Assembly: GCA_030390025.1 (NCBI GenBank)
Contig: CM059431.1
Location: forward strand, 129,334,001 to 129,398,000
DNA length: 64,000 nt
Reading direction: 5' to 3'
Origin: Squalus acanthias
Taxonomy: Eukaryota
The notes below the pieces were generated by a model. The model did no database searches, was not told where the DNA came from, and saw only the letters and a list, made by a program, of their open reading frames with translations. Below are positions 1 to 64,000 of this stretch, one piece after another. The position numbers and the translations under genes were made by a program. The first letter of the stretch is position 1. The number at the start of each line of letters is the position of its first letter.

Positions 1-21
1 TCCGAATCGAATTTCTAGGCC
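1..21. mobile_element. Right terminus (TIR) of a Harbinger-type MITE running off the window edge
   Basis: CGAATTTCTAGGCC is the reverse complement of the GGCCTAGAAATTCG TIR seen at 55275. Confidence 0.55.
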
Positions 22-2434
22 ATAGTTTTTTTTTAAATTCTTATCAACAGCTAGCATTGATGTGAACTTTATTCCTGTATTCAAGACGAAAGGCACAGAA
101 AACGAATGTGTAAGCAAGCCACATAATTTGGCCTGTGAGCATCAAACTAAAGAAAAAAGGTGTGAAATTACTAAGTACACAGAGTCTCACACTCTCAAGG
201 AGATTAGAAACAATAGAGACAATTTTAACTGTGGCTGCCTGGAAGAATAGGCCAGTAGCAGCTCGAGGATGTCATCGGCTCCCTTACTGCCCTCTTTATG
301 TTGGCAGATGGTTTCCATCCCAGGGTTTTGAAGGAAGTAGGTGAGCACATTGCAGATACCCTAACTATAATATTCCAAAGTTCTCTCGATTCAGGAACAG
401 TTCCTTTAAATTGGAAAATTGCTCATGTCACTCTGCTATTTAAGAATGGCGAGAGAGGGAAACCAGGAAATTATAGACCAGTTAGCCTTAACATCTGTTG
501 TCGGAAAATTGCTGGAGTCTATAATTAAGGATAGGATGACTGAACACCTCGAAAATTTTCAGTTGATCAGAGAGAGCCAGCATGGATTGTAAAAGGTAGG
601 TCATGCCTGACAAACCTGATTGAATTTTTTCAGGAGGTGACTAAATTAGTGGACAGGGGAATGTCTATGGATGTTATTTATACAGACTTCCAGCAGGCAT
701 TTGATAAAGTCCCACATAAGAGACTGTTAACTAAGGTAGAAGCCCATGGAATTAAGGTCAAATTATTGAACTGGTTAGGAAATTGGCTGAGCGGCAGGAG
801 ACAGAGTGTAAAGTTTCGCAATTATCGCGATTCAAAATAATAAGAGAGAAGCAGATTCGTTTGATCAGTTTTATTAAACGAAATGCTGTCCTGATAATAA
901 AGGACACAGAAGCCTGTAAAATGGCCGCCGAGCATCGTGGCAGAAGCTTCCAGAAACACAGTGGGCAGACAAGATGGCGTCGAATATACATTTAGTATAA
1001 GATTGGATCATACTCGGTAAACACTGATAAAGACAGGATGCAACCCGTTTGCATTTGGAACAATAGCAAAGATATAAGTGCTGGAATCGTTTTCCTATGC
1101 ACAGAAAGGATCATTGTACTGGGCAACCGAAGGCCCATCCAGACACATCAATACACAAATAACCCCCCGGCTCTACAATGAGAGAGACATTGACGGGTGA
1201 TTAAGCAAGTATTGGGGGGGCCCCAAAACCAGTCAGGGAGACGATTCATACACATCCTGGCTGGTCCAACAATGGGGAAAACATTAACGGATAGTTGGCC
1301 AGTCTCAGGTGCTACCGAAACCCGTTAAGGAAGATAAACGCCCCATGCTGGGAGTTTTGAGCGCCAATATTACACAAAGCACAAACATTAAGATTTGAGC
1401 GGGCGATAAGCGGACACATCACTATAATTATAGAGAACAAATGTCCATCGGTCTCTTATTCTCTTATCTCTCGGCGGACCCTTGCTGAAGCTCTTCCTTA
1501 GGGCTGGACTTTGTGTTTCTCTGGACTTTGTTGACTCTTGACTCTTAGCCGTACTGGTCGGTTATGCGAGTGTTGGGTGGAGCTCAATCGGAACGAGCCA
1601 CCCCGACAAGGGCAAGTAACAGGGTACACCATCCCGAGTGTCGGTAAACGGTGTCTGGACCCGGAGGCCCGAAGAGACGAGACGAGACGAGAAGAAGAGG
1701 AGAAGAATCCACGTGCCGCCACGGTCAGTAAACCCCGACCGCGCCCTAAAATATAAATAAAGAACTTTTCTTTGAGTTCTACCGACAACCTGTATCGAGC
1801 ACAGGAAGACTCTTCTTTGAACTGTGTCTGAGGTCCGTCGAGTTCTTCATGACAACAGGGAGTCTGGCCTGCTTTTCGCAGCAGCGAAAGTAAACAAGTG
1901 GGGTGCAGAGACCCTTCCAAACACGTGACAGTCAGGCGCTGCAGCGAAACGAGCCGAGTGCCTCACTTTAAAAATCTCCGAAGTAACACGAGTGGTGAGC
2001 ATGTTTTCCGATCCTACAAATCTAGACGTAGTGTAGGTATTGTTAAGGGAGGGTGGTTTTTAAGGTTAAGATATAATGGGGTAGAAATTAGGTCGCGTCC
2101 CATTTGGGGCGCAAATATCGTCCGCGCGCAAATATTAGCGCCTGGCGCTAATTATCGGCACTGACAGGAAACTTCACTTTTACCGCCCCGGGAGGTGAGT
2201 GGAGCGCTAAATTAGGCGCTGCACACCTCTCTTAAGGCGCAAAGGCCTAGGAGTGAGGCGCTACCTCAGCGCACGAGCGCAGCGCAGCTGCTGCCAGTTA
2301 GCGAGGGAACACAGACACACTGGCGCTGGACACTTCTTAAAGCGGGGGGGGCCACTTGCTCCCCAGCCACACCCTGCTCATTGCAGCCTTGAATCTCAGC
2401 CTGGAGAGACCTGTAATCCATTTTGCTGCCAAGC

Positions 2435-4290
2435 ATGGAGAGGGTGAGAGAACGCGCTCATCGCTTCACCGAGCGGGCCTTGGATGCTCTGGTTGACGCA
2501 GTGGAGCGCAGACGATGCATGCTGTTCCCGGAGAGTGGCAGGAGGCCTTTGCCACGCGAGTTCAGAAGAGTGTGGAGGGAGGTGGCTCAGAGCGTCTCCT
2601 CCAGGAGCATGGTGCCCAGGACCCATGTTCAGTGCCGCAAAAAGTTCAACGACCTCACTCGGGTCGTCAGGGTGAGTGGCTTTTTCTCAATACCTCTCCA
2701 TCCCTCCATCTCAACCTCACTCTATGGCCAGAGGGTCTTAAAACCCCAATGCACAACACTCATGCAACACCTATGGCCCTTTCATCAAACACACACACAC
2801 ATTCCACACTTTGCATACAGTAAGGGCTATTCACCTATGGGAGGCACATCAGGCAAGACCATGGCTGTATATTGACTCAGATGCTGTCCTTTTTCTTGCA
2901 GGCTAAGCTGGCTCATAATCGGAGACAGCAGCAACGGACGGGTGGAGGGTGGCTTCAGCTGCAACCCCTCAGCGATCTGGAGGAGCGCGTCCACAGGATT
3001 GTGGCAAGCCGGGTGATCGGTCCCGTCGCCACTGGAGACGCCGACCCCGTTGTGGACAGCAATGGTAAGGTCATCACCTTTTTGTCCTCTGTCCTTCCAC
3101 TTGTCCCTCACAATACCAGCCTTTGACACTTTCAATCCAACTTGCTAACTCGCTGCACTTATTCCTCCCTTACTGCCACCCTGTCCTCACGCTAAAGCCA
3201 CTCTTGTACCTCCCTGCTTTCAGATGGTGATTCACCAGCTGAGGAGATGGTCCCTGAAGCTGCCACTGGGAGTGATGCTGCAGCTGAGGAGGAAGAGGAA
3301 GCCGGAGCATCAGTGCCACCCTCTCCCGAGGAAGCCCATGGCCACACTGGGAACACGCCTTCCCCGGAGGGGAGCAGGGGGGAAGGGGCTGATGATGGTG
3401 AAGTTCCAGGACCCAGCGGGCTGCAGCAACGCCATTGGGGGGGGAGGGAAGAACGGGGGAGCAGGGGGGAAGGGGCTGATGATGGTGAAGCTCCAGGACC
3501 CAGCGGGCTGCAGCCACGCCATGGGGGGGGGAGGGAAGAACGGGAGCCTTCTCCCCAGAGGGAGAGTATGCCAGACACTCCTAATGCAATGGACGCAGAG
3601 GAGGAGCGGCTGATTGCAGAAATGAACAGCCAGGCGGTGGGCATGCACACTGAGCTCATGGGTGCAGTGGGAAGGGTGCCCGAATGCATTGAGGCACTGG
3701 CAAGGAGTGTGGAGCACTTCGCTGTAGCACAGGCGGATGCCACACTAAAGCTTAGTGCTGCAATTCAGTCACTGGCTGCCAGGAACCCATCTGAGACTGC
3801 TCTCATGCAGACTCAGATTGAGGCCACGCGAGCACTGACTGCTGCCATCCTTGATGGTTCGTGCACATGTCCCCGGGGCTGTCACCGCGCCGCAGCAGGC
3901 CAGCAATCTGTTCTCCGGCAAATTGCTCCGGATGCTGAAGTGCTGCCCCGTGGGAGTGCCAGTGTGTCGGGCGAGCAGGGAGTTGCTGTCCTCTCTCACG
4001 ATGACAGCATTCCTGCTGCCAACACTGTCACTTCTCCACTGCACTTGCCACCGCCTGTAGGACAGACTGCTGCCGCCCATGCAGAGTTGGTGCAGTCTGC
4101 AGCCGGGCCCTCCAGGCCCAGAAGTGGTCGAGGCCGTCCTTCAGGGGCATCTGCAGTGTCAGGGTCTGACAAGCAGCAGCCTTCCACCAGCCTTGCTGCA
4201 GCCACTGAGGTCCCATTACGGAGGAGCAGTAGGGTTAGAAGGGGGGAAGTGCGCAAGGGAAGGAGATCACCCTCGAAGGGCAAAAAGTAG
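2435..4290 (+). CDS. Myb/SANT-like DNA-binding partner protein of Harbinger (NAIF1/MSANTD-like); exons 2435-2671, 2902-3064, 3224-4290; ~488 aa
   Basis: RFTERALDALVDAVERRR...WREVAQSVSS...RTHVQCRKKFNDL; donors GTGAGT (2672) and GTAAGG (3065), acceptors TTTTCTTGCAG and TGCTTTCAG; spliced phases give one open frame (1467 nt) joining ORFs 2423, 2872 and 3247. Confidence 0.9.
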
Positions 4291-4584
4291 GAGGTGTGCC
4301 AAAATGCTGGTCATTTTTTTATTAAAGGCCGAGGTTCATGGCCCAACTTTTGTTTAGTGTTTTGGACATTATCTCCAGGTTGTGAGAACCAGTTATGTTA
4401 TTGACTGTTTTTTTGTGTTTATTTCTATGAGTTTGTCATGAGGAATTGACACACACAGAGTTTGTACAATAAATAAGTTTCTGTATTCAAAATATACATG
4501 GCTGGTGGTTGGAATTATTGGTGCCTTGGCCGGCTTAGGGGTTGCGTGCTGGGTTGATTCGTGTTTGTAGCACTGGCAGGGGCC

Positions 4585-5745
4585 CTAGAAGCGACTTGCT
4601 ATTAGTCGTTGACGGACGGCCCTTGCAGTTTGACCATTGTGGGCCGCCCTCCTGCCTTGGTGCTGCTGCTGATCATCGTCCTCGGCCTGTTCCTCCTCTT
4701 CCTCCTCCTCCTCTTGTGGTGCTGCAAGGCCTGGTGGCATTGGCTGCGTCCTGAGGATTGCCATGTTGTGCAACATGCAGCACACCACTACGAATTTGGA
4801 AACTTGCTCAGGCGAGTACTGCAGGGCTCCTCCGGAATGGTCCAGACAGCGGAATCGTTGTTTGAGCACGCCGATTGTGCGCTCAATAATGTTCCTGGTT
4901 GCTTGTTGGCTTTCCTGGTACCGCAGCTCAGCAGGGGTGTTTGGCGCACGGAGCGGTGTCATCAGCCAGGTGCTCAATGCGTACCCCTTGTCCCCCAGAA
5001 GCCAACCAACTGGCTGATGCGGTGCCTCGAAAATTTCTGCCACAGTACTCTGGCGCAGGATGAAAGCATCGTGGCAGCTGCCCGGATAGTGGGCATTGAC
5101 AGCGAGAATCACCTGTCTGTGGTCACAGACCAACTGCACATTCAAGGAATGGAACCCCTTTCTGTTCCGGAACTCCTCTGCATTCTCTCGCGGAGCACGC
5201 AAAGCCACATGCGTGCAGTCAATGGCGCCCTGCACCATGGGGAAGCCCGCTACCCTCGCAAAGCCCATAGCACGGTCATGCTGCTTGTCTGGGGTCATAG
5301 GGAAGGAGATGAAGTCTCGTCTCCTTGTGAAGAGGGCATTGGTGACCTGCCGGATGCAGCGATGCACCGCAAACTGGGAGATATTGGCGAGGTCCCCAAC
5401 AGCAGCTTGGAATGAGCCAGTGGCGTAGAAGTTCAAGGCCACTGTGACCTTCACTGCCACCGACAGAGACGTCCTGGACCTCAGCTGAGGCTGCAGATCT
5501 GGCTGCAGCAGGTGGCAGAGCTCAGTGACCACCTCCTTGCTGAATCGCAGCCTTCGCAAACACAGCTCCTCGGACATGTGGATGTAGGAGAGCTGTTCAC
5601 GATATACCCTGGGAGGGTAAGCTCTCCTGTACATGCGCCTGATGGCCCTCCTCCGTCTGGCCATCATTGCCACTCTCTGTCTGCGTCTCACTATCCTCCG
5701 ATTGAGCTGGAGCAGGACGACGCCCCCAATCATTGCAGCCCCCAT
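4585..5745 (-). CDS. Harbinger DDE transposase (HARBI1-like, DDE_Tnp_4 type), 386 aa, intact
   Basis: GAIDCTHV, NRKGFHSLNVQLVCD, YPGSCHDAFI, WLLGDKGY, RNIIERTIGVLKQRFRCL, CCMLHN; no stops or frameshifts. Confidence 0.96.
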   Translation of the reverse strand: MGAAMIGGVVLLQLNRRIVRRRQRVAMMARRRRAIRRMYRRAYPPRVYREQLSYIHMSEELCLRRLRFSKEVVTELCHLLQPDLQPQLRSRTSLSVAVKVTVALNFYATGSFQAAVGDLANISQFAVHRCIRQVTNALFTRRRDFISFPMTPDKQHDRAMGFARVAGFPMVQGAIDCTHVALRAPRENAEEFRNRKGFHSLNVQLVCDHRQVILAVNAHYPGSCHDAFILRQSTVAEIFEAPHQPVGWLLGDKGYALSTWLMTPLRAPNTPAELRYQESQQATRNIIERTIGVLKQRFRCLDHSGGALQYSPEQVSKFVVVCCMLHNMAILRTQPMPPGLAAPQEEEEEEEEQAEDDDQQQHQGRRAAHNGQTARAVRQRLIASRF

Positions 5746-5849
5746 ATTCTCTTTGCCAGAAAAGTAATGAGGTACAGCAACGAAAGTAGCAGCAAAGTTA
5801 GGATGAACTAGGCAAAACTACCTCACAAAGCGTTGAGTCAATGTAGAAG

Positions 5850-5887
5850 TCTCTCTCTCTCTCTCTCCGAATCTCTCTCTCTCTCTC
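5850..5887. repeat. (CT)n microsatellite in the transposase leader
   Basis: Interrupted CT run; shorter versions in both family A MITEs. Confidence 0.8.
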
Positions 5888-8406
5888 AGAACGAGTGGTG
5901 CATAAATGTCGACCACAGAAAAAGACAAGAAGAGGCCCCCTTTAAATAGCGCCCCCCCCCAGCCCCACACCGATTGATAACGTTCCAGTCTTCCGGTCGT
6001 TGGAAGCGCCAGGCGGTAAGGCAGGGGGCGCCACTCAATTTCCGCTCCGGGGCGCCCCAAGGGCGTTGCACCACGGAATGACGTCACAATCTGCGCGCGC
6101 AGGTGGTCGCAGCGGTAAGTTTTAGCGCCGCCGCACAATCTCAAGTTAAGTTCTCGAGCGGCGCAAACAGCGCTGCGCCCGGGCGTTAGCGCCTTAACGC
6201 CCCATTAGCCCCCTTTTAAGGCGCTAACGGGAGGCGCAACCAACTGAATTTTTACCCCAATGTGTTCCCCTTTCTATGATGTGTCGTGTGTTCTCCATTT
6301 CCATAGACCAAGCTTTATGAATGTATGTATACTTGTACTCTCTTTGATTTGCGCCTATGATATATATTTCATGATTTTAGACGTCATGCAATAAAGATTT
6401 CCATTTCGTACTATTCAACCGGGTCTATTTGAGTTTTTCTCTGCATTACTGCTCCCTGCATCTAAGTCCAGTGTTAGAACCGTAAGGGCGAGTGGGTCTA
6501 ACCACTCACAGGTGCTTATTGCAAAAAGGCTGGCCGGAGACCAGAGCAAGCAATAGTATTAGGCAACGAAGGCCTAACCTCGCACCAGCACCGTCTGAGA
6601 CAAGCCCCCTTACAAGAGAGTAGGGATAATGGGTAGGTACTCAAATTGGCAGGATGTGACTAGTGGTGTCCCACAGGGATCTGTGTTGGGGCCTCAACTA
6701 TTCACAGTATTTATTAACAACTCAGATGATGGCATAGAAAGTCATATGTCCAAATTTGCCGATGACACAAAGATAGAGGCCAGAATTTTGCCGTCGCTCC
6801 GCGGACAGGGTGGGTGGTGAATCAGCTGTTAAATTTAAAATGATTGACAGTGGGTCGGGAACCCGCTGTCAAAACGTGCAAACTGGACTTTCCTGATGTC
6901 GGGTCTGCCAGCGCTGAGCAGAAGACCCGACAGGCAGCAGCGGGGGAGGCAATTAAAATCATTAGTGGCTTGTTTACAGCCACTTATCAATGGTTTTTTC
7001 CCAGCTTTTTGGATTTGACAGGTCACCCACCAATTTCCCGCTATGCGTAGACCTCGTCTGTGAGGCTAAGGCGGGAGGTCAGTGGTCATTGAATCAGCTG
7101 ATGAGTTGACAGCTTCAAATGTCAAGTCAAAGCTCCCAGCTGATTGAGAAATGTTCCCTTAACCACTAGTTTCTCTAAACTGCATTTCCACTACAGATTC
7201 AGGATGTTGCAAGTCTTTACACAAGGTCCAGTCTGACCTCATTACCTCTCCCACCATTGACAGATCACTTCTGTCATCTCTACTTTACCTGCCATCTATT
7301 CCATCAGCATGCGTGCCCTTGAAACTCTCTCACATTGGTCCTCAGAATCCCACCATGATCAGTCCCAACACCAGCATCACCAGGCAGACCAGCAACACTA
7401 ACAACCACACCAACCTTCTCTGCAATCACCTGATGCTGCACAGGACACAGGGCATCAGCACCCAACCACATTGCTGCTTGGGAGGCCAGCAATGGTCTCA
7501 CCATGGCCAGATTTACTTCACTTGATGCTGTACACACTGGCTGCCACATGATGCGCCAGGTTGGCACCACCCCACACCAACATCATAAAACATCCCTACA
7601 ATGTCCAAGCCATTCCTTTCACACTTATCACCATTGCGGGGGGTACTGTTATGTCTCACTATTCACTGCAGCTCACTAAGCCACTTCCAAAGGTGCACAC
7701 AAATCTGTCCGCGAATGTAAAGTGTTGTAAATCAAGGTTTCAATGTTTTACACCACATTAACAGAAACTTTACATGAACATTGCATAAAACACCCAAGAC
7801 CCTACACTTGTATGTTGTTAGTTGGTATGATTGCACTAGGATGAGGGTGAATGTGAGGAGTGGCTAGTGAGATGGGGATGTGATAATGTAGATAGAGAGG
7901 GATGGGTGGAGGTGCAAGGTAAGTGGGTGAGTAAGGATTTGCAGGACTAGGATAAGGGTGAGGTGAGTGGTGGCTAGTGAGATGCAGAAGTGATAATGTG
8001 ATGGGGATGTGATGAGTGGCACAGCAGGATGAGGTTGAGTGTGGCTTCGTACTAACATTTCATGATCGACTGAGATCATTGAAACGTTTGCGGCACTACA
8101 CCCAGGTCCTCCCGATCACATCCCTGCTTGTGCCCTCCTCTGCAATGTGCAACCAGGCTGTGTTGATCTCCTGAGGAGGTCTCTTCCGCCCATAGGAAGG
8201 GAAGAAGACCTCCCTGCGTGCTGTGACTCCCTCCATCAGCATATGGAGGGAGTCATGGGAGAGCCTGGGTGCAGCCCTGCACCTCTGTGCAGTCATTGTC
8301 AGTGTTTGCAGCACCTCAATGCTGTAGTGCACTGACAGCACAAATGTCAAAAGAAAGTTGAGAGGTCGCACAACACCAGGTTATAGTCCAACAGTTTTAT
8401 TTGAAA

Positions 8407-8449
8407 TCACAAGCTTTCGGAGCTATCGATTTGCTCCTTCCTCAGGTGA
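8407..8449 (-). ncRNA. Minimal hammerhead ribozyme motif in Penelope pLTR
   Basis: Minus strand UCAC-CUGAGGA-A-GGAGC..GCUCC-GAAA-GCUU-GUGA: core, stem II, palindromic AAGCUU, stem I UCAC/GUGA. Confidence 0.75.
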
Positions 8450-9498
8450 AGTAAATTAGATACAGAATCTCCAAAGCATATATAGATGGAAAACAAAGCA
8501 TGTGTACTTTACAATTGCAGACCAATAAATTAAATCATCCTGACTATCTGCCGAGGTGTGATAAAGTTAATTAAGTCAGCCAGGAAGGTACCACATCAAA
8601 GACATAGCAAGATACAACTGAGACAATGAGGTGTAGTGGCAGGGGTTCTAACGTGTCAAAAGCTGCCGTCTGTATGTAAAACGAAAAGCTTTAACATTTT
8701 TTTACTTTTTTACTGGGAAAATTTTTACTTTTTTACTGGGAATCACATCTGTGAACAAGCTAACGACGACTCGAGTCCGGATCACGTCATGTATCGTGAC
8801 ATAAACCCAAGATCCCGATTGAGACCGTCTTCATGAGTGCGGAACTTGGCTATCAGTTTCTGCTCGATGATTTTGCGTTGTCGTGTGTTTCTAAGGTTGC
8901 CTTGGAGAACGCTTACCCGCAGATCCGAGGCTGAATGTCCTTGACTGCTGAAGTGTTCCCCGACTGGGAGGTAACAATCGCCAGGCAGGATTGTTACCTC
9001 CCAGTCGGGGAACACTTCAGCAGTCAAGGACATTCAGCCTCGGATCTGCGGGTAAGCGTTCTCCAAGGCGACCTTAGGAAAACACGACAACGCAAAATCA
9101 TCGAGCAGAAACTGATAGCCAAGTTCCGCACTCATGAAGACGGTCTCAATCGGGATCTTGGGTTTATGTCACGATACATGACGTGATCCGGACTCGAGTC
9201 GTCGTTGGCTTGTTCACAGATGTGATTCCCAGTAAAAAAGTAAATTTTTTTTAAAGTTAATCGTTTTACATACAGACGGCAGCTTTTGACACGTTCGACC
9301 CCATGCGATTCCACCTCATTGTCTCAGTTGTATCTTGCTATGTCTTTGATGTGGCACCTTCCTGGCTGACCTGATTAACTTTATCACACCTCGGCAGATA
9401 AACAGTCAGGATGATTGAATTCAGTTGTCTGCAATTGTAAGTTACACATGCTTTGTTCTCTATCTATATATGCTTTGACGATTCTGTATCTCCTCACT

Positions 9499-9536
9499 TC
9501 ACCCGACGAAGGAGTTTTAACTCCGAAAGCTTGTGA
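9499..9536 (+). ncRNA. Minimal hammerhead motif (variant core CCGACGA)
   Basis: UCAC-CCGACGA-A-GGAGUU..AACUCC-GAAA-GCUU-GUGA. Confidence 0.6.
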
Positions 9537-10145
9537 TTTAAAATAAAACTGTTGGACTATAACCTGGTGTTGTGTGACCTCTCAATTTTGTCCACCCCAG
9601 TCCAACACCGGCATCTCCGCATCATGCCCTTTAAGAAAACCAGCTGATGACGCGTCATCAAATGACATCACGAGACCCGCTTCCTCTAATTGGCCGGGAA
9701 ACGCGCTGGGTAGGCTTAACAAGCCCAATCAAGGTAAATTCATTCTACAGAAAAGGGCTCGAGCCAGCAGCGGGGTCAGGACCAGCCACCGAAGTCACCT
9801 GCCACGGACCCACCAAGGTTCGTAAAATCGCGGCCAACGGCATCGTAGGCAGTGTAGATGAAAGCATAAAATGACAAAGGGATATCGATAGATTCAGTGA
9901 ATGGGCAAAACTGTGGCAAATGGATTTCAATGTAGGCAAAGGTGAGGTCATCCACTTTGAACTTAAAAAGGATAGAACAGGGTACTTTCTAAATGGTGAA
10001 AAGCTAAAAACAGTGGAGGTCCAAAGAGACTTGGGGTCCAGGTACATAGATTATTAAAATGTCATGAACAGGTACAGAAAAATAATCAAAAAGGCTAATG
10101 GAATGCTGGCTTTTATATCTAGAGGACTAGAATACAAGGGGGTAG

Positions 10146-10368
10146 AACATAAGAACATAAGAAGTAGGAGCAGGAGTCGGCCATACGACCCTTCGGGCCT
10201 GCTCCGCCATTCAATAGGATCATGGCTGATCCGAACCTAGACTCACGTCCACTTCCCTGCCCGCTCCCCATAACCCTTAATTCCCTCATCAGCTAGGAAA
10301 CTGTCTATCTCCGTTTTAAATTTATTTAATGTCGCAGCTTCCACAGCTCTCTGAGGTAGCAAATTCCA
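10146..10368 (-). mobile_element. CR1 3'-end fragment inserted antisense into the host CR1
   Basis: (AACATAAG)n tail followed by GTAGGAGCAGGAG. Confidence 0.8.
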
Positions 10369-10729
10369 TAGGAGTTGTGCTGCAGCTATACAAATCCCTG
10401 GTTAGACCAGACCTGGAGTACTGTGAGCAGTTCTGGGCACCACACATTAGGAAGGATATATTGGCCTTGGAGGGAGTGCAGTGTAGATTTACCAGAATGA
10501 CAAGGGTTAAGTTACAAGGAGAGATTATACAAATTAGGGTTGTATTCCCTAGAATTTAGAAGGTTAAGGGGTGATCTGATCGAAGTTTTCAAGATATTAA
10601 GGGCAACAGATAGGGTAGACAGAGAGAAACTATTTCCACTGATTGGGGATTCTAGAACTAGGGGGCATAGTCTAAAAATTAGAGCCAGACATTTCAAGAG
10701 TGAAATTAGGAAACACTTCTACACACAGA

Positions 10730-11605
10730 GGGAGAAAAATTCAGTATCGCCCCATTTGGGGCGCAATTATCGGCCGGGCGCAAAGATTAGCGCCTGCCGT
10801 TAATTATCGCCTCCGACTGCAAACTTGGCTTTTATCGCCCCTGGAGGTGATTGGAGCGCTAAATCAGGCGCTACACATCTGTCTTAAGGCGCAAAGGCCG
10901 AGGAGTGAGGCGCTACCTCAGAGCGCTGGCGAAGCTCATGTGATGTCAGTCAGCAATGGAACACAGACACAATGGCGCCGGTCAGTTCTTAAAGGGGAGG
11001 GTTGATCTTGCTCTCCATCCACATCCTGCTCATTGCAGCCTTGAATCTCGGCCTGGAGAGACCTGTACATCAAATCTGCTGGAAAGAAGAATGGAGAGAA
11101 CCAGGGAAAGAGCTCAGAGTGCAACCCCCACAGTCTCTTCTAAATAGATGCAAGGAAGGGCAAATCAAAATGAACCTGCAAGGTGCTGCTCAGTATCCAA
11201 AACTCCTTCACACAGCGTTGAATCTCTCCAGAAGTCTCTCTCTCTCTCTCAGAATGCGTGGTGCAAAAATGTCACCAACAAAAAAAGGCAGGAAGCGTTC
11301 GCCTTTAAACAGCGCTCCCCCAGTCCCTTCCTGACTGCAAAACGCTCCCATCAACCTGTCGTTGCTAGTGGCAAGCGGTAAGGCAGGGGGCGCCACTCAA
11401 TATCCGCTCCAGGGCGCTACCGGGGCATTGCACACTCATCTGACGTCAGGAGATCGTGGCGGTAGTGTTTAGCGCCGCCGCAAAATGTCTAGTTAATTTC
11501 GTGAGCGGCGCAAACATTGCCGCGCCCGGGCGCTAGTTGCTTTGCGCCCCATTAGTGCCCTCTTAAGGCACTAACGGGAGGCGCAACCAACTGAATTTTT
11601 CCCTC
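10730..11605. mobile_element. Family A MITE (876 bp)
   Basis: Ends match both ends of 2078-6258; TSD AGA/AAA restores CR1 FYTQRVV. Confidence 0.9.
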
Positions 11606-11852
11606 AAAGGGTGGTAGAAGTTTGGAACTCTCTTCTGCAAACGGCAATTGATGCTAGATCAATTATTAACTTTAAATCAGAGATTGATAGCTTTTTGTTA
11701 ACCAAAGTTATTAAGGGTTATGGGCCAAAGGTCGCAGATCAGCCATGATCTCATTGAATGGCAGAACAGGCTCAAGGGGCTCAATGGCCTACTCCTGTTC
11801 CTATGTTCCTACATCCCGAAGTCCAGTTATTGCCATCTTGGTAGGGTCCTTT

Positions 11853-12140
11853 AAACATAGAAACATAGAAACATAGAATCTAGGAGCAGGAGTAGGCCAT
11901 TCGGCCCGTCGAGCCTGCTCCACCATTCAATACGATCATGGCTGATCATTCAAATCCAGTACCCTGTCCCTGCTTTAATCCCCACAGTACACATATCCCA
12001 CCCTAGCCCCGTAACCCCACGTATTTAATTCCCCCCAACATATCCCATCCTATCCCCATAACCCCACATATTTAATCCCCCCCCCTAACACTAAGGGTCA
12101 ATTTATCATAGCCAAATCAACCTAACCCGCACATTTAGAG
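11853..12140 (-). mobile_element. CR1 3' tail followed by a short SINE-like fragment
   Basis: (AAACATAG)n tail; CACTAAGGGTCAATTTATCATAGCCAAATCAACCTAACC resembles recalled shark SINE sequence; local ~47-bp duplication. Confidence 0.55.
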
Positions 12141-12294
12141 GGGCTACTGGATATACATAGGATGCTGTTTGTAATTTTGAAGTGCAAATAGGCAGAGTAT
12201 GCACTGTGAACACCACCCATTTGCACTAGCTTTAAAGGAACTACTGGAATCCGCTCAACAAACGGCCCAAAACCATTTTCATCTTGTATAGTTA

Positions 12295-13050
12295 CATAGA
12301 GTTGCATAAAGGCTACAGCACAGAAACAGGCCATTTGGCCCAACTTTTCTTGCCTGTGTTTATGCTCCACACGAGCCGCCTCCCACCTCTCTTCATCTAA
12401 ACCTTTCAGCAGTGTGTACCATCTACAAGATGCACTATAGTAACTCGCCAAGGCTTCTTCAGCAGCACCTCCCAAACCCGCGACCTCTACCACCTAGAAG
12501 GACAAGGACAGAAGGCGCATGGGAACACCACCACCTCCAAGTTCCCCTCCAAATCACACACCATCCTGACTTGGAATTATATCACCGTTCCTTCATTGTC
12601 GCTGGGTCAAAATCCTGGAACTCCCTCCCTAACAGCACTGTGGGAGTACCTTCACCACATGGACTGCAGCGGTTCAAGAAGGCGGCTCACCACCACCTTC
12701 TCAAGGCCAACTAGGGATGGGCAATAAATGCTGGCCTTGCCAGCGATGCCCACATCTCAGGAACGAATAATAAAAAAAAGACCTCTATCAGGTCACCCCT
12801 CACCCTTCTCTTTTCTCGAGAAAAGTGCCCCAACCTGTTTAGCCTATCCTGATAAGTACATCCTCACAGTTCTTGGTATCATCCTTGTGAATCTTTTTTG
12901 CACCTTCTCCAATGCCTCTATATCCTTTTTGTAATATGGAGACCATAACTTTGCAAAGTGCTCCAAGTGTGGTCTAACCAAGGTTCGATACAAGTTTAAC
13001 ATAACTTCTCTTCTCCTCTAGAAATGAACCCCAGTACTTAGTTTACTTTA
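12295..13050 (-). mobile_element. Old CR1 3' fragment interrupted at 12408-12779
   Basis: Antisense CR1 tail (CAGCACAGAAACAGGCCATT) and RT C-terminal sequence on both sides of the insert. Confidence 0.65.
12408..12779 (+). mobile_element. 3' fragment of a second LINE family with A-rich tail
   Basis: Near-identical to 18635-18990. Confidence 0.85.
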
Positions 13051-14832
13051 ATTCTTGTAGGACCAGGAGGAGCAGAAATGGTCCTCCTGCCCCACAAAAA
13101 AAAATTCGGCCTGCTGGCGGCCTGTTCATGGCCCCCTCCCTGGGATCGCCTGCCCCAACCCCAGGCCTAGGCTGTCATATGGCTCCGTGTAACAGCAGAT
13201 GATTTCTCACCCTTACCAACCAGCAAACACCATCGGAGCACCAATACGGCGTGTGCAGCTCACTGATTGCTGGTTTTGTGCGAAATGTTAAAAATGGCCC
13301 CAACAACACAGGTACAACCCTGTAGTGCTAATTATTTGGGCCACGGTGTCTTTAAATGCAATTCCACCATGGGAGCACAGGATCATTGATTTACTCTCAT
13401 ATGTTCAAATTACACCGGTGATTCACTCTCCTCTGGAACCACGTCTGACGCATTTGTATTATTGCTGAAGCTTAAGGATACTTGTAGGAAGATGAGATGT
13501 TGGTATTGTAGGACCTGAGACTGAAGGGAAAGGCAACAAGACACATTTCATTTTTAGTGTACCCATAGGCTTAACATGTAAAAGAATAAGTTCATGCATA
13601 CGCATGAAGAAGATGGAGAGTCACATCCGCAACCTGAGTTGGATCTGCCATCTCAACCCTGACCTGCTGCAAAGGAATGTTTCAATTGTTTAATGCAAAT
13701 ACATTAGGTGCTGTATAGACTGACTCCACCCATTTCATCTGCTCATCACAGTTTATCGGTTAGCTGAGCAGGTGGGTCTATCATCGATCTAATAATGCGA
13801 CTGAGGAGAAACCCATTGACTCTCTCTATGCATTCACTGACTCTGCCCACTGACTCTGTGGAGAATTCTTGTACTGCTGGCTCCTCACGAAAATTTGACT
13901 TCAAGTAGCTTTTACTACAAATGTAAGCAAAAGTGATATTAACTTTTCTAAATGAGTAAAATATAAATTAAAGTTTATTTACCTCTTTGTATACTTTTAT
14001 CACAAAATAGTTTAATCACTTATTCATTCAGTTCTTTTTTCCTTGATGTAGAAAACTTGATTGTTATTTGAAAATAAAACAATTTTTTAAAACTCATCGG
14101 GGAGACAGTGCTGCGGGCTGTTACTGCAGCTTACACTTTCACTCTCGAGTGTGTTCTGGCAAACACTGTTACTTCTTTCCTTAAGAATATATGTAGAAGG
14201 TAGCTTATCTCATGAAAATTAATTCAGCAAAATAGTGATAAAAGTACCATTTTAATATGTGTAATGTTTGTTTCATTCTGTTTAAATATAAGAAATAATG
14301 CACTTTAATCATTGTGGCTAGCTTGTGATGTTCCTGATTTATTTTCAAATCCTAAAGCTCTTGCTTCCTGTCCGCATCATAATCATTATTAATAAATTAT
14401 ACAACAGTTCTATAAATCACAGCAGGATTCATATGTAGCAAATATAAATGGAAGATCTGTGACTCAGCGGGTTTTGTCAGCGGGGAAGAAATTAAAATAT
14501 CCTTCAAATAGGCTTTAATTACAAACTTGTCTATTGCTCAGACAACTGATGAAAAATCATTGGTGAATTGGTTCAGTCCAATTTGCCCCTTAATTATTAG
14601 CTTAATTGCTGATTTTCTGCTTGGACAGTATTGATGGCACCTAACTTAGTACTTCAAACCCAAAATCTACTTTTCACTCATTTTCTGCAGCACAATAATA
14701 ATACAACAAAAAGATGAATCTTTAAGAGGACAAAGCTCTTGAAGAAATCCAGAAGTATTTCCTTTCACATTTATCCTCATTAAAGGAGTCAATACTGATC
14801 AACAGCTCTCTCAAAGAATTCCAAGAGATAAT

Positions 14833-15575
14833 GGCCTCAATCTTGCTGGAAAAATAATGGCGTGTTAATGACGCACGCTGTCATTAATGTGCAAATCAGC
14901 CAGCAAGTTCAGGGGATTAAGAGTTACGCTGTGAGTTGTAAATCTTCAGACGTTGCTGGTCGGTTTACATCGTTCCGCTGTTTGCTTTGCACAAATGGCA
15001 TCTTGCCCATAGCCTCCCCATTACTTTTAAGAACTTGCTGGATTCGCACATTAATTGCCCATTAAATTCAGCGCAGAAAGCTTGGGCAGGTAATTAAGAG
15101 TGTAAGTATACTTTTAATTATGTGATCATTGATAGTGCTACGCCAATTAACCTCTCTGACTTAGAAAGGGAACAATTTAAACAGTTCAGTCTCATTCCTG
15201 CATGTAGTCAATTGTAGTTAGAGATTTGACTATTAAAAAATATTTTTCTTACTTTTTCTTCTGCCCCTTTTTTTGCTCTCTCTCAATCCAATCTTTCTTT
15301 CCTTCTCTTTATTTCTCTTTCAGTACCCACTCTAATTCACCCTCCTTCTCCGTCGTTCCTTTGTTTCTTTCTCACTCATTAAATCTCATTGGTTAAGAAA
15401 ATACACTGTTAGTCTCCTCCTTCATGAAGGTCCCAGAGGACCTGGTGCCCTCGCCACGCCATTATCAGCTCGCACTTCCAGCAAGTTAAGGCACAAAGAA
15501 TTTCTAGCTGAAGGGTACAGGAAAAAGTCTGATGGCGTATGCTGCGAGATGCCCCGCTCCAGCAAGATCTGATCC
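14833..15575. mobile_element. Older Harbinger-type MITE
   Basis: Imperfect TIRs GGCCTCAATCTTGCTGGA / TCCAGCAAGATCTGATCC; flanks AAT/ATT. Confidence 0.6.
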
Positions 15576-15671
15576 ATTGGGGGCTAAATTGGATATCCAC
15601 TGAAAACGGGGCTGGGATGGCGATGAGTGATTACCCTGCTCCCATTCAATGTGATGCAGGCAGCACACCAA

Positions 15672-18600
15672 GGTCATGATTTTGCCAGCCGTGGCGAGTC
15701 CGATGCGGCCGGAGCAGACAGCGGCCTTAAACTCCGCACCCGTCTTCATCCCGCCTCCTCCAAGTGATTTTGCCCTGATTGGGCTTGTTAAGCCTGCCCT
15801 GCGAGGTACCCGGCCAATTAAAAGGAAGCGGGTCTGATGACATCATCTGATGATGCGTCATCAGCCGGTTTCCTTAAAGGGGCCATGTCCACATTAATTT
15901 TGACAGTTGTGCTGTCAGTGTTCTGAAGCATTGAGGTGCTGCAAACACTGACAAGCACTGCACAAAGGTGCACGGCTGCACCCAGACTCTCCCATGAATC
16001 CCTCCATATGCTGATGGAGGGAGTCACAGCATGCAGGGAGGTTCTCTTCCCTTCCAAGACCTCCCCAGGAGACCAACACAACCTGGTTGTACATTGCACA
16101 GGAGGGCACAAGCAGGGATGTCATCAGGAGGACTAGGATGAGTGTGATGGAATGGCTTGGACATTGTAGGGATGATTTATGGTGCTGGTGTGGGGTGGTG
16201 CCAACCTGGCGCATCATGTGGCAGCCAGGGAGATGGTGCTTGCCAACATGGGAACAGCCATTGCTGAGGCCATGGCTGACCCAGGGCTGAAACCATAGAA
16301 GTTGCCGGTATCCTCATACCTAATCCTCCTTCTCACATCCCACTTCCCCCTCATCCCACAATCTCTTCTGATTTACAATCTGCACATGATGTAAGCATAC
16401 AATTCTTGCGTTTCCCCCCCGTCCCCTCACCACAACCTTGTGCCTTTCTCCTTTCAGATACTCAAGAACTGCAACCTGGCCAGGCAGTGGTGGAAGAGAA
16501 CAGGTGGAAGAGCAACAAGACAGTGATGAAGAAGAAAAACCATCACTCAATTTTACACTTGCAGCTACCAGCTCAGATACCGACACTGCGCGTAATATAG
16601 AGGATAGCAAAGAGGCAGGATCTGCATGTGGTGAGACACCGGGCATGAATGGCAGGGGGCGAGGCTAGCGCAGGTGTCAGCTCACCGGAGGGCGAGGTCG
16701 CACACGAGTTCTACTGCAGAGGACTCAGATGAGCACTTCTATGGGGCGGGCTACAGAAGAATGCTGATGGGTATGCACAATGAAATGCTCGGTGCATTGG
16801 AAGGCCTGCCAGAAAGCCTGAATGCAATGTCAAGGAGCATGGAGGAGTCGAGCTCCAGCCTAGCACAGGGCTTTGGGCAAAGCTTTGAGCCAATCCTTTC
16901 CAGCATGGAAAGCCACACAGTTGTAAAAAACCGCTAAGTAAAACAATAAGAATAAAACCGGACGGACCACCCGGCATTGACCTCAGCACCGGCTACGGAC
17001 ACGACAACGGCACACCCAGCCCAGTCGACCCTGCAAAGTCCTCCTCACCAACATAGGGGACTTGTGCCAAAATTGGGAGAGCTGTCCCATAGACTAGTCA
17101 AGCAACAGCCTGACATACTCATACTCACAGAATCATACCTTTCAGCCAATGTCCCAAACTCCTCCATCGCCATCCCTGGGTATGTCCTGTCCCACCGGCA
17201 GGACAGCCCACCAGAGGTGGCAGCACAGTGGTATACAATTGGGAAGGAGTAGCCCTTGGAGTCCTCAACATTGATTCCGGACCACATGATGTCTCATGGC
17301 TTCAGGTCAAGCATGGGCAAGGTAACCTCCTGCTGATAACCACCTACTGCCCTCCCTCATCTGATGAATCAGTGCTCCTCCATGTTGAACACCACTTGGA
17401 AGAAGCACTGAGAGTATCAAGGGCACAGAATTTACTCGGGGTGGGGGACTTCAATGTCCATCACCAAGAGTGGCTCGGTAGCACTACTACTGACCGAGCT
17501 GGCCGAGTCCTGAAGAACATAGCTGCCAGTCTGGGCCTGCGACAGGTGGTGAGAGAACCAGCACGAGGGAAAAACCTACTTGGCCTCGTCCTCACCAATC
17601 TACCTGTCGCAGATGCATCTGTCCATGACAGTATTGGTAGCAGTGACCACCGCACAGTCATTGTGGAGACAAAATCCCGTCTTCACACGGAGGACATCCT
17701 CCATTGTGTTGTGTGGCACTACATGGGATAGATTCAGAACCTGGGGAAGCTGCAACACAGGACTACATGCATGCTAAAAAGTGGAAGCAGCATGCTATAG
17801 ACAGAGCTCAGCAATCCCACAATCAATGGATCAGATCAAAGCTCTGCACTCCTGCCACATCCAGTTGTGAATGGTGGTGGACCATTGAACAACTAACAGG
17901 AGGGGGAGGCTCCATGAATATCCCCATCCTCAATGATGGTGGAGCCCAGCACGTGTGTGCAAAAGACAAGGCTGAAGCATTTGCAACCATCTTCAGCCAG
18001 AAGTGCCAAATGGATGATCCATATCAGTCTCCTCCTGAGGTCCCCACCATCACAGAAGCCAGTCTTCAGCCAATTCGATTCACTCCATGTGATATCAAGA
18101 AACGGCTGAGTTCACTGGATACAGCAAAGGCTATGGGCCCCTGACAACATCCCGGCTGTCGTGCTGAAGACTTGTGCTCCAGAATTAGCCGCACCTGTAG
18201 CCAAGCTGTTCCAGTATAGCTATAACATTGGCATCTGTCCAACAATGTAGAAAACTACCCAGGTATGTCCTGTCCACAAAAAGCAGGACAAATCCAATTT
18301 GGCCAATTACCGCCCCATCAGTCTACTCTCAATCATCAGAAAATTGATAGAAGGTGTCATCGACAGTGCTATCAAGCAGCACTTAATCACCAATAATCTG
18401 CTCACTGATGCCCAGTTTGGGTTCCGCCAGGACCACTCGGCTCTAGACCTCATTACAGCCTTGGTCCAAAGATGAACAAAAGAGCTGATTTCCAGAGGTG
18501 AGATGAGAGTGACTGCCTTTGACATCAAGGCAGCATTTGACCGAGTGTGGCTTCAAGACAAAGCCGCCCCTTGATTGGTACCCCATCCACCATCTTAAAC

Positions 18601-20310
18601 ATTCACTCCCTCCACCACCGGCGCACCATGGCTGCAGTGTGTACCATCTACAAGATGCACTACAGCAACTCGCCAAGGCTTCTTCAGCAGCACCTCCCAA
18701 ACCCGCGACCTCTACCACCTAGAAGGACAAGGGCAGCAGGCACATGGGAATACCACCACCTCCAAGTACCCCTCCAAGTCACACACCATCCTGACTTGGA
18801 AGCATATCACCGTTCCTTCATCGTCGCTGGGTCAAAATCCTGGAACTCCCTTCCTAGCAGCACTGTGGGAGTACCTTCACCACACGGACTGCAGCGGTTC
18901 AAGAAGGCGGCTCACTACCACCTTCTCAAGGGCAACTAGGGATGGGCAATAAATGCTGGTCTTGCCAGCGATGCCCACATCCCATGAATGAATTTTTAAA
19001 AATGGAAGTGGTGGCCTACTCCATTAGCACACTTGTAGGCCCAACCATAATGCAGCCTCTGATGGCCGATGTCTCTGCTTCCATTGCAGCACAATCAGCA
19101 GCCACCCAACATCTGGGTGCTGCAGAGGAATCTTAGACTGCTGTCATGCAAGGTCAGGTTGCTGCAATGCAAGCTCAGACTGCTGCCATTATGGCTCTGC
19201 ATTCCAGTGTTCAAAGGGGCTTACAGGATGTCACAGCAGTCCAGCAGTCTGTCCTCCAACAGATTACTAGGATTGCTGAGGCGCCGCCCCTGGGGAGTGG
19301 CAGTGGCTCCATGGAGCACAAACCTGCTGTCCTCTCTCAGGATGACAGCATTTGTACTTCCACCACTGCCACTCCACCATTGCTCTTGCTGCTGCCTGTC
19401 AGCCAGCCAGCCTGGACTGCTGCCACCATGTCAAGGTGATGCAATCCGAAGCCGGGCCTTCCAGGCCCAGAGCTGCTCGAGGTCGTCCTCCAATGCCATC
19501 AGCAGTCTCCACCACTGAAAGTCAGCAGCCTGCCACCAGCCATGCTGCAGCCACTGGGGTAGCACTGCGTAAGAGCACTAGGATAGGCAAAGTCACACGG
19601 AAGACAGACACTAAGGAAATACACAAGGGTGATTAGTTTACTTTTGTATGCAATATGCCATGATTTCATTTATTAATTTGGTTTCGAATATTTACTTTGT
19701 GTTGGCTTTTAATTTTGCAATGTGGCCAAGCAGACACTGTGTTGGTCAGTAACAGAGGGAATGTAAGGTATGGGACTGTTGGTGAATGGGGAAGTGGGGT
19801 TGCATTTAGATTTACTGATATCACACGCGGATGAGTTCTTCACAGGCAGCCTGTCCAGAAAGGAGCTGTCTAGGTTGCCTCCTCCCTTCCTCTTACTCCT
19901 CCTGCTCCCTTCCTCTTCCTCCTCATGCTCATGTTCCTCCTGCTCCTCAGCTGCTCACCGTATAGCTGGTGGCAAGGGCTGTGTCCTCATGATGGTGAGT
20001 TTATGCACCATGCAGCAGACCACCACGAATCTTGACACCCACTCTGCTGAGTACTGCCGGGCTCCTCCAGAACGGTCAAAGCAGCGGAAGCGTTGTTTCA
20101 GCACACCAATGGTCTGCTCTATCACATTTCATGTGGAAGCATGGCTTTTATTGTATGCATGCTGCCCACGTGTGCGTGAGTTGCGCACCAGAGTCATGAG
20201 CCACGTCGTCAGTGGATAGCCCTTGTCGCCCAGTAGCGACCATTTGGTTTGCCGTGATGGCTCAAATGCAGACGGCACAGCAGACTGCCGCAGAAGGAAG
20301 GCAACATGAC
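15672..20310 (+). pseudogene. Decayed, truncated family B Harbinger: Myb remnants (exon 1 ~15950-16130; exon 3 ~16459-16910 and 19002-19636) and convergent transposase C-terminus (~19805-20310, minus)
   Basis: MHNEMLGALEGLPESL, AVLSQDDSI, GPSRPRAARGRP; WSLLGDKGYPLTTWLMT; left TIR GGTCATGATTTT; no right TIR. Confidence 0.85.
16911..19001 (+). mobile_element. Internally deleted APE-RT LINE of a second family (clade not assigned)
   Basis: APE motifs QQPDILILTESYL, GDFNVHH, SSDHRTV; RT start NYRPISLLS, AFDRVW; TSD ATGGAA at 16905-16910 and 19002-19007. Confidence 0.88.
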
Positions 20311-20882
20311 CAATGTTCCCTGTAAGTTGCGCGGCCACTTTAATGGCATTCCGCTGAAGGTTTACTTTTCCTACATTGGACAGACACATCTAAGTGTATT
20401 ATTTACTCCAGAATGATCAAGATGGGCAAGTGATCATGCTAGTAATTTTTTGATTTTCTCAATTACTATACCATGTAGAGGGGCTGCAAGATTATTTCAT
20501 AATATTCATATTCATCTCATTATATGATAAGAATGTTCATTCTGTCATTTATTTCAGTATTTTTTTCAGATTAAAAGGAATAAATGTTAACAGTAAAATG
20601 ATAATTTACCAGCTTGTTAATGATTTTGTAAGGGCATGTTCTCTTATTGAACAGACCTGACATTTTTAAAGGGAAACTATTTTCATGAAAAGTGTATGGC
20701 AAAAGATTTTTCATTTAATTTACAAATACACAATCAAATTAATTCAACCACATTGAAATAAATAACTGCACCTTTTGTGTGTAATATTATTGTAATGAAA
20801 ACTATATATAGAATTTATGTCTTTTCCCCCTCCTAAAACAAGAAAACTGTCACCACTTTTTCAGTCAGTGGATCTTAAAAAT

Positions 20883-21445
20883 GGCCCATAATTGACAGTC
20901 AGCGGCGAAGCAAAGGCGTTCGCCGTTGGCCCCGAAGTAAGCTTCCCGCAAAGATCTTGCAATCTCTGTGGTGAGAAGTTCGGTTTTTCTGACGTTCAGA
21001 TGAGATCAGTGTGAGGTGAGCTAATGGGGAATCCCTAACGCAAGCTACTGTGATGTCAGCAAGCTGTCTAAGCAGCCAATCACAATGCAGAATTCTCACA
21101 GACCGGGAACCAGGAAGTGAGTAAGCTCCTTTGATTTTAACTTTTTTTTAAATGTTATAGAGAGCAAAACAGAGATTGGGGCTCACACATGGGGAAAAAT
21201 GGCAAACCTGAAATAAAGATGAACAAACTTTAAAAAAATGTAAACTTTTTTTAAAAGTTTCTTAAAAATTTTAATTTTCATTAAAATGGATAAATTTGAC
21301 AGTCCACAAAATTAAAATGAGTTTTTCAGGGCCATAACGTTTGTTTAGCAGTCAATATGCTGTTAAAACCCCAGTTACACCTAATCCAAAAGGGTCTAAC
21401 TCTTAATGGGGTATTTAACAGCGATATTACCGCGGAAAAACCAAA
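20883..21445. mobile_element. Left part of a Harbinger-type MITE (family F)
   Basis: Starts GGCCCATAATT after AAT; shares GGGGTATTTAACAGCGATATTACC with ~35720. Confidence 0.55.
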
Positions 21446-22835
21446 GGCCGAAATTTTCTGTACCTGGGCGGATCTGGTGCGGGCGGTCAACGTGGCGGGT
21501 CGCGACCCCTTTGCTGCGTCCAGCGCACTGCAGAAAAGGACTTTCCGATAATGGGCCCTATTAAGCCTGTCCTGCGCGTTACCCAGTCCAATTAAATGGC
21601 GCAGATCTGATGACATCATCCATGACGCGTTTTCAGCTGATATATATTTAAAGGAGCCATGGCCGCATTGCATTTGAAGGTTCATCTAGGAGTGTACAGG
21701 CAGCACACTGGAGGTTTTCATTGCTCCAACCAGTTGGAGAGATGGCTGCACAGAGGCAGAGGGCTGCACCCAGGTCCTCCCATGACTCCCTCCATAAGCT
21801 TGTGGAGGGAGTCAGGGCACGCAGGGAGTTTCTCTTCACTTCCAATGGGTGGAAGAGACCTCACCAGGAGACAAAACGAGCCTAGCTCCAAATAGCAGAG
21901 GAGGTCAACAGCAGGGATGTGTTCAGGAGGACCTGGGTGCAGTGTCGCAAATGTTTCAATGATTTTATTAGATCAGGAAACGTTAGTACAAAGCCACACT
22001 CAACTTTATCCTGCTGTGCCTCTCATCACATCCTCTAAACTCTGCCTTCCCAACCCTACTTCTGCACATCCTTACTCACACCAACATACCTTGCACATCC
22101 ACCCTCTCTCTCTATCTACATTATCGCATCCCCATCTTACTAGCCACCCCTCACACTCACCCTCATCCGAATGCAATCATACCAACTAACAACACAAAAG
22201 GAGCCCACTTGGCACTGCCACCCCAATCCATCATAGTCTCCCTCTAAAGGTGTAACCCATCCATTCCTTACACTCATTCCATCACTCTCACTCAACCTTC
22301 TCTTCTTTCCCTCCTTGCAGGAGAAGAGAGCGTACAATAAGAGGGAGAGAACTGGAGGTGGGCCTCCACGATTTGTGACCCTCACAACAGCAGAGGAGGC
22401 TGCGTTGGAAGTCTCTGGAGTGGCTGAGCAGCTGGAGGTGGGAGACGGAGAGAGGGGGACATCTCAGCAACCTGGTGACAGAATTATATATCATAAAGTT
22501 ACATGGCATACAACAGTCAGTCATCAGCCACTGAATGGTCATCATGTGCATAATGGTATGTGTACCCATTCTTCATATGACATATCTAACTCATCTCTTT
22601 ACTCTCCCACAGGTCCATCAAGAGCCCCCACCACCCCTCCACTGTCGAGCCGGAGGAGGAAGATGACTCCTCAGAGGAGCCTTCAGCCTCTGAGGGCACA
22701 GTGTCACCAGACATGAGCGCACCCAGCACCAACGCAGATACGCACACCTCGGTGGGTCTGACGCGAGATAGAGTAGTGTTGTCACCAGGTCCGTCACAAG
22801 TCACAAGTGAGCAAGAGCAGATGGTGGGGACAGGA
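21446..22835 (+). pseudogene. Truncated family C Harbinger with Myb exons 1-2 and start of exon 3
   Basis: TIR GGCCGAAATTTT; exon 2 EKRAYNKRERTGGGPP after TTGCAG (22320); similar to 28141-29250. Confidence 0.8.
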
Positions 22836-22909
22836 AACCAGCACTTCAGGTGGCCTTACGGGTGAGTACACAGCGCGTACTCACCCGACAACAGCCGAAT
22901 TTCTGACCC
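22836..22909. mobile_element. Terminal fragment of a family D-like MITE
   Basis: GGGTGAGTACACAGCGCGTACTCACCC palindrome and GAATTTCTGACCC end, as at 24609 and 44901. Confidence 0.7.
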
Positions 22910-24220
22910 AATATAGTCAGGCAGAGTCAGCATAGTTTTATGAAAGGGAAATCATGTTTGACAAATTTGCTGGAGTTCTTTGAGGATGTAACAAGCAGGG
23001 TGGATAAAGGGGAACCAGTCGATGTTGTGTATTTGGATTTCCAGAAGGCATTCGATAAGGTGCCACATAAAAGGTTACTACACAACATAAGAGCTCACGG
23101 GGTTGGGGGTAATATATTAGCATGGTTAGACAATTCGCTAACTAACAGAAAACAGGGAGTCGGGATAAATGAGTCATTTTCAGGTTGGCAAACTGTAAAA
23201 AGTGGGGTGCCACAGGGATCAGTGCTGGGGCCTCAACTATTTACGATCTATATTAATGACTTGGATGAAGGGACTGTAATGTAGCCAAATTTGCTGATGA
23301 TACAAAGATAGGTGGGAAAGCAAATTGTGTGGAGGACGCAAAGAATCTCCAAAGGGATATTGATAGGCTAAGTGAGTGGGCAAAAATCTGGCAGACGGAG
23401 TTTAATGTGGGAAAATGCGAGGTTATCCACTTTGGTAGGAAAAATAAAAAGCAAATTATTATTTAAATGGGGAGAGATTACAAAATGCTGAGGTACAGAG
23501 GGATCTGGGGGTCTTTGTACATGAATCACAAAAAGTTAGCATGCAGATACAGCAAGTAATTAGGAAGGCAAATGGAGTGTTGGCCTTTATTGCAAAGGGA
23601 ATGGAATATAAAAGTAGGGAAGTCCTGTTACAACTGTTCGTGAGACCACACCTGGAGTACAGCGTACAGTTTTGGTCTCCTTATTTAAGGAAGGATATAC
23701 TTGCATTGGATGCAGTTCAAAGAAGGTTCACTAGGTTGATTCCGGAGATGAAGGGGTTATCTTATGAAGAAAGGTTGAGCAGGTTGGGCCTATACTCATT
23801 GGAGTTTGGAAGAATGAGAGGTGATCTTATTGGAACATATAAGATCCTGAAGGGGCTTGACAGGGTAGATGCAGAGAGGATGTTTCCCCTCGTGGGGGAA
23901 TCTAGAACTAGGGGGCATAACTTCAGAATAAGGGGGCACCCTTTTAAATCGGAAATGAGGAGGAATTTTTTCTCTCAGAGTGTCGTGAATCTTTAGAATT
24001 CTCTTCCCCAGAGAGCTGTGGAGGCTGGTTCATTGAATATATTTAAGGTGGAGATAGACAGATTTTTGAACGATAAGGGAGTCAAGGGTTATGGGGAGCA
24101 GGCAGGGAAGTGGGATTGAGACCAAGATCAGATCAGCCATGATCTTATTGAATAGTGGAGCAGGCTCGAGGGGTCAAATGATCTACTCCTGCTCCTACGT
24201 CTTATGTTATTATGTTCTTA
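22910..24220 (+). mobile_element. 5'-truncated CR1 LINE
   Basis: [32 protein letters not shown]; (TTATGTTC)n-like tail. Confidence 0.92.
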
Positions 24221-26355
24221 TGCTAGAGTCTATTATAAAGGATGTGATAACAGGACACTTAGAAAATATGAACAGGATTAGACAAAGTCAACATGGATTT
24301 ATGAAAGGGAAATCATGTTTGACAAACCTACTGGAATTTTTTGAGGATGTAACTGGTAGAATAGATAAGGGAGAACCAGTGGATGTGGTGTATTTGGATT
24401 TTCAGAAAGCCTTTGATAAAGTCCCACATAAGAGGTTAGTGTGCAAAATTAAAGCACATGGGATTGGGGGTAATATACTGGCATGGATTGAAAATTGGTT
24501 AACAGACAAGAAACAGAGAGTTGGAATAAATGGGTCTTTTTCGGGGTGGCAGGCAGTGACTAGTGTGGTACCGCAGGGATCAGTGCTTGGGCCCCAGCTA
24601 TTCACAATGGGCCAAAAATTCGGCACTTGCCGGGTGAGTACGCACTGTGTACTCACCCACAAGGGCCCCTGAAGTGTCGGTTTCCTGCATGCACTGCGCA
24701 TGCGCAGGAAACCGGAACTTCTGGTCTCGTGAAGGGAGCGGTTCAGAGGTGAACCGCGTGCGCGGTAGAGGCTGCGCGCATGCAGCAAACTTAGGTTTTT
24801 TTTCAGGTTTCTCCAGGAGGGTAAGTATTGAAGAGCCTGCGCTTTTAAAAAGGAGGCACAGGACCCGTTTTCAACAAGGTAAGTGGTTAATTAATTATAA
24901 TTTAAAAAAATTTCAACAGCTTTATCTTTTTTAGATACTTTAAAGAAAGGTAAGTTTATTTTTAGCACTGTTAAAAAGTATTTTAATTTTTTCAAAAATT
25001 TAAATTTTTGTTTAAAGTAGTTAATTTATTTAACTTATAGTTATTTTAAAAATGTGATGGTTTTTAAAAAAATTATTTGAAGTTTAGCTGTTCTTTTGGG
25101 GCCGATTTCAATTCATAGATTTGACAGGTCTTCCTGTCAAATCTATGAATGAAAGATGGTCTGCTGCCATTGGCTCTCCATGGCCCACGTGATCCCAGGG
25201 GACGCATCGCACTAACTACGCCCCTGGACACGCACGCACTGCGCGCTGGCACTTGGAGCAGGCCCAGGAGCTGAAGTCCCGTGGCCCAGAAGCAGAACGG
25301 CAAACGCGGTAGGTAAGTGCGTGTGTGATCCTTACCCCCGCGGCAAGCCGGAGAGGCGAATTTCTGGGCCATTATATATCAATGATTTGGATGAGGGAAC
25401 CAAATGTAATATTTCCAAGTTTGCTGACGACACAAAACTAGGTGAGATTGTGAGTTGTGAGGAGGATGCAAAGAGGCTTCAAGGCGATTTAGACACGTTG
25501 AGTGAGTGGGCAAATACATGGCAGATGCAGTATAATGTGGATAAATGTGAAGTTATCCACTTCGGTAGGAAAAACAAAAAGGCAAAGTATTATTTAAATG
25601 GTGATAGATTGGGAAATGTTGATGTACAAAGGGACCTGGGTGTCCTTGTACACCAGTCACTGAAAGCAAACATACAGGTGCAGCAAGCAGTTAGGAAGGC
25701 AAATGGTATGTTGGCCTTCATTGCAAGAGGTTTTGAGTACAGGAGCAAGGATGTCTTACTACAGTTATACAGGGCCTTGGTGAGACCACACCTGGAGTAC
25801 TGTGTGCAGTTTTGGTCTCCTTACCTAAGAAAGGATATACTTGCCATAGAGGGAGTGCAGCGAAGGTTCACCAGACTGATTCCTGGGATGGCAGGACTGT
25901 CATATGAGGAGAGATTGGGTCGACTAGGCCTGTATTCACTAGAGTTTAGAAGAATGAGAGGGGGCCTCAGTGAAACGTATAAAATTCTGACAGGGCTAGA
26001 CAGACTGGATGCAGGGAGGATGTTTCCCCTGGCTGGGGGGTCTAGAACGAGGGGTCACAGTCTCAGGATACGGGGTAGGACATTTAGGACTGAGATAAGG
26101 AGACATTTCTTCACTCAGAGGGTGGTGAACCTGTGAAATTCTCTACCACAGAAGGCTGTGGAGGCCAAGTCACTGAATATATTTAAGAAGGAGATAGATA
26201 GATTTCTAGACACAAAAGGCATCAAGGGGCATGGGGAGAGAACGGGAATATGGTATTGAGAGAGAGGATCAGCCATGATCATATTGAATGGCGGAGCAGG
26301 CTCGAAGGGCCGAATGGCCTACTCCTGTTCCTATTTTTCTATGTTTCTATGTTTC
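24221..26355 (+). mobile_element. 5'-truncated CR1 LINE interrupted by a MITE
   Basis: ORFs 24091 and 25321 are two halves of RT; (TTTCTATG)n tail. Confidence 0.92.
24609..25370. mobile_element. Family D Harbinger-type MITE (762 bp)
   Basis: TIRs GGGCCAAAAATTC / GAATTTCTGGGCC; TSD AAT/ATT restores CR1 FTIYIND. Confidence 0.88.
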
Positions 26356-26790
26356 ATGACCTCAGGACGTCCCAAAGCACTTTACAGCCAATTAAGTACT
26401 TTTGAAGTGTAGTCACTGTTGTAATGTAGGTAATGCAGCAGCCAATCTGCACAAAGGAAGGTCCCCAAAACAGCAATGGAATAAATGACCAGATAATCTC
26501 TTTTTTAGTGTTGTTGGTTGAGGGATAAATGTTGGCCAGGACAGCAGGGAGAACTCCCCTGCTCTTCTTCGAATAATCCCATTGGATCTTTTATATCCAC
26601 CTTAGAAGGCAGACAGGGCCTCAGTTTAACATCTCTTCCAAAAGACGACACCTCCAACAGTGCAGCACTCCCTCAGTACTGCACGGGGAGTGTCAGCCCA
26701 GATTTAGTACTCAATTCCCTGAAGTGGGACTGTGAACCCAGAACCTTCTGACTCAGAGGCGAGAGTGCTACCCACTAAGCCATGGCTGTC
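26356..26790 (-). mobile_element. tRNA-head Deu-domain SINE (SacSINE1-like)
   Basis: Reverse complement of 33105-33560. Confidence 0.8.
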
Positions 26791-26848
26791 ATCTCAATTG
26801 ATCATCACACTTGAACATTTATCTAAAGCACTAACTTCCTCTCCCCAC

Positions 26849-27545
26849 TGTAAGAGTTAATAAGCCAGGTAGAATAGCGAGCATTATCTAGATGGTATGG
26901 TATGGTTAGGTTAGATTAGGTAATAATAGTAGTAAGTGTTAAATGGGAATAAATCAGTCAGAGACACAGGGAGATACAAGATCCAGCTGTTGGGTGTAGG
27001 ATGACACGAGTATAGAATGTTAATTGCTGGACTAGGGCCAAATTCAGGAGGGGAGTGCGAAAAGCGAATAAGACTCTCTGTAATAAATATCTAGAGAAAA
27101 TAAGGAAGTGAAGGCTATCAGGGACAGGCCTAGTCATTCATGTGTGGAGAATGTCCAAAGAACAATAAATAGATAGTAACACTAATGAGAGCGTGTGCGG
27201 GAAGGGTATAGTCTGCTGATGCGATTACATATTAACCATGCATACTCACACATTAACCGCATGCAGTAGGAGTAGGCTTACGTACTAACCTCACGCTCGT
27301 CTTACATAATTAATCATATAAAGGTACTGCATACTTTAGGAACTCTACCTAGTCTTGCAGAGGGCTACTGTGAATGGTCTGGAGTGACTGTTCTTGGTAC
27401 CGATCTCATGAGCACTGCATGGAATGGGTTGTATTAGTGTGTTTATCATTAAAGATTATTAATCAGATGTCTCCCTATCTCTATTTTCCAATTTGTAGTT
27501 CTGTCAGTTAAGGCAGCATACTGGGAGCAAAATTTATCCTTTACA
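26849..27545 (+). mobile_element. Possible old solo LTR
   Basis: TGTAA...TTACA ends, internal TATAAA and ATTAAA; TSD not convincing. Confidence 0.4.
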
Positions 27546-28140
27546 TCCAGTAAGCTGGCACAGAAAAGTGTCAACAAGAGTATAGCAAGTAATTCCCTAA
27601 AAATTAAAGCAACTGGGTTATGCAAATTACATTACATATTCCTTGACAGAGCAGTGTGTGTATTGCAGGAATGAACTCCCTTGCCTCAATTTCCGATGCT
27701 ACTAAAAGGCAAATCTGTCCTATAGTAGGAGGGTTGAACAGTGGTGGACTGTCATAGGAGAAACCTCTAATATTACTTGAAGAGGCTAAATATTGATCGA
27801 TTCAGAAGAGAACATTTGAAAGAAGTCTACAGGAGGTGCAACAGAACATAGAACTATAATTGCACTCTATGGCCACAATTTTAATGGAGGAGGTGGCTTG
27901 GAGTCGGGTTGCCTGGTGGGCGGGGTTCGGACCCGCTGCCGGTTTCAGCCACTCCCGACGTCCCATTTTGGCTTAAATGGATCAATTAGTCCCGTCGTGC
28001 GCCCTGCCTGCTGCAATGTGTGGGAGCAGGTCTGTTGGTCTGCACTAATGAGGTCATTTCTGCACTTGTTTTAAGGGCTCCATGTAGCCTCAGCCTCTCA
28101 TTTATCGTTGCTTCTGCAGCTTGAATGGGCCAAGGTGACC

Positions 28141-30028
28141 ATGAGTGTTGCAAAATCCAAGGCTGCTCCCCGATTCACTGAGGACTCCCTGCAAACTCTT
28201 GTGCAGGGAGTAAGAGGACGCAGGGAGATTCTGTTCCATCCTGATGGCCAGAGGAAGCCTCCTCATCAGACAAAGGCAGCCTGGCTGCAGATTGCTGAGG
28301 TGGTAAGCGCAAGGTCGGTATATACACGCACTTGGGTGCAGTGCCGAAAACGCTTCAATGATCTTCTGCAAACATCAAAAGTGAGTATCACATCACAGTT
28401 ACCTTCAAACTGCTTCCCTACTCTTCTCATCACCAGCACTCTGCATTGTCAACCTGCTCCTCCAAATCCCACCTTACCCTTACTTGACTTACACCGTTAC
28501 CTCTCTATCTCACTCTCTGTACTGAATCACTTCAACATCCTACTATGCACCCCTCACACTCGCTCTCACTGTTATGCAATGGCAACAACTAACAACGCAC
28601 AGGGAGGCAGCTTCCTCTTGCCACCTCACTCCATCTTGGTCTCCCTCTAAGATTCAACGTTATGGATTCTTCACAGTCACTCCATCACTCTCGCTGAAAC
28701 TCCACTTGAGTCCCTCCTTGCAAGAAAAGATAGCCCACAATAAGAGGGAGAAAGCAAAGACAGGAGGAGGCACACCATCCCTGGCAACATTAACCAATGC
28801 TGAGGAGGCTGCTCACGACATTGTGGGAGGTGGCGAGGAGCTGGAAGTGGGGGATGGAGAGACGGGCGCAGTTGAGGAAGCCGGTAACAGAATGCATTTT
28901 CATCCCTCGCATTTACAATTCATCATTGACTGCAGTGGCATATGATGCTCATAGAGATTGACTTCTGATCATCTGCACAATAGGATGTGTGTGCGACCTG
29001 GAAATCTGATGTCTAACTCATGCCTTTACTCTCCCACAGGTCCATCCATCAAGAGCCCCCTCCACTGTCGAGGAGGAAGAGCAAGATGACTCCTCAGAGC
29101 AGCCTCCAGCTTCTGAGGGCGCACCATCTCCAGACATAAGCACACCCAGCAGCAGCGCAGATACGCACACCTTGGTGGGTCCCACTCGAGATAGATTAGT
29201 GTTGTCACCTGGTGTATCACAGCTCACAAGTGAGCATCAGCAGATGGTGGAGACAGCAACAGCAGCGGAGAGTCCTTGTCGGAGGTCGCAGGACGCTCCT
29301 AGCTCTGTTCAGCTGCATGTAGACGTTGTGCCTCTGGGGCCATCCAGAAAGAGAGCGGTGCTGGAACTCCAGGAACAAGTGCAGGAGTCTCTGACAGGGT
29401 TTGCATCTAGGGTAACTGCGAGTGTGCAAAGAATGGAGGAGTCCATCTCTAACATGAGCACTGCCTTTGTGGAGGCAATGGCGCATGAACGTTCCGCCAT
29501 GGAGAGGGTGGCAACTGCCATGTAGGACGTAAGTCGCCAGAGTCACGAAAACATGGTGAGTCTTCAAAATAGATTGTCTGCTATGGAGCATATATGGGTA
29601 TCTATTGAGGAGAGACACCAGAGGTTCATGGGCGTCCTTGTTATGAGGACTGTCAGAACAGAGACCGGTCCTCATGGCCCCCCTGATGTGCAGCAAGGTG
29701 CTGTCCAGCCACTTGCTGGCACTGAAGTGCGGCTGACCCATGAACTGTGGGCTCCTCTCCAAGCGCTCACACAACCATGCCACTGCGGAGCCCTCGGTCA
29801 GAGCCCTTGAGTCCTCACCCAACTGAGATGACCATCTCAGCCCCTGCATAGCTGCAGGAAGTACAGACTGTGGAGGAGCCCTCCCAGGCTCCAAATCCAG
29901 AGGATGCCCACCAAAGGTGTCTAAGCAGGTGCAGCATCAATGTGAGCAAGGTGCCTCTACATCTGTTGAAGCCACAGGGGAAGCACCACATAGAAGCACG
30001 CATAAGAGGAAGTTAACACACAAATAGT
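28141..30028 (+). pseudogene. Three-exon Myb/SANT pseudogene (exons 28141-28380, ~28724-28882, from 29040)
   Basis: Open exon 1 (APRFTEDSLQTLVQGV...RTWVQCRKRFNDL) and exon 2; acceptor CAG>CAA, 4-bp duplication near 29045, stop at 29523. Confidence 0.82.
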
Positions 30029-30061
30029 CACAAGGGTAGTCACTTGGGTGTTTTATTGTAC

Positions 30062-30310
30062 TGTCAAGTATCGAGTGTCCTCCTTGACATGAATCTTGTC
30101 ATTCATGGGAAATGACTTATGACATAATACTCGGCGGCCTGCTGGTGGCGCTGTCCAGGGAGAGTATAAATACTCGGGCATGGGCCCAGCTTGCTCAGGA
30201 CATTCTTTAACAGGAACTAGTGAAGGACAACTCGACCTCCATGTTGTAAAACAGTTGATTAAAGCTTTGTTTAATGCTTAGATCAAGTGTCTAGTAGTTT
30301 TCTTACGTCA
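30062..30310 (+). mobile_element. Possible short solo LTR inside the family C element
   Basis: TGT...CA ends with TATAAA and ATTAAA; no clear TSD. Confidence 0.3.
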
Positions 30311-31544
30311 CTCCTTTTGTGATGTCATTAAACAAAAGTGATGGCAAACAGTTGTTGTGGCTGGTTGTGCTGCTGCCGCGGCTGCTCTTCCTCAGAATCC
30401 GACGAACAGGATGAGAGGGTGCAAATGGGTCCCATACCGTTGCTATAGATATCAGTTGAGGAAAGAAGCTTGCAAACGCAGTCAAAATGACCTGCGGATA
30501 CTTCAAACAGGTCACACTGCAGATGGCTCTCAGCTTGAACACTCACAAGTCCAGTAGAGTAGGTAAATCTTTGCCGAAACATCAAACAACAAAGTTGTGG
30601 CATTTGAATATCAGCCATGATGCAGGAGCGCTTTAACGCTGCTGCACCAACTTACAACAATTCATGACCTCAAGAAACCCGACTCATTGCAAGTGGCATG
30701 TTTCCCACAAGACGGGGAAGACGGAAAAAACGCATCAAAATCGCAAACCCCCATTAAAATAGGATTAGAAAGGCAGTTAACAAGGAGTTAACTGCCTTAA
30801 GTGCTTTCCCCGCCATTTGATTTCGGGTCAGTTCGGGAGTGGCTGACCCGACACTTGCGAAAATAGCGTGGAGGCGGGCTGGAGGCGGGTTCGCATGCCG
30901 CCAGCAGTTTTTCTGATTTTCGTTGCCGACCCGCCTCCAAACCCGCCCTCTCAGCTGAATTAAAATTGCGGCCTATGTTACACAAATGTGCCCATACACA
31001 GTCTTTGAGCACAAGCACACAATAGAGTATGTAAGAACTATTCAGTAGCCATAAGCATAAGTGTGCTTATTTACTCATGATGTACCATCTGCTCACTTCG
31101 CAGATCAGTCACCCTCCTACAAAACCAGAAGAGCCACAATTACTACAGCACCAATTGTCCACATCACCACTTGCACCAAGAAGCATCACAGATACTGCAG
31201 GAGATAAATATACTTATGACGAGGACAGGATGAAGCACTTAGCCGTGATGATAGGGTAGTAGTGGTGTAGATCACAAAGGAGCTAACTGTTGCCGGGCAG
31301 AAGTCCCCATGTTGAGTACCCTGTCTGAGTTGTATGAAGATGCAAAATTTAGTGGGCTTACTTAATGGACTATTATAGTAGAAACACATTGAGCAGTCAC
31401 TTGACATTTTATAGCACACAGTTTAGATACGATGAAGGATTCCAGAAGACAGATATGCACTGCCATCTCCCACATGAAAGAATGGACTGTAGATCATGGC
31501 CCATGAGAAAATGTATAAGGCGTAAGTTCAGTAGCGGATGGCAA

Positions 31545-31890
31545 CAATAACAACAACAACTTGTATTTAGATAACACCTTTAACGTAGTAAAACATCCCA
31601 AGGCGCTGCACAGGAGTATTTTAAGACAAAAAATTTGACACCAAGCCACATAAGGATAAATTAGGGCAGGTGACCAAAAGCTTGGTCAAAGAGGTAGGTT
31701 TTAAGGAGCATCTTAAAGGAGGAAAGAGAGGTAGCGAGGTGGAAGGGTTTAGGCAGGGAATTCCAGAGCTTAGGGCCGAGGCAACAGAAGGAACGGCCAT
31801 CAACGGTTGAGCGATTATAATCAGGGATGCTCAAGAGGGCAGAATTAGAGGAGCACAGGTATCTCGGGGGGTTGTGAGGCTGAAGGAGAT
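31545..31890 (-). mobile_element. L2 LINE 3' fragment
   Basis: (TTG)n tail; GPKLWNSLP...FKMLLKTYLF; matches 58470-58810. Confidence 0.88.
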
Positions 31891-32605
31891 AGGAATATGC
31901 CATCATCTGCACAAGTAGGAGTCGGAGCTTCTGTAATCAATGAGTTCACAGTGATTCCAGCAAAAGACCCTTGGTAATCATGTATGGCCATCAGGGTTAC
32001 TAGTTTTGTGAAGCCTGTGCAACTCACCAGCCGGTTCAGTAGCCATCTGCAGCCGCTGGTCCCTGAGCTATGGCCCTGAAATTGAAAGAATCGTGTGATG
32101 CTCCAGCCATGGAGCATCACGTGACTTAATTTTAATGGAAAATCAGGAGAGCAGTGAATCAAGCCATGAGATGAGTCTCAGAATTTCAGGGCTCACATCT
32201 TGAAGTTGTTCATTCTTAGCTGTCTATTAGATATGCAAAAATAAAGGTAACCGAATATTTGTTGTTCTTACAAACACTGTGCTCTTCAAGGTTTTAAAAT
32301 TTAGGCCAAACAACAAAGTAATGCCTCATTTAAGAGTTAGAACCCTATTATATTTTCAATCAACAATAAATGGTTGGTATTTTTTTTTACTTCAGAGCAG
32401 TAATGAACAGGATGACTTTACTGTTGGTATTAATTGTCCATTATTTGTCTTAAATAAATAATAATTAATGGTGCAGCATAATTTGAAAAACTTTTTTGAT
32501 TTAATGTAAACCAAAAAAGGACAGTTAGTAAAGTCAATCAAATGTTTTTTACACAATCATAAAACAAAACATTTTATTGGAGATACTCTGTTATATTATT
32601 TAGTG

Positions 32606-33090
32606 AGAAGTCGCACAACACCAGGTTATAGTCCAACAGATTTATTTAAAATTACAAGCTTTCGGAGCTGTCGCTCCTTCTTCAGGTAGGGTAGCTGTGA
32701 GAGAATCTCCCAGAATTCACAATATAAACACAGAAAAAATGTATTCAAATCTTTCCCTACATCAAAGACACACTAAGAGCACAGCCAAGACAATGAGATG
32801 TGTCCCAGGGGGTCCAACGTGTCAAAACACCTGCTGGCTGCATATCCTCTCCATTTGGGTTTGGTTCTTGTGTTATTTTTTTTTTTTAAACCTGGAAAGA
32901 CCGGCCATGATGTCAAGTCACGTTCTGTATCGTGACATGAACCCGATATCGCGATTGAGGCCATCCTCATGAGTGCGGAACTTGGCTATCAGTTTCTGCT
33001 CTATGATTTTGCGCTGTCGTGTATCCCGAAGGCCGCCTTGGAGAACGCTTACCCGAAGATCCGAGGCTGAATGCCCCTGACTGCTGAAGT
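32606..33090 (-). mobile_element. 5'-truncated Penelope-like element
   Basis: Same endonuclease C-terminus and pLTR end as 8353-8950; 10-bp TSD TTATTTAGTG at 32596-32605 and 33091-33100. Confidence 0.9.
32653..32688 (-). ncRNA. Minimal hammerhead ribozyme motif
   Basis: UAC-CUGAAGA-A-GGAGC-GACA-GCUCC-GAAA-GCUU-GUA. Confidence 0.75.
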
Positions 33091-33104
33091 TTATTTAGTG
33101 TACA

Positions 33105-33560
33105 GGTGACATCTGTGGTTCAGTTGGTAGCACCCTCGTCTCTGAGTCAGAAGGTTGTGGGTTCAAGTTCCACTCCAGAGACTTGACCACAAAAATCTAG
33201 GTTGACACTCCAGTGCAGTGCTGAGGGAGTGCTGCACTGTCGGAGGTGCCGTCTTTTGGATGAAATGTTAAACCGAGGCCCCGTCTGCTCTTTCAGGTGG
33301 ACGTAAAAGATCCCATGGCACTATTTCGAAGAAGAGCAGGGGAGTTATCCCCGGTGTCCTGGCCAATATTTATCCCTCAATCAACATCACTAAAACAGAT
33401 TATCTGGTCATTATCACATTGCTGTTTGTGGGAGCTTGCTGTGCGCGTTTCCTACATTACAACAGTGACTACACTTCAAAAAAGTACTTCATTGGTTGTA
33501 AAGTGCTTTCGGACATCCGGTGGTCGTGAAAGGCGTTATATAAATAAAGTCTTTCTTTTC
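33105..33560 (+). mobile_element. Full-length tRNA-head Deu-domain SINE (SacSINE1-like) with L2-type tail
   Basis: A box TGGTTCAGTTGG, B box GGTTCAAGTTC, central GTAAAAGATCCCATGGCACT...CCCCGGTGTCCTGGCCAA, (CTTT)n end. Confidence 0.85.
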
Positions 33561-34005
33561 TTTGTTCTCCTAGGAATTAACTCCCCCAAGGACACATCTG
33601 CACAAGGCAAGTGATAACTCATCCAGTTGAATGATTTGATTGACTACTCAGTCAAGATAAAGCATTGATAAGGTGTATGGGAGACCTTCTTGATAAAACT
33701 GAAATACATTAAGTGAATAATGGGATGAGGTAATCCTTTGATAATATATGAATCTGCACCAGAGGAAAAAATATATAAAGAGAGGTGTTGGAACAGATTG
33801 TTCAGAATTCAAAAAGACTTGGCCAGCTGATCCGTTCAAGCTCGAGAGCTCCGGTAATTCATATTATCGTAAGTGTAATCTTAAGTATATGTATAATTAT
33901 TATTAATAATGGTTATCATTGTATGCTTAATTCCTAAGAAAGCCAATAAATGCCATTGAACCCTATTAATTTGTGGAAACTTATAAACTTATAAGGAAAA
34001 ACATC

Positions 34006-34121
34006 CATTTCCTAACAATTACAACAGTGACTACAATTCAAAAGTACTTCATTGGCTGTAAAATGCTTTAGGATGTCCTACGGTGGTGAAATGTGCCATA
34101 TAAATGCAAGTCATTCTTTCT
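34006..34121 (+). mobile_element. SINE 3' tail fragment (similar tails at ~40935-41028, 45208-45318, 50329-50443)
   Basis: ACAACAGTGACTAC...AAGTACTTCATTGGCTGTAAA...TATAAATGCAAG. Confidence 0.8.
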
Positions 34122-34880
34122 TACTTGTAGAATCCTTTGCATATTGTCACATACAATCTGTACATTGAGGGACTGGAAGCCCTTCTTGTTGAGGTAGTTG
34201 AGGTGGTTTTCTTCAAGAGCTTGCAAAGCAATGCAGATGCCTTCGGTTACACCCTGGACTTTGGGAAAGCCAGCAACTCTGCAAAACTGGATGGCTCTAT
34301 CTCGCTGCTGCCTTGCTGTACTGCCAAAGGTGATGAACTCCCTCACTCTCCTGTAAAGTAGGTCATTCACCTGACAAATATATTTCTGTACTGCAGCCTG
34401 GCTGATATTACAGAGACCCTTTGGTTTCCTAAAATGAACCTGTGCCATAAAAGTTGTGTGGTTGCCACCTACATAGGCACAGACATAGCAAATTTCCGTA
34501 GTGGTTTTCCTACTCATCCACCATAACATCGGCAAGAGAGCTGCGGAAACCCTGGTAAACTAGTATAAATGACATTAGGGCAGACAAGCGGGAAAACCAT
34601 CACAGAAATTCACCCCCAGGAAGAGGAATGCCATGATTGCAGGTCCTCGTGCAGTAGGTGTCCTATAACTTCTTTTGTGAAGCACTTTCTTCTTATACAC
34701 ATATCCTCATTAAGGCCCTCATATGACCAGTGTTACCTGTATTTTCTATTTTCTATTGGGGGGGTGGTAATATCTGATGAGGTCCATCCTCCTTAAATGC
34801 TGCCTAACTCTCCTTTGCTCCATCTTATGCTGCTCTTCCTTCTCCATAATGATGACATACTAGTGTATGGCCATAGGGAA
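34122..34880 (-). pseudogene. Old Harbinger transposase remnant
   Basis: NISQAAVQKYICQV...VAGFPKVQGV...NKKGFQSLNVQIVCD. Confidence 0.8.
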
Positions 34881-35568
34881 TACTATACCTGCTCCTGAGA
34901 AGGCCTCACTGTGGGTTGAGTGGGTGGACTCACCCTGTCAGAAGCAGAATGCCAGAAGTTTCCCTTGAAACATATGTTCACAGCTGCAGAAATCGCTACT
35001 AAAATTCTCCACACACTTCAGGCTCTGAAACTTCTCACTTTCTCCCGCCCTAGTTGATCCTGCCAACAGCTGCACCTTATAGTTCTCAGTCTAACTTAAC
35101 CCAAGGGCTTTGCTAGTGTAAAAGCAAGAAACCTGGTGCTGCAGTACCACTACCCTTCATTATCATTTATTTAAATGAATTAATTTGGGACTTAGCAGGC
35201 GAATCTCAGTAAAGGCTAAAAACATGGGGGAATTCAGGAGATCAATTTTGGGGCAGAAAACCAGCAGAAGCAGCTTCTACTCCTGCCAAAAAAAGGTTAC
35301 TTGCCCTGATTATACACTGAAAACACACCGAAAACAACATGCACCTTCTCTCTCCCCTCCCCACCCCCCTTCAAATGTAAGACTTTTCTCCTTGGCTCAA
35401 ATAAGCAGAGTAAGCATACTGATTCATTGAAATATAAATCAGCAAAGATTCCACAAAAACCTACATTAAACCAACCATTTGAAATGTTGCAATTTCAACC
35501 AACCAGATTATTAAATTTGCTTTTTCAAGGTGGTCCAGTTGCCATTTTATTTCTGGCCCAGCTAAATA

Positions 35569-35698
35569 TGACGAAGGGTCATCGACCTGAAACGTTAACA
35601 CTGTTTCTCTCTCTACAGATGCTGCCTGACCTGCTGAGTATTTCCAGCATTTTCTGTTTTTATTTCAGATTTCCAGCATCCGCAGTATTTTGCTTTTG
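35569..35698 (+). mobile_element. pLTR fragment of a second Penelope-type family with a 5'-clipped hammerhead motif
   Basis: TGACGA-A-GGGTC-ATC-GACCT-GAAA-CGTT then GATGCTGCCTGACCTGCTGAG. Confidence 0.65.
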
Positions 35699-35699
35699 T

Positions 35700-35976
35700 A
35701 TAAGTCCTAACATTTAATGGGGTATTTAACAGCGATATTACCACAGAAAAGCCCAAGTTTTCATCAGTTTCACTGATCTCCCTGAATACACTAATTGCTG
35801 GCTATGGGGGCGGCCACAGAGCAGCCAGTGTTGGAGCAGTGAATGACTGAGCGCAACTTCAGGATTTCCACATTTAGATGCGCATGCGCTACATCCTGAA
35901 GTTGCAGTCAATTTCAAAGGGGTAAAACGGTGAACACTGTTAGTTCGCCATTATTACCCACCGCAAATTCCGGCCC
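35700..35976. mobile_element. Right part of a family F-like MITE
   Basis: Ends CAAATTCCGGCCC; shares internal block with 21400-21440. Confidence 0.55.
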
Positions 35977-36149
35977 ATAAACATTTTCCGAAAAGTTGTC
36001 GGAAACCCAGAGTCAACTATCAAAAGTCACATCAAAGTGAAGAAACTCAATCACTCAAATCCAAACAAGACACAAGAAAGCTAAGATCCACTTCAAAAGT
36101 TTGATTTTGGAAAAATAGCTGTTGCAGATTGCATAGATCTTCAGATTCC

Positions 36150-37450
36150 AAAGCCTTATCCAAAGGACGAATTGTATCCTGGCTCATCTATTTCAACTGT
36201 CTTTGTTGTCCAGTGTTAACTCATTTCAGTGGAAAGCAACAAACATTGTGTCTATGCACAAGAAAGGATGGAAGTCCATCCTTGATAACCGCAGACCAGT
36301 AAGTTCACTGGTCACTATCTCAAAGCTCATTAAGGCTCAATCAGAGCAACCTATTATCTGGTCACCAACTTACTTCAGAGTAAGTCAGTTGTGATTCTCT
36401 CAATCTCAAGATTCATAAATAGAATGAATCCTTTGATGCCCAACACAAAATAAGTGCAATCATGTTAGCAGTCAATTTCCTTTCTCCTCTGGTTCACAAC
36501 AACACATTTCGAGTAAGCATGAGACTTTGTAGTGGAGTATACGGAACAGACTTTATTGATACATAGTGATTGGTCTTAACTGTATACAGAGAGCAGTTTT
36601 TTTTCATTTTCTCTATCTTTCGAGCACTCTGACATACTGTTGAAAACCATGATCCTTTATACACCATATTTTGACTAAATCAAAGGAAAATGTCATAGAT
36701 AAGACTGTATGACCTATCTATTCCCACACCCTTTGTAAACAGCCTATTCATGTAAACAGTTTGCAGTTGCTTACTTCAGAACTACTTTCCTAAACGAGAC
36801 TTCCCGACGTAACAGTTGCTAATATCTTTGAAGTAAAAGCTTTACCAACTGCGATCTGTAGCTAATGGATTCCTCCTACCCATGTTTATTATCCCTAAAA
36901 CTAAAGTTACATTTTATTACCTTAAAACTAAACATTAACCACTCATGGTGATGTCATTACTAACACATTCCCTTAAACAAGCAATGCATTCTTTTTATGA
37001 CACTTCAAAGTCATCCTGTTTATATCGGAAAGCCTGTAAATCCAAGTTTCAAAGAGGTTTGACTGTTACACTTTCACGGTGTCCAACAAATCACTCTTGC
37101 CATTCCCAGAGCCTTTGAAAGGGTGTGGCACTCCAGCCTTATTGTGAAGCTTGCCTGTTGTCTCAGATTTGCTGAATTGAAAATATAACTTCCACAGAAG
37201 ACACAAACTTCGAGACTCAATAAATGTGCATCTCAAATGCTGTATTTGTCTTTTTATCACAACTACACAAGATTCTCTCTCAGTGAAGCAGACTATTTCC
37301 TCTATGCTTCAAGGACCTTTTGGTGACATCAAAAGTGATGTTGCTCTTTTTGCTAGTGACCCTTATCGTCCACCAGAATGCTTCCGATCTGAAAGACAAG
37401 CGACAAATAAATCACTGGGGACAGAAATGGAATTCAACATTGATTGACCA
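36150..37450 (+). pseudogene. Very old LINE RT remnant with an unrelated insert at about 36460-37070
   Basis: WKATNIVSMHKKGWKSILDNRRPVS, RAFERVWHSSLIVKL, VALFASD in RT order. Confidence 0.55.
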
Positions 37451-38183
37451 TGTCAATAACTCTGTCAACAAGGATTGAATATGATGTTGCTCACCCAAAT
37501 GTACACATGAGAGTTGGTTATAAATTTTCACTCCTTGGTTGGAAATTACACCACAGTAACAAAATATGCTTTTATAACTTTGATCACAATGATGATGACA
37601 ATCTAAGTGAGTTCATCTAATTCCAAATAGATTATATATATGTTCCCTGATAGCTTAACTAGTAGGTAGGTTTTCTATAGTGGTGCATCTGTACAGATAT
37701 AGTAGTTCAGTGACAAGTGTGATAGGGACATTTGCGATATTTAAGCATCAGATTGATTACTTTGATTTGAATAGGAAAGCTAGTCAGTGCTTCGTGGCTT
37801 TGTGATAATGTGCATCAGAATGATTCCTGGAATGTTACTCAAAATACTGGGAAACATTTGATTCATATTCTGCTTCAACTATTCCAGAATTTTAGACCAA
37901 ATAAGACAGAAAATAAAACTCTCTCTCCTGATATATTTACAGTACATTATTAGCAAATAATAACATTGTTCTAATACTATCAGTGATTTTCATTCTTATC
38001 TGTAAATTTTTTGTGCTTTGGGAAATATGAACTTCATTTTTCTTTCTCCATTGTGTACTCTATGAAACTGTACAGGGATGGTTTTGTAACTTTGAAGAAA
38101 ATTCAACATTCAGGGATTGAATAATTCATTGAAACATTTTTGTTTACATTTTTCCCATATTTTGTATGAAGCAGTTGTGCTGT

Positions 38184-39892
38184 CCCTCTCTACACCCCTT
38201 CACCTATCCACCTCCCTCTCTACACCCCTTCACCAATCCACCTCCCTCTCTACACCCCTTCACCAATCCACCTCCCTCTCTACACCCCTTCACCAATCCA
38301 CTTCCCTCTCTACACCCCTTCACCTATCCACCTCCCTCTCTACACCCCTTCACCTATCCACCTCCCTCTCTACACCCCTTCACCAATCCACTTCCCTCTC
38401 TACACCCCTTCACCTATCCACCTCCCTCTCTACACCCCTTCACCAATCCACCTCCCTCTCTATACCCCTTCACCTATCCACCTCCCTCTCTACACCCCTT
38501 CACCTATCCACCTCCCTCTCTACACCCCTTCACCTATCCACCTCCCTCTCTATAGCCCCACCAATTCACCTCCCTCTCTACACCCCTTCACCTATCCACC
38601 TCCCTCTCTACACCCCTTCACCTATCCACCTCCCTCTCTACACCCCTTCACCTATCCACCTCCCTCTCTACACCCCTTCACCTATCCACCTCCCTCTCTA
38701 CACCCCTTCACCTATCCACCTCCCTCTCTACACCCCTTTCACCTATCCACCTCCCTCTCTACACCCCTTCACCTATCCACCTCCCTCTCTATACCCCTTC
38801 ACCAATCCACCTCCCTCTCTACACCCCTTCACCTATCCACCTCCCTCTCTATACCCCTTCACCAATCCACCTCCCTCTCTACACCCCTTCACCTATCCAC
38901 CTCCCTCTCTCCACCCCTTCACCTATCCACCTCCCTCTCTATAGCCCTTCACCTATCCACCTCCCTCTCTACACCCCTTCACCTATCCACCTCCCTCTCT
39001 ATAGCCCTTCACCTATCCACCTCCCTCTCTACACCCCTTCACCTATCCACCTCCCTCTCTATAGCCCCACCTATCCACCTCTTTCTCTATACCCCTTCAC
39101 CTATCCACCTCCCTCTCTACACCCCTTCACCAATTCACTTCCCTCTCTACACCCCTTCACCAATCCACTTGCCCCTCTATACCCCTTCACCTATCCACCT
39201 CCCTCTCTACACCCCTTCACCTATCCACCTCCCTCTCTACACCCCTTCACCTATCCACCTCCCTCTCTCCACCCCTTCACCTATCCACCTCCCTCTCTAC
39301 ACCCCTTCACCTATCCACCTCCCTCTCTATAGCCCCACCTATCCACCTCTTTCTCTATACCCCTTCACCTATCCACCTCCCTCTCTACACCCCTTCACCA
39401 ATTCACTTCCCTCTCTACACCCCTTCACCAATCCACTTGCTCCTCTATACCCCTTCACCTATCCACCTCCCTCTCTACACCCCTTCACCAATCCACCTCC
39501 CTCTCTATAGCCCTTCACCTATCCACCTCCCTCTCTCCACCCCTTCACCTATCCACCTCCCTCTCTACACCCCTTCACCTATCCACCTCCCTCTCTATAG
39601 CCCCACCTATCCACCTCTTTCTCTATACCCCTTCACCTATCCACCTCCCTCTCTACACCCCTTCACCAATTCACTTCCCTCTCTACACCCCTTCACCTAT
39701 CCACCTCCCTCTCTATACCCCTTCACCTATCCACCTCCCTCTCTACACCCCTTCACCTATCCACCTCCCTCTCTATAGCCCTTCACCTATCCACCTCCCT
39801 CTCTACACCCCTTCACCTATCCACCTCCCTCTCTACACCCCTTCACCTATCCACCTCCCTCTCTATAGCCCTTCACCTATCCACCTCCCTCT
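38184..39892. repeat. 30-bp minisatellite (CCCTCTCTACACCCCTTCACCTATCCACCT)n, ~57 units
   Basis: Directly visible tandem array with 268-bp higher-order periodicity in its right half. Confidence 0.97.
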
Positions 39893-40061
39893 TCTTCTTT
39901 AAGACCCTCCATAAATCCACTTCTTTGACCAAGTTTTTATCCACCTCTCTTAATATCACCTCTGTTGGCTCAGCCTCCATTATCTTGTTTACGTCTCCGT
40001 GAAGCAACTTGGACATTTTTCTACATTAAATTTAGTATCTAATTATAAGTGCTGTTGTTGT
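39893..40061 (+). mobile_element. Old L2 3' end contiguous with the minisatellite
   Basis: TTTAAGACCCTCC...CTTTGACCAAG...GTTGTTG aligns to the reverse complement of 58470-58650. Confidence 0.7.
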
Positions 40062-40544
40062 CAACTTTTGTTGCAATTCTTATGTGTTCTATTTGCATTA
40101 CTTTTGAAATGAAAGCAAACATATTAATCTTTATTGTGTCATTAAGGAAAGAGTTTAACCACATCATTCAGAAAATTCTTCAGTGGCATTTATCTTTATT
40201 TCTTTTCTAGTTACACGCCAGAATGTTGAATTTGGTCATTTGTAAGGCATTTCTAACATTAAATGTTCCAAATGGACTTTGAAACTAATCCTTTCTCTGA
40301 AATTAATTGGGATTTTTATTTGTTATCACGATAAGCAAAATGCTGGAAATGCCACATTCCCTAGCCTTTTTGAGCAGGTGTTGGAGAGCCTTTTCCTGCA
40401 ACTACTTCAGTCCATGTGATGATGTCCCACAATGGTGTCAGCTAGGGAATTCCAGGATTTTAACCCAGCAACAATGAATGAGCAGTGGTATATGTCCAGG
40501 TCAAGCATTGTGAGATGACCGTGCATGTTATATAGCATGTTATA

Positions 40545-40870
40545 TGGGATGTCCCAAAGTTCTTCACAGCCAATTAAGTACTTTTGAAGTGCAGTTACTG
40601 TTGTAATGTAGGCAATACAGCAGCCAATTTGTGCAAAGCAATGTAACACAATACATTGTGATAAGACCAGATAATGTTTTAGTGATCTTGATTGAGGGAG
40701 AAATATTGGCCAGGACACCAGGAGAATTCCCTGCTCTTCAAATAATGCCATGGGATCCTTTACATCCACAGAGCAGGCAGACAGGACCTTGGTTTAAAGT
40801 TTCATCCAAGAGTTGGCACCTCTGACAATGCAACACTCCATCAGTACTTCGCTGAAGTGTCAGACTATTA
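40545..40870 (-). mobile_element. Deu-domain SINE fragment
   Basis: ATGCCATGGGATCCTTTACATCCAC and other blocks match the 33105 copy. Confidence 0.8.
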
Positions 40871-41090
40871 TAAGTGCTGTATTTGGACCTTGCTTTGCAT
40901 AAATTAATTGCCATATTTGCTTACTATCATATTTGCCAACAATGACTACACTTCAAAAGTACTGGCTGTGAAGCACTTTTGGACATTTGTAAATGGCGCT
41001 TTATCAAATGCAAGTTCGTTCTTCTTTCTATGTCTAGTTCAAGGCTGTGACATTGTCTGGAGTGAATGTTTATGGCAAAACCCAAATTAA

Positions 41091-43864
41091 GGCCACGATT
41101 TTGCTGACCTCAGCGAGTCTGGGGTGGGCAATGTCGGTGGCGGGTCCCGACCCCACTGCTGGCTCCATCCCGCTCTGTGAAATGACTTTCCATTGATGGG
41201 GCTTGTTAAGCCCGCCCAGCGCGTTTCCCGGGCCAATTAGAGGAAGCGGGTCTGGTGACGTCATTTCATGACACGTCATCAGCCTGTTTCCTTAAAGGGA
41301 CCATGTCCAAATTTATCTTGACATTTGTGCTGTCATTGTTCTAACGTATTGAAGTGCTGAAAACACTGACAAGCACTGCACAGAGGTGCACGGCTGCACC
41401 CAGGCTCTTCCATGACTCCCTCCATATGCTTATGGAAGGAGTCACAGCACGCAGGGAGGTTCTTTCCCTTCCCATGGGCGGAAGAGATCTAAACAGCCTG
41501 GTTGCACATTGCAGAGGAGGGCACAAGCAGGGATATGGTCAGGAGGGCTTGGGTGCAGTGGCGTAAACCTTTCAATGATCTCATTCGATCAGGAAAGGTT
41601 AGTGCAAAGCCACACTCAACCTCATCCTGCTGTACCTCTCATCACATCCCCATCACTCTGCCTTCCCTACCCTACTCCTGCTCCTCCTTATTCACACCAA
41701 TTTTCCTTGCACCTCCACCCATCCCTCTCTATCTACATTATCACATCCCCATCGCACTAGCCACCCCTCACACTCACCCTCATAGAACATAGAACATAGA
41801 ACATAGAACAGTACAGCACAGTACAGGCCCTTCGGCCCTCGATGTTGTGCCGAGCATTGTCCGAGACCAAGATCAAGCTATCACACTCCCTATCACTCTG
41901 GTGTGCTCCATGTGCTTATCCAATAACCGCTTGAAAGTTCCTAAAGTGTCCGACTCCACTATCACAGCAGGCAGTCCATTCCACACCCCAACCACTCTCT
42001 GAGTAAAGAATCTACCTCGGACATCCCTTCTATATCTCCCCCCATGCACCTTATAGTTATGCCCCCTTGTAACAGCTGCCTCTACCCGAGGAAATAGTCT
42101 CTGAACATCCACTCTATCTATCCCCCTCATCATCTTATAAACCTCTATTAAGTCGCCTCTCATCCTCCTCCGCTCTAAAGAGAAAAGCCCCAACTCCCTC
42201 AATCTTTCCTCATAAGACCTCCCCCCCAAACCAGGCAGCATCCTGGTAAATCTCCTTTGCACTCTTTCCAATGCTTCCACGTCCTTCCTATAGTGAGGTG
42301 ACCAGAACTGCACACAATATTCCAAATGTGGTCTCACCAAGGTCCTGTACAGTTGCAGCATAACCTCATGGTTCTTAAACTCAAACCCTCTGTTAATAAA
42401 CGCCAACACACCATAGGCCTTCTTTACTGCTCTGTCCACTTGAGTGGCAACCTTCAGAGATCTGTGGATATGAACCCCCAGATCCCTCTGCTCCTCCACG
42501 TTCCTCAGAACCCTGCCGTTGACCCTGTAATCCTTATTCAAATTTGCCCTACCAAAATGAATCACCTCGCACTTATCAGGGTTAAATTCCATCTGCCATT
42601 TTTCGGCCCAGCTCTGCATCCTATCAATGTCTCTTTGCAGCCTACAACTGCCCTCCACCTCATCCACTGCTCCACCAATCTTGGTGTCATCAGCAAATTT
42701 ACTGATCCACCATTCAGTCCCCTCCTCCAAGTCATTGATAAAAATCACAAACAGCAGAGGACCCAGCACCGACCCCTGTGGCACACCGCTGGTGTGGCAC
42801 ATCCTAGTGCAATCATACCAACTAACAACACACAAGGGTAGGCACTTGGGTGTTTTATGCAATGTTCCTGTAAAGTTTCTGTTAATGTGCTGCCAAAGAT
42901 TGAAAGCTTTATTTTCAACACTTTCTGCTCTTGGACAGATTTGTGTGCACCTTTGAAAGTGGCTTAGTGAGTTGCAGTGAATGGTGAGACATAACGGTAA
43001 CCCCTGCAATGGCTTGGACATTGTAGGGATGCTTTATGGTGTTGGTGTAGGGTGGTGTCAACCTGGCACATCATGTGGCAGCCAGGGTGTACAGCATCAA
43101 GTGAAGTAAATCTGACCATGATGAGGCCATCCCTGGCCTCCCGGGTGGCACTATGCTCGGGTGCTGATGCTCTCTGCCCTGTGCAGCATCAGGTAGTTGA
43201 GGAGAAGGTTGGTGGTGTTGTTGTTGGTGCTGCTGGTGTGCCTGGTGCTGCTGGTGTTGGGGCTGATCATGGTCAGATTCTGAGGACCAAGTGAAACAGT
43301 ATAAACAGTACCCATGCTGATGGAATAGATGGCAGGTGATGTTGAGATGACAGAAGCGATCTGTCAATAGTGAGAGACGTTGTTCCAATAAGGTGACACT
43401 GGATAGAGAGTTTGCTCCAAACATTTACAGCCTGCATAAAGCTCAATCTGTGTTCCAAATGCAGTAAGCAACAGCTTCTGAGCTTGGAAAGTGAACAGCT
43501 GTGAGGTGGGAGCTTTTATAGCACATTTCAAACTTTCAGTAATCAGCTGATGCAATGGCAATTCAATTCCTGCCTCAGCTTAACAGACATGATCCCCGAG
43601 CAGCATGGACCCTGTGGGAGAGCAATTAAACAGAAAAGTTAAGGTAAAATGTATTCTTAATTATCTCTCAACAAGGCAATAATCAGCTTAATTGGGTCCC
43701 CCACCACTGCCTGTCGGGTCTGCTCAGCGCTGACAGACCCAACATTGGGAAAGGCGTGTGGCGGTGGGTTGACAGCAGGGTCCCAACCTGCTGTCAAAAA
43801 AAACCACTTTCCCATCTGACCCACCACCGATCCCGCCCACTGACCCCCCCGGAAAATTCTGGCC
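41091..43864 (+). mobile_element. Family B non-autonomous Harbinger with CR1 insert
   Basis: TIRs GGCCACGATTTT / AAAATTCTGGCC; TSD TAA on both sides. Confidence 0.9.
41784..42793 (-). mobile_element. Young 5'-truncated CR1 with uninterrupted RT C-terminal frame
   Basis: [11 protein letters not shown] to stop at 41873 with no lesions; (TTCTATG)n tail. Confidence 0.93.
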
Positions 43865-44139
43865 TAATTGTCAGTTATTGGTGAACAGGTTATTGGTGAA
43901 TAAGTGCCCTTTGATGGCACTGTTGATGACTTCTTCCCTTTGATAATTGGGAGGCGGCTGATAAGATGCGAATTGGCCAGATTAGCTTTTCCCTGCTTTT
44001 TGTGGATAAGACATGCTTGTCCAATTAACCGCATTGTTGGATAACAGCACTGGAATAATTAGCTAAGAGAGTGGCTAGTTCTAGTGTGCCAAATTTCAGC
44101 ATTACAGCAAGGCTGTTGTCAGGGCCCATAAACTTCAAT

Positions 44140-44901
44140 GGCCCAGAAATTAAACATGGATGGTTCCCGCGGGGGTAAGGCTTCCCCGCGATATCGCACT
44201 CCGCGCCTACCTTTTTGCTCCGGGCCCACATGAACTTTAGTTTCAAAGGCTCTCTCTGTTGGAACCGTGCAGTGCTTGCGTGACCCAGAGGCACAATTAG
44301 TTCGTGCGAGCTCTGGGATCACGTGATTCAGTTAGAGCCAATGGCAGCACACCATCTTTCATTCATAGTTTTGACGGCAAGAGCTGTCAAAGCTATGAAT
44401 ACTACAAACCCCCAAAAGAACAGCTAAACCTCAATTAAATTTAAAAAAAGCCATCACATTAATAAAATAAGTATAGTTAAATAAATTAACCACTTTAAAC
44501 AAAAAATTAACTTTTTGAAAAATTTAAAATCTTTTTAAAAGTTATAAAAATAAACTTACCTTTCTTTAAAGTCTCTAAAAAAGATAAACCTGTTGAAAAA
44601 AATTTAAAATAACACTTAATTAACTACTTACCTTGTTAAAAGGGGGTCCTACGCCTGCTTTCTTTGTGTGTAAAATCTTCACCACTTACCTGCGCGTTCA
44701 AAACTGAAAAAAAATCTAAGTGCACTGCGAGCGCACAACCTGTAGTGCGCACGTGGTTCACTTAGGAACCGCCCCCTTTTCAATTCACGAAGTGCCGGTT
44801 TCCCGCGCATGCGCAGTGCATGCAGGAAACCGGCAATTCGGGATCGAATACGCGAGAGTACACAGTGCGTACTCTCGCGTATTAGATCTAATTTTCGGGC
44901 C
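44140..44901. mobile_element. Family D MITE (762 bp), inverted relative to 24609
   Basis: TIRs GGCCCAGAAATT / AATTTTCGGGCC; TSD AAT on both sides. Confidence 0.9.
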
Positions 44902-46789
44902 AATGTGTTCAATGTACATCTAAACGTCACATGGAGTGAATATAATTAGCTGGATACTGTCATCTGTGATGGTGGGGACATTGAAAGGGGGCCAAGTGGA
45001 ATTATCCATTTTGCACTTTTGACTGAAGATATTTGCAAACACCTCAGCCTTGTTTCTCACACTGTTGCCTGGTTTACCACCATTATTCTCGACTGGATGT
45101 GATATAATTAAAGGGCTTTGCATTGGTCCATTGATTGTTGAGACTGCTCAACTCTGCCTACAGCATGCAGGTAGCCCTCTTTTGTACCTTCACAATATTG
45201 GCGTCTCACTACAACAGTGACTACACTCCAAAAGTACTTCATTGGCTGTAAAGCGCTTTGAGACGTCCAGTGGGTGTGAAAGGCGCTATATAAATGCAAG
45301 TCTTTCTTCCTTCTTTCATTGCCTGGTGCTGCTCCTGGTATGCCCTTCTACACGCCATTGAACCAAGGTTGGTCTCTTATCATTGTGGCAATGGAGGACT
45401 GAGGAATGTGTCAGGCCATTAGGTTACAGATTGTAGTGGTATATAATTGTGTTGGTTCCCTCACCACCTGATGCAGCCCCAAACTGGCAGCCGTGCCCTT
45501 CAGGACTCAGCTAGCTCGGTCAGTGGTGGTACTACCGAGTCAGTCTTGGTGATGGACATTAAAGTCCTGCACCCAGAATACATTCCGCATCCTTGCTTCC
45601 CTCAATGTTTTCTCAAAGTGGTGTTCAACATGAGGGAGTACTGATTTGTTATCTGAGGGAGTTGCGGTAGATGATAATCAGCAGAATGTTTCCTTCACCT
45701 TGTTTGACCTAAAGCCATGAATTTCATGGGGTCTGGAGTCAATGTTGAGGACTCCTAGCAACATCAGATTGGATACCACTGTGCTTCCACCTCTGCTGAA
45801 TCTATCCTTCTACTGGGACAAGACATACACAAGAGATGGTGATGGAGGAGTCTGGGATGTTGGCTGATAGATATGATTCTGCAACTTTGACTATATCAGG
45901 CTGTATTTAACCAGTCTGTGGGACAGCTCTATACATTTGGACACCAGTGCCCAAATGTTAGTGAGGAGGACTTTGCAGGTTCAGCTGGGCTGGGATTTCC
46001 TAATTCATGTCCTGTGATTTCTACAACAGAGATTAAGAACTCAGTGGAATAGGACGATTCAATTGGTATCCCATCATTTCATGGCACTGCATGGTAGTAC
46101 TTGAAAGGTTTGTACCAGCATGTCACCTTGACTTGTTATAAAAATAATCTCATTTTTATTTCATTTTCAGAAGTATTCTTTTGTGAATTGACTTTCCTGC
46201 AGTCAATAATTTTTTGAAATCTCTTAACTTATTTTGGCTAAAGTTAAAATGAAAACTTCACTTTCAAAACCATGTACCAGAAGCAGGACATCACTGCACT
46301 GGATAAAGGAAGGAAAGATGAACAGGTAATCAATCTGCTGATAGGTCTGGTGCTAAGGAGACAGATTCTGTCTATCTTCCAGTTGATTCTGGTGATAATT
46401 CCAATAACAGGAAGGGTTCTATCATGTCTTGTGAAGTTTCTGACCATAGCTTTGCTCTTAATGCAGAAATGTGTTTCTGCTACATTTCAAACAGCAGGAG
46501 TTCAGATAATAAAAGGAAGTGATAAAGGTAGAAGATCTGCTTCAAGGAGCATATAAAAGAGTTTTATAGAGGATAAAATTGCTATTGCACATTGCAAGGT
46601 ACATGCGTGAGATGGCACCAAGGGTCAGAATAGATAATGATGTGCAGAAGAAAGAAAGCACTCTGCAAAACTCAAACATAAAAAAAATGGGAAAGGCTTC
46701 TATGGTATTTATTTAATTTCCAATGTAGAGACGTCAGTCTGATTGCAAAGAAAAAAAAACTTGCATTTATATAGCGCCCTTCGTGACCG

Positions 46790-49039
46790 CAAGCCCCGTG
46801 CAATGTTGGAGCCGGACTCCTCCATGCTCCTTGACACTGACAAGAGGCTCTCTGGCAGGCCTGCCATTGCATCAAGCATTTCTGTGTACATGCCCATCAC
46901 CCTTCTTCTGAAGGCCGCCCCATCGAGCTCATCATCTGAGTTCTGTGCAGCAGAACTCGTGCGTGAGCTCGCCCTCCCGGAAGCTGGCACCCGAGCCACC
47001 TTTTCCCCCGGCCTGGCTGCAACCCACTCGTGCCTGGAGCAGCTGATGCGCCACTCACATCAGCACATGCTATCTATGGAGAACAGATGGCAGAGGCTCA
47101 TAGACCTCCTCTCTAGGAAGGATGTCAACGTAGACTTGAGCCCTCACGGCCCCACTGCTGTGCAGCAAAGTGCTGTCCAGCTCCTTGCGAGCAGGTAGGT
47201 GCGGGTGGCCCATGAGAGGGGTGATGGTGAGAGGGGAGATTGAAGTGGGGGCTCCTCTCAAAGTGCTCACGCTACTCCCCCGATGCCTCCTCGGATCGCG
47301 ATGGCCCAGTCTGCCCCTGCACAGTCCCAGGAGGAGCAGACTTTGGCGGGGCCATCAGTGGCTCCAAAGCCCAGAGGACATCCACCAAAAGTTTCTACGC
47401 AGTTGCAGCAGGGACGTGAGCAGGCTGCCTCTACCTCTGCTGAAGCCACAGGGGTTGGACCTCATAGAAGCACGTGTAAGAGAAAGATGACACAGAAGTA
47501 GATGCACAAGGGTAAGCACATGGGTGTTTAAAGAATTGTTTCTGTTAAGGTTCCGTTAATCTTATGTCACATATAAAACTATTTATTTTCATCACTTTCC
47601 GGTCATGCCCAATTTTGGAAGTGGCTTAATGAGTTGGAGTGAATGGTGAGACATAACGTTACCTCCAGCAATGGGGGTCAGTGTGAAAGGAATGGTTTGG
47701 TCATTGTAAGGAGGCTTTATGGTGTTGCTGGCGAGGGAAAGAAGAGATGTTTGAGTGAGAGTGATGGTATGAGTGTAAGGATTGTGTGGGCTACATCTTT
47801 TGAGGCTGACTATGAGGGAGTGTGGTGCCATTGCCAAAGTGCCAATGCAAAGTGGCTTCCTTGTGTGTTGTCAGTTGGTATGATTGTGTTAGGATGAGGG
47901 TGAGTGTAAGGGGTGGTTAGTCAGATGGGGATGTGAGTATGTAGGTAGAGAGAGAGGGATGGGTAGACGTGCAAGGTATGTTGGTGTGAGAAATGATGTG
48001 CGGGAGTAGGCTTGGGAAGGCAGAGGAAATACGCAGGTCTGCCTTAATAGGTGTCATTAAGGAAAAGTCGCTCTGAGGAGCAGGATGAAATGAGGAACGG
48101 GGTCCCGACCGCCATGCCGACTGCCCGCACCCCGACCCGCCCAGGTAATGAAAAATCTGGCCGTGCTTCACCTCCACCTGTCTGCTGCTGCTCATGTCTG
48201 TTATGTACCACCTTGGCCTGCAAGAGAAAGGGAAGTGTGTCAGTGAGTGTGCTGCAATGTGTTTGGGTGATGTGCCGGTCATGGTTGAATAGCTGGCAGT
48301 GTGTGCAAGGTGTGAGATGTGGGTGTGAGGGTTGCAGCAGTGGTAAGTGTGTGAGGGTGAGGTGAAGCTATGATTGTGAGGTATGAGTCCTGTTTGATAG
48401 AGATTGTTGGTAGGTGAGTGATGGGGGTGTGGTGCATTGAGCAGTGTGTGAGGCTGGTGGTGCAGTTGGTAGGATGTGGCATTTGAAGATGCATTCGCTT
48501 ACATTAACAACTCGTGTGAGGTCATTAAACTTCTTACAGTACCGGCTCCAGGTCCTGGGGACAACACACGTGACACTGACGCTTCTGCGATCTCCTCCCA
48601 CTGATATTTGCCGTGCTGCCTGGAAGGCCTCCTGCCACCCTGTGGGTAGAAGACCTGTCTTCTTCGGTGCACCCCAGGACCAAGGCCTCCAGTGCTGCAT
48701 TTGAAAATCTCCTTGCCCTCTCTCTTCCCTGTTGAGCCATGGCTGCATGCAGAGTGACAACGAGGTGCTTCTGCAACAAAGCACCTCCCCTTTAAGTAGT
48801 GCAGAGAGCCTTGGCAAAATTTTATTGGCCAGGAGACTGCACCCGATATTGGCCCCTCTCTTGAGCGCTAAGCCAACCAGCAGTGCATTTAGTGCTGAGC
48901 TCAGCGCTCCAATCATGTAAATGAGCAGGCAGCACGAATTTTGCGTGCTGCTCGCACCACTTTGAATGGGTGTGGGCATATTGCGCTTTATGCTTCGTGC
49001 TTCCTGCGCCCGTTTCAGGCCTAAACAAATTTCACCCCC
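46790..49039 (-). pseudogene. Rearranged mosaic of Harbinger Myb remnants (family E exons 1-2 at ~48163-48740 minus; family C-like pieces 47040-48162 in both orientations)
   Basis: MAQQGRERARRFSNAALEAL, KKFNDLTRVV, MYTEMLDAMAGLPESL; TIR-like ends at 48162 and 49039. Confidence 0.7.
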
Positions 49040-49152
49040 AGAGTAATAATCTGCCCTGATCTGAATATTTAAAAGTAAAATAGAGAAACTAAAACTCTAA
49101 CAGGTCGCTTCTGGAGCTCAAATCCGTTACACAGGAATTCAATCAGGCTGTT

Positions 49153-49260
49153 GGTGTGTATGTGTATGTATGTATGTGCATGTGTGCGTGTGCATGTTTG
49201 TGTGCATGTGTATGTGAGGTGTGTGTGTGTACGTGGGTGTTTGTGGATGTGTTTGATGGT
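49153..49260. repeat. Degenerate (TG)n microsatellite
   Basis: Visible interrupted TG/TATG run. Confidence 0.85.
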
Positions 49261-51415
49261 TAGTCTGTGCAGTAGTTGGTTATGTATAGAAGTCTCTGTG
49301 AATATTATTCCAATTGACTTTTCGAATATTGTAAGGCGAATTGACAAATCTGATCTTTGATTTGATACGATTGGTCACACAGCAAGGAAAGAATGGACCA
49401 GAGGACTTTACACCCATATTACAGCGCTACCCCATTACACCAGCCATTGCCTATATTCAGAAAATCGCGTTCGCACGAACGAGCCCGTTATAAGTGGTGG
49501 GGACTGTATCAGGGATCACAAGTCTTCAGCTCTGAGGTTTGACATCATTTATTATCAACTGAGGTGTAGTAAAAAATCCTACGGGCCTTAATCACTTCTC
49601 ACCACTCAATGAAGTAGTGCAAAATCGTAAATTGACATTTCTGAGGCTGCCCAGTCCCTTAATTATTGATTACAATGCTCATTACCTTTTCGGATGGTTA
49701 TGTTTAATGTCTGCAATTAGGTCTCCGTGCTAGACACAAACTATCAGCAATAATGATCAAAGTAGATTTAACAGCCAAAACAAGTTTCCAATTAGTGCTA
49801 ATAGCACTCAAGCATTGTTAAACATAGGCCAATCCTGCTGTCTTATTTAAATTACTTCGATTTTTTCAACAAGTGGCATCGGTAGGCAACAGCATATAGC
49901 ATACAGGTTGAAAACAATCATTAATAAGCTATCCAATCGCTATAATTAACAGTGGTCTGAGATATAAAAAACAAGTTTGACTAAATATGAGGCCTACCAC
50001 TGTTTTGGTAATAAGAGTGAATATAAAGAGCAACACTCCATAGGAATGTGACTCTATCACAATACGCTTCAAGTTGTCTGAAATCTAGATTGTGGCAGGG
50101 GTAAAATGGAATGATAATACTACCACCATTGTACGGAGTGTATATATCTGGAGAGAACAGTACAGGAGAATTACTTCATCCTTCGAGGGGAGTGGTTGAA
50201 TAAACAATTCAGGACTGAGAACTTTCCCTAAGATGCAGGGTAGAAATCCCAGTTTCAGCGAGATAATGACAGGAACAGTGTGCTGAGAAGCATCTTGCCG
50301 ACTTGGAGTGTGCAGCCGTTCTCAACAGATTTCCCACATTACAATAGTGACTCCACTTCAAAAAGTACTTCATTGGCTGTAAAGCGCATTGAGACGTCCG
50401 GTGGTCGTGAAAGGCGCTATATAAATGCAAGTCTTTCTTTCTTTAACTAATCAAACATTTAAGGTGAGCTCCCAACCTCACAGACTGCTTGTGGGAGCTT
50501 GCGTGCACAGAACAGGAGTAGAAAACTTAAAAGCTGTTTTCAGGGCTGCAGCAGTGAATCAAATACTCTTTATTTACTGCTGGCAGACCTGAGTCTGAGG
50601 TTATACATTGGTGAGATTACTTTATGGGTAATTTCTTAGATAGCTGATAAGTTAATAGCTTTAAATAGTCAGTCTATCAAATAGCTGAAGACTACATGTG
50701 TGTGATTAACAATGCTCAGTGTTTACACAACCTCATCTTTTCGAGTGGTGTGTGGTTGAGCTAGGGATAATGGGATGTCATACGAGTAAGAAATGCTTGT
50801 AGTATAAACACAGATCTTCCTGGTGCAATTAACCCAGTGGTTTTATGGCTTTAATTAGTTTATGGCCTTTAGAAGTTTTATGGCCAAATTATTTTGGAAC
50901 TTCCAAGGCCAAAAGCCTGGGTAATGGTTAGCTTTGCTTGTGTTAGCTCAAAGACTTTCCCAGCCTTCAGTTCAACAGCTGAACTCTATTTTGTGTGGTC
51001 AGCTTTCAAGCTACAAACCTCGAAGGCAATTTACTGGGACTGTTCCTACAAATCATCCAACCACAAAACTATCACTTACGGCTGTTGTAATGCAAGCTCA
51101 GCTTGAAATAAAGCACCTCATACACAGTATAACTCTGACCAATGCCTCCAAGAACGAGCATAGCCGCACAGACCCTGGAAGATGCAGATAGTGAGCTTGA
51201 GGAGGTAGCACTGCTATGTCATGTTCTTGTTGCTATTCAGTGACAAAGGAAATGAAAGTGCAGGCCTTATATGTGTCACTTGTTTGATATATGCATGGCA
51301 AGCAAATTTGCAGAAAGTAAGTGCTAACAGACAAGCTGTTTGTAATTGCTTACTGCACTTTCCCATTCTCAAATAGCATAATCCACATTCATTCTGAAGA
51401 GTTCATGCAGGCATT

Positions 51416-53196
51416 GGCCGGAATTTTCTAGGGTGGTAGCGGGTGCGATTAGTGGCGAGTCGGGCGGGAAAGTTGTTATTTTTGACAGCGGGACAGGAAC
51501 CCGCTGTCATCTTGCCCCCACACGCCTTTCCCCCAAGCACATCTGTTATTGCAGAGCCAACCCGACCAGCAGTGGCGGGGGACCCAATTGAGATGATTAA
51601 CAGCTAGTTGTCGGACCCTTAACAGGCTTTTTTAACTTACTTTTAAAATTTAACTGCATGACCACGGCAACCACGCTGCTCAGGAAGCACACCTGTCAAC
51701 CTGAGGCGGGAGTTCCATGGCCATTGCTCCAGCTGATTACTTGACAGCATCAAATGTACAGTAAAAGCTCCCACCTGACAGATGATCACTTTCCTCGGGC
51801 AGAAGCTGTTGCTCAGTCCATTTCCAGCACAGATTCTGCAGGCTGCAAGTCTTTTCAGCAAAGTCTCCATCCAGTGTCACCTCATTGGAAGAACTCTCTC
51901 ACCATTGACAGAATGCTTCTGTCATCTGTACTTCACCTGCCATCTATTCCATCAACATGGGTGCCCTTTATACTCTCTCACCTTGGTCCTCAGAATCGGG
52001 TCACGATGAGCCCCAACACCAGCAGCATCAGGCACACCAGCAGTACCAACAACAACATCAACCTTCTCCGCAATCACCTGATGTTGCACAGGACAGAGGG
52101 CATCAGCACCTGACCACATTGCTGCCCAGGAGGCCAGGGATGGCCAGATTTAGTTAACTTTACGCTGTACACCCTGGCTGTCACATGATGTGCCAGGTTG
52201 GCACCACCCCACACCAACACCATAAAGCATCCCTACAATGCCCAAGCCATTCCTTTCACACTCATCACCATTGCGGGGGGTACCGTTATGTCTCACCATT
52301 CACTGCAACTCACTAAGCCACTTCCAAAGGTGCACACAAATCTGTCCAAGAACGGAAATGTTGAAAATAAAGTTTTTTATGTTTGACACCATATTAACAG
52401 AAACTTTACATAAACATTGGATAAAACACCCAAGTGCCTACCCTTGTGTGTTGTTAGTTGGTATGATTGCACTAGGATGAGGGTGAGTGTGAGGGGTGGC
52501 TAGTTAGATGGGGATGTGATAATGTAGCTAGAGAGAGAGGGATGGGTGGAGGTGCAAGGTATGTTGGTGGAGGAAGGATGTGCAGGAGTAGGGTAGGGAA
52601 GGCAGAGTGATGGGGATGTGATGAGAGGCAAAGCAGGATTAAGTTGAGTGTGGCTCTGTACTAACCTTTCCTGATCTAATGAGATCATTGAAACGTTTGT
52701 GGCACTGCACCCAGGTCCTCCTGACCACATCCATGCTTGTGACCTCCTTTGCAATCTGCAGCCAGGCTGTTTTGGTTTCCTGGGGAGGTCTCTTCCGCCT
52801 ATTGTAAGGGACGAGGACCTCCCTGCGTGCTCTGACTCCCTTCATAAGCATATGGAGGGAGTCATCGGAGAACCTGGGTGCAGCCCTCTGCCTCTGTGCA
52901 GTGATTGTCAGTGTTTGCTGCACTGCAGTGCTGTAGTGCTCTGACAGCACTATGTTAGATTAAACGTCAAATCTAATGTGGCCATGGTCCCTTTACAGAT
53001 CCCGGCTGAAAACGTGCCATGAATGACGTCACCAGACCCGTTCCATTTAATTGGGCCGGGTAATGTGCTGAGCGGGCTTATTAGGCCCTATTAACGTAAG
53101 TTCGTTTTCAGCAGCGGGATGGAGCTAGCAGCGGGGTCTTGATCCACCATGGCCACCGCCCGCAACAGACCCGCCGAGGTAGGCAAAATTCCGGCC
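51416..53196 (-). mobile_element. Uninterrupted family B non-autonomous Harbinger (1781 bp)
   Basis: Perfect 12-bp TIR GGCCGGAATTTT; TSD ATT on both sides; open Myb exon 1 AAPRFSDDSLHMLM...RTWVQCHKRFNDL. Confidence 0.92.
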
Positions 53197-53560
53197 ATTG
53201 TCTTTAGTTAATTATCTGTAGCATGTGATTAAACAGAGAGGAAAAGAATATCTTTTTCAGCATTGTAGAACTGTTCACAAAAATGAATGATAATGGCAGC
53301 TGTATCTAGGCAATAAATTACATGATTGGGAAGCACTAGGTTCATATTCATTGGATGTACACCCAACACACAAAACATTCTTTCAGGTTCACAGCTTTTG
53401 GAGCGTTAGCTGATCATGACCCAAAGTTAGCTTGCAGTTTTGACATACCTGAACCAGTAACTAAGGGTTGAATTGTGTTCCCAGCACAATCAAGTGTTGT
53501 ATTGCCAGCGTAAACTCTCCCCATGCAGAAGTGCACTGACTGTCCTGAAATTTACATTAG

Positions 53561-55535
53561 AATATGAGAGTAAACCAGCAAGAAATATAAAAACAGATTA
53601 TAAGAGCTTCTACAAGTATATATAAAGGAAGAGAGTAGTAAAAGTGAACATAGGTCCCTTAGAGGTTGTGACAGGAGAAATTATAATGGGGAATAAAGAA
53701 ATGGCAGAGACATTAAACAAATATTTTGTATCTGTCTTCACAGTAGAAGAAAAAAAATACCAGAAATAGTGGGGAGCCAAGGGTTTAATGTGACTGAGGA
53801 ACTTCAAGTAATTAATATTAGTAAAGAAAAAGAACTGGAGAAGTTAATGGAACTAAAAGCCAAAAAAACTCCTGGACCTGATGGCCTGCATCCTAAGGTT
53901 CTAAAAGAGGTGGCTGCAGAGATAGTGGATGCATTGGTTGTGATCTTCCAAAATTCCCTAGGTTCTGGAATGGTCCCAATAGATTGGAAGGTAGAAAATG
54001 TAACATCGCTATTCAAGAAAGGAGGGAGAGAGCAAACAGGGAACTACAGGCCAGTTAGCCTGACATCAGTCGTTGGGAAAATGCTGGAATCCATTATTAA
54101 AGAAGGCGTAACAGGGCACTTAGAAAATCAGAATAAGATTAGGAAGAGTCAACATGGTTTATGAAAGGGAAATCGTGTTTGACAAATCTATTAGAGTTTT
54201 TTGAGGATGTAACTAGCAGGGTAGATAAAGGAGAATAAGTGGATGTAGTATATTTGGATTTTCAAAAGGCATTTGATAAGGTGCCACACCAAAAGTTGTT
54301 GCACAAGATACAGGCTCATGGGGCTGGAGGTAATATTTTAGCATGGATTGGTTTAAGGACAGGAAACAGAGAGTAGGAATAAACAGTCCATTTTCAGGTT
54401 GGCAGGCTGTTACCAGTGTGCGGGACCTCAGCTATTTACAATCTATATCAATGACTTGGATGACAGGACCGAATATAAAGTATCCAAGTTTGCTGATGAT
54501 ACAAAGCTAGATGGGTAAGTAAGCTGTGAGGAGGACACAAAGAGCCTGCAAAGGGATATAGACAGGTTAAGTGAGTGGGCAAGAAGATGGCAGATGGAGT
54601 ATAATGTGGGGAAATGTGACATTATTCACTTTGGAAGGAAGAATAGAAAAACAGAATATTTTTTAAATGGTGAGAAAACTATCCAATGTTGGTGTTCAGA
54701 GGGATTTGGGTGTCCTCGTACATGAAACACAGAAAGCAGGTACAGCAAGCAATTAGGAAGAAAAATAGAATGTTGGCCTTTAATGCAAGGGGGTTGGAGT
54801 ACAAGTGTAAGGATGTCTTAGTGCAATTGTACAGGGCTTTGGTGAGACCACACCTGGAGTACTATGTTGAGATTTTGGTCTCCGTACCTAAGGAAGGTTA
54901 TACTTGAATTAGAGGAGTTGTAACGAAGGTTCACAAATTGAATCCTGGAATCAGAGGTTTGTCCTATGAGGAAAGCTTGAGTAGAATGGGCCTATATTCT
55001 CTGGAGTTTAGAAGAATGAGAGGTGATCTCATTGAAACATATAAGATTCTGAGAGGGCTTGACAGGGTAGATGCTGAGAGGCTATTTCCCCTGGCTGAAG
55101 AGTCTAGAACTAGGGGGAGGGGCTATTCTCAGGATATTCTCAGTCAGCCATTTAGGACTGAGAAGAGGAGAAATTTCTTCACTGAGGGTTGTGAACCTTT
55201 GGAATTCTCTACCCCTGAGGGCTGTGGATGCTCAGTTATTGATTTTATTCAAGGCTCAGATCGATAGATTTTTGGGCCTAGAAATTCGTCTCGGGCGGTG
55301 GCGAAAAGCGGGCAGTATCGGATCGGCCGCCCGTTATATGTAACGCCTGATATTTAGTTCCATTGACCCGAGACGAATTTCTAGCCCTTGGACTCTAGGG
55401 AATCAAGGGATATGGGGATTTGATAGGAAAGTGGAGTTGAGGTCGAAGATCAGCCATAATCTTATTGAATGGCGGAGCAGGCTTGAGGGGCCATATGGCC
55501 TACTCCTGCTCCTATTTCTTATGTTCTTATGTTCT
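53561..55535 (+). mobile_element. Decayed CR1 LINE
   Basis: PGPDGLHPKVLKE, NYRPVSLTS, RPHLEY; (TTATGTTC)n tail. Confidence 0.92.
55275..55387. mobile_element. 113-bp Harbinger-type mini-MITE
   Basis: 21-bp TIR with one mismatch; TSD TTG restores CR1 GATTTTTGGAC. Confidence 0.88.
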
Positions 55536-56729
55536 GAATACAGAGAGTGCAGAATAGAACTGAAAGAGGAAATAAAAGTGCAAAAAGAACATATGAGAAA
55601 ACATGAATGGGTAACATAAAAGGGAACTCTAAAGTCTTTTATAAACATTTAGGGGTAAAAGGATAGTCAAAGGAAAGGTGGGGTTGATTAAGAACCTAAA
55701 TGGAAATCCTCCTGTGGAGGCAGAGGGCATGGCTAAGGTACTTAATGAATACTTTACATCTGTCTTCACTTAAGAAGAGGATGCTGCCAATGTTACAGTA
55801 AAGAAGGAGGGAGTAGAGAAATTGGAGAGGATGTACTTAAACCATTGGCAGTGCTCAAAGTGGAAAAGTCACCAGGTCTAAATGGGATGCCTCCCCAGTT
55901 ACTGAGGGAAGTAAGTGTGGAAATAGCTTTGGCCATAATCTTTCAATCCTCCTTGGATATGAGAGTGATGCCAAAGAACCGGAGGTTTGCAAATGTTACA
56001 CGCCTGTTCAAAAAATGGGAGAGAGATAAACTAGATAACTGTAGGCCAGTCAGCCTAATGTCAGTGGTGGAAAAACTTCTAGAGACCATAAACCAAGACA
56101 AAATTAATTGTCACTTGGAAGAACATGGGTTAATAAATGACAGCCAACATGGATTTGTTAAAGGCAAATCATGTCTGATTAATTGAGTTCTTTGATGAAA
56201 TAACAAAGAGGGTTGATGAAGGTAGTGTAGTTGATTTTATGAATATAGGGGGAGAAATTAGGCACCTTAGCGCCTCCCGTTAGCGCCTCCGGGGGGCACT
56301 AACAGGGCGCTACCGGCTTTGCAACCGGGCATGGTGATAGAAAAGCGCCCACGAAATTGAAGTGGAGGTTTGCGGCAGTGGTTACCACTAGTGCCATGCT
56401 CTCCTGCAGCTGGAGATCGTGATGTCATCCAGGTGCGCAGCGCCCCAGCTCTGAAATTCACTCTCGCCCCCTGCCTGAGCACGTGTCATTAGCAACAACA
56501 GGTAGCGGAGGTGGAATGCTGTCGGATGAGCGCTGAGGGAACGCTATATAAAGGCGTCAACTTCCGTTTTATTTTTAGTTGGCAAAGAATGCTGCCTTGT
56601 CAGTTTGACAAAAGCAAACAGGCGTTTTGAGCGATTTGAGCGTTCTCAACTTGAAGGAGTTTTCTGGCTGAGAAAAATTTATCACTTTCATTTGGGTTAC
56701 ATTTGATGGCGCAACATTTCCCTCATTTA

Positions 56730-57848
56730 ATGGGGGCTGTACTGGCACTGGAACTCGCCCTCCAGCGTCACCGTCGGAGGCAGCGAAGGCAGAGAGAAAG
56801 ATTGCAAAATGTGGCCAGAGTGAGGAGGGCCAACAGGGCTCTCAACAGGAGGCCTTACCCTCCCAGCGTATTCCAGCAGCATTTCTCCTACATCAATTTA
56901 ACTGAGGAGCAGTGTCTTAGAAGGCTCCGCTTCACCATGGACATGGTCACAGAGCTCTGCCACCTCCTGCAGCCAGACCTCGAGCCTCACATCAGGAGCA
57001 CCATGGCTCTCTCAGTGGCAGTCAAGGTCACCGTCGCCCTCAATTTCTACGCCAGCAGATCCTTCCAGTGTGCAACAGGAGACATATCTAACATATCACA
57101 GTTCGCCGTCCATTGCTGCATCCTTGAAGTCACAGATGCTCTCTACAGGAGGAGAAGGAGTACATTTCCTTCGCCATGACCAGAGAGAAGCAGCGCGAGC
57201 GTGAATGTGGATTTGCCAGGATAGTGGGCTTCCCCATGGTGCAGGGCGCCATTGACTGCACCCACATCGCTTTGCGGGCACCTCATAACAATCCTGAGGT
57301 ATTCTGTAACCACAAAGGCTACCACTCACTTAATGTGCAGTTGGTGTGCGACCACATCCTGCGGCAGACCAGTGTGCCAGCACTCTTCCAGACACCACAT
57401 CAAGCTAGCGGATGGCTGCTGGGAGACAAGGGCTATCCGCTCTCCACCTGGCTCATGACACCCCTCCGCAACCCCAGCACTCATGCCCAACATTCATTAA
57501 ATGAGAGACATGCTGCCACCAGCAACATCATTGAGCAGACCATCGGAGTGCTCAAGCAACGGTTCCGCTGTCTTGACCGCTCGGGAGGAGCCCTCCAGTC
57601 CTCGGCTGAGTGGGTGTCCCTTTTTGTTGTCGTCTGCTGCATGCTGCGCAACTTGGCCATCATGAGGGCGCAGCCATTGTCATCAGGCATAGCCGCACAA
57701 CCTCAGGAGGAGGAAGAGGAGGACGAGGACGAGGATAAGAAGGAGGAGGAGGAACAGGAGCACAAACATCAGTGACAGATGAGGCCGCCACTCAAAGCCT
57801 TGTGGAAGGGTGGTCCGTGACCTCCTCATCAGACTTCGGTTCCAATGA
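56730..57848 (+). pseudogene. Harbinger transposase pseudogene
   Basis: Colinear with 4585-5745; frameshift near 57160, 19-codon deletion (VCDH|ILRQ) removing the YPGSCHD motif, stop at 57773. Confidence 0.92.
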
Positions 57849-58009
57849 ATTGGAGGCCACTTCCCGGTTGCTCAGCACGTCCCCATCATTCCATCAATTT
57901 CTCATTCCATACCACACCCCAAAGCTGAAATGAGACACAGCCCCAAATCTGCAACATTCCAATAATAAATTTATCCAAATTCAGCAACCACATATATACA
58001 ACAACAATA

Positions 58010-60737
58010 TTGACAAATCACCCTTGTGCAAACCCTTACTTGCCCTCTTTACAGTGCCTTTCCCTAATCTACTGCTCCTATGTAGTGTCTCCCCAGTGGC
58101 TGCAGCAGGGCTGGTGGAAGGCTGCTGAGTGTCAGTGCCAGAGACTACAGATGGCCTTGCAGGATGCCCTCGACCAGCTCTGAGCCTGGACGGCCCGGCT
58201 GTAGACTGCACCACCTCAGGCTGGGTGGTGGCAGTCTGGGCTGGCTGGATGACAGGCAGTGACAAGTGCAATGGCGGAGTGGCAGTGGTGGGATCAGGAA
58301 TGCTGTCATCCTGAGAGAGGACAGCAGGTTCCTGCTCCACTGACCCACTCCCACTCCCCCGGGGCAGCACCTCAGCATCCTTACCAATCTGCTGGAGCAC
58401 AGATTGGTGGGCTGCTGCGACGCCGTGAGATCGCCGGTGGATTGTGGTGGACCAGCAGCAATGGCAGCAACAACAACAACTTGTATTTATATAGCGCCTT
58501 TAACGTAGTAAAACGTCCCAAGGCACTGCACAGGAGTATTATAAGACAAAAAATTTGACACCGATCCACATAAGGATAAATTAGAGCAGGAGACCAAAAG
58601 CTTGGTTAAAGAGGTAGGTTTTAAGGAGCGTCTTAAAGGAGGAAAGAGAGGTAGCGAGGCGGAGAGGTTTAGGCCGGGAATTCCAGAGCTTAGGGCCTAG
58701 GCAATAGAAGGCACGACCACCAAAGGTTGAGCGATTATAATCAGGGATGCTCAGGAGGGCAGAATTAGAGCAGCGTAGATATCTTGGGGACGTTGTGGGG
58801 CTGAAGGAGATTACAGAGATAGGGAGGGGCGAGGCAATGGAGGGATTTGAAAACAAGGATGAGAATTTTGAAATCGAGGCGCTGCTTAACTGGGAGCCAA
58901 TGTAGGTCAGCGAGCACAGGGGTGATGGGTGAACGGAACTTGGTGCGAGTTAGGACACGGGCAGCCGAGTTTTGGATGACCTCAAGTTTACATAGGGTGG
59001 AATGTGGGAGGCTGACCAGGAGCGCGTTGGAATAGTCAAGTCTAGAGGTAACAAAGGCATGGATGAGGGTTTCAGCAGCGGATAAGCCGAGGCAAGGGCG
59101 ACGACGGGCGATGTTACGGAGGTGGAAATAGGCGGTCTTAGTTATGCCATGGATATGTGGTCGGAAGCTCATTTCAGAGTCAAATATGACACCAAGGTTG
59201 CAAACAGTGTGGTTTAGCCTCAGACAGATGTTAGGGAGAGGGATGGAGTCAGTGGCGAGGGAACGGAGTTTGTGGTGGGGACCGAAAACAATGGCTTTCA
59301 GCAGTCAAAGCTTTCACGGCATCAAGCTGAGACTGCATGAGAGCAGTCTGAGACTCGATGCCACCAACCATTGCCTGCATTACAGCACTAAGACATTGCG
59401 TCACTTCCGCCTGTGCTGCAATGGAAGCTGCCACATCACCCATGACATGCGTCATGAGGTCTGGATCCGCACGGTCTCTCTGGGAGTCCACTATCCTCTG
59501 CACAGTGGAACTGATGGGCTCCATGGTGTGCGCAGAGCTCTGTGCAATGTTGGAGGTGGACACCTCCACGCTCCTTACCATTGCCAAGAGGCTCTCGGGC
59601 ACCCTTGCAATTGCACCTATCATCTCGATGTGCATGGCCATCACCCTTCTTGTGATCATTTCCCCATTGAGGTCCTCATCTGAGTCCTGTGCAGCAGAAC
59701 TCACACAAACTCGCCCTCCGGGGAGCTGGCTCCTGAGCTAACCTTTCGCCCTGGACTTGCTGCAGCCCGCTCGTCCCTGGTGCATCACCCTGTGCAGACC
59801 CCTCTACTAAACTTGCCTCTAAAGATCACGTAGTGCCAGTATCTGAGGTGGTGCCTGCGGGTGAGAGATGCAGTGACGCGGTGTTTTGCTCCTCCTCCTC
59901 TTCTCCTTCCTCACCCTCAGTGTGGGGCTCAGGGATAGGCTGGTCATCTGGTTGCTGATTCTCTGAAAGCATAAAAGCACAAGATTCGCGTTAAGGTGAG
60001 GGAAGGGAGGCAGGAAGGGAGCAAGTAATGCAGACAGTATCAGGAGCTGGAAAGTGGGAAAGGCTTGTGGTGTGAGGGGGAAGTGGGATGAGAGAACGAG
60101 AGGGGATGAAGATACCGTTGTTGCCTCCAAGGGGGTCGACGTTGCCGACGGCCACACCGCCCACCACCTGCTGCCGAATGAGTCGCAGCACTCGCTCCTC
60201 CAGGTCTGAAAGCTGCTGGAGCTGCGCATCACCCCCGCCTGTTCTCTGCTGCTCCCTCCTATCTTAGCCTGCAAGAGAAACGAATGTTTGTGAGTCAGAG
60301 TCCAGCTATGTGTTTGGGAGATATTCCTGCCGTAGTTGAATAGCTGTGATTGTAGGCAAGGCGTGAGATGTGGATGTGAGTTTGAGTAGGTGCAGATGCT
60401 TGGTGGGTGAGTGGTGAGGGTGTGGTGGTTTGTGCATTTTGTACAGACTGAGGTTCAGATGCTGGTATGTAGGATCTGTTGAAGCATGTGCTCACCTTGA
60501 CCACCCGAGTGAGGTCGTTGAATTTCTTCTGGCACTGTGTCAGGTTGCATACGACCACACTACTGGCCGAGACCTCCTGGGCCACGTCCCTCCACATTGC
60601 CTGAGGAACTGGGGCAATGGCCTCCTTCCAGTGTCTGGTAACTGCACTGCTCTCCTTCGCTCCACTCCCGCAACCAATGCCTCCAATGCCTCGTCCATGA
60701 AGCGACGAGCTCTGTCCCTGGGAGTGGGATCAGCCAT
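58010..60737 (-). pseudogene. Three-exon Myb/SANT pseudogene interrupted by L2
   Basis: MADPTPRDRARRFMDEALEAL, QCQKKFNDLTRVVK|GTGAG, MHIEMIGAIARVPESL, AVLSQDDSI; frameshifts. Confidence 0.88.
58470..59298 (-). mobile_element. 5'-truncated L2 LINE
   Basis: HAFVTSRLDYSNALL, LHWLPV; (TTG)n tail; possible CAGCA TSD. Confidence 0.92.
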
Positions 60738-61759
60738 CACGATCAGGGGATTGAGTTCCTTGCAGGTCGCCTTCACAGCCATCAATGCTGATAATGAGGA
60801 TCTGCACAATGATGCAACCTCCCCTTTAAGAGCTGGAAGGGGCCAGTGTGAAGGATCATTCCTGATTGCACAGCACCTGAAATTCATTATCGCCCTGCTG
60901 GTAGCGACCCTGTAGCGCCCTGCTTAGGTCATTAGCGCTTGATTTACCACTCCAGCTCTTTCCAGGAGCACTAGAAGCCAATTTAGGGAAACCTCAGACT
61001 CACTAGCGCCTGGCGCTAATTTTTCACGATTTCAAAATTTAGCACCCTAAACAGGGCGATACCGAATTTCTCCCCCACAGTCTTTCAAAAGGTGTTTGAT
61101 GAAGTGCTATATAAGAGATTATTAGCAAAATTCAAGCCCATGGGAGTAAAGGAGCAGTGGCAGCGTGGATAAGAAATTGGCAGAGACAGAAAGTGGAGAG
61201 TAGTGGTAAACGGTTGTTTTTTGGACAGGATGGAAGTATAGAGTGGTGTCCCCCAGGGGTCGGTATTAAGACCACTGCTTTTTTTGATATATAATAATGA
61301 TCTGGACTTGGGTACACAGGGCATAATTTCAAAGTTTGCAGATGACACAAAGCTTTGAAATGTAGTAAACAGTGAGGAGGAATGCAGCAGACTTCAGGAG
61401 GACATAGACAGACTGCTGAAATGGACAGACACATGCCAGATGTAATTTAATGCAGAGAAGTGTGAAGTGATGCATTTTGGAAGGAAAAATGATGAGAGGC
61501 AATATCACCTAAATGGTTTACATGCACAAATCTTTAAAGGTGGCAGGACAAGTTATTAAAGCTATTAAAAATGTATACGGGATCCTGGGCTATGTAAATA
61601 GAGGCATAGAGTACAAAAGCAAGGAAGTTATGCTAAATCTTTATAAATCACTGGATAGACCTCAGCTTGAGTATTGTGTCCATTTCTGCTCCTCCTCGGC
61701 CTTCAAAGAAACACCAGCCAGCTGCTCGCCCATTCGAGGCCCTCCCCTCTCCCAGGGAT

Positions 61760-62610
61760 CACCTCCATCCCAGTTACTGCATGAGGACCTGCAGCTACTG
61801 TCATCTACTCTGTCTGCGGCTATGAAGAAACGTCTGCACTCGACGTTTACAGCGCCAAGTCATTTCACAAAACCATGGGAGATCTCTGCAATATCAGCCA
61901 GAGTGCAGTATGGGGATTTATCTGTCAGGTGACTGATGTACTTTTAAGGAGACCTGGGTAATTAATTCAGTTTGGCATCACAACAAGTCAGCAAGATAGG
62001 ACCATCCAGATTTACGGGGTTGCTGCTTTCCCAAGGTTCAGGGTGCAATCAATGGCACCCGCATTGTGTAGGAGCTCCTACAATCAATTTCCTTGATTTT
62101 CTCAAACAGAAAGGACTTCCACTCCTTGAATGTACAGACTGTCGGGTTGATTTTCACTGTAAGTCGTCGATCAGCTGTCAATTGGGCAATTGGGCGGCGT
62201 ACATAACAGACAGCCAATCTGCTATTGCCAGTTTTTCCACCACTACCTAAAGTGAAAATCTAACCCTGTATGTGGCAATATACAAAGAATCCTACACATC
62301 AATGCGCGATTTACTGGAGGTTACCACAGGTCATTCATCCTTTGGAATTCGGCTATCCCTGACCTCTTCGAAAATCATGACAGCAGATCATGCCACCTAC
62401 TCCCAGGGACAATGACCCTATTAAGAGTTGCCCAAAGAGCAGGAGAGGAGCTCTACACTAAGGCAAATGTCTCGACTAGAATGATCATCAAGAGGATCAT
62501 TGGGGTCTTAAAAGGGTACCGTAAGTGCCTCAACATGTTGGGAGGGTCTCTGCTGTATGCTCCAGCTCATGTATCTGACATAGCTGTACCCTGAGTTGTA
62601 TTGAAAAAGC
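61760..62610 (+). pseudogene. Old Harbinger transposase remnant
   Basis: GDLCNISQ, FPKVQGAI-like segment, IIKRIIGVLK...GGSLLYAP. Confidence 0.7.
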
Positions 62611-62654
62611 TTGGCCATAGATATTCCCAGGGAGATGACCCTAGCAGCTTCAGA

Positions 62655-62926
62655 GACAGAAGTTTTGGGCAAGAGATACAGGGGGATGTGAGGAAAATCT
62701 TTTTTACACAGTGAGTGGTGGTGACCTGGAATTCACTGCAGACGGAAGTGGTGGAAGCAGAGACACTCAATGCTTTCAAGGGGAGACTGGATAGGCACTT
62801 GAGGGAAATAAACTTGCAGGGATACGGGGATAGAGGGGGGGAATGGGACTGACTGGATTGCTCCACAGAGAGCCGGCACGGACTCGATGGGCCGAATGGC
62901 CTCCTCCTGTGCCGTTATGACTCTAT
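62655..62926 (+). mobile_element. CR1 3' end with (ATGACTCT)n tail
   Basis: GGACTCGATGGGCCGAATGGCCTCCT; tail resumes at 63820. Confidence 0.85.
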
Positions 62927-63819
62927 GGGGTAGAAATTCGGTATCGCCCCGTTTGGGGCGCAATTATCGGCCGGGCGCAAAGATTAGCGCCTGGCTCTAA
63001 TTATCGCCACCGACTGCAAACTTGACTTTTATCGCCCCTGGAGGTGATTGCAGCGCTAAATCAGGCGCTTCACACCTGTCTTAAGGCGCAAAGGCCGAGG
63101 AGCGAGGCGCTACCTCAGAGCACTGGCGAAGCTCATGTAATGTCAGTCAGCAATGGAACACACACACAATGGCACGGGCCAGTTCTTAAAGGGGAGGGTT
63201 AATCTTGCTTTCCATCCACATCCTGCTCATTGCAGCCTTGAATCTCGGCCTGGAGAGACCTGCACATCAAATGTGCTGGAAAGAACAATGGAGAGTACCA
63301 GGCAAAGAGCTCAGAGTGCAGCCCCCACAGTCTCTGCTAAATCGATACAAGGAATGGCAAATCAAAATGAATCTGCAAAGTGCTGCTCAGTACCCAAAAC
63401 TCCTTCACACAGCGTTGAATCTCTCTAGAAGTCTCTCCCTCTCTCTCTCAGAATGCGTAGTTCAAAAATGGCACCAACAATAAAAGGCAGGAAGCGGTCA
63501 CCTTTAAATAGCGCTCCCCCTTTCCCTTCATAACTGCAGAACGCTCCCCTCAACCTGTTGTTGCTCGCGTCAGGCGGTAAGGCAGGGGGCGCCACTCAAT
63601 ATCCGCTCCGGGGCGATACCGGGGCGTTGCGCACTCGAGTGACGTCATGATCTGCCGGCGCAGGAGATCGTGGCGGTAGTGTTTAGCGCCGCCGCAAAAT
63701 GTCTAGTTAATTTCGCGAGCGGCGCAAACTTCGCCGCGGCTGGGCGCTAGATGCTTTGCGCCCCATTAGCGCCCTCTTAAGGCGCTAACGGGAGGCGCAA
63801 CCAACTGAATTTTTCCCCC
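62927..63819. mobile_element. Family A MITE (893 bp)
   Basis: TIRs GGGGTAGAAATTC / GAATTTTTCCCCC; TSD TAT on both sides. Confidence 0.93.
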
Positions 63820-64000
63820 TATGACTCTAAGAACATCAGAATGACCATCACTCAGAAAAGTTCTGTGACTGCTGCAAGGTGCATCAGAAAACATCTAATC
63901 ACTGCAGGCTTCTCTTCTATTTAACAGTCTAACTTTGTCAACACTGCCTTAACTCCTCTCCTTTACATTCAAATAAAAGACTAATCCTTCAATTCAGTAC

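Follow-up and report, generated by a model that had tools for sequence, protein, structure and literature searches.

An intact two-gene Harbinger transposon and the ladder of subfamilies in its very large, recently mobile shark family

Structure of the element and its surroundings

Positions 2078..6258 of the window (the whole stretch of 64,000 nucleotides of Squalus acanthias DNA that we analysed) are occupied by a Harbinger-type transposon with two convergent genes, one for a DDE transposase and one for a Myb-like protein (Table 1). The terminal inverted repeats (TIRs) agree, when inverted, at 11 of 12 bp, and of the sister copies of the host LTR 8 of 11 are unoccupied, with one AAT at the junction, which confirms the target-site duplication (TSD). 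The ends and exact AAT TSD reported in an earlier, sequence-only reading of this DNA thus stand. Within the family, a 3-bp duplication is present at 25 of 28 readable top-ranked loci and is exact in 71 of 92 both-ended copies from a sample taken in genome order; these 71 sites give a palindromic target profile of ~17 bp, the central three, duplicated bases of which are mostly A/T. Such ends, duplications and extended palindromic targets are the marks of PIF/Harbinger elements, as is a second, Myb-like gene, although at 12 bp the TIRs fall below the 25-50 bp termed usual for Harbingers (PMC9179366).

Table 1. Features of the Harbinger element and of its neighbours in the window
Feature	Position	Strand	Basis or remarks
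Solo-LTR-like host repeat	807..6614	.	~1.6 kb minus insert; TGT..ACA; AGAG duplication; within CR1-type LINE fragment
Left TSD, AAT	2075..2077	+	Read from sequence
Left TIR, 12 bp	2078..2089	+	Sequence; TIR pattern
Left subterminal region: repeats of a TTAGCGCC-type motif, predicted to bind Myb; predicted 5' UTR and promoter of the Myb-like gene	2090..2434	+	
Myb-like exon 1, Myb/SANT domain	2435..2671	+	Myb_DNA-bind_5, PF13873, E 1.3e-9
Intron 1, phase 0	2672..2901	+	GT..AG; 54-bp unit near 2812-2865
Myb-like exon 2	2902..3064	+	Private R96W at 2950
Intron 2, phase 1	3065..3223	+	GT..AG; joint removing exactly intron 2 in RNA-type contigs
Myb-like exon 3 to stop	3224..4290	+	Tandem duplication of 87 bp, in frame, at 3369-3542; C-terminal tail basic
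Convergent 3' UTR region	4291..4584	.	Poly(A)-signal-like hexamers 4468 (+), 4318 and 4418 (-)
DDE transposase, 386 aa	4585..5745	-	Open frame 5745..4585; Pfam PF13359 (DDE_Tnp_4), E 4.6e-38
Transposase 5' UTR, predicted promoter, right subterminal region	5746..6246	-	CpG-rich; motif repeats
Right TIR, 12 bp	6247..6258	-	Sequence; TIR pattern
Right TSD, AAT	6259..6261	+	Read from sequence
Related non-coding MITE, 876 bp	10730..11605	+	Duplication AGA/AAA; 78-83% to both Harbinger ends
Older decayed two-gene Harbinger, sister family	56248..61076	-	66-78% alike; frameshifted; LINE piece inside
Related non-coding MITE, 893 bp	62927..63819	+	Exact TAT duplication; 78-83% to both Harbinger ends

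The three-level nest described earlier, with the Harbinger on top, was borne out: the element lies within the solo-LTR-like repeat, and this within a CR1-type fragment whose reverse transcriptase matches RVT_1 at E 3.1e-6, under Pfam's own cut-off. The host repeat, putatively an LTR by its sequence features, has sister copies that are 96-98% alike across 1750-2077, and one of its positions is occupied in 4 of 12 LTR copies. The TIR pattern has 11 matches within the 64-kb window against 0.56 expected. The window's two MITEs, with ends ~20% diverged, are plausible candidate substrates of the Harbinger. The abundance of CpGs previously noted holds mainly for the ends of the element (observed/expected 1.02 in the right end, 5746-6258), the element overall standing at 0.56 and positions 6259-64000 at 0.40. 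Each top 7-mer of the subterminal motif occurs six times in the two ends and not at all in 2435-5745; by comparison with Harbinger3_DR (PMC9710019), these repeats would be Myb binding sites. The hexamers of the 3' UTR region may serve as poly(A) signals.

The transposase frame is unbroken, as had been claimed, with the catalytic residues D176/D226/E288 of DDE_Tnp_4/HARBI1-type enzymes in place; the triad is intact in 88 of 90 aligned family rows, and 79 of 107 scored genomic matches reach the self score. A structure model (pLDDT 90.2) has its best fold matches in DDE transposases, those of piggyBac (Z 9.7, rmsd 5.3, 231 aligned) and Tn5 (Z 9.2, rmsd 6.0, 238 aligned). Foldseek gave no match at E <= 0.001, and a sequence search of the PDB gave no transposase, returning three weak, unrelated matches. 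Among the 120 protein relatives listed, the top 64 come without exception from sharks and rays, none of them above 66% identity, and the list has no close relative outside the elasmobranchs. Databases call all such proteins 'putative nuclease HARBI1'.

The Myb-like gene opens with an ATG at 2435 and encodes 488 aa in three exons without a stop, its four canonical splice sites and consistent phases agreeing with the earlier description. The copy number of the 54-bp unit in intron 1 differs between family members, and the splice signals of this intron are retained in older subfamilies and in most of the ~70%-identical families shown. The 87-bp duplication in exon 3 is a mark of young subfamilies (488 against ~459 aa), and the basic C-terminal tail is predicted to act in nuclear localisation. 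R96W, which may or may not be damaging, alters a position that is R in every family row where the codon could be read (89 of 89) and that varies among 16 sister-family rows. One protein came up when longer Myb relatives were sought.

Copies in the genome

An exact transposase motif has 5,886 matches genome-wide. Both ends are present at 92 of 100 motif loci sampled in genome order, and both genes are open in 32 of these 92 copies, as they are at 26 of the 30 top-ranked loci. Within its family the window copy is ordinary: it belongs to the second-youngest subfamily, its R96W is private, and one of its private alleles occurs a single time in the genome, so that there is no assembled daughter carrying that allele. 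A subfamily younger than that of the window copy is present; 21 of 24 members keep both frames open, and the set centres ~0.1% from its majority, one of the 24 lying at zero. No identical copies were found within the two youngest sets (n=19 and n=24), the minimum being 7 and 2 substitutions respectively. Each set comes from 40 scored candidates, among 2,212 and 3,141 respectively, and since only 40 were scored per search, very new copies may be missed.

Mobility and expression

At a sister locus (L014), picked for flanks without matches in the fetched DNA, a 622-nt contig of run X2, another sample, joins L014:976-1497 to 5685-5784 with the triplet in single copy, a precise empty site. This empty allele is based on one contig, at depth 2.6, from the single unique-flank sister locus examined; as evidence on footprint-free excision, it may be the pre-insertion allele. 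Polymorphism at the window's own site is uninformative, as its flanks are a high-copy LTR with both empty and independently filled sisters. Recent mobility of the family is supported; its present-day activity is unproven. Neither the copy outcome nor the transcript outcome that would have refuted the sequence-only reading was obtained: not all copies are diverged, one sister site is not fixed, and one spliced junction is present. No identical pair was found among the scored copies. Of the suggestion that the element is intact and natively functional, intactness and recent mobility survive, while activity today is unproven and the copy is ordinary.

Intron 2 (3064/3224) is spliced in 3 of 4 runs whose RNA-type status is a guess, none of the runs listed as containing the element being recorded as RNA. 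The 12 joints listed for RNA-type contigs do not include the junction of intron 1 (2671/2902), the donor of which is read through in two of these contigs; of the two spliced junctions predicted, one was thus recovered. Read-through of intron 1 as a conserved alternative product is not supported, the stop differing between the young and old majorities. Of the in-element differences listed for RNA-type contigs, 26 of 28 are old-subfamily states; contigs lose rare variants. Dating of the subfamilies against organisms B and D by contig depth proved too noisy. For the epaulette shark, another species, a rate of 7e-10 per generation and a diversity (pi) of 0.002 have been published (PMC10587355), and at that rate 0.1-0.2% corresponds to 1.4-2.9 million generations.

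Subfamily ladder and selection

The family is one L1-like succession of subfamilies. Across 90 rows, 179 of 207 diagnostic sites fit a single step with at most three misfits, and private changes drop as the share of young states climbs (rho -0.78, p 2e-19). Purifying selection acts on the transposase along the backbone of this ladder, and inserted copies change neutrally, with dN/dS of 0.28 for backbone and 0.99 for private changes; nonsynonymous and synonymous changes number 36:40 on the backbone against 184:57 private (p 4e-6), or 104:113 against 289:127 by tree mapping (p 2e-7). For the Myb-like gene, dN/dS is 0.66-0.69, not significantly under the private rate (p 0.17-0.32).

Tree mapping puts the length of the backbone at ~0.21 substitutions per site, and in a relative-rate test a clock is rejected for every one of 29 old copies (p <= 1.2e-10). 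In the recent segment, introns alone have no rate excess against any of five outgroups; they carry 4 changes over 389 bp, compared with 3-7% elsewhere, a deficit that is significant in the recent segment (p 0.005) and not across the whole tree (p 0.92). The backbone changes ~6-11-fold faster than the inserted copies' own clock, introns excepted in the recent segment. It is also richer in transversions than private changes are (125/207 against 373/881, p 3e-6). As the cause of fast backbone change, we favour escape from host silencing as a candidate.

Discussion

We consider it probable that the locus holds an intact, full-length two-gene Harbinger of a very large, recently mobile shark family with a ladder history, and that the element is competent, as predicted, for cut-and-paste transposition. 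By analogy with Harbinger3_DR, the Myb protein would bind the repeated subterminal motif and import the transposase to the nucleus, cleavage by the DDE enzyme would fall at the 12-bp TIRs, and insertion into the ~17-bp palindromic target, the profile of which was itself observed here, would duplicate its central three bases. We infer that few copies may be unsilenced at once, serving as both protein source and substrate, an arrangement that would tie an effective transposase to its own multiplication, and that sequence change evading silencing would be favoured. A more far-reaching reading is that this is a still-active vertebrate cut-and-paste transposon, inherited vertically in a single L1-like master lineage with a cis-selected transposase, its exons and ends driven to outpace the host clock many times over by escape from sequence-specific silencing and its introns kept on host time. 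We offer this tentatively, as somewhat unlikely; if true, a single active master lineage supplies hundreds to thousands of native, open, target-specific transposase copies.

There is close to an even chance that the family is instead dormant or extinct today, its intact look owed to a very slow shark clock, its last wave at least a million generations old and its polymorphic sites old segregating insertions. The lack of identical pairs, the position of the youngest set relative to its majority and the dominance of old alleles in RNA-type contigs all speak for dormancy, as do a published rate and diversity that place coalescence as deep as the youngest wave (PMC10587355). Against this, a subfamily younger than the window's exists with nearly all of its frames open, the lineage was renewed over the whole length of its backbone, and very new copies could escape searches of 40 scored candidates. 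Dormancy bears on nothing but activity today and does not conflict with the anatomy. Domestication of the gene pair, or an assembly artefact, as the source of the intact frames is wholly implausible: beyond the database name shared by all such proteins, it must face thousands of dispersed copies with differing flanks and duplications, neutral change after insertion and an empty allele. A domesticated HARBI1/NAIF1-type gene would be single-copy, without TIRs or TSD, and constrained in place, and is refuted by the copy structure.

Three further explanations concern the ladder. The backbone differences could stem from gene conversion, with older or sister Harbinger families as donors, mosaics as intermediates and a low dN/dS inherited from ancient divergence; mosaics are visible (L096, L117), diagnostic sites lying within 3 bp share a step more than randomly expected (0.31 against 0.12, p 0.0035), and young alleles are in the majority at 35 of 123 sites among 40 sister-family loci. 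We judge it unlikely, since the clustering is weak, no dense tracts, expected from 70-75%-alike donors, are visible, the nearest older rungs hold mostly old states (L205: 166 old, 25 young), and age climbs steadily along the ladder. Gap repair is mutagenic, and error-prone excision and repair in each round might produce a fast backbone without selection for sequence change, the excess of transversions pointing to a different process from that behind private changes. Such repair would, however, copy introns too, and these show few changes and no relative-rate excess; nor would it alone explain the backbone dN/dS, and we regard it as improbable. Improbable, too, is that the element came in again and again by horizontal transfer from a faster-evolving reservoir host outside the sample, one rung per wave, even though this would yield both ladder and purifying selection: the steps are numerous and small, the best of the listed protein relatives are all elasmobranch, and a faster host clock should speed the introns, which have no excess in the recent segment. 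On its side are the published view that selection during transfer keeps transposases conserved (PMC7070016), the presence of at least half of the element's words in runs labelled as six organisms, and alleles of run X10 (organism D) that are nearly missing from organisms A and B.

In anatomy the element is an ordinary Harbinger, and the literature already has intact native examples from vertebrates. Harbinger-Snek of sea kraits is likewise a mass expansion, with as many as 269 intact copies in L. colubrina, which weakens the implication that the present element might be the first of its kind; RNA reads cross both of its genes and it 'may still be transposing' (PMC8437027). Harbinger-Snek is described as one sharp burst following horizontal transfer, whereas here we find a long subfamily ladder and nearest protein relatives in elasmobranchs; in the accessible text of that account the word 'purifying' has no match and no selection test was found (PMC8437027). 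New here are the single L1-like ladder, the purifying selection on its backbone and a lineage that outruns its copies' clock. Mammalian LINE-1 evolves as a single-lineage succession of subfamilies. Its protein, too, is maintained along the active lineage and changes neutrally once copies are inserted, but in L1, a retrotransposon, the proteins bind the RNA that encodes them (cis-preference), a route that DNA transposons are argued to lack (PMC7070016), and the Harbinger resembles it only in evolutionary pattern. Across 307 vertebrate genomes, DNA transposons were described as neutral within genomes and reliant on horizontal transfer (PMC7070016), a pattern that the backbone purifying selection along one within-genome lineage contradicts here. 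Because the slow shark clock keeps each rung, the persistence of DNA transposons becomes directly testable.

In the literature searched, which leaves aside Repbase/Dfam and most subscription papers, we found neither this family nor a single-lineage ladder of a shark DNA transposon described, a scope that does not establish absence from print. Coelacanth and newt Harbingers are likewise high-copy, with evidence of transcription, in other lineages (PMC9179366, PMC5741667). No Harbingers were found in the elephant shark, and other cartilaginous fish have been suggested for study (PMC9179366), a stated gap that the present family fills. Native two-protein transposases with a ~17-bp target preference lend themselves to work on mechanism, structure and tool building without reconstruction, and have structural value in that the PDB holds no close solved relative by sequence.

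In Harbinger3_DR and Ping/Pong both proteins are required, the Myb protein binding the ends and the transposase (PMC2836001). With Harbinger3_DR/Harbinger3N_DR of zebrafish the shark family has in common DDE and Myb-like genes, short TIRs, a 3-bp duplication, a repeated subterminal motif and an extended palindromic target (PMC2836001, PMC3016246, PMC9710019), a likeness drawn on features, not on sequence identity. Harbinger3_DR was rebuilt from a consensus, whereas the shark family has native open copies. The Harbinger3_DR target, AAACAC-CWG-GTCTTT, is similar to the flanks observed in the shark family, where the central triplet, however, is degenerate and A/T-rich, not CWG.

Anatomy and insertion site of the element

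The inverted repeats, AAT duplication, unbroken DDE transposase and Myb gene with canonical splice sites that a sequence-only reading had described are all present in the window copy, as is the nest of three levels, in which a CR1-type fragment is followed by an LTR-like repeat and the Harbinger lies uppermost. The copy has all the testable defining features of autonomous PIF/Harbinger elements. The top matches of the predicted transposase structure (pLDDT 90.2) are DDE transposases, and the splice signals of the Myb gene are conserved across older subfamilies as well as in most displayed sister copies of ~70% identity. The 87-bp unit of Myb exon 3 is single in older copies, while some copies carry a third unit (517 aa).

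Features of the element and its surroundings (positions in the window)
Feature	Position	Strand	Description
LTR-like repeat around Harbinger	807-6614		AGAG duplication; LTR label taken from repeat ends
Harbinger element	2078-6258		Ends are 12-bp inverted repeats (11/12 alike), flanked by AAT triplets
Transposase gene		-	Open, 386 aa; PF13359 E 4.6e-38; D176, D226, E288 present
Myb/SANT gene	exons 2435-2671, 2902-3064, 3224-4290	+	488 aa, stop-free
54-bp unit, intron 1	2812-2865		Tandem; copy number (one to several) differs between elements that are nearly identical elsewhere
87-bp tandem duplication, Myb exon 3	3369-3542		In frame; marker of young subfamilies
Decayed Harbinger-like pieces	~6775-8340, 19130-20237, 48171-48327, 61700-62600		Include a Myb-like match at 8067-8110 and transposase-like frames
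Inverted repeat	8354-9589		Large, near-perfect; arm complementarity up to 98%, spacer 9 nt
GC-skewed tract	38001-40000		Extreme negative GC skew, ~ -0.9

In eight of eleven sister LTRs of the repeat around the element the site is empty, with a single AAT; the remaining three (loci L032, L033 and L041) carry Harbinger-type inserts (one 80% MITE, one 99% copy and one 96% copy) at the same base as the window's, in opposite orientation. This base is a target hot spot. Across 71 sites, the target profile of the family is a palindrome of ~17 bp whose central triplet is A/T-rich; it closely resembles AAACACCWGGTCTTT, the target that the excerpted text of PMC3016246 gives for Harbinger3_DR.

Copy number and relatives

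The genome (3.71 billion bases) holds 5,886 exact matches to a 23-nt transposase motif and 9,122 to the left-end 18-mer, against none for either reversed control. We sampled the first 100 transposase-motif matches in genome order, on a single contig. Both ends are present in 92; 71 of these have an exact 3-bp duplication, 64 have an open transposase when that gene is considered alone, and 32 have both genes open with intact splice sites. Scaled up from copies selected by an intact motif within 57 Mb of a single contig, the family would have ~5,400 full-length members that make up 0.6% of the genome, ~1,900 of them with both genes open. Among 120 transposase relatives listed, the best 64 all come from sharks or rays and share at most 66% identity, which suggests a shark or ray host.

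There are more left-end matches than full-length copies expected to bear this end, and large internal deletions are seen in DNA contigs. The family therefore likely includes non-autonomous derivatives of its own, numbering in the thousands. A degenerate transposase motif finds 3,613 more matches; most of the 40 such loci fetched belong to sister families (67-77% alike in transposase), and five are older rungs of this family (85-88%). The neighbouring pairs L098/L100, L099/L101 and L118/L119 are tree sisters 5-32 kb apart, with matching flanks in two, and are local segmental duplications rather than transpositions.

A single lineage of subfamilies that outpaces the clock

The sampled copies form a nested series rather than one star. 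In an alignment of 90 rows, from which three copies of duplicated pairs were left out, 207 sites differ between the majority sequence of the 29 old copies and that of the 19 young rows (window copy included), and 179 of these can be placed at one step with three misfits or fewer. Private substitutions per site rise through the bins from young to old (0.09, 0.15, 0.21, 0.25 and 0.39%; rho -0.78 for private changes against young share). As outgroups, two related MITEs of the window each match the old state at 26 sites, against nine and eight sites with the young state; because they and the five older-rung loci mostly carry old states, the ladder runs from old to young. With the older rungs included in the tree, 217 transposase changes lie on the backbone, the lineage shared by successive subfamilies, versus 10 on side branches of at least four tips. 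The family is a single-lineage succession of subfamilies.

Young copies lie 1.8-3.0 points farther than old ones from each of five outgroups (10.5% versus 7.5% for the outgroup locus L205), and derived sites number 164 on average in the window copy versus 46 per old copy (p ≤1.2e-10, 29 of 29 tests); a molecular clock is rejected for the family. Net lineage change is 3.4% (166 − 25 sites) against an age difference of 0.3-0.55%, a ~6-11-fold excess. The introns depart from this pattern: 4 changes fall in their 389 bp (p 0.005), and their distances to all five outgroups are equal for young and old copies. The intron deficit does not hold up across the full tree (p 0.92), and 389 bp is a short stretch.

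Transposase changes on the backbone comprise 36 non-synonymous and 40 synonymous (dN/dS 0.28), whereas private changes comprise 184 and 57 (dN/dS 0.99; p 4e-6). Tree mapping gives 0.28 for the backbone versus 0.70 for tips (p 2e-7), tip counts being inflated by recombination; the Myb gene stands at 0.66-0.69, without significance. The transposase is under purifying selection within the genome. In the excerpted text of PMC7070016, vertebrate DNA transposons are found to be neutral within genomes and argued to lack a route to cis-preference, with exceptions allowed; in this family, by contrast, the transposase has been purified on the within-genome lineage.

The speed of the backbone might have come from a faster-evolving reservoir host or from error-prone repair, but the introns, clock-like in the recent segment, argue against both. 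Its changes might also have been imported from sister families, and mosaic copies do exist; the weak clustering of the changes, however, argues against import as the main source. We instead propose a ladder in which most copies would be silenced and, because the few open ones would serve as both protein source and substrate, functional transposase would be selected in cis; variants escaping sequence-specific silencing would found the next subfamily. For transposition itself, the most likely course, by analogy with Harbinger3_DR (excerpts of PMC2836001 and PMC9710019), is that the Myb protein would bind subterminal repeats and the transposase would be carried into the nucleus, with TIR cleavage and insertion into the palindromic target to follow. 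The 7-mers of the subterminal motif occur six times in the element ends and never inside.

Mobility and present activity

We compared four DNA runs with a sister locus (L014), which has low-depth flanks and whose element differs from the window copy by 18 substitutions and encodes an identical transposase. In run X2, which shares its organism code with the best holder of the element, one 622-nt contig joins L014 976-1497 directly to 5685-5784 with a single triplet left, a precise empty allele at the one locus tested (contig depth 2.6; three differences in 944 flank letters). Run X10 (organism D), compared at this locus, yields the element as single contigs at a depth of ~20 with the unique flanks uncovered, and has several element alleles that organisms A and B almost lack.

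Of the two Myb junctions that the sequence-only reading had named, that of intron 2 (3064/3224) is confirmed by exact skipping in three of four runs guessed to be RNA, while that of intron 1 (2671/2902) is not found among the 12 joints listed from their contigs, two of which continue unspliced past the intron 1 donor. Among 28 in-element differences listed from such contigs, 26 are old-subfamily states. The same reading had looked to near-identical copies and empty sites. Among the 19 and 24 copies closest to two young queries (40 candidates scored each), no pair is identical; the smallest distances in the two sets are 7 and 2 substitutions, and one of the 24 equals its set's majority. The window copy, on the second-youngest rung, is 8 substitutions off the majority of its set, and the private allele of this copy that was tested is present a single time genome-wide. 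At the epaulette shark rate given in the excerpt of PMC10587355, 0.1-0.2% divergence corresponds to 1.4-2.9 million generations, so near-identical copies need not mean movement now. The activity earlier held possible is thus favoured by the empty allele and the spliced intron 2, and weakened by the other results in this paragraph on identical pairs, intron 1 and old-subfamily alleles. We consider it probable that the proteins of the element are competent for transposition; whether the family transposes today we judge finely balanced, leaning slightly towards no.

Native intact vertebrate Harbingers are already known, with 269 intact copies and RNA over both genes in the excerpted text of PMC8437027; the empty allele, single-lineage succession, within-genome purifying selection and rate excess go beyond these.

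Other features of the window

The large inverted repeat, at which a Pfam search of the window gave no match, resembles a Penelope-type end. The GC-skewed tract is probably a simple C/T-rich repeat. The decayed Harbinger-like pieces lie at several positions, and the window is therefore dense in old Harbinger insertions.
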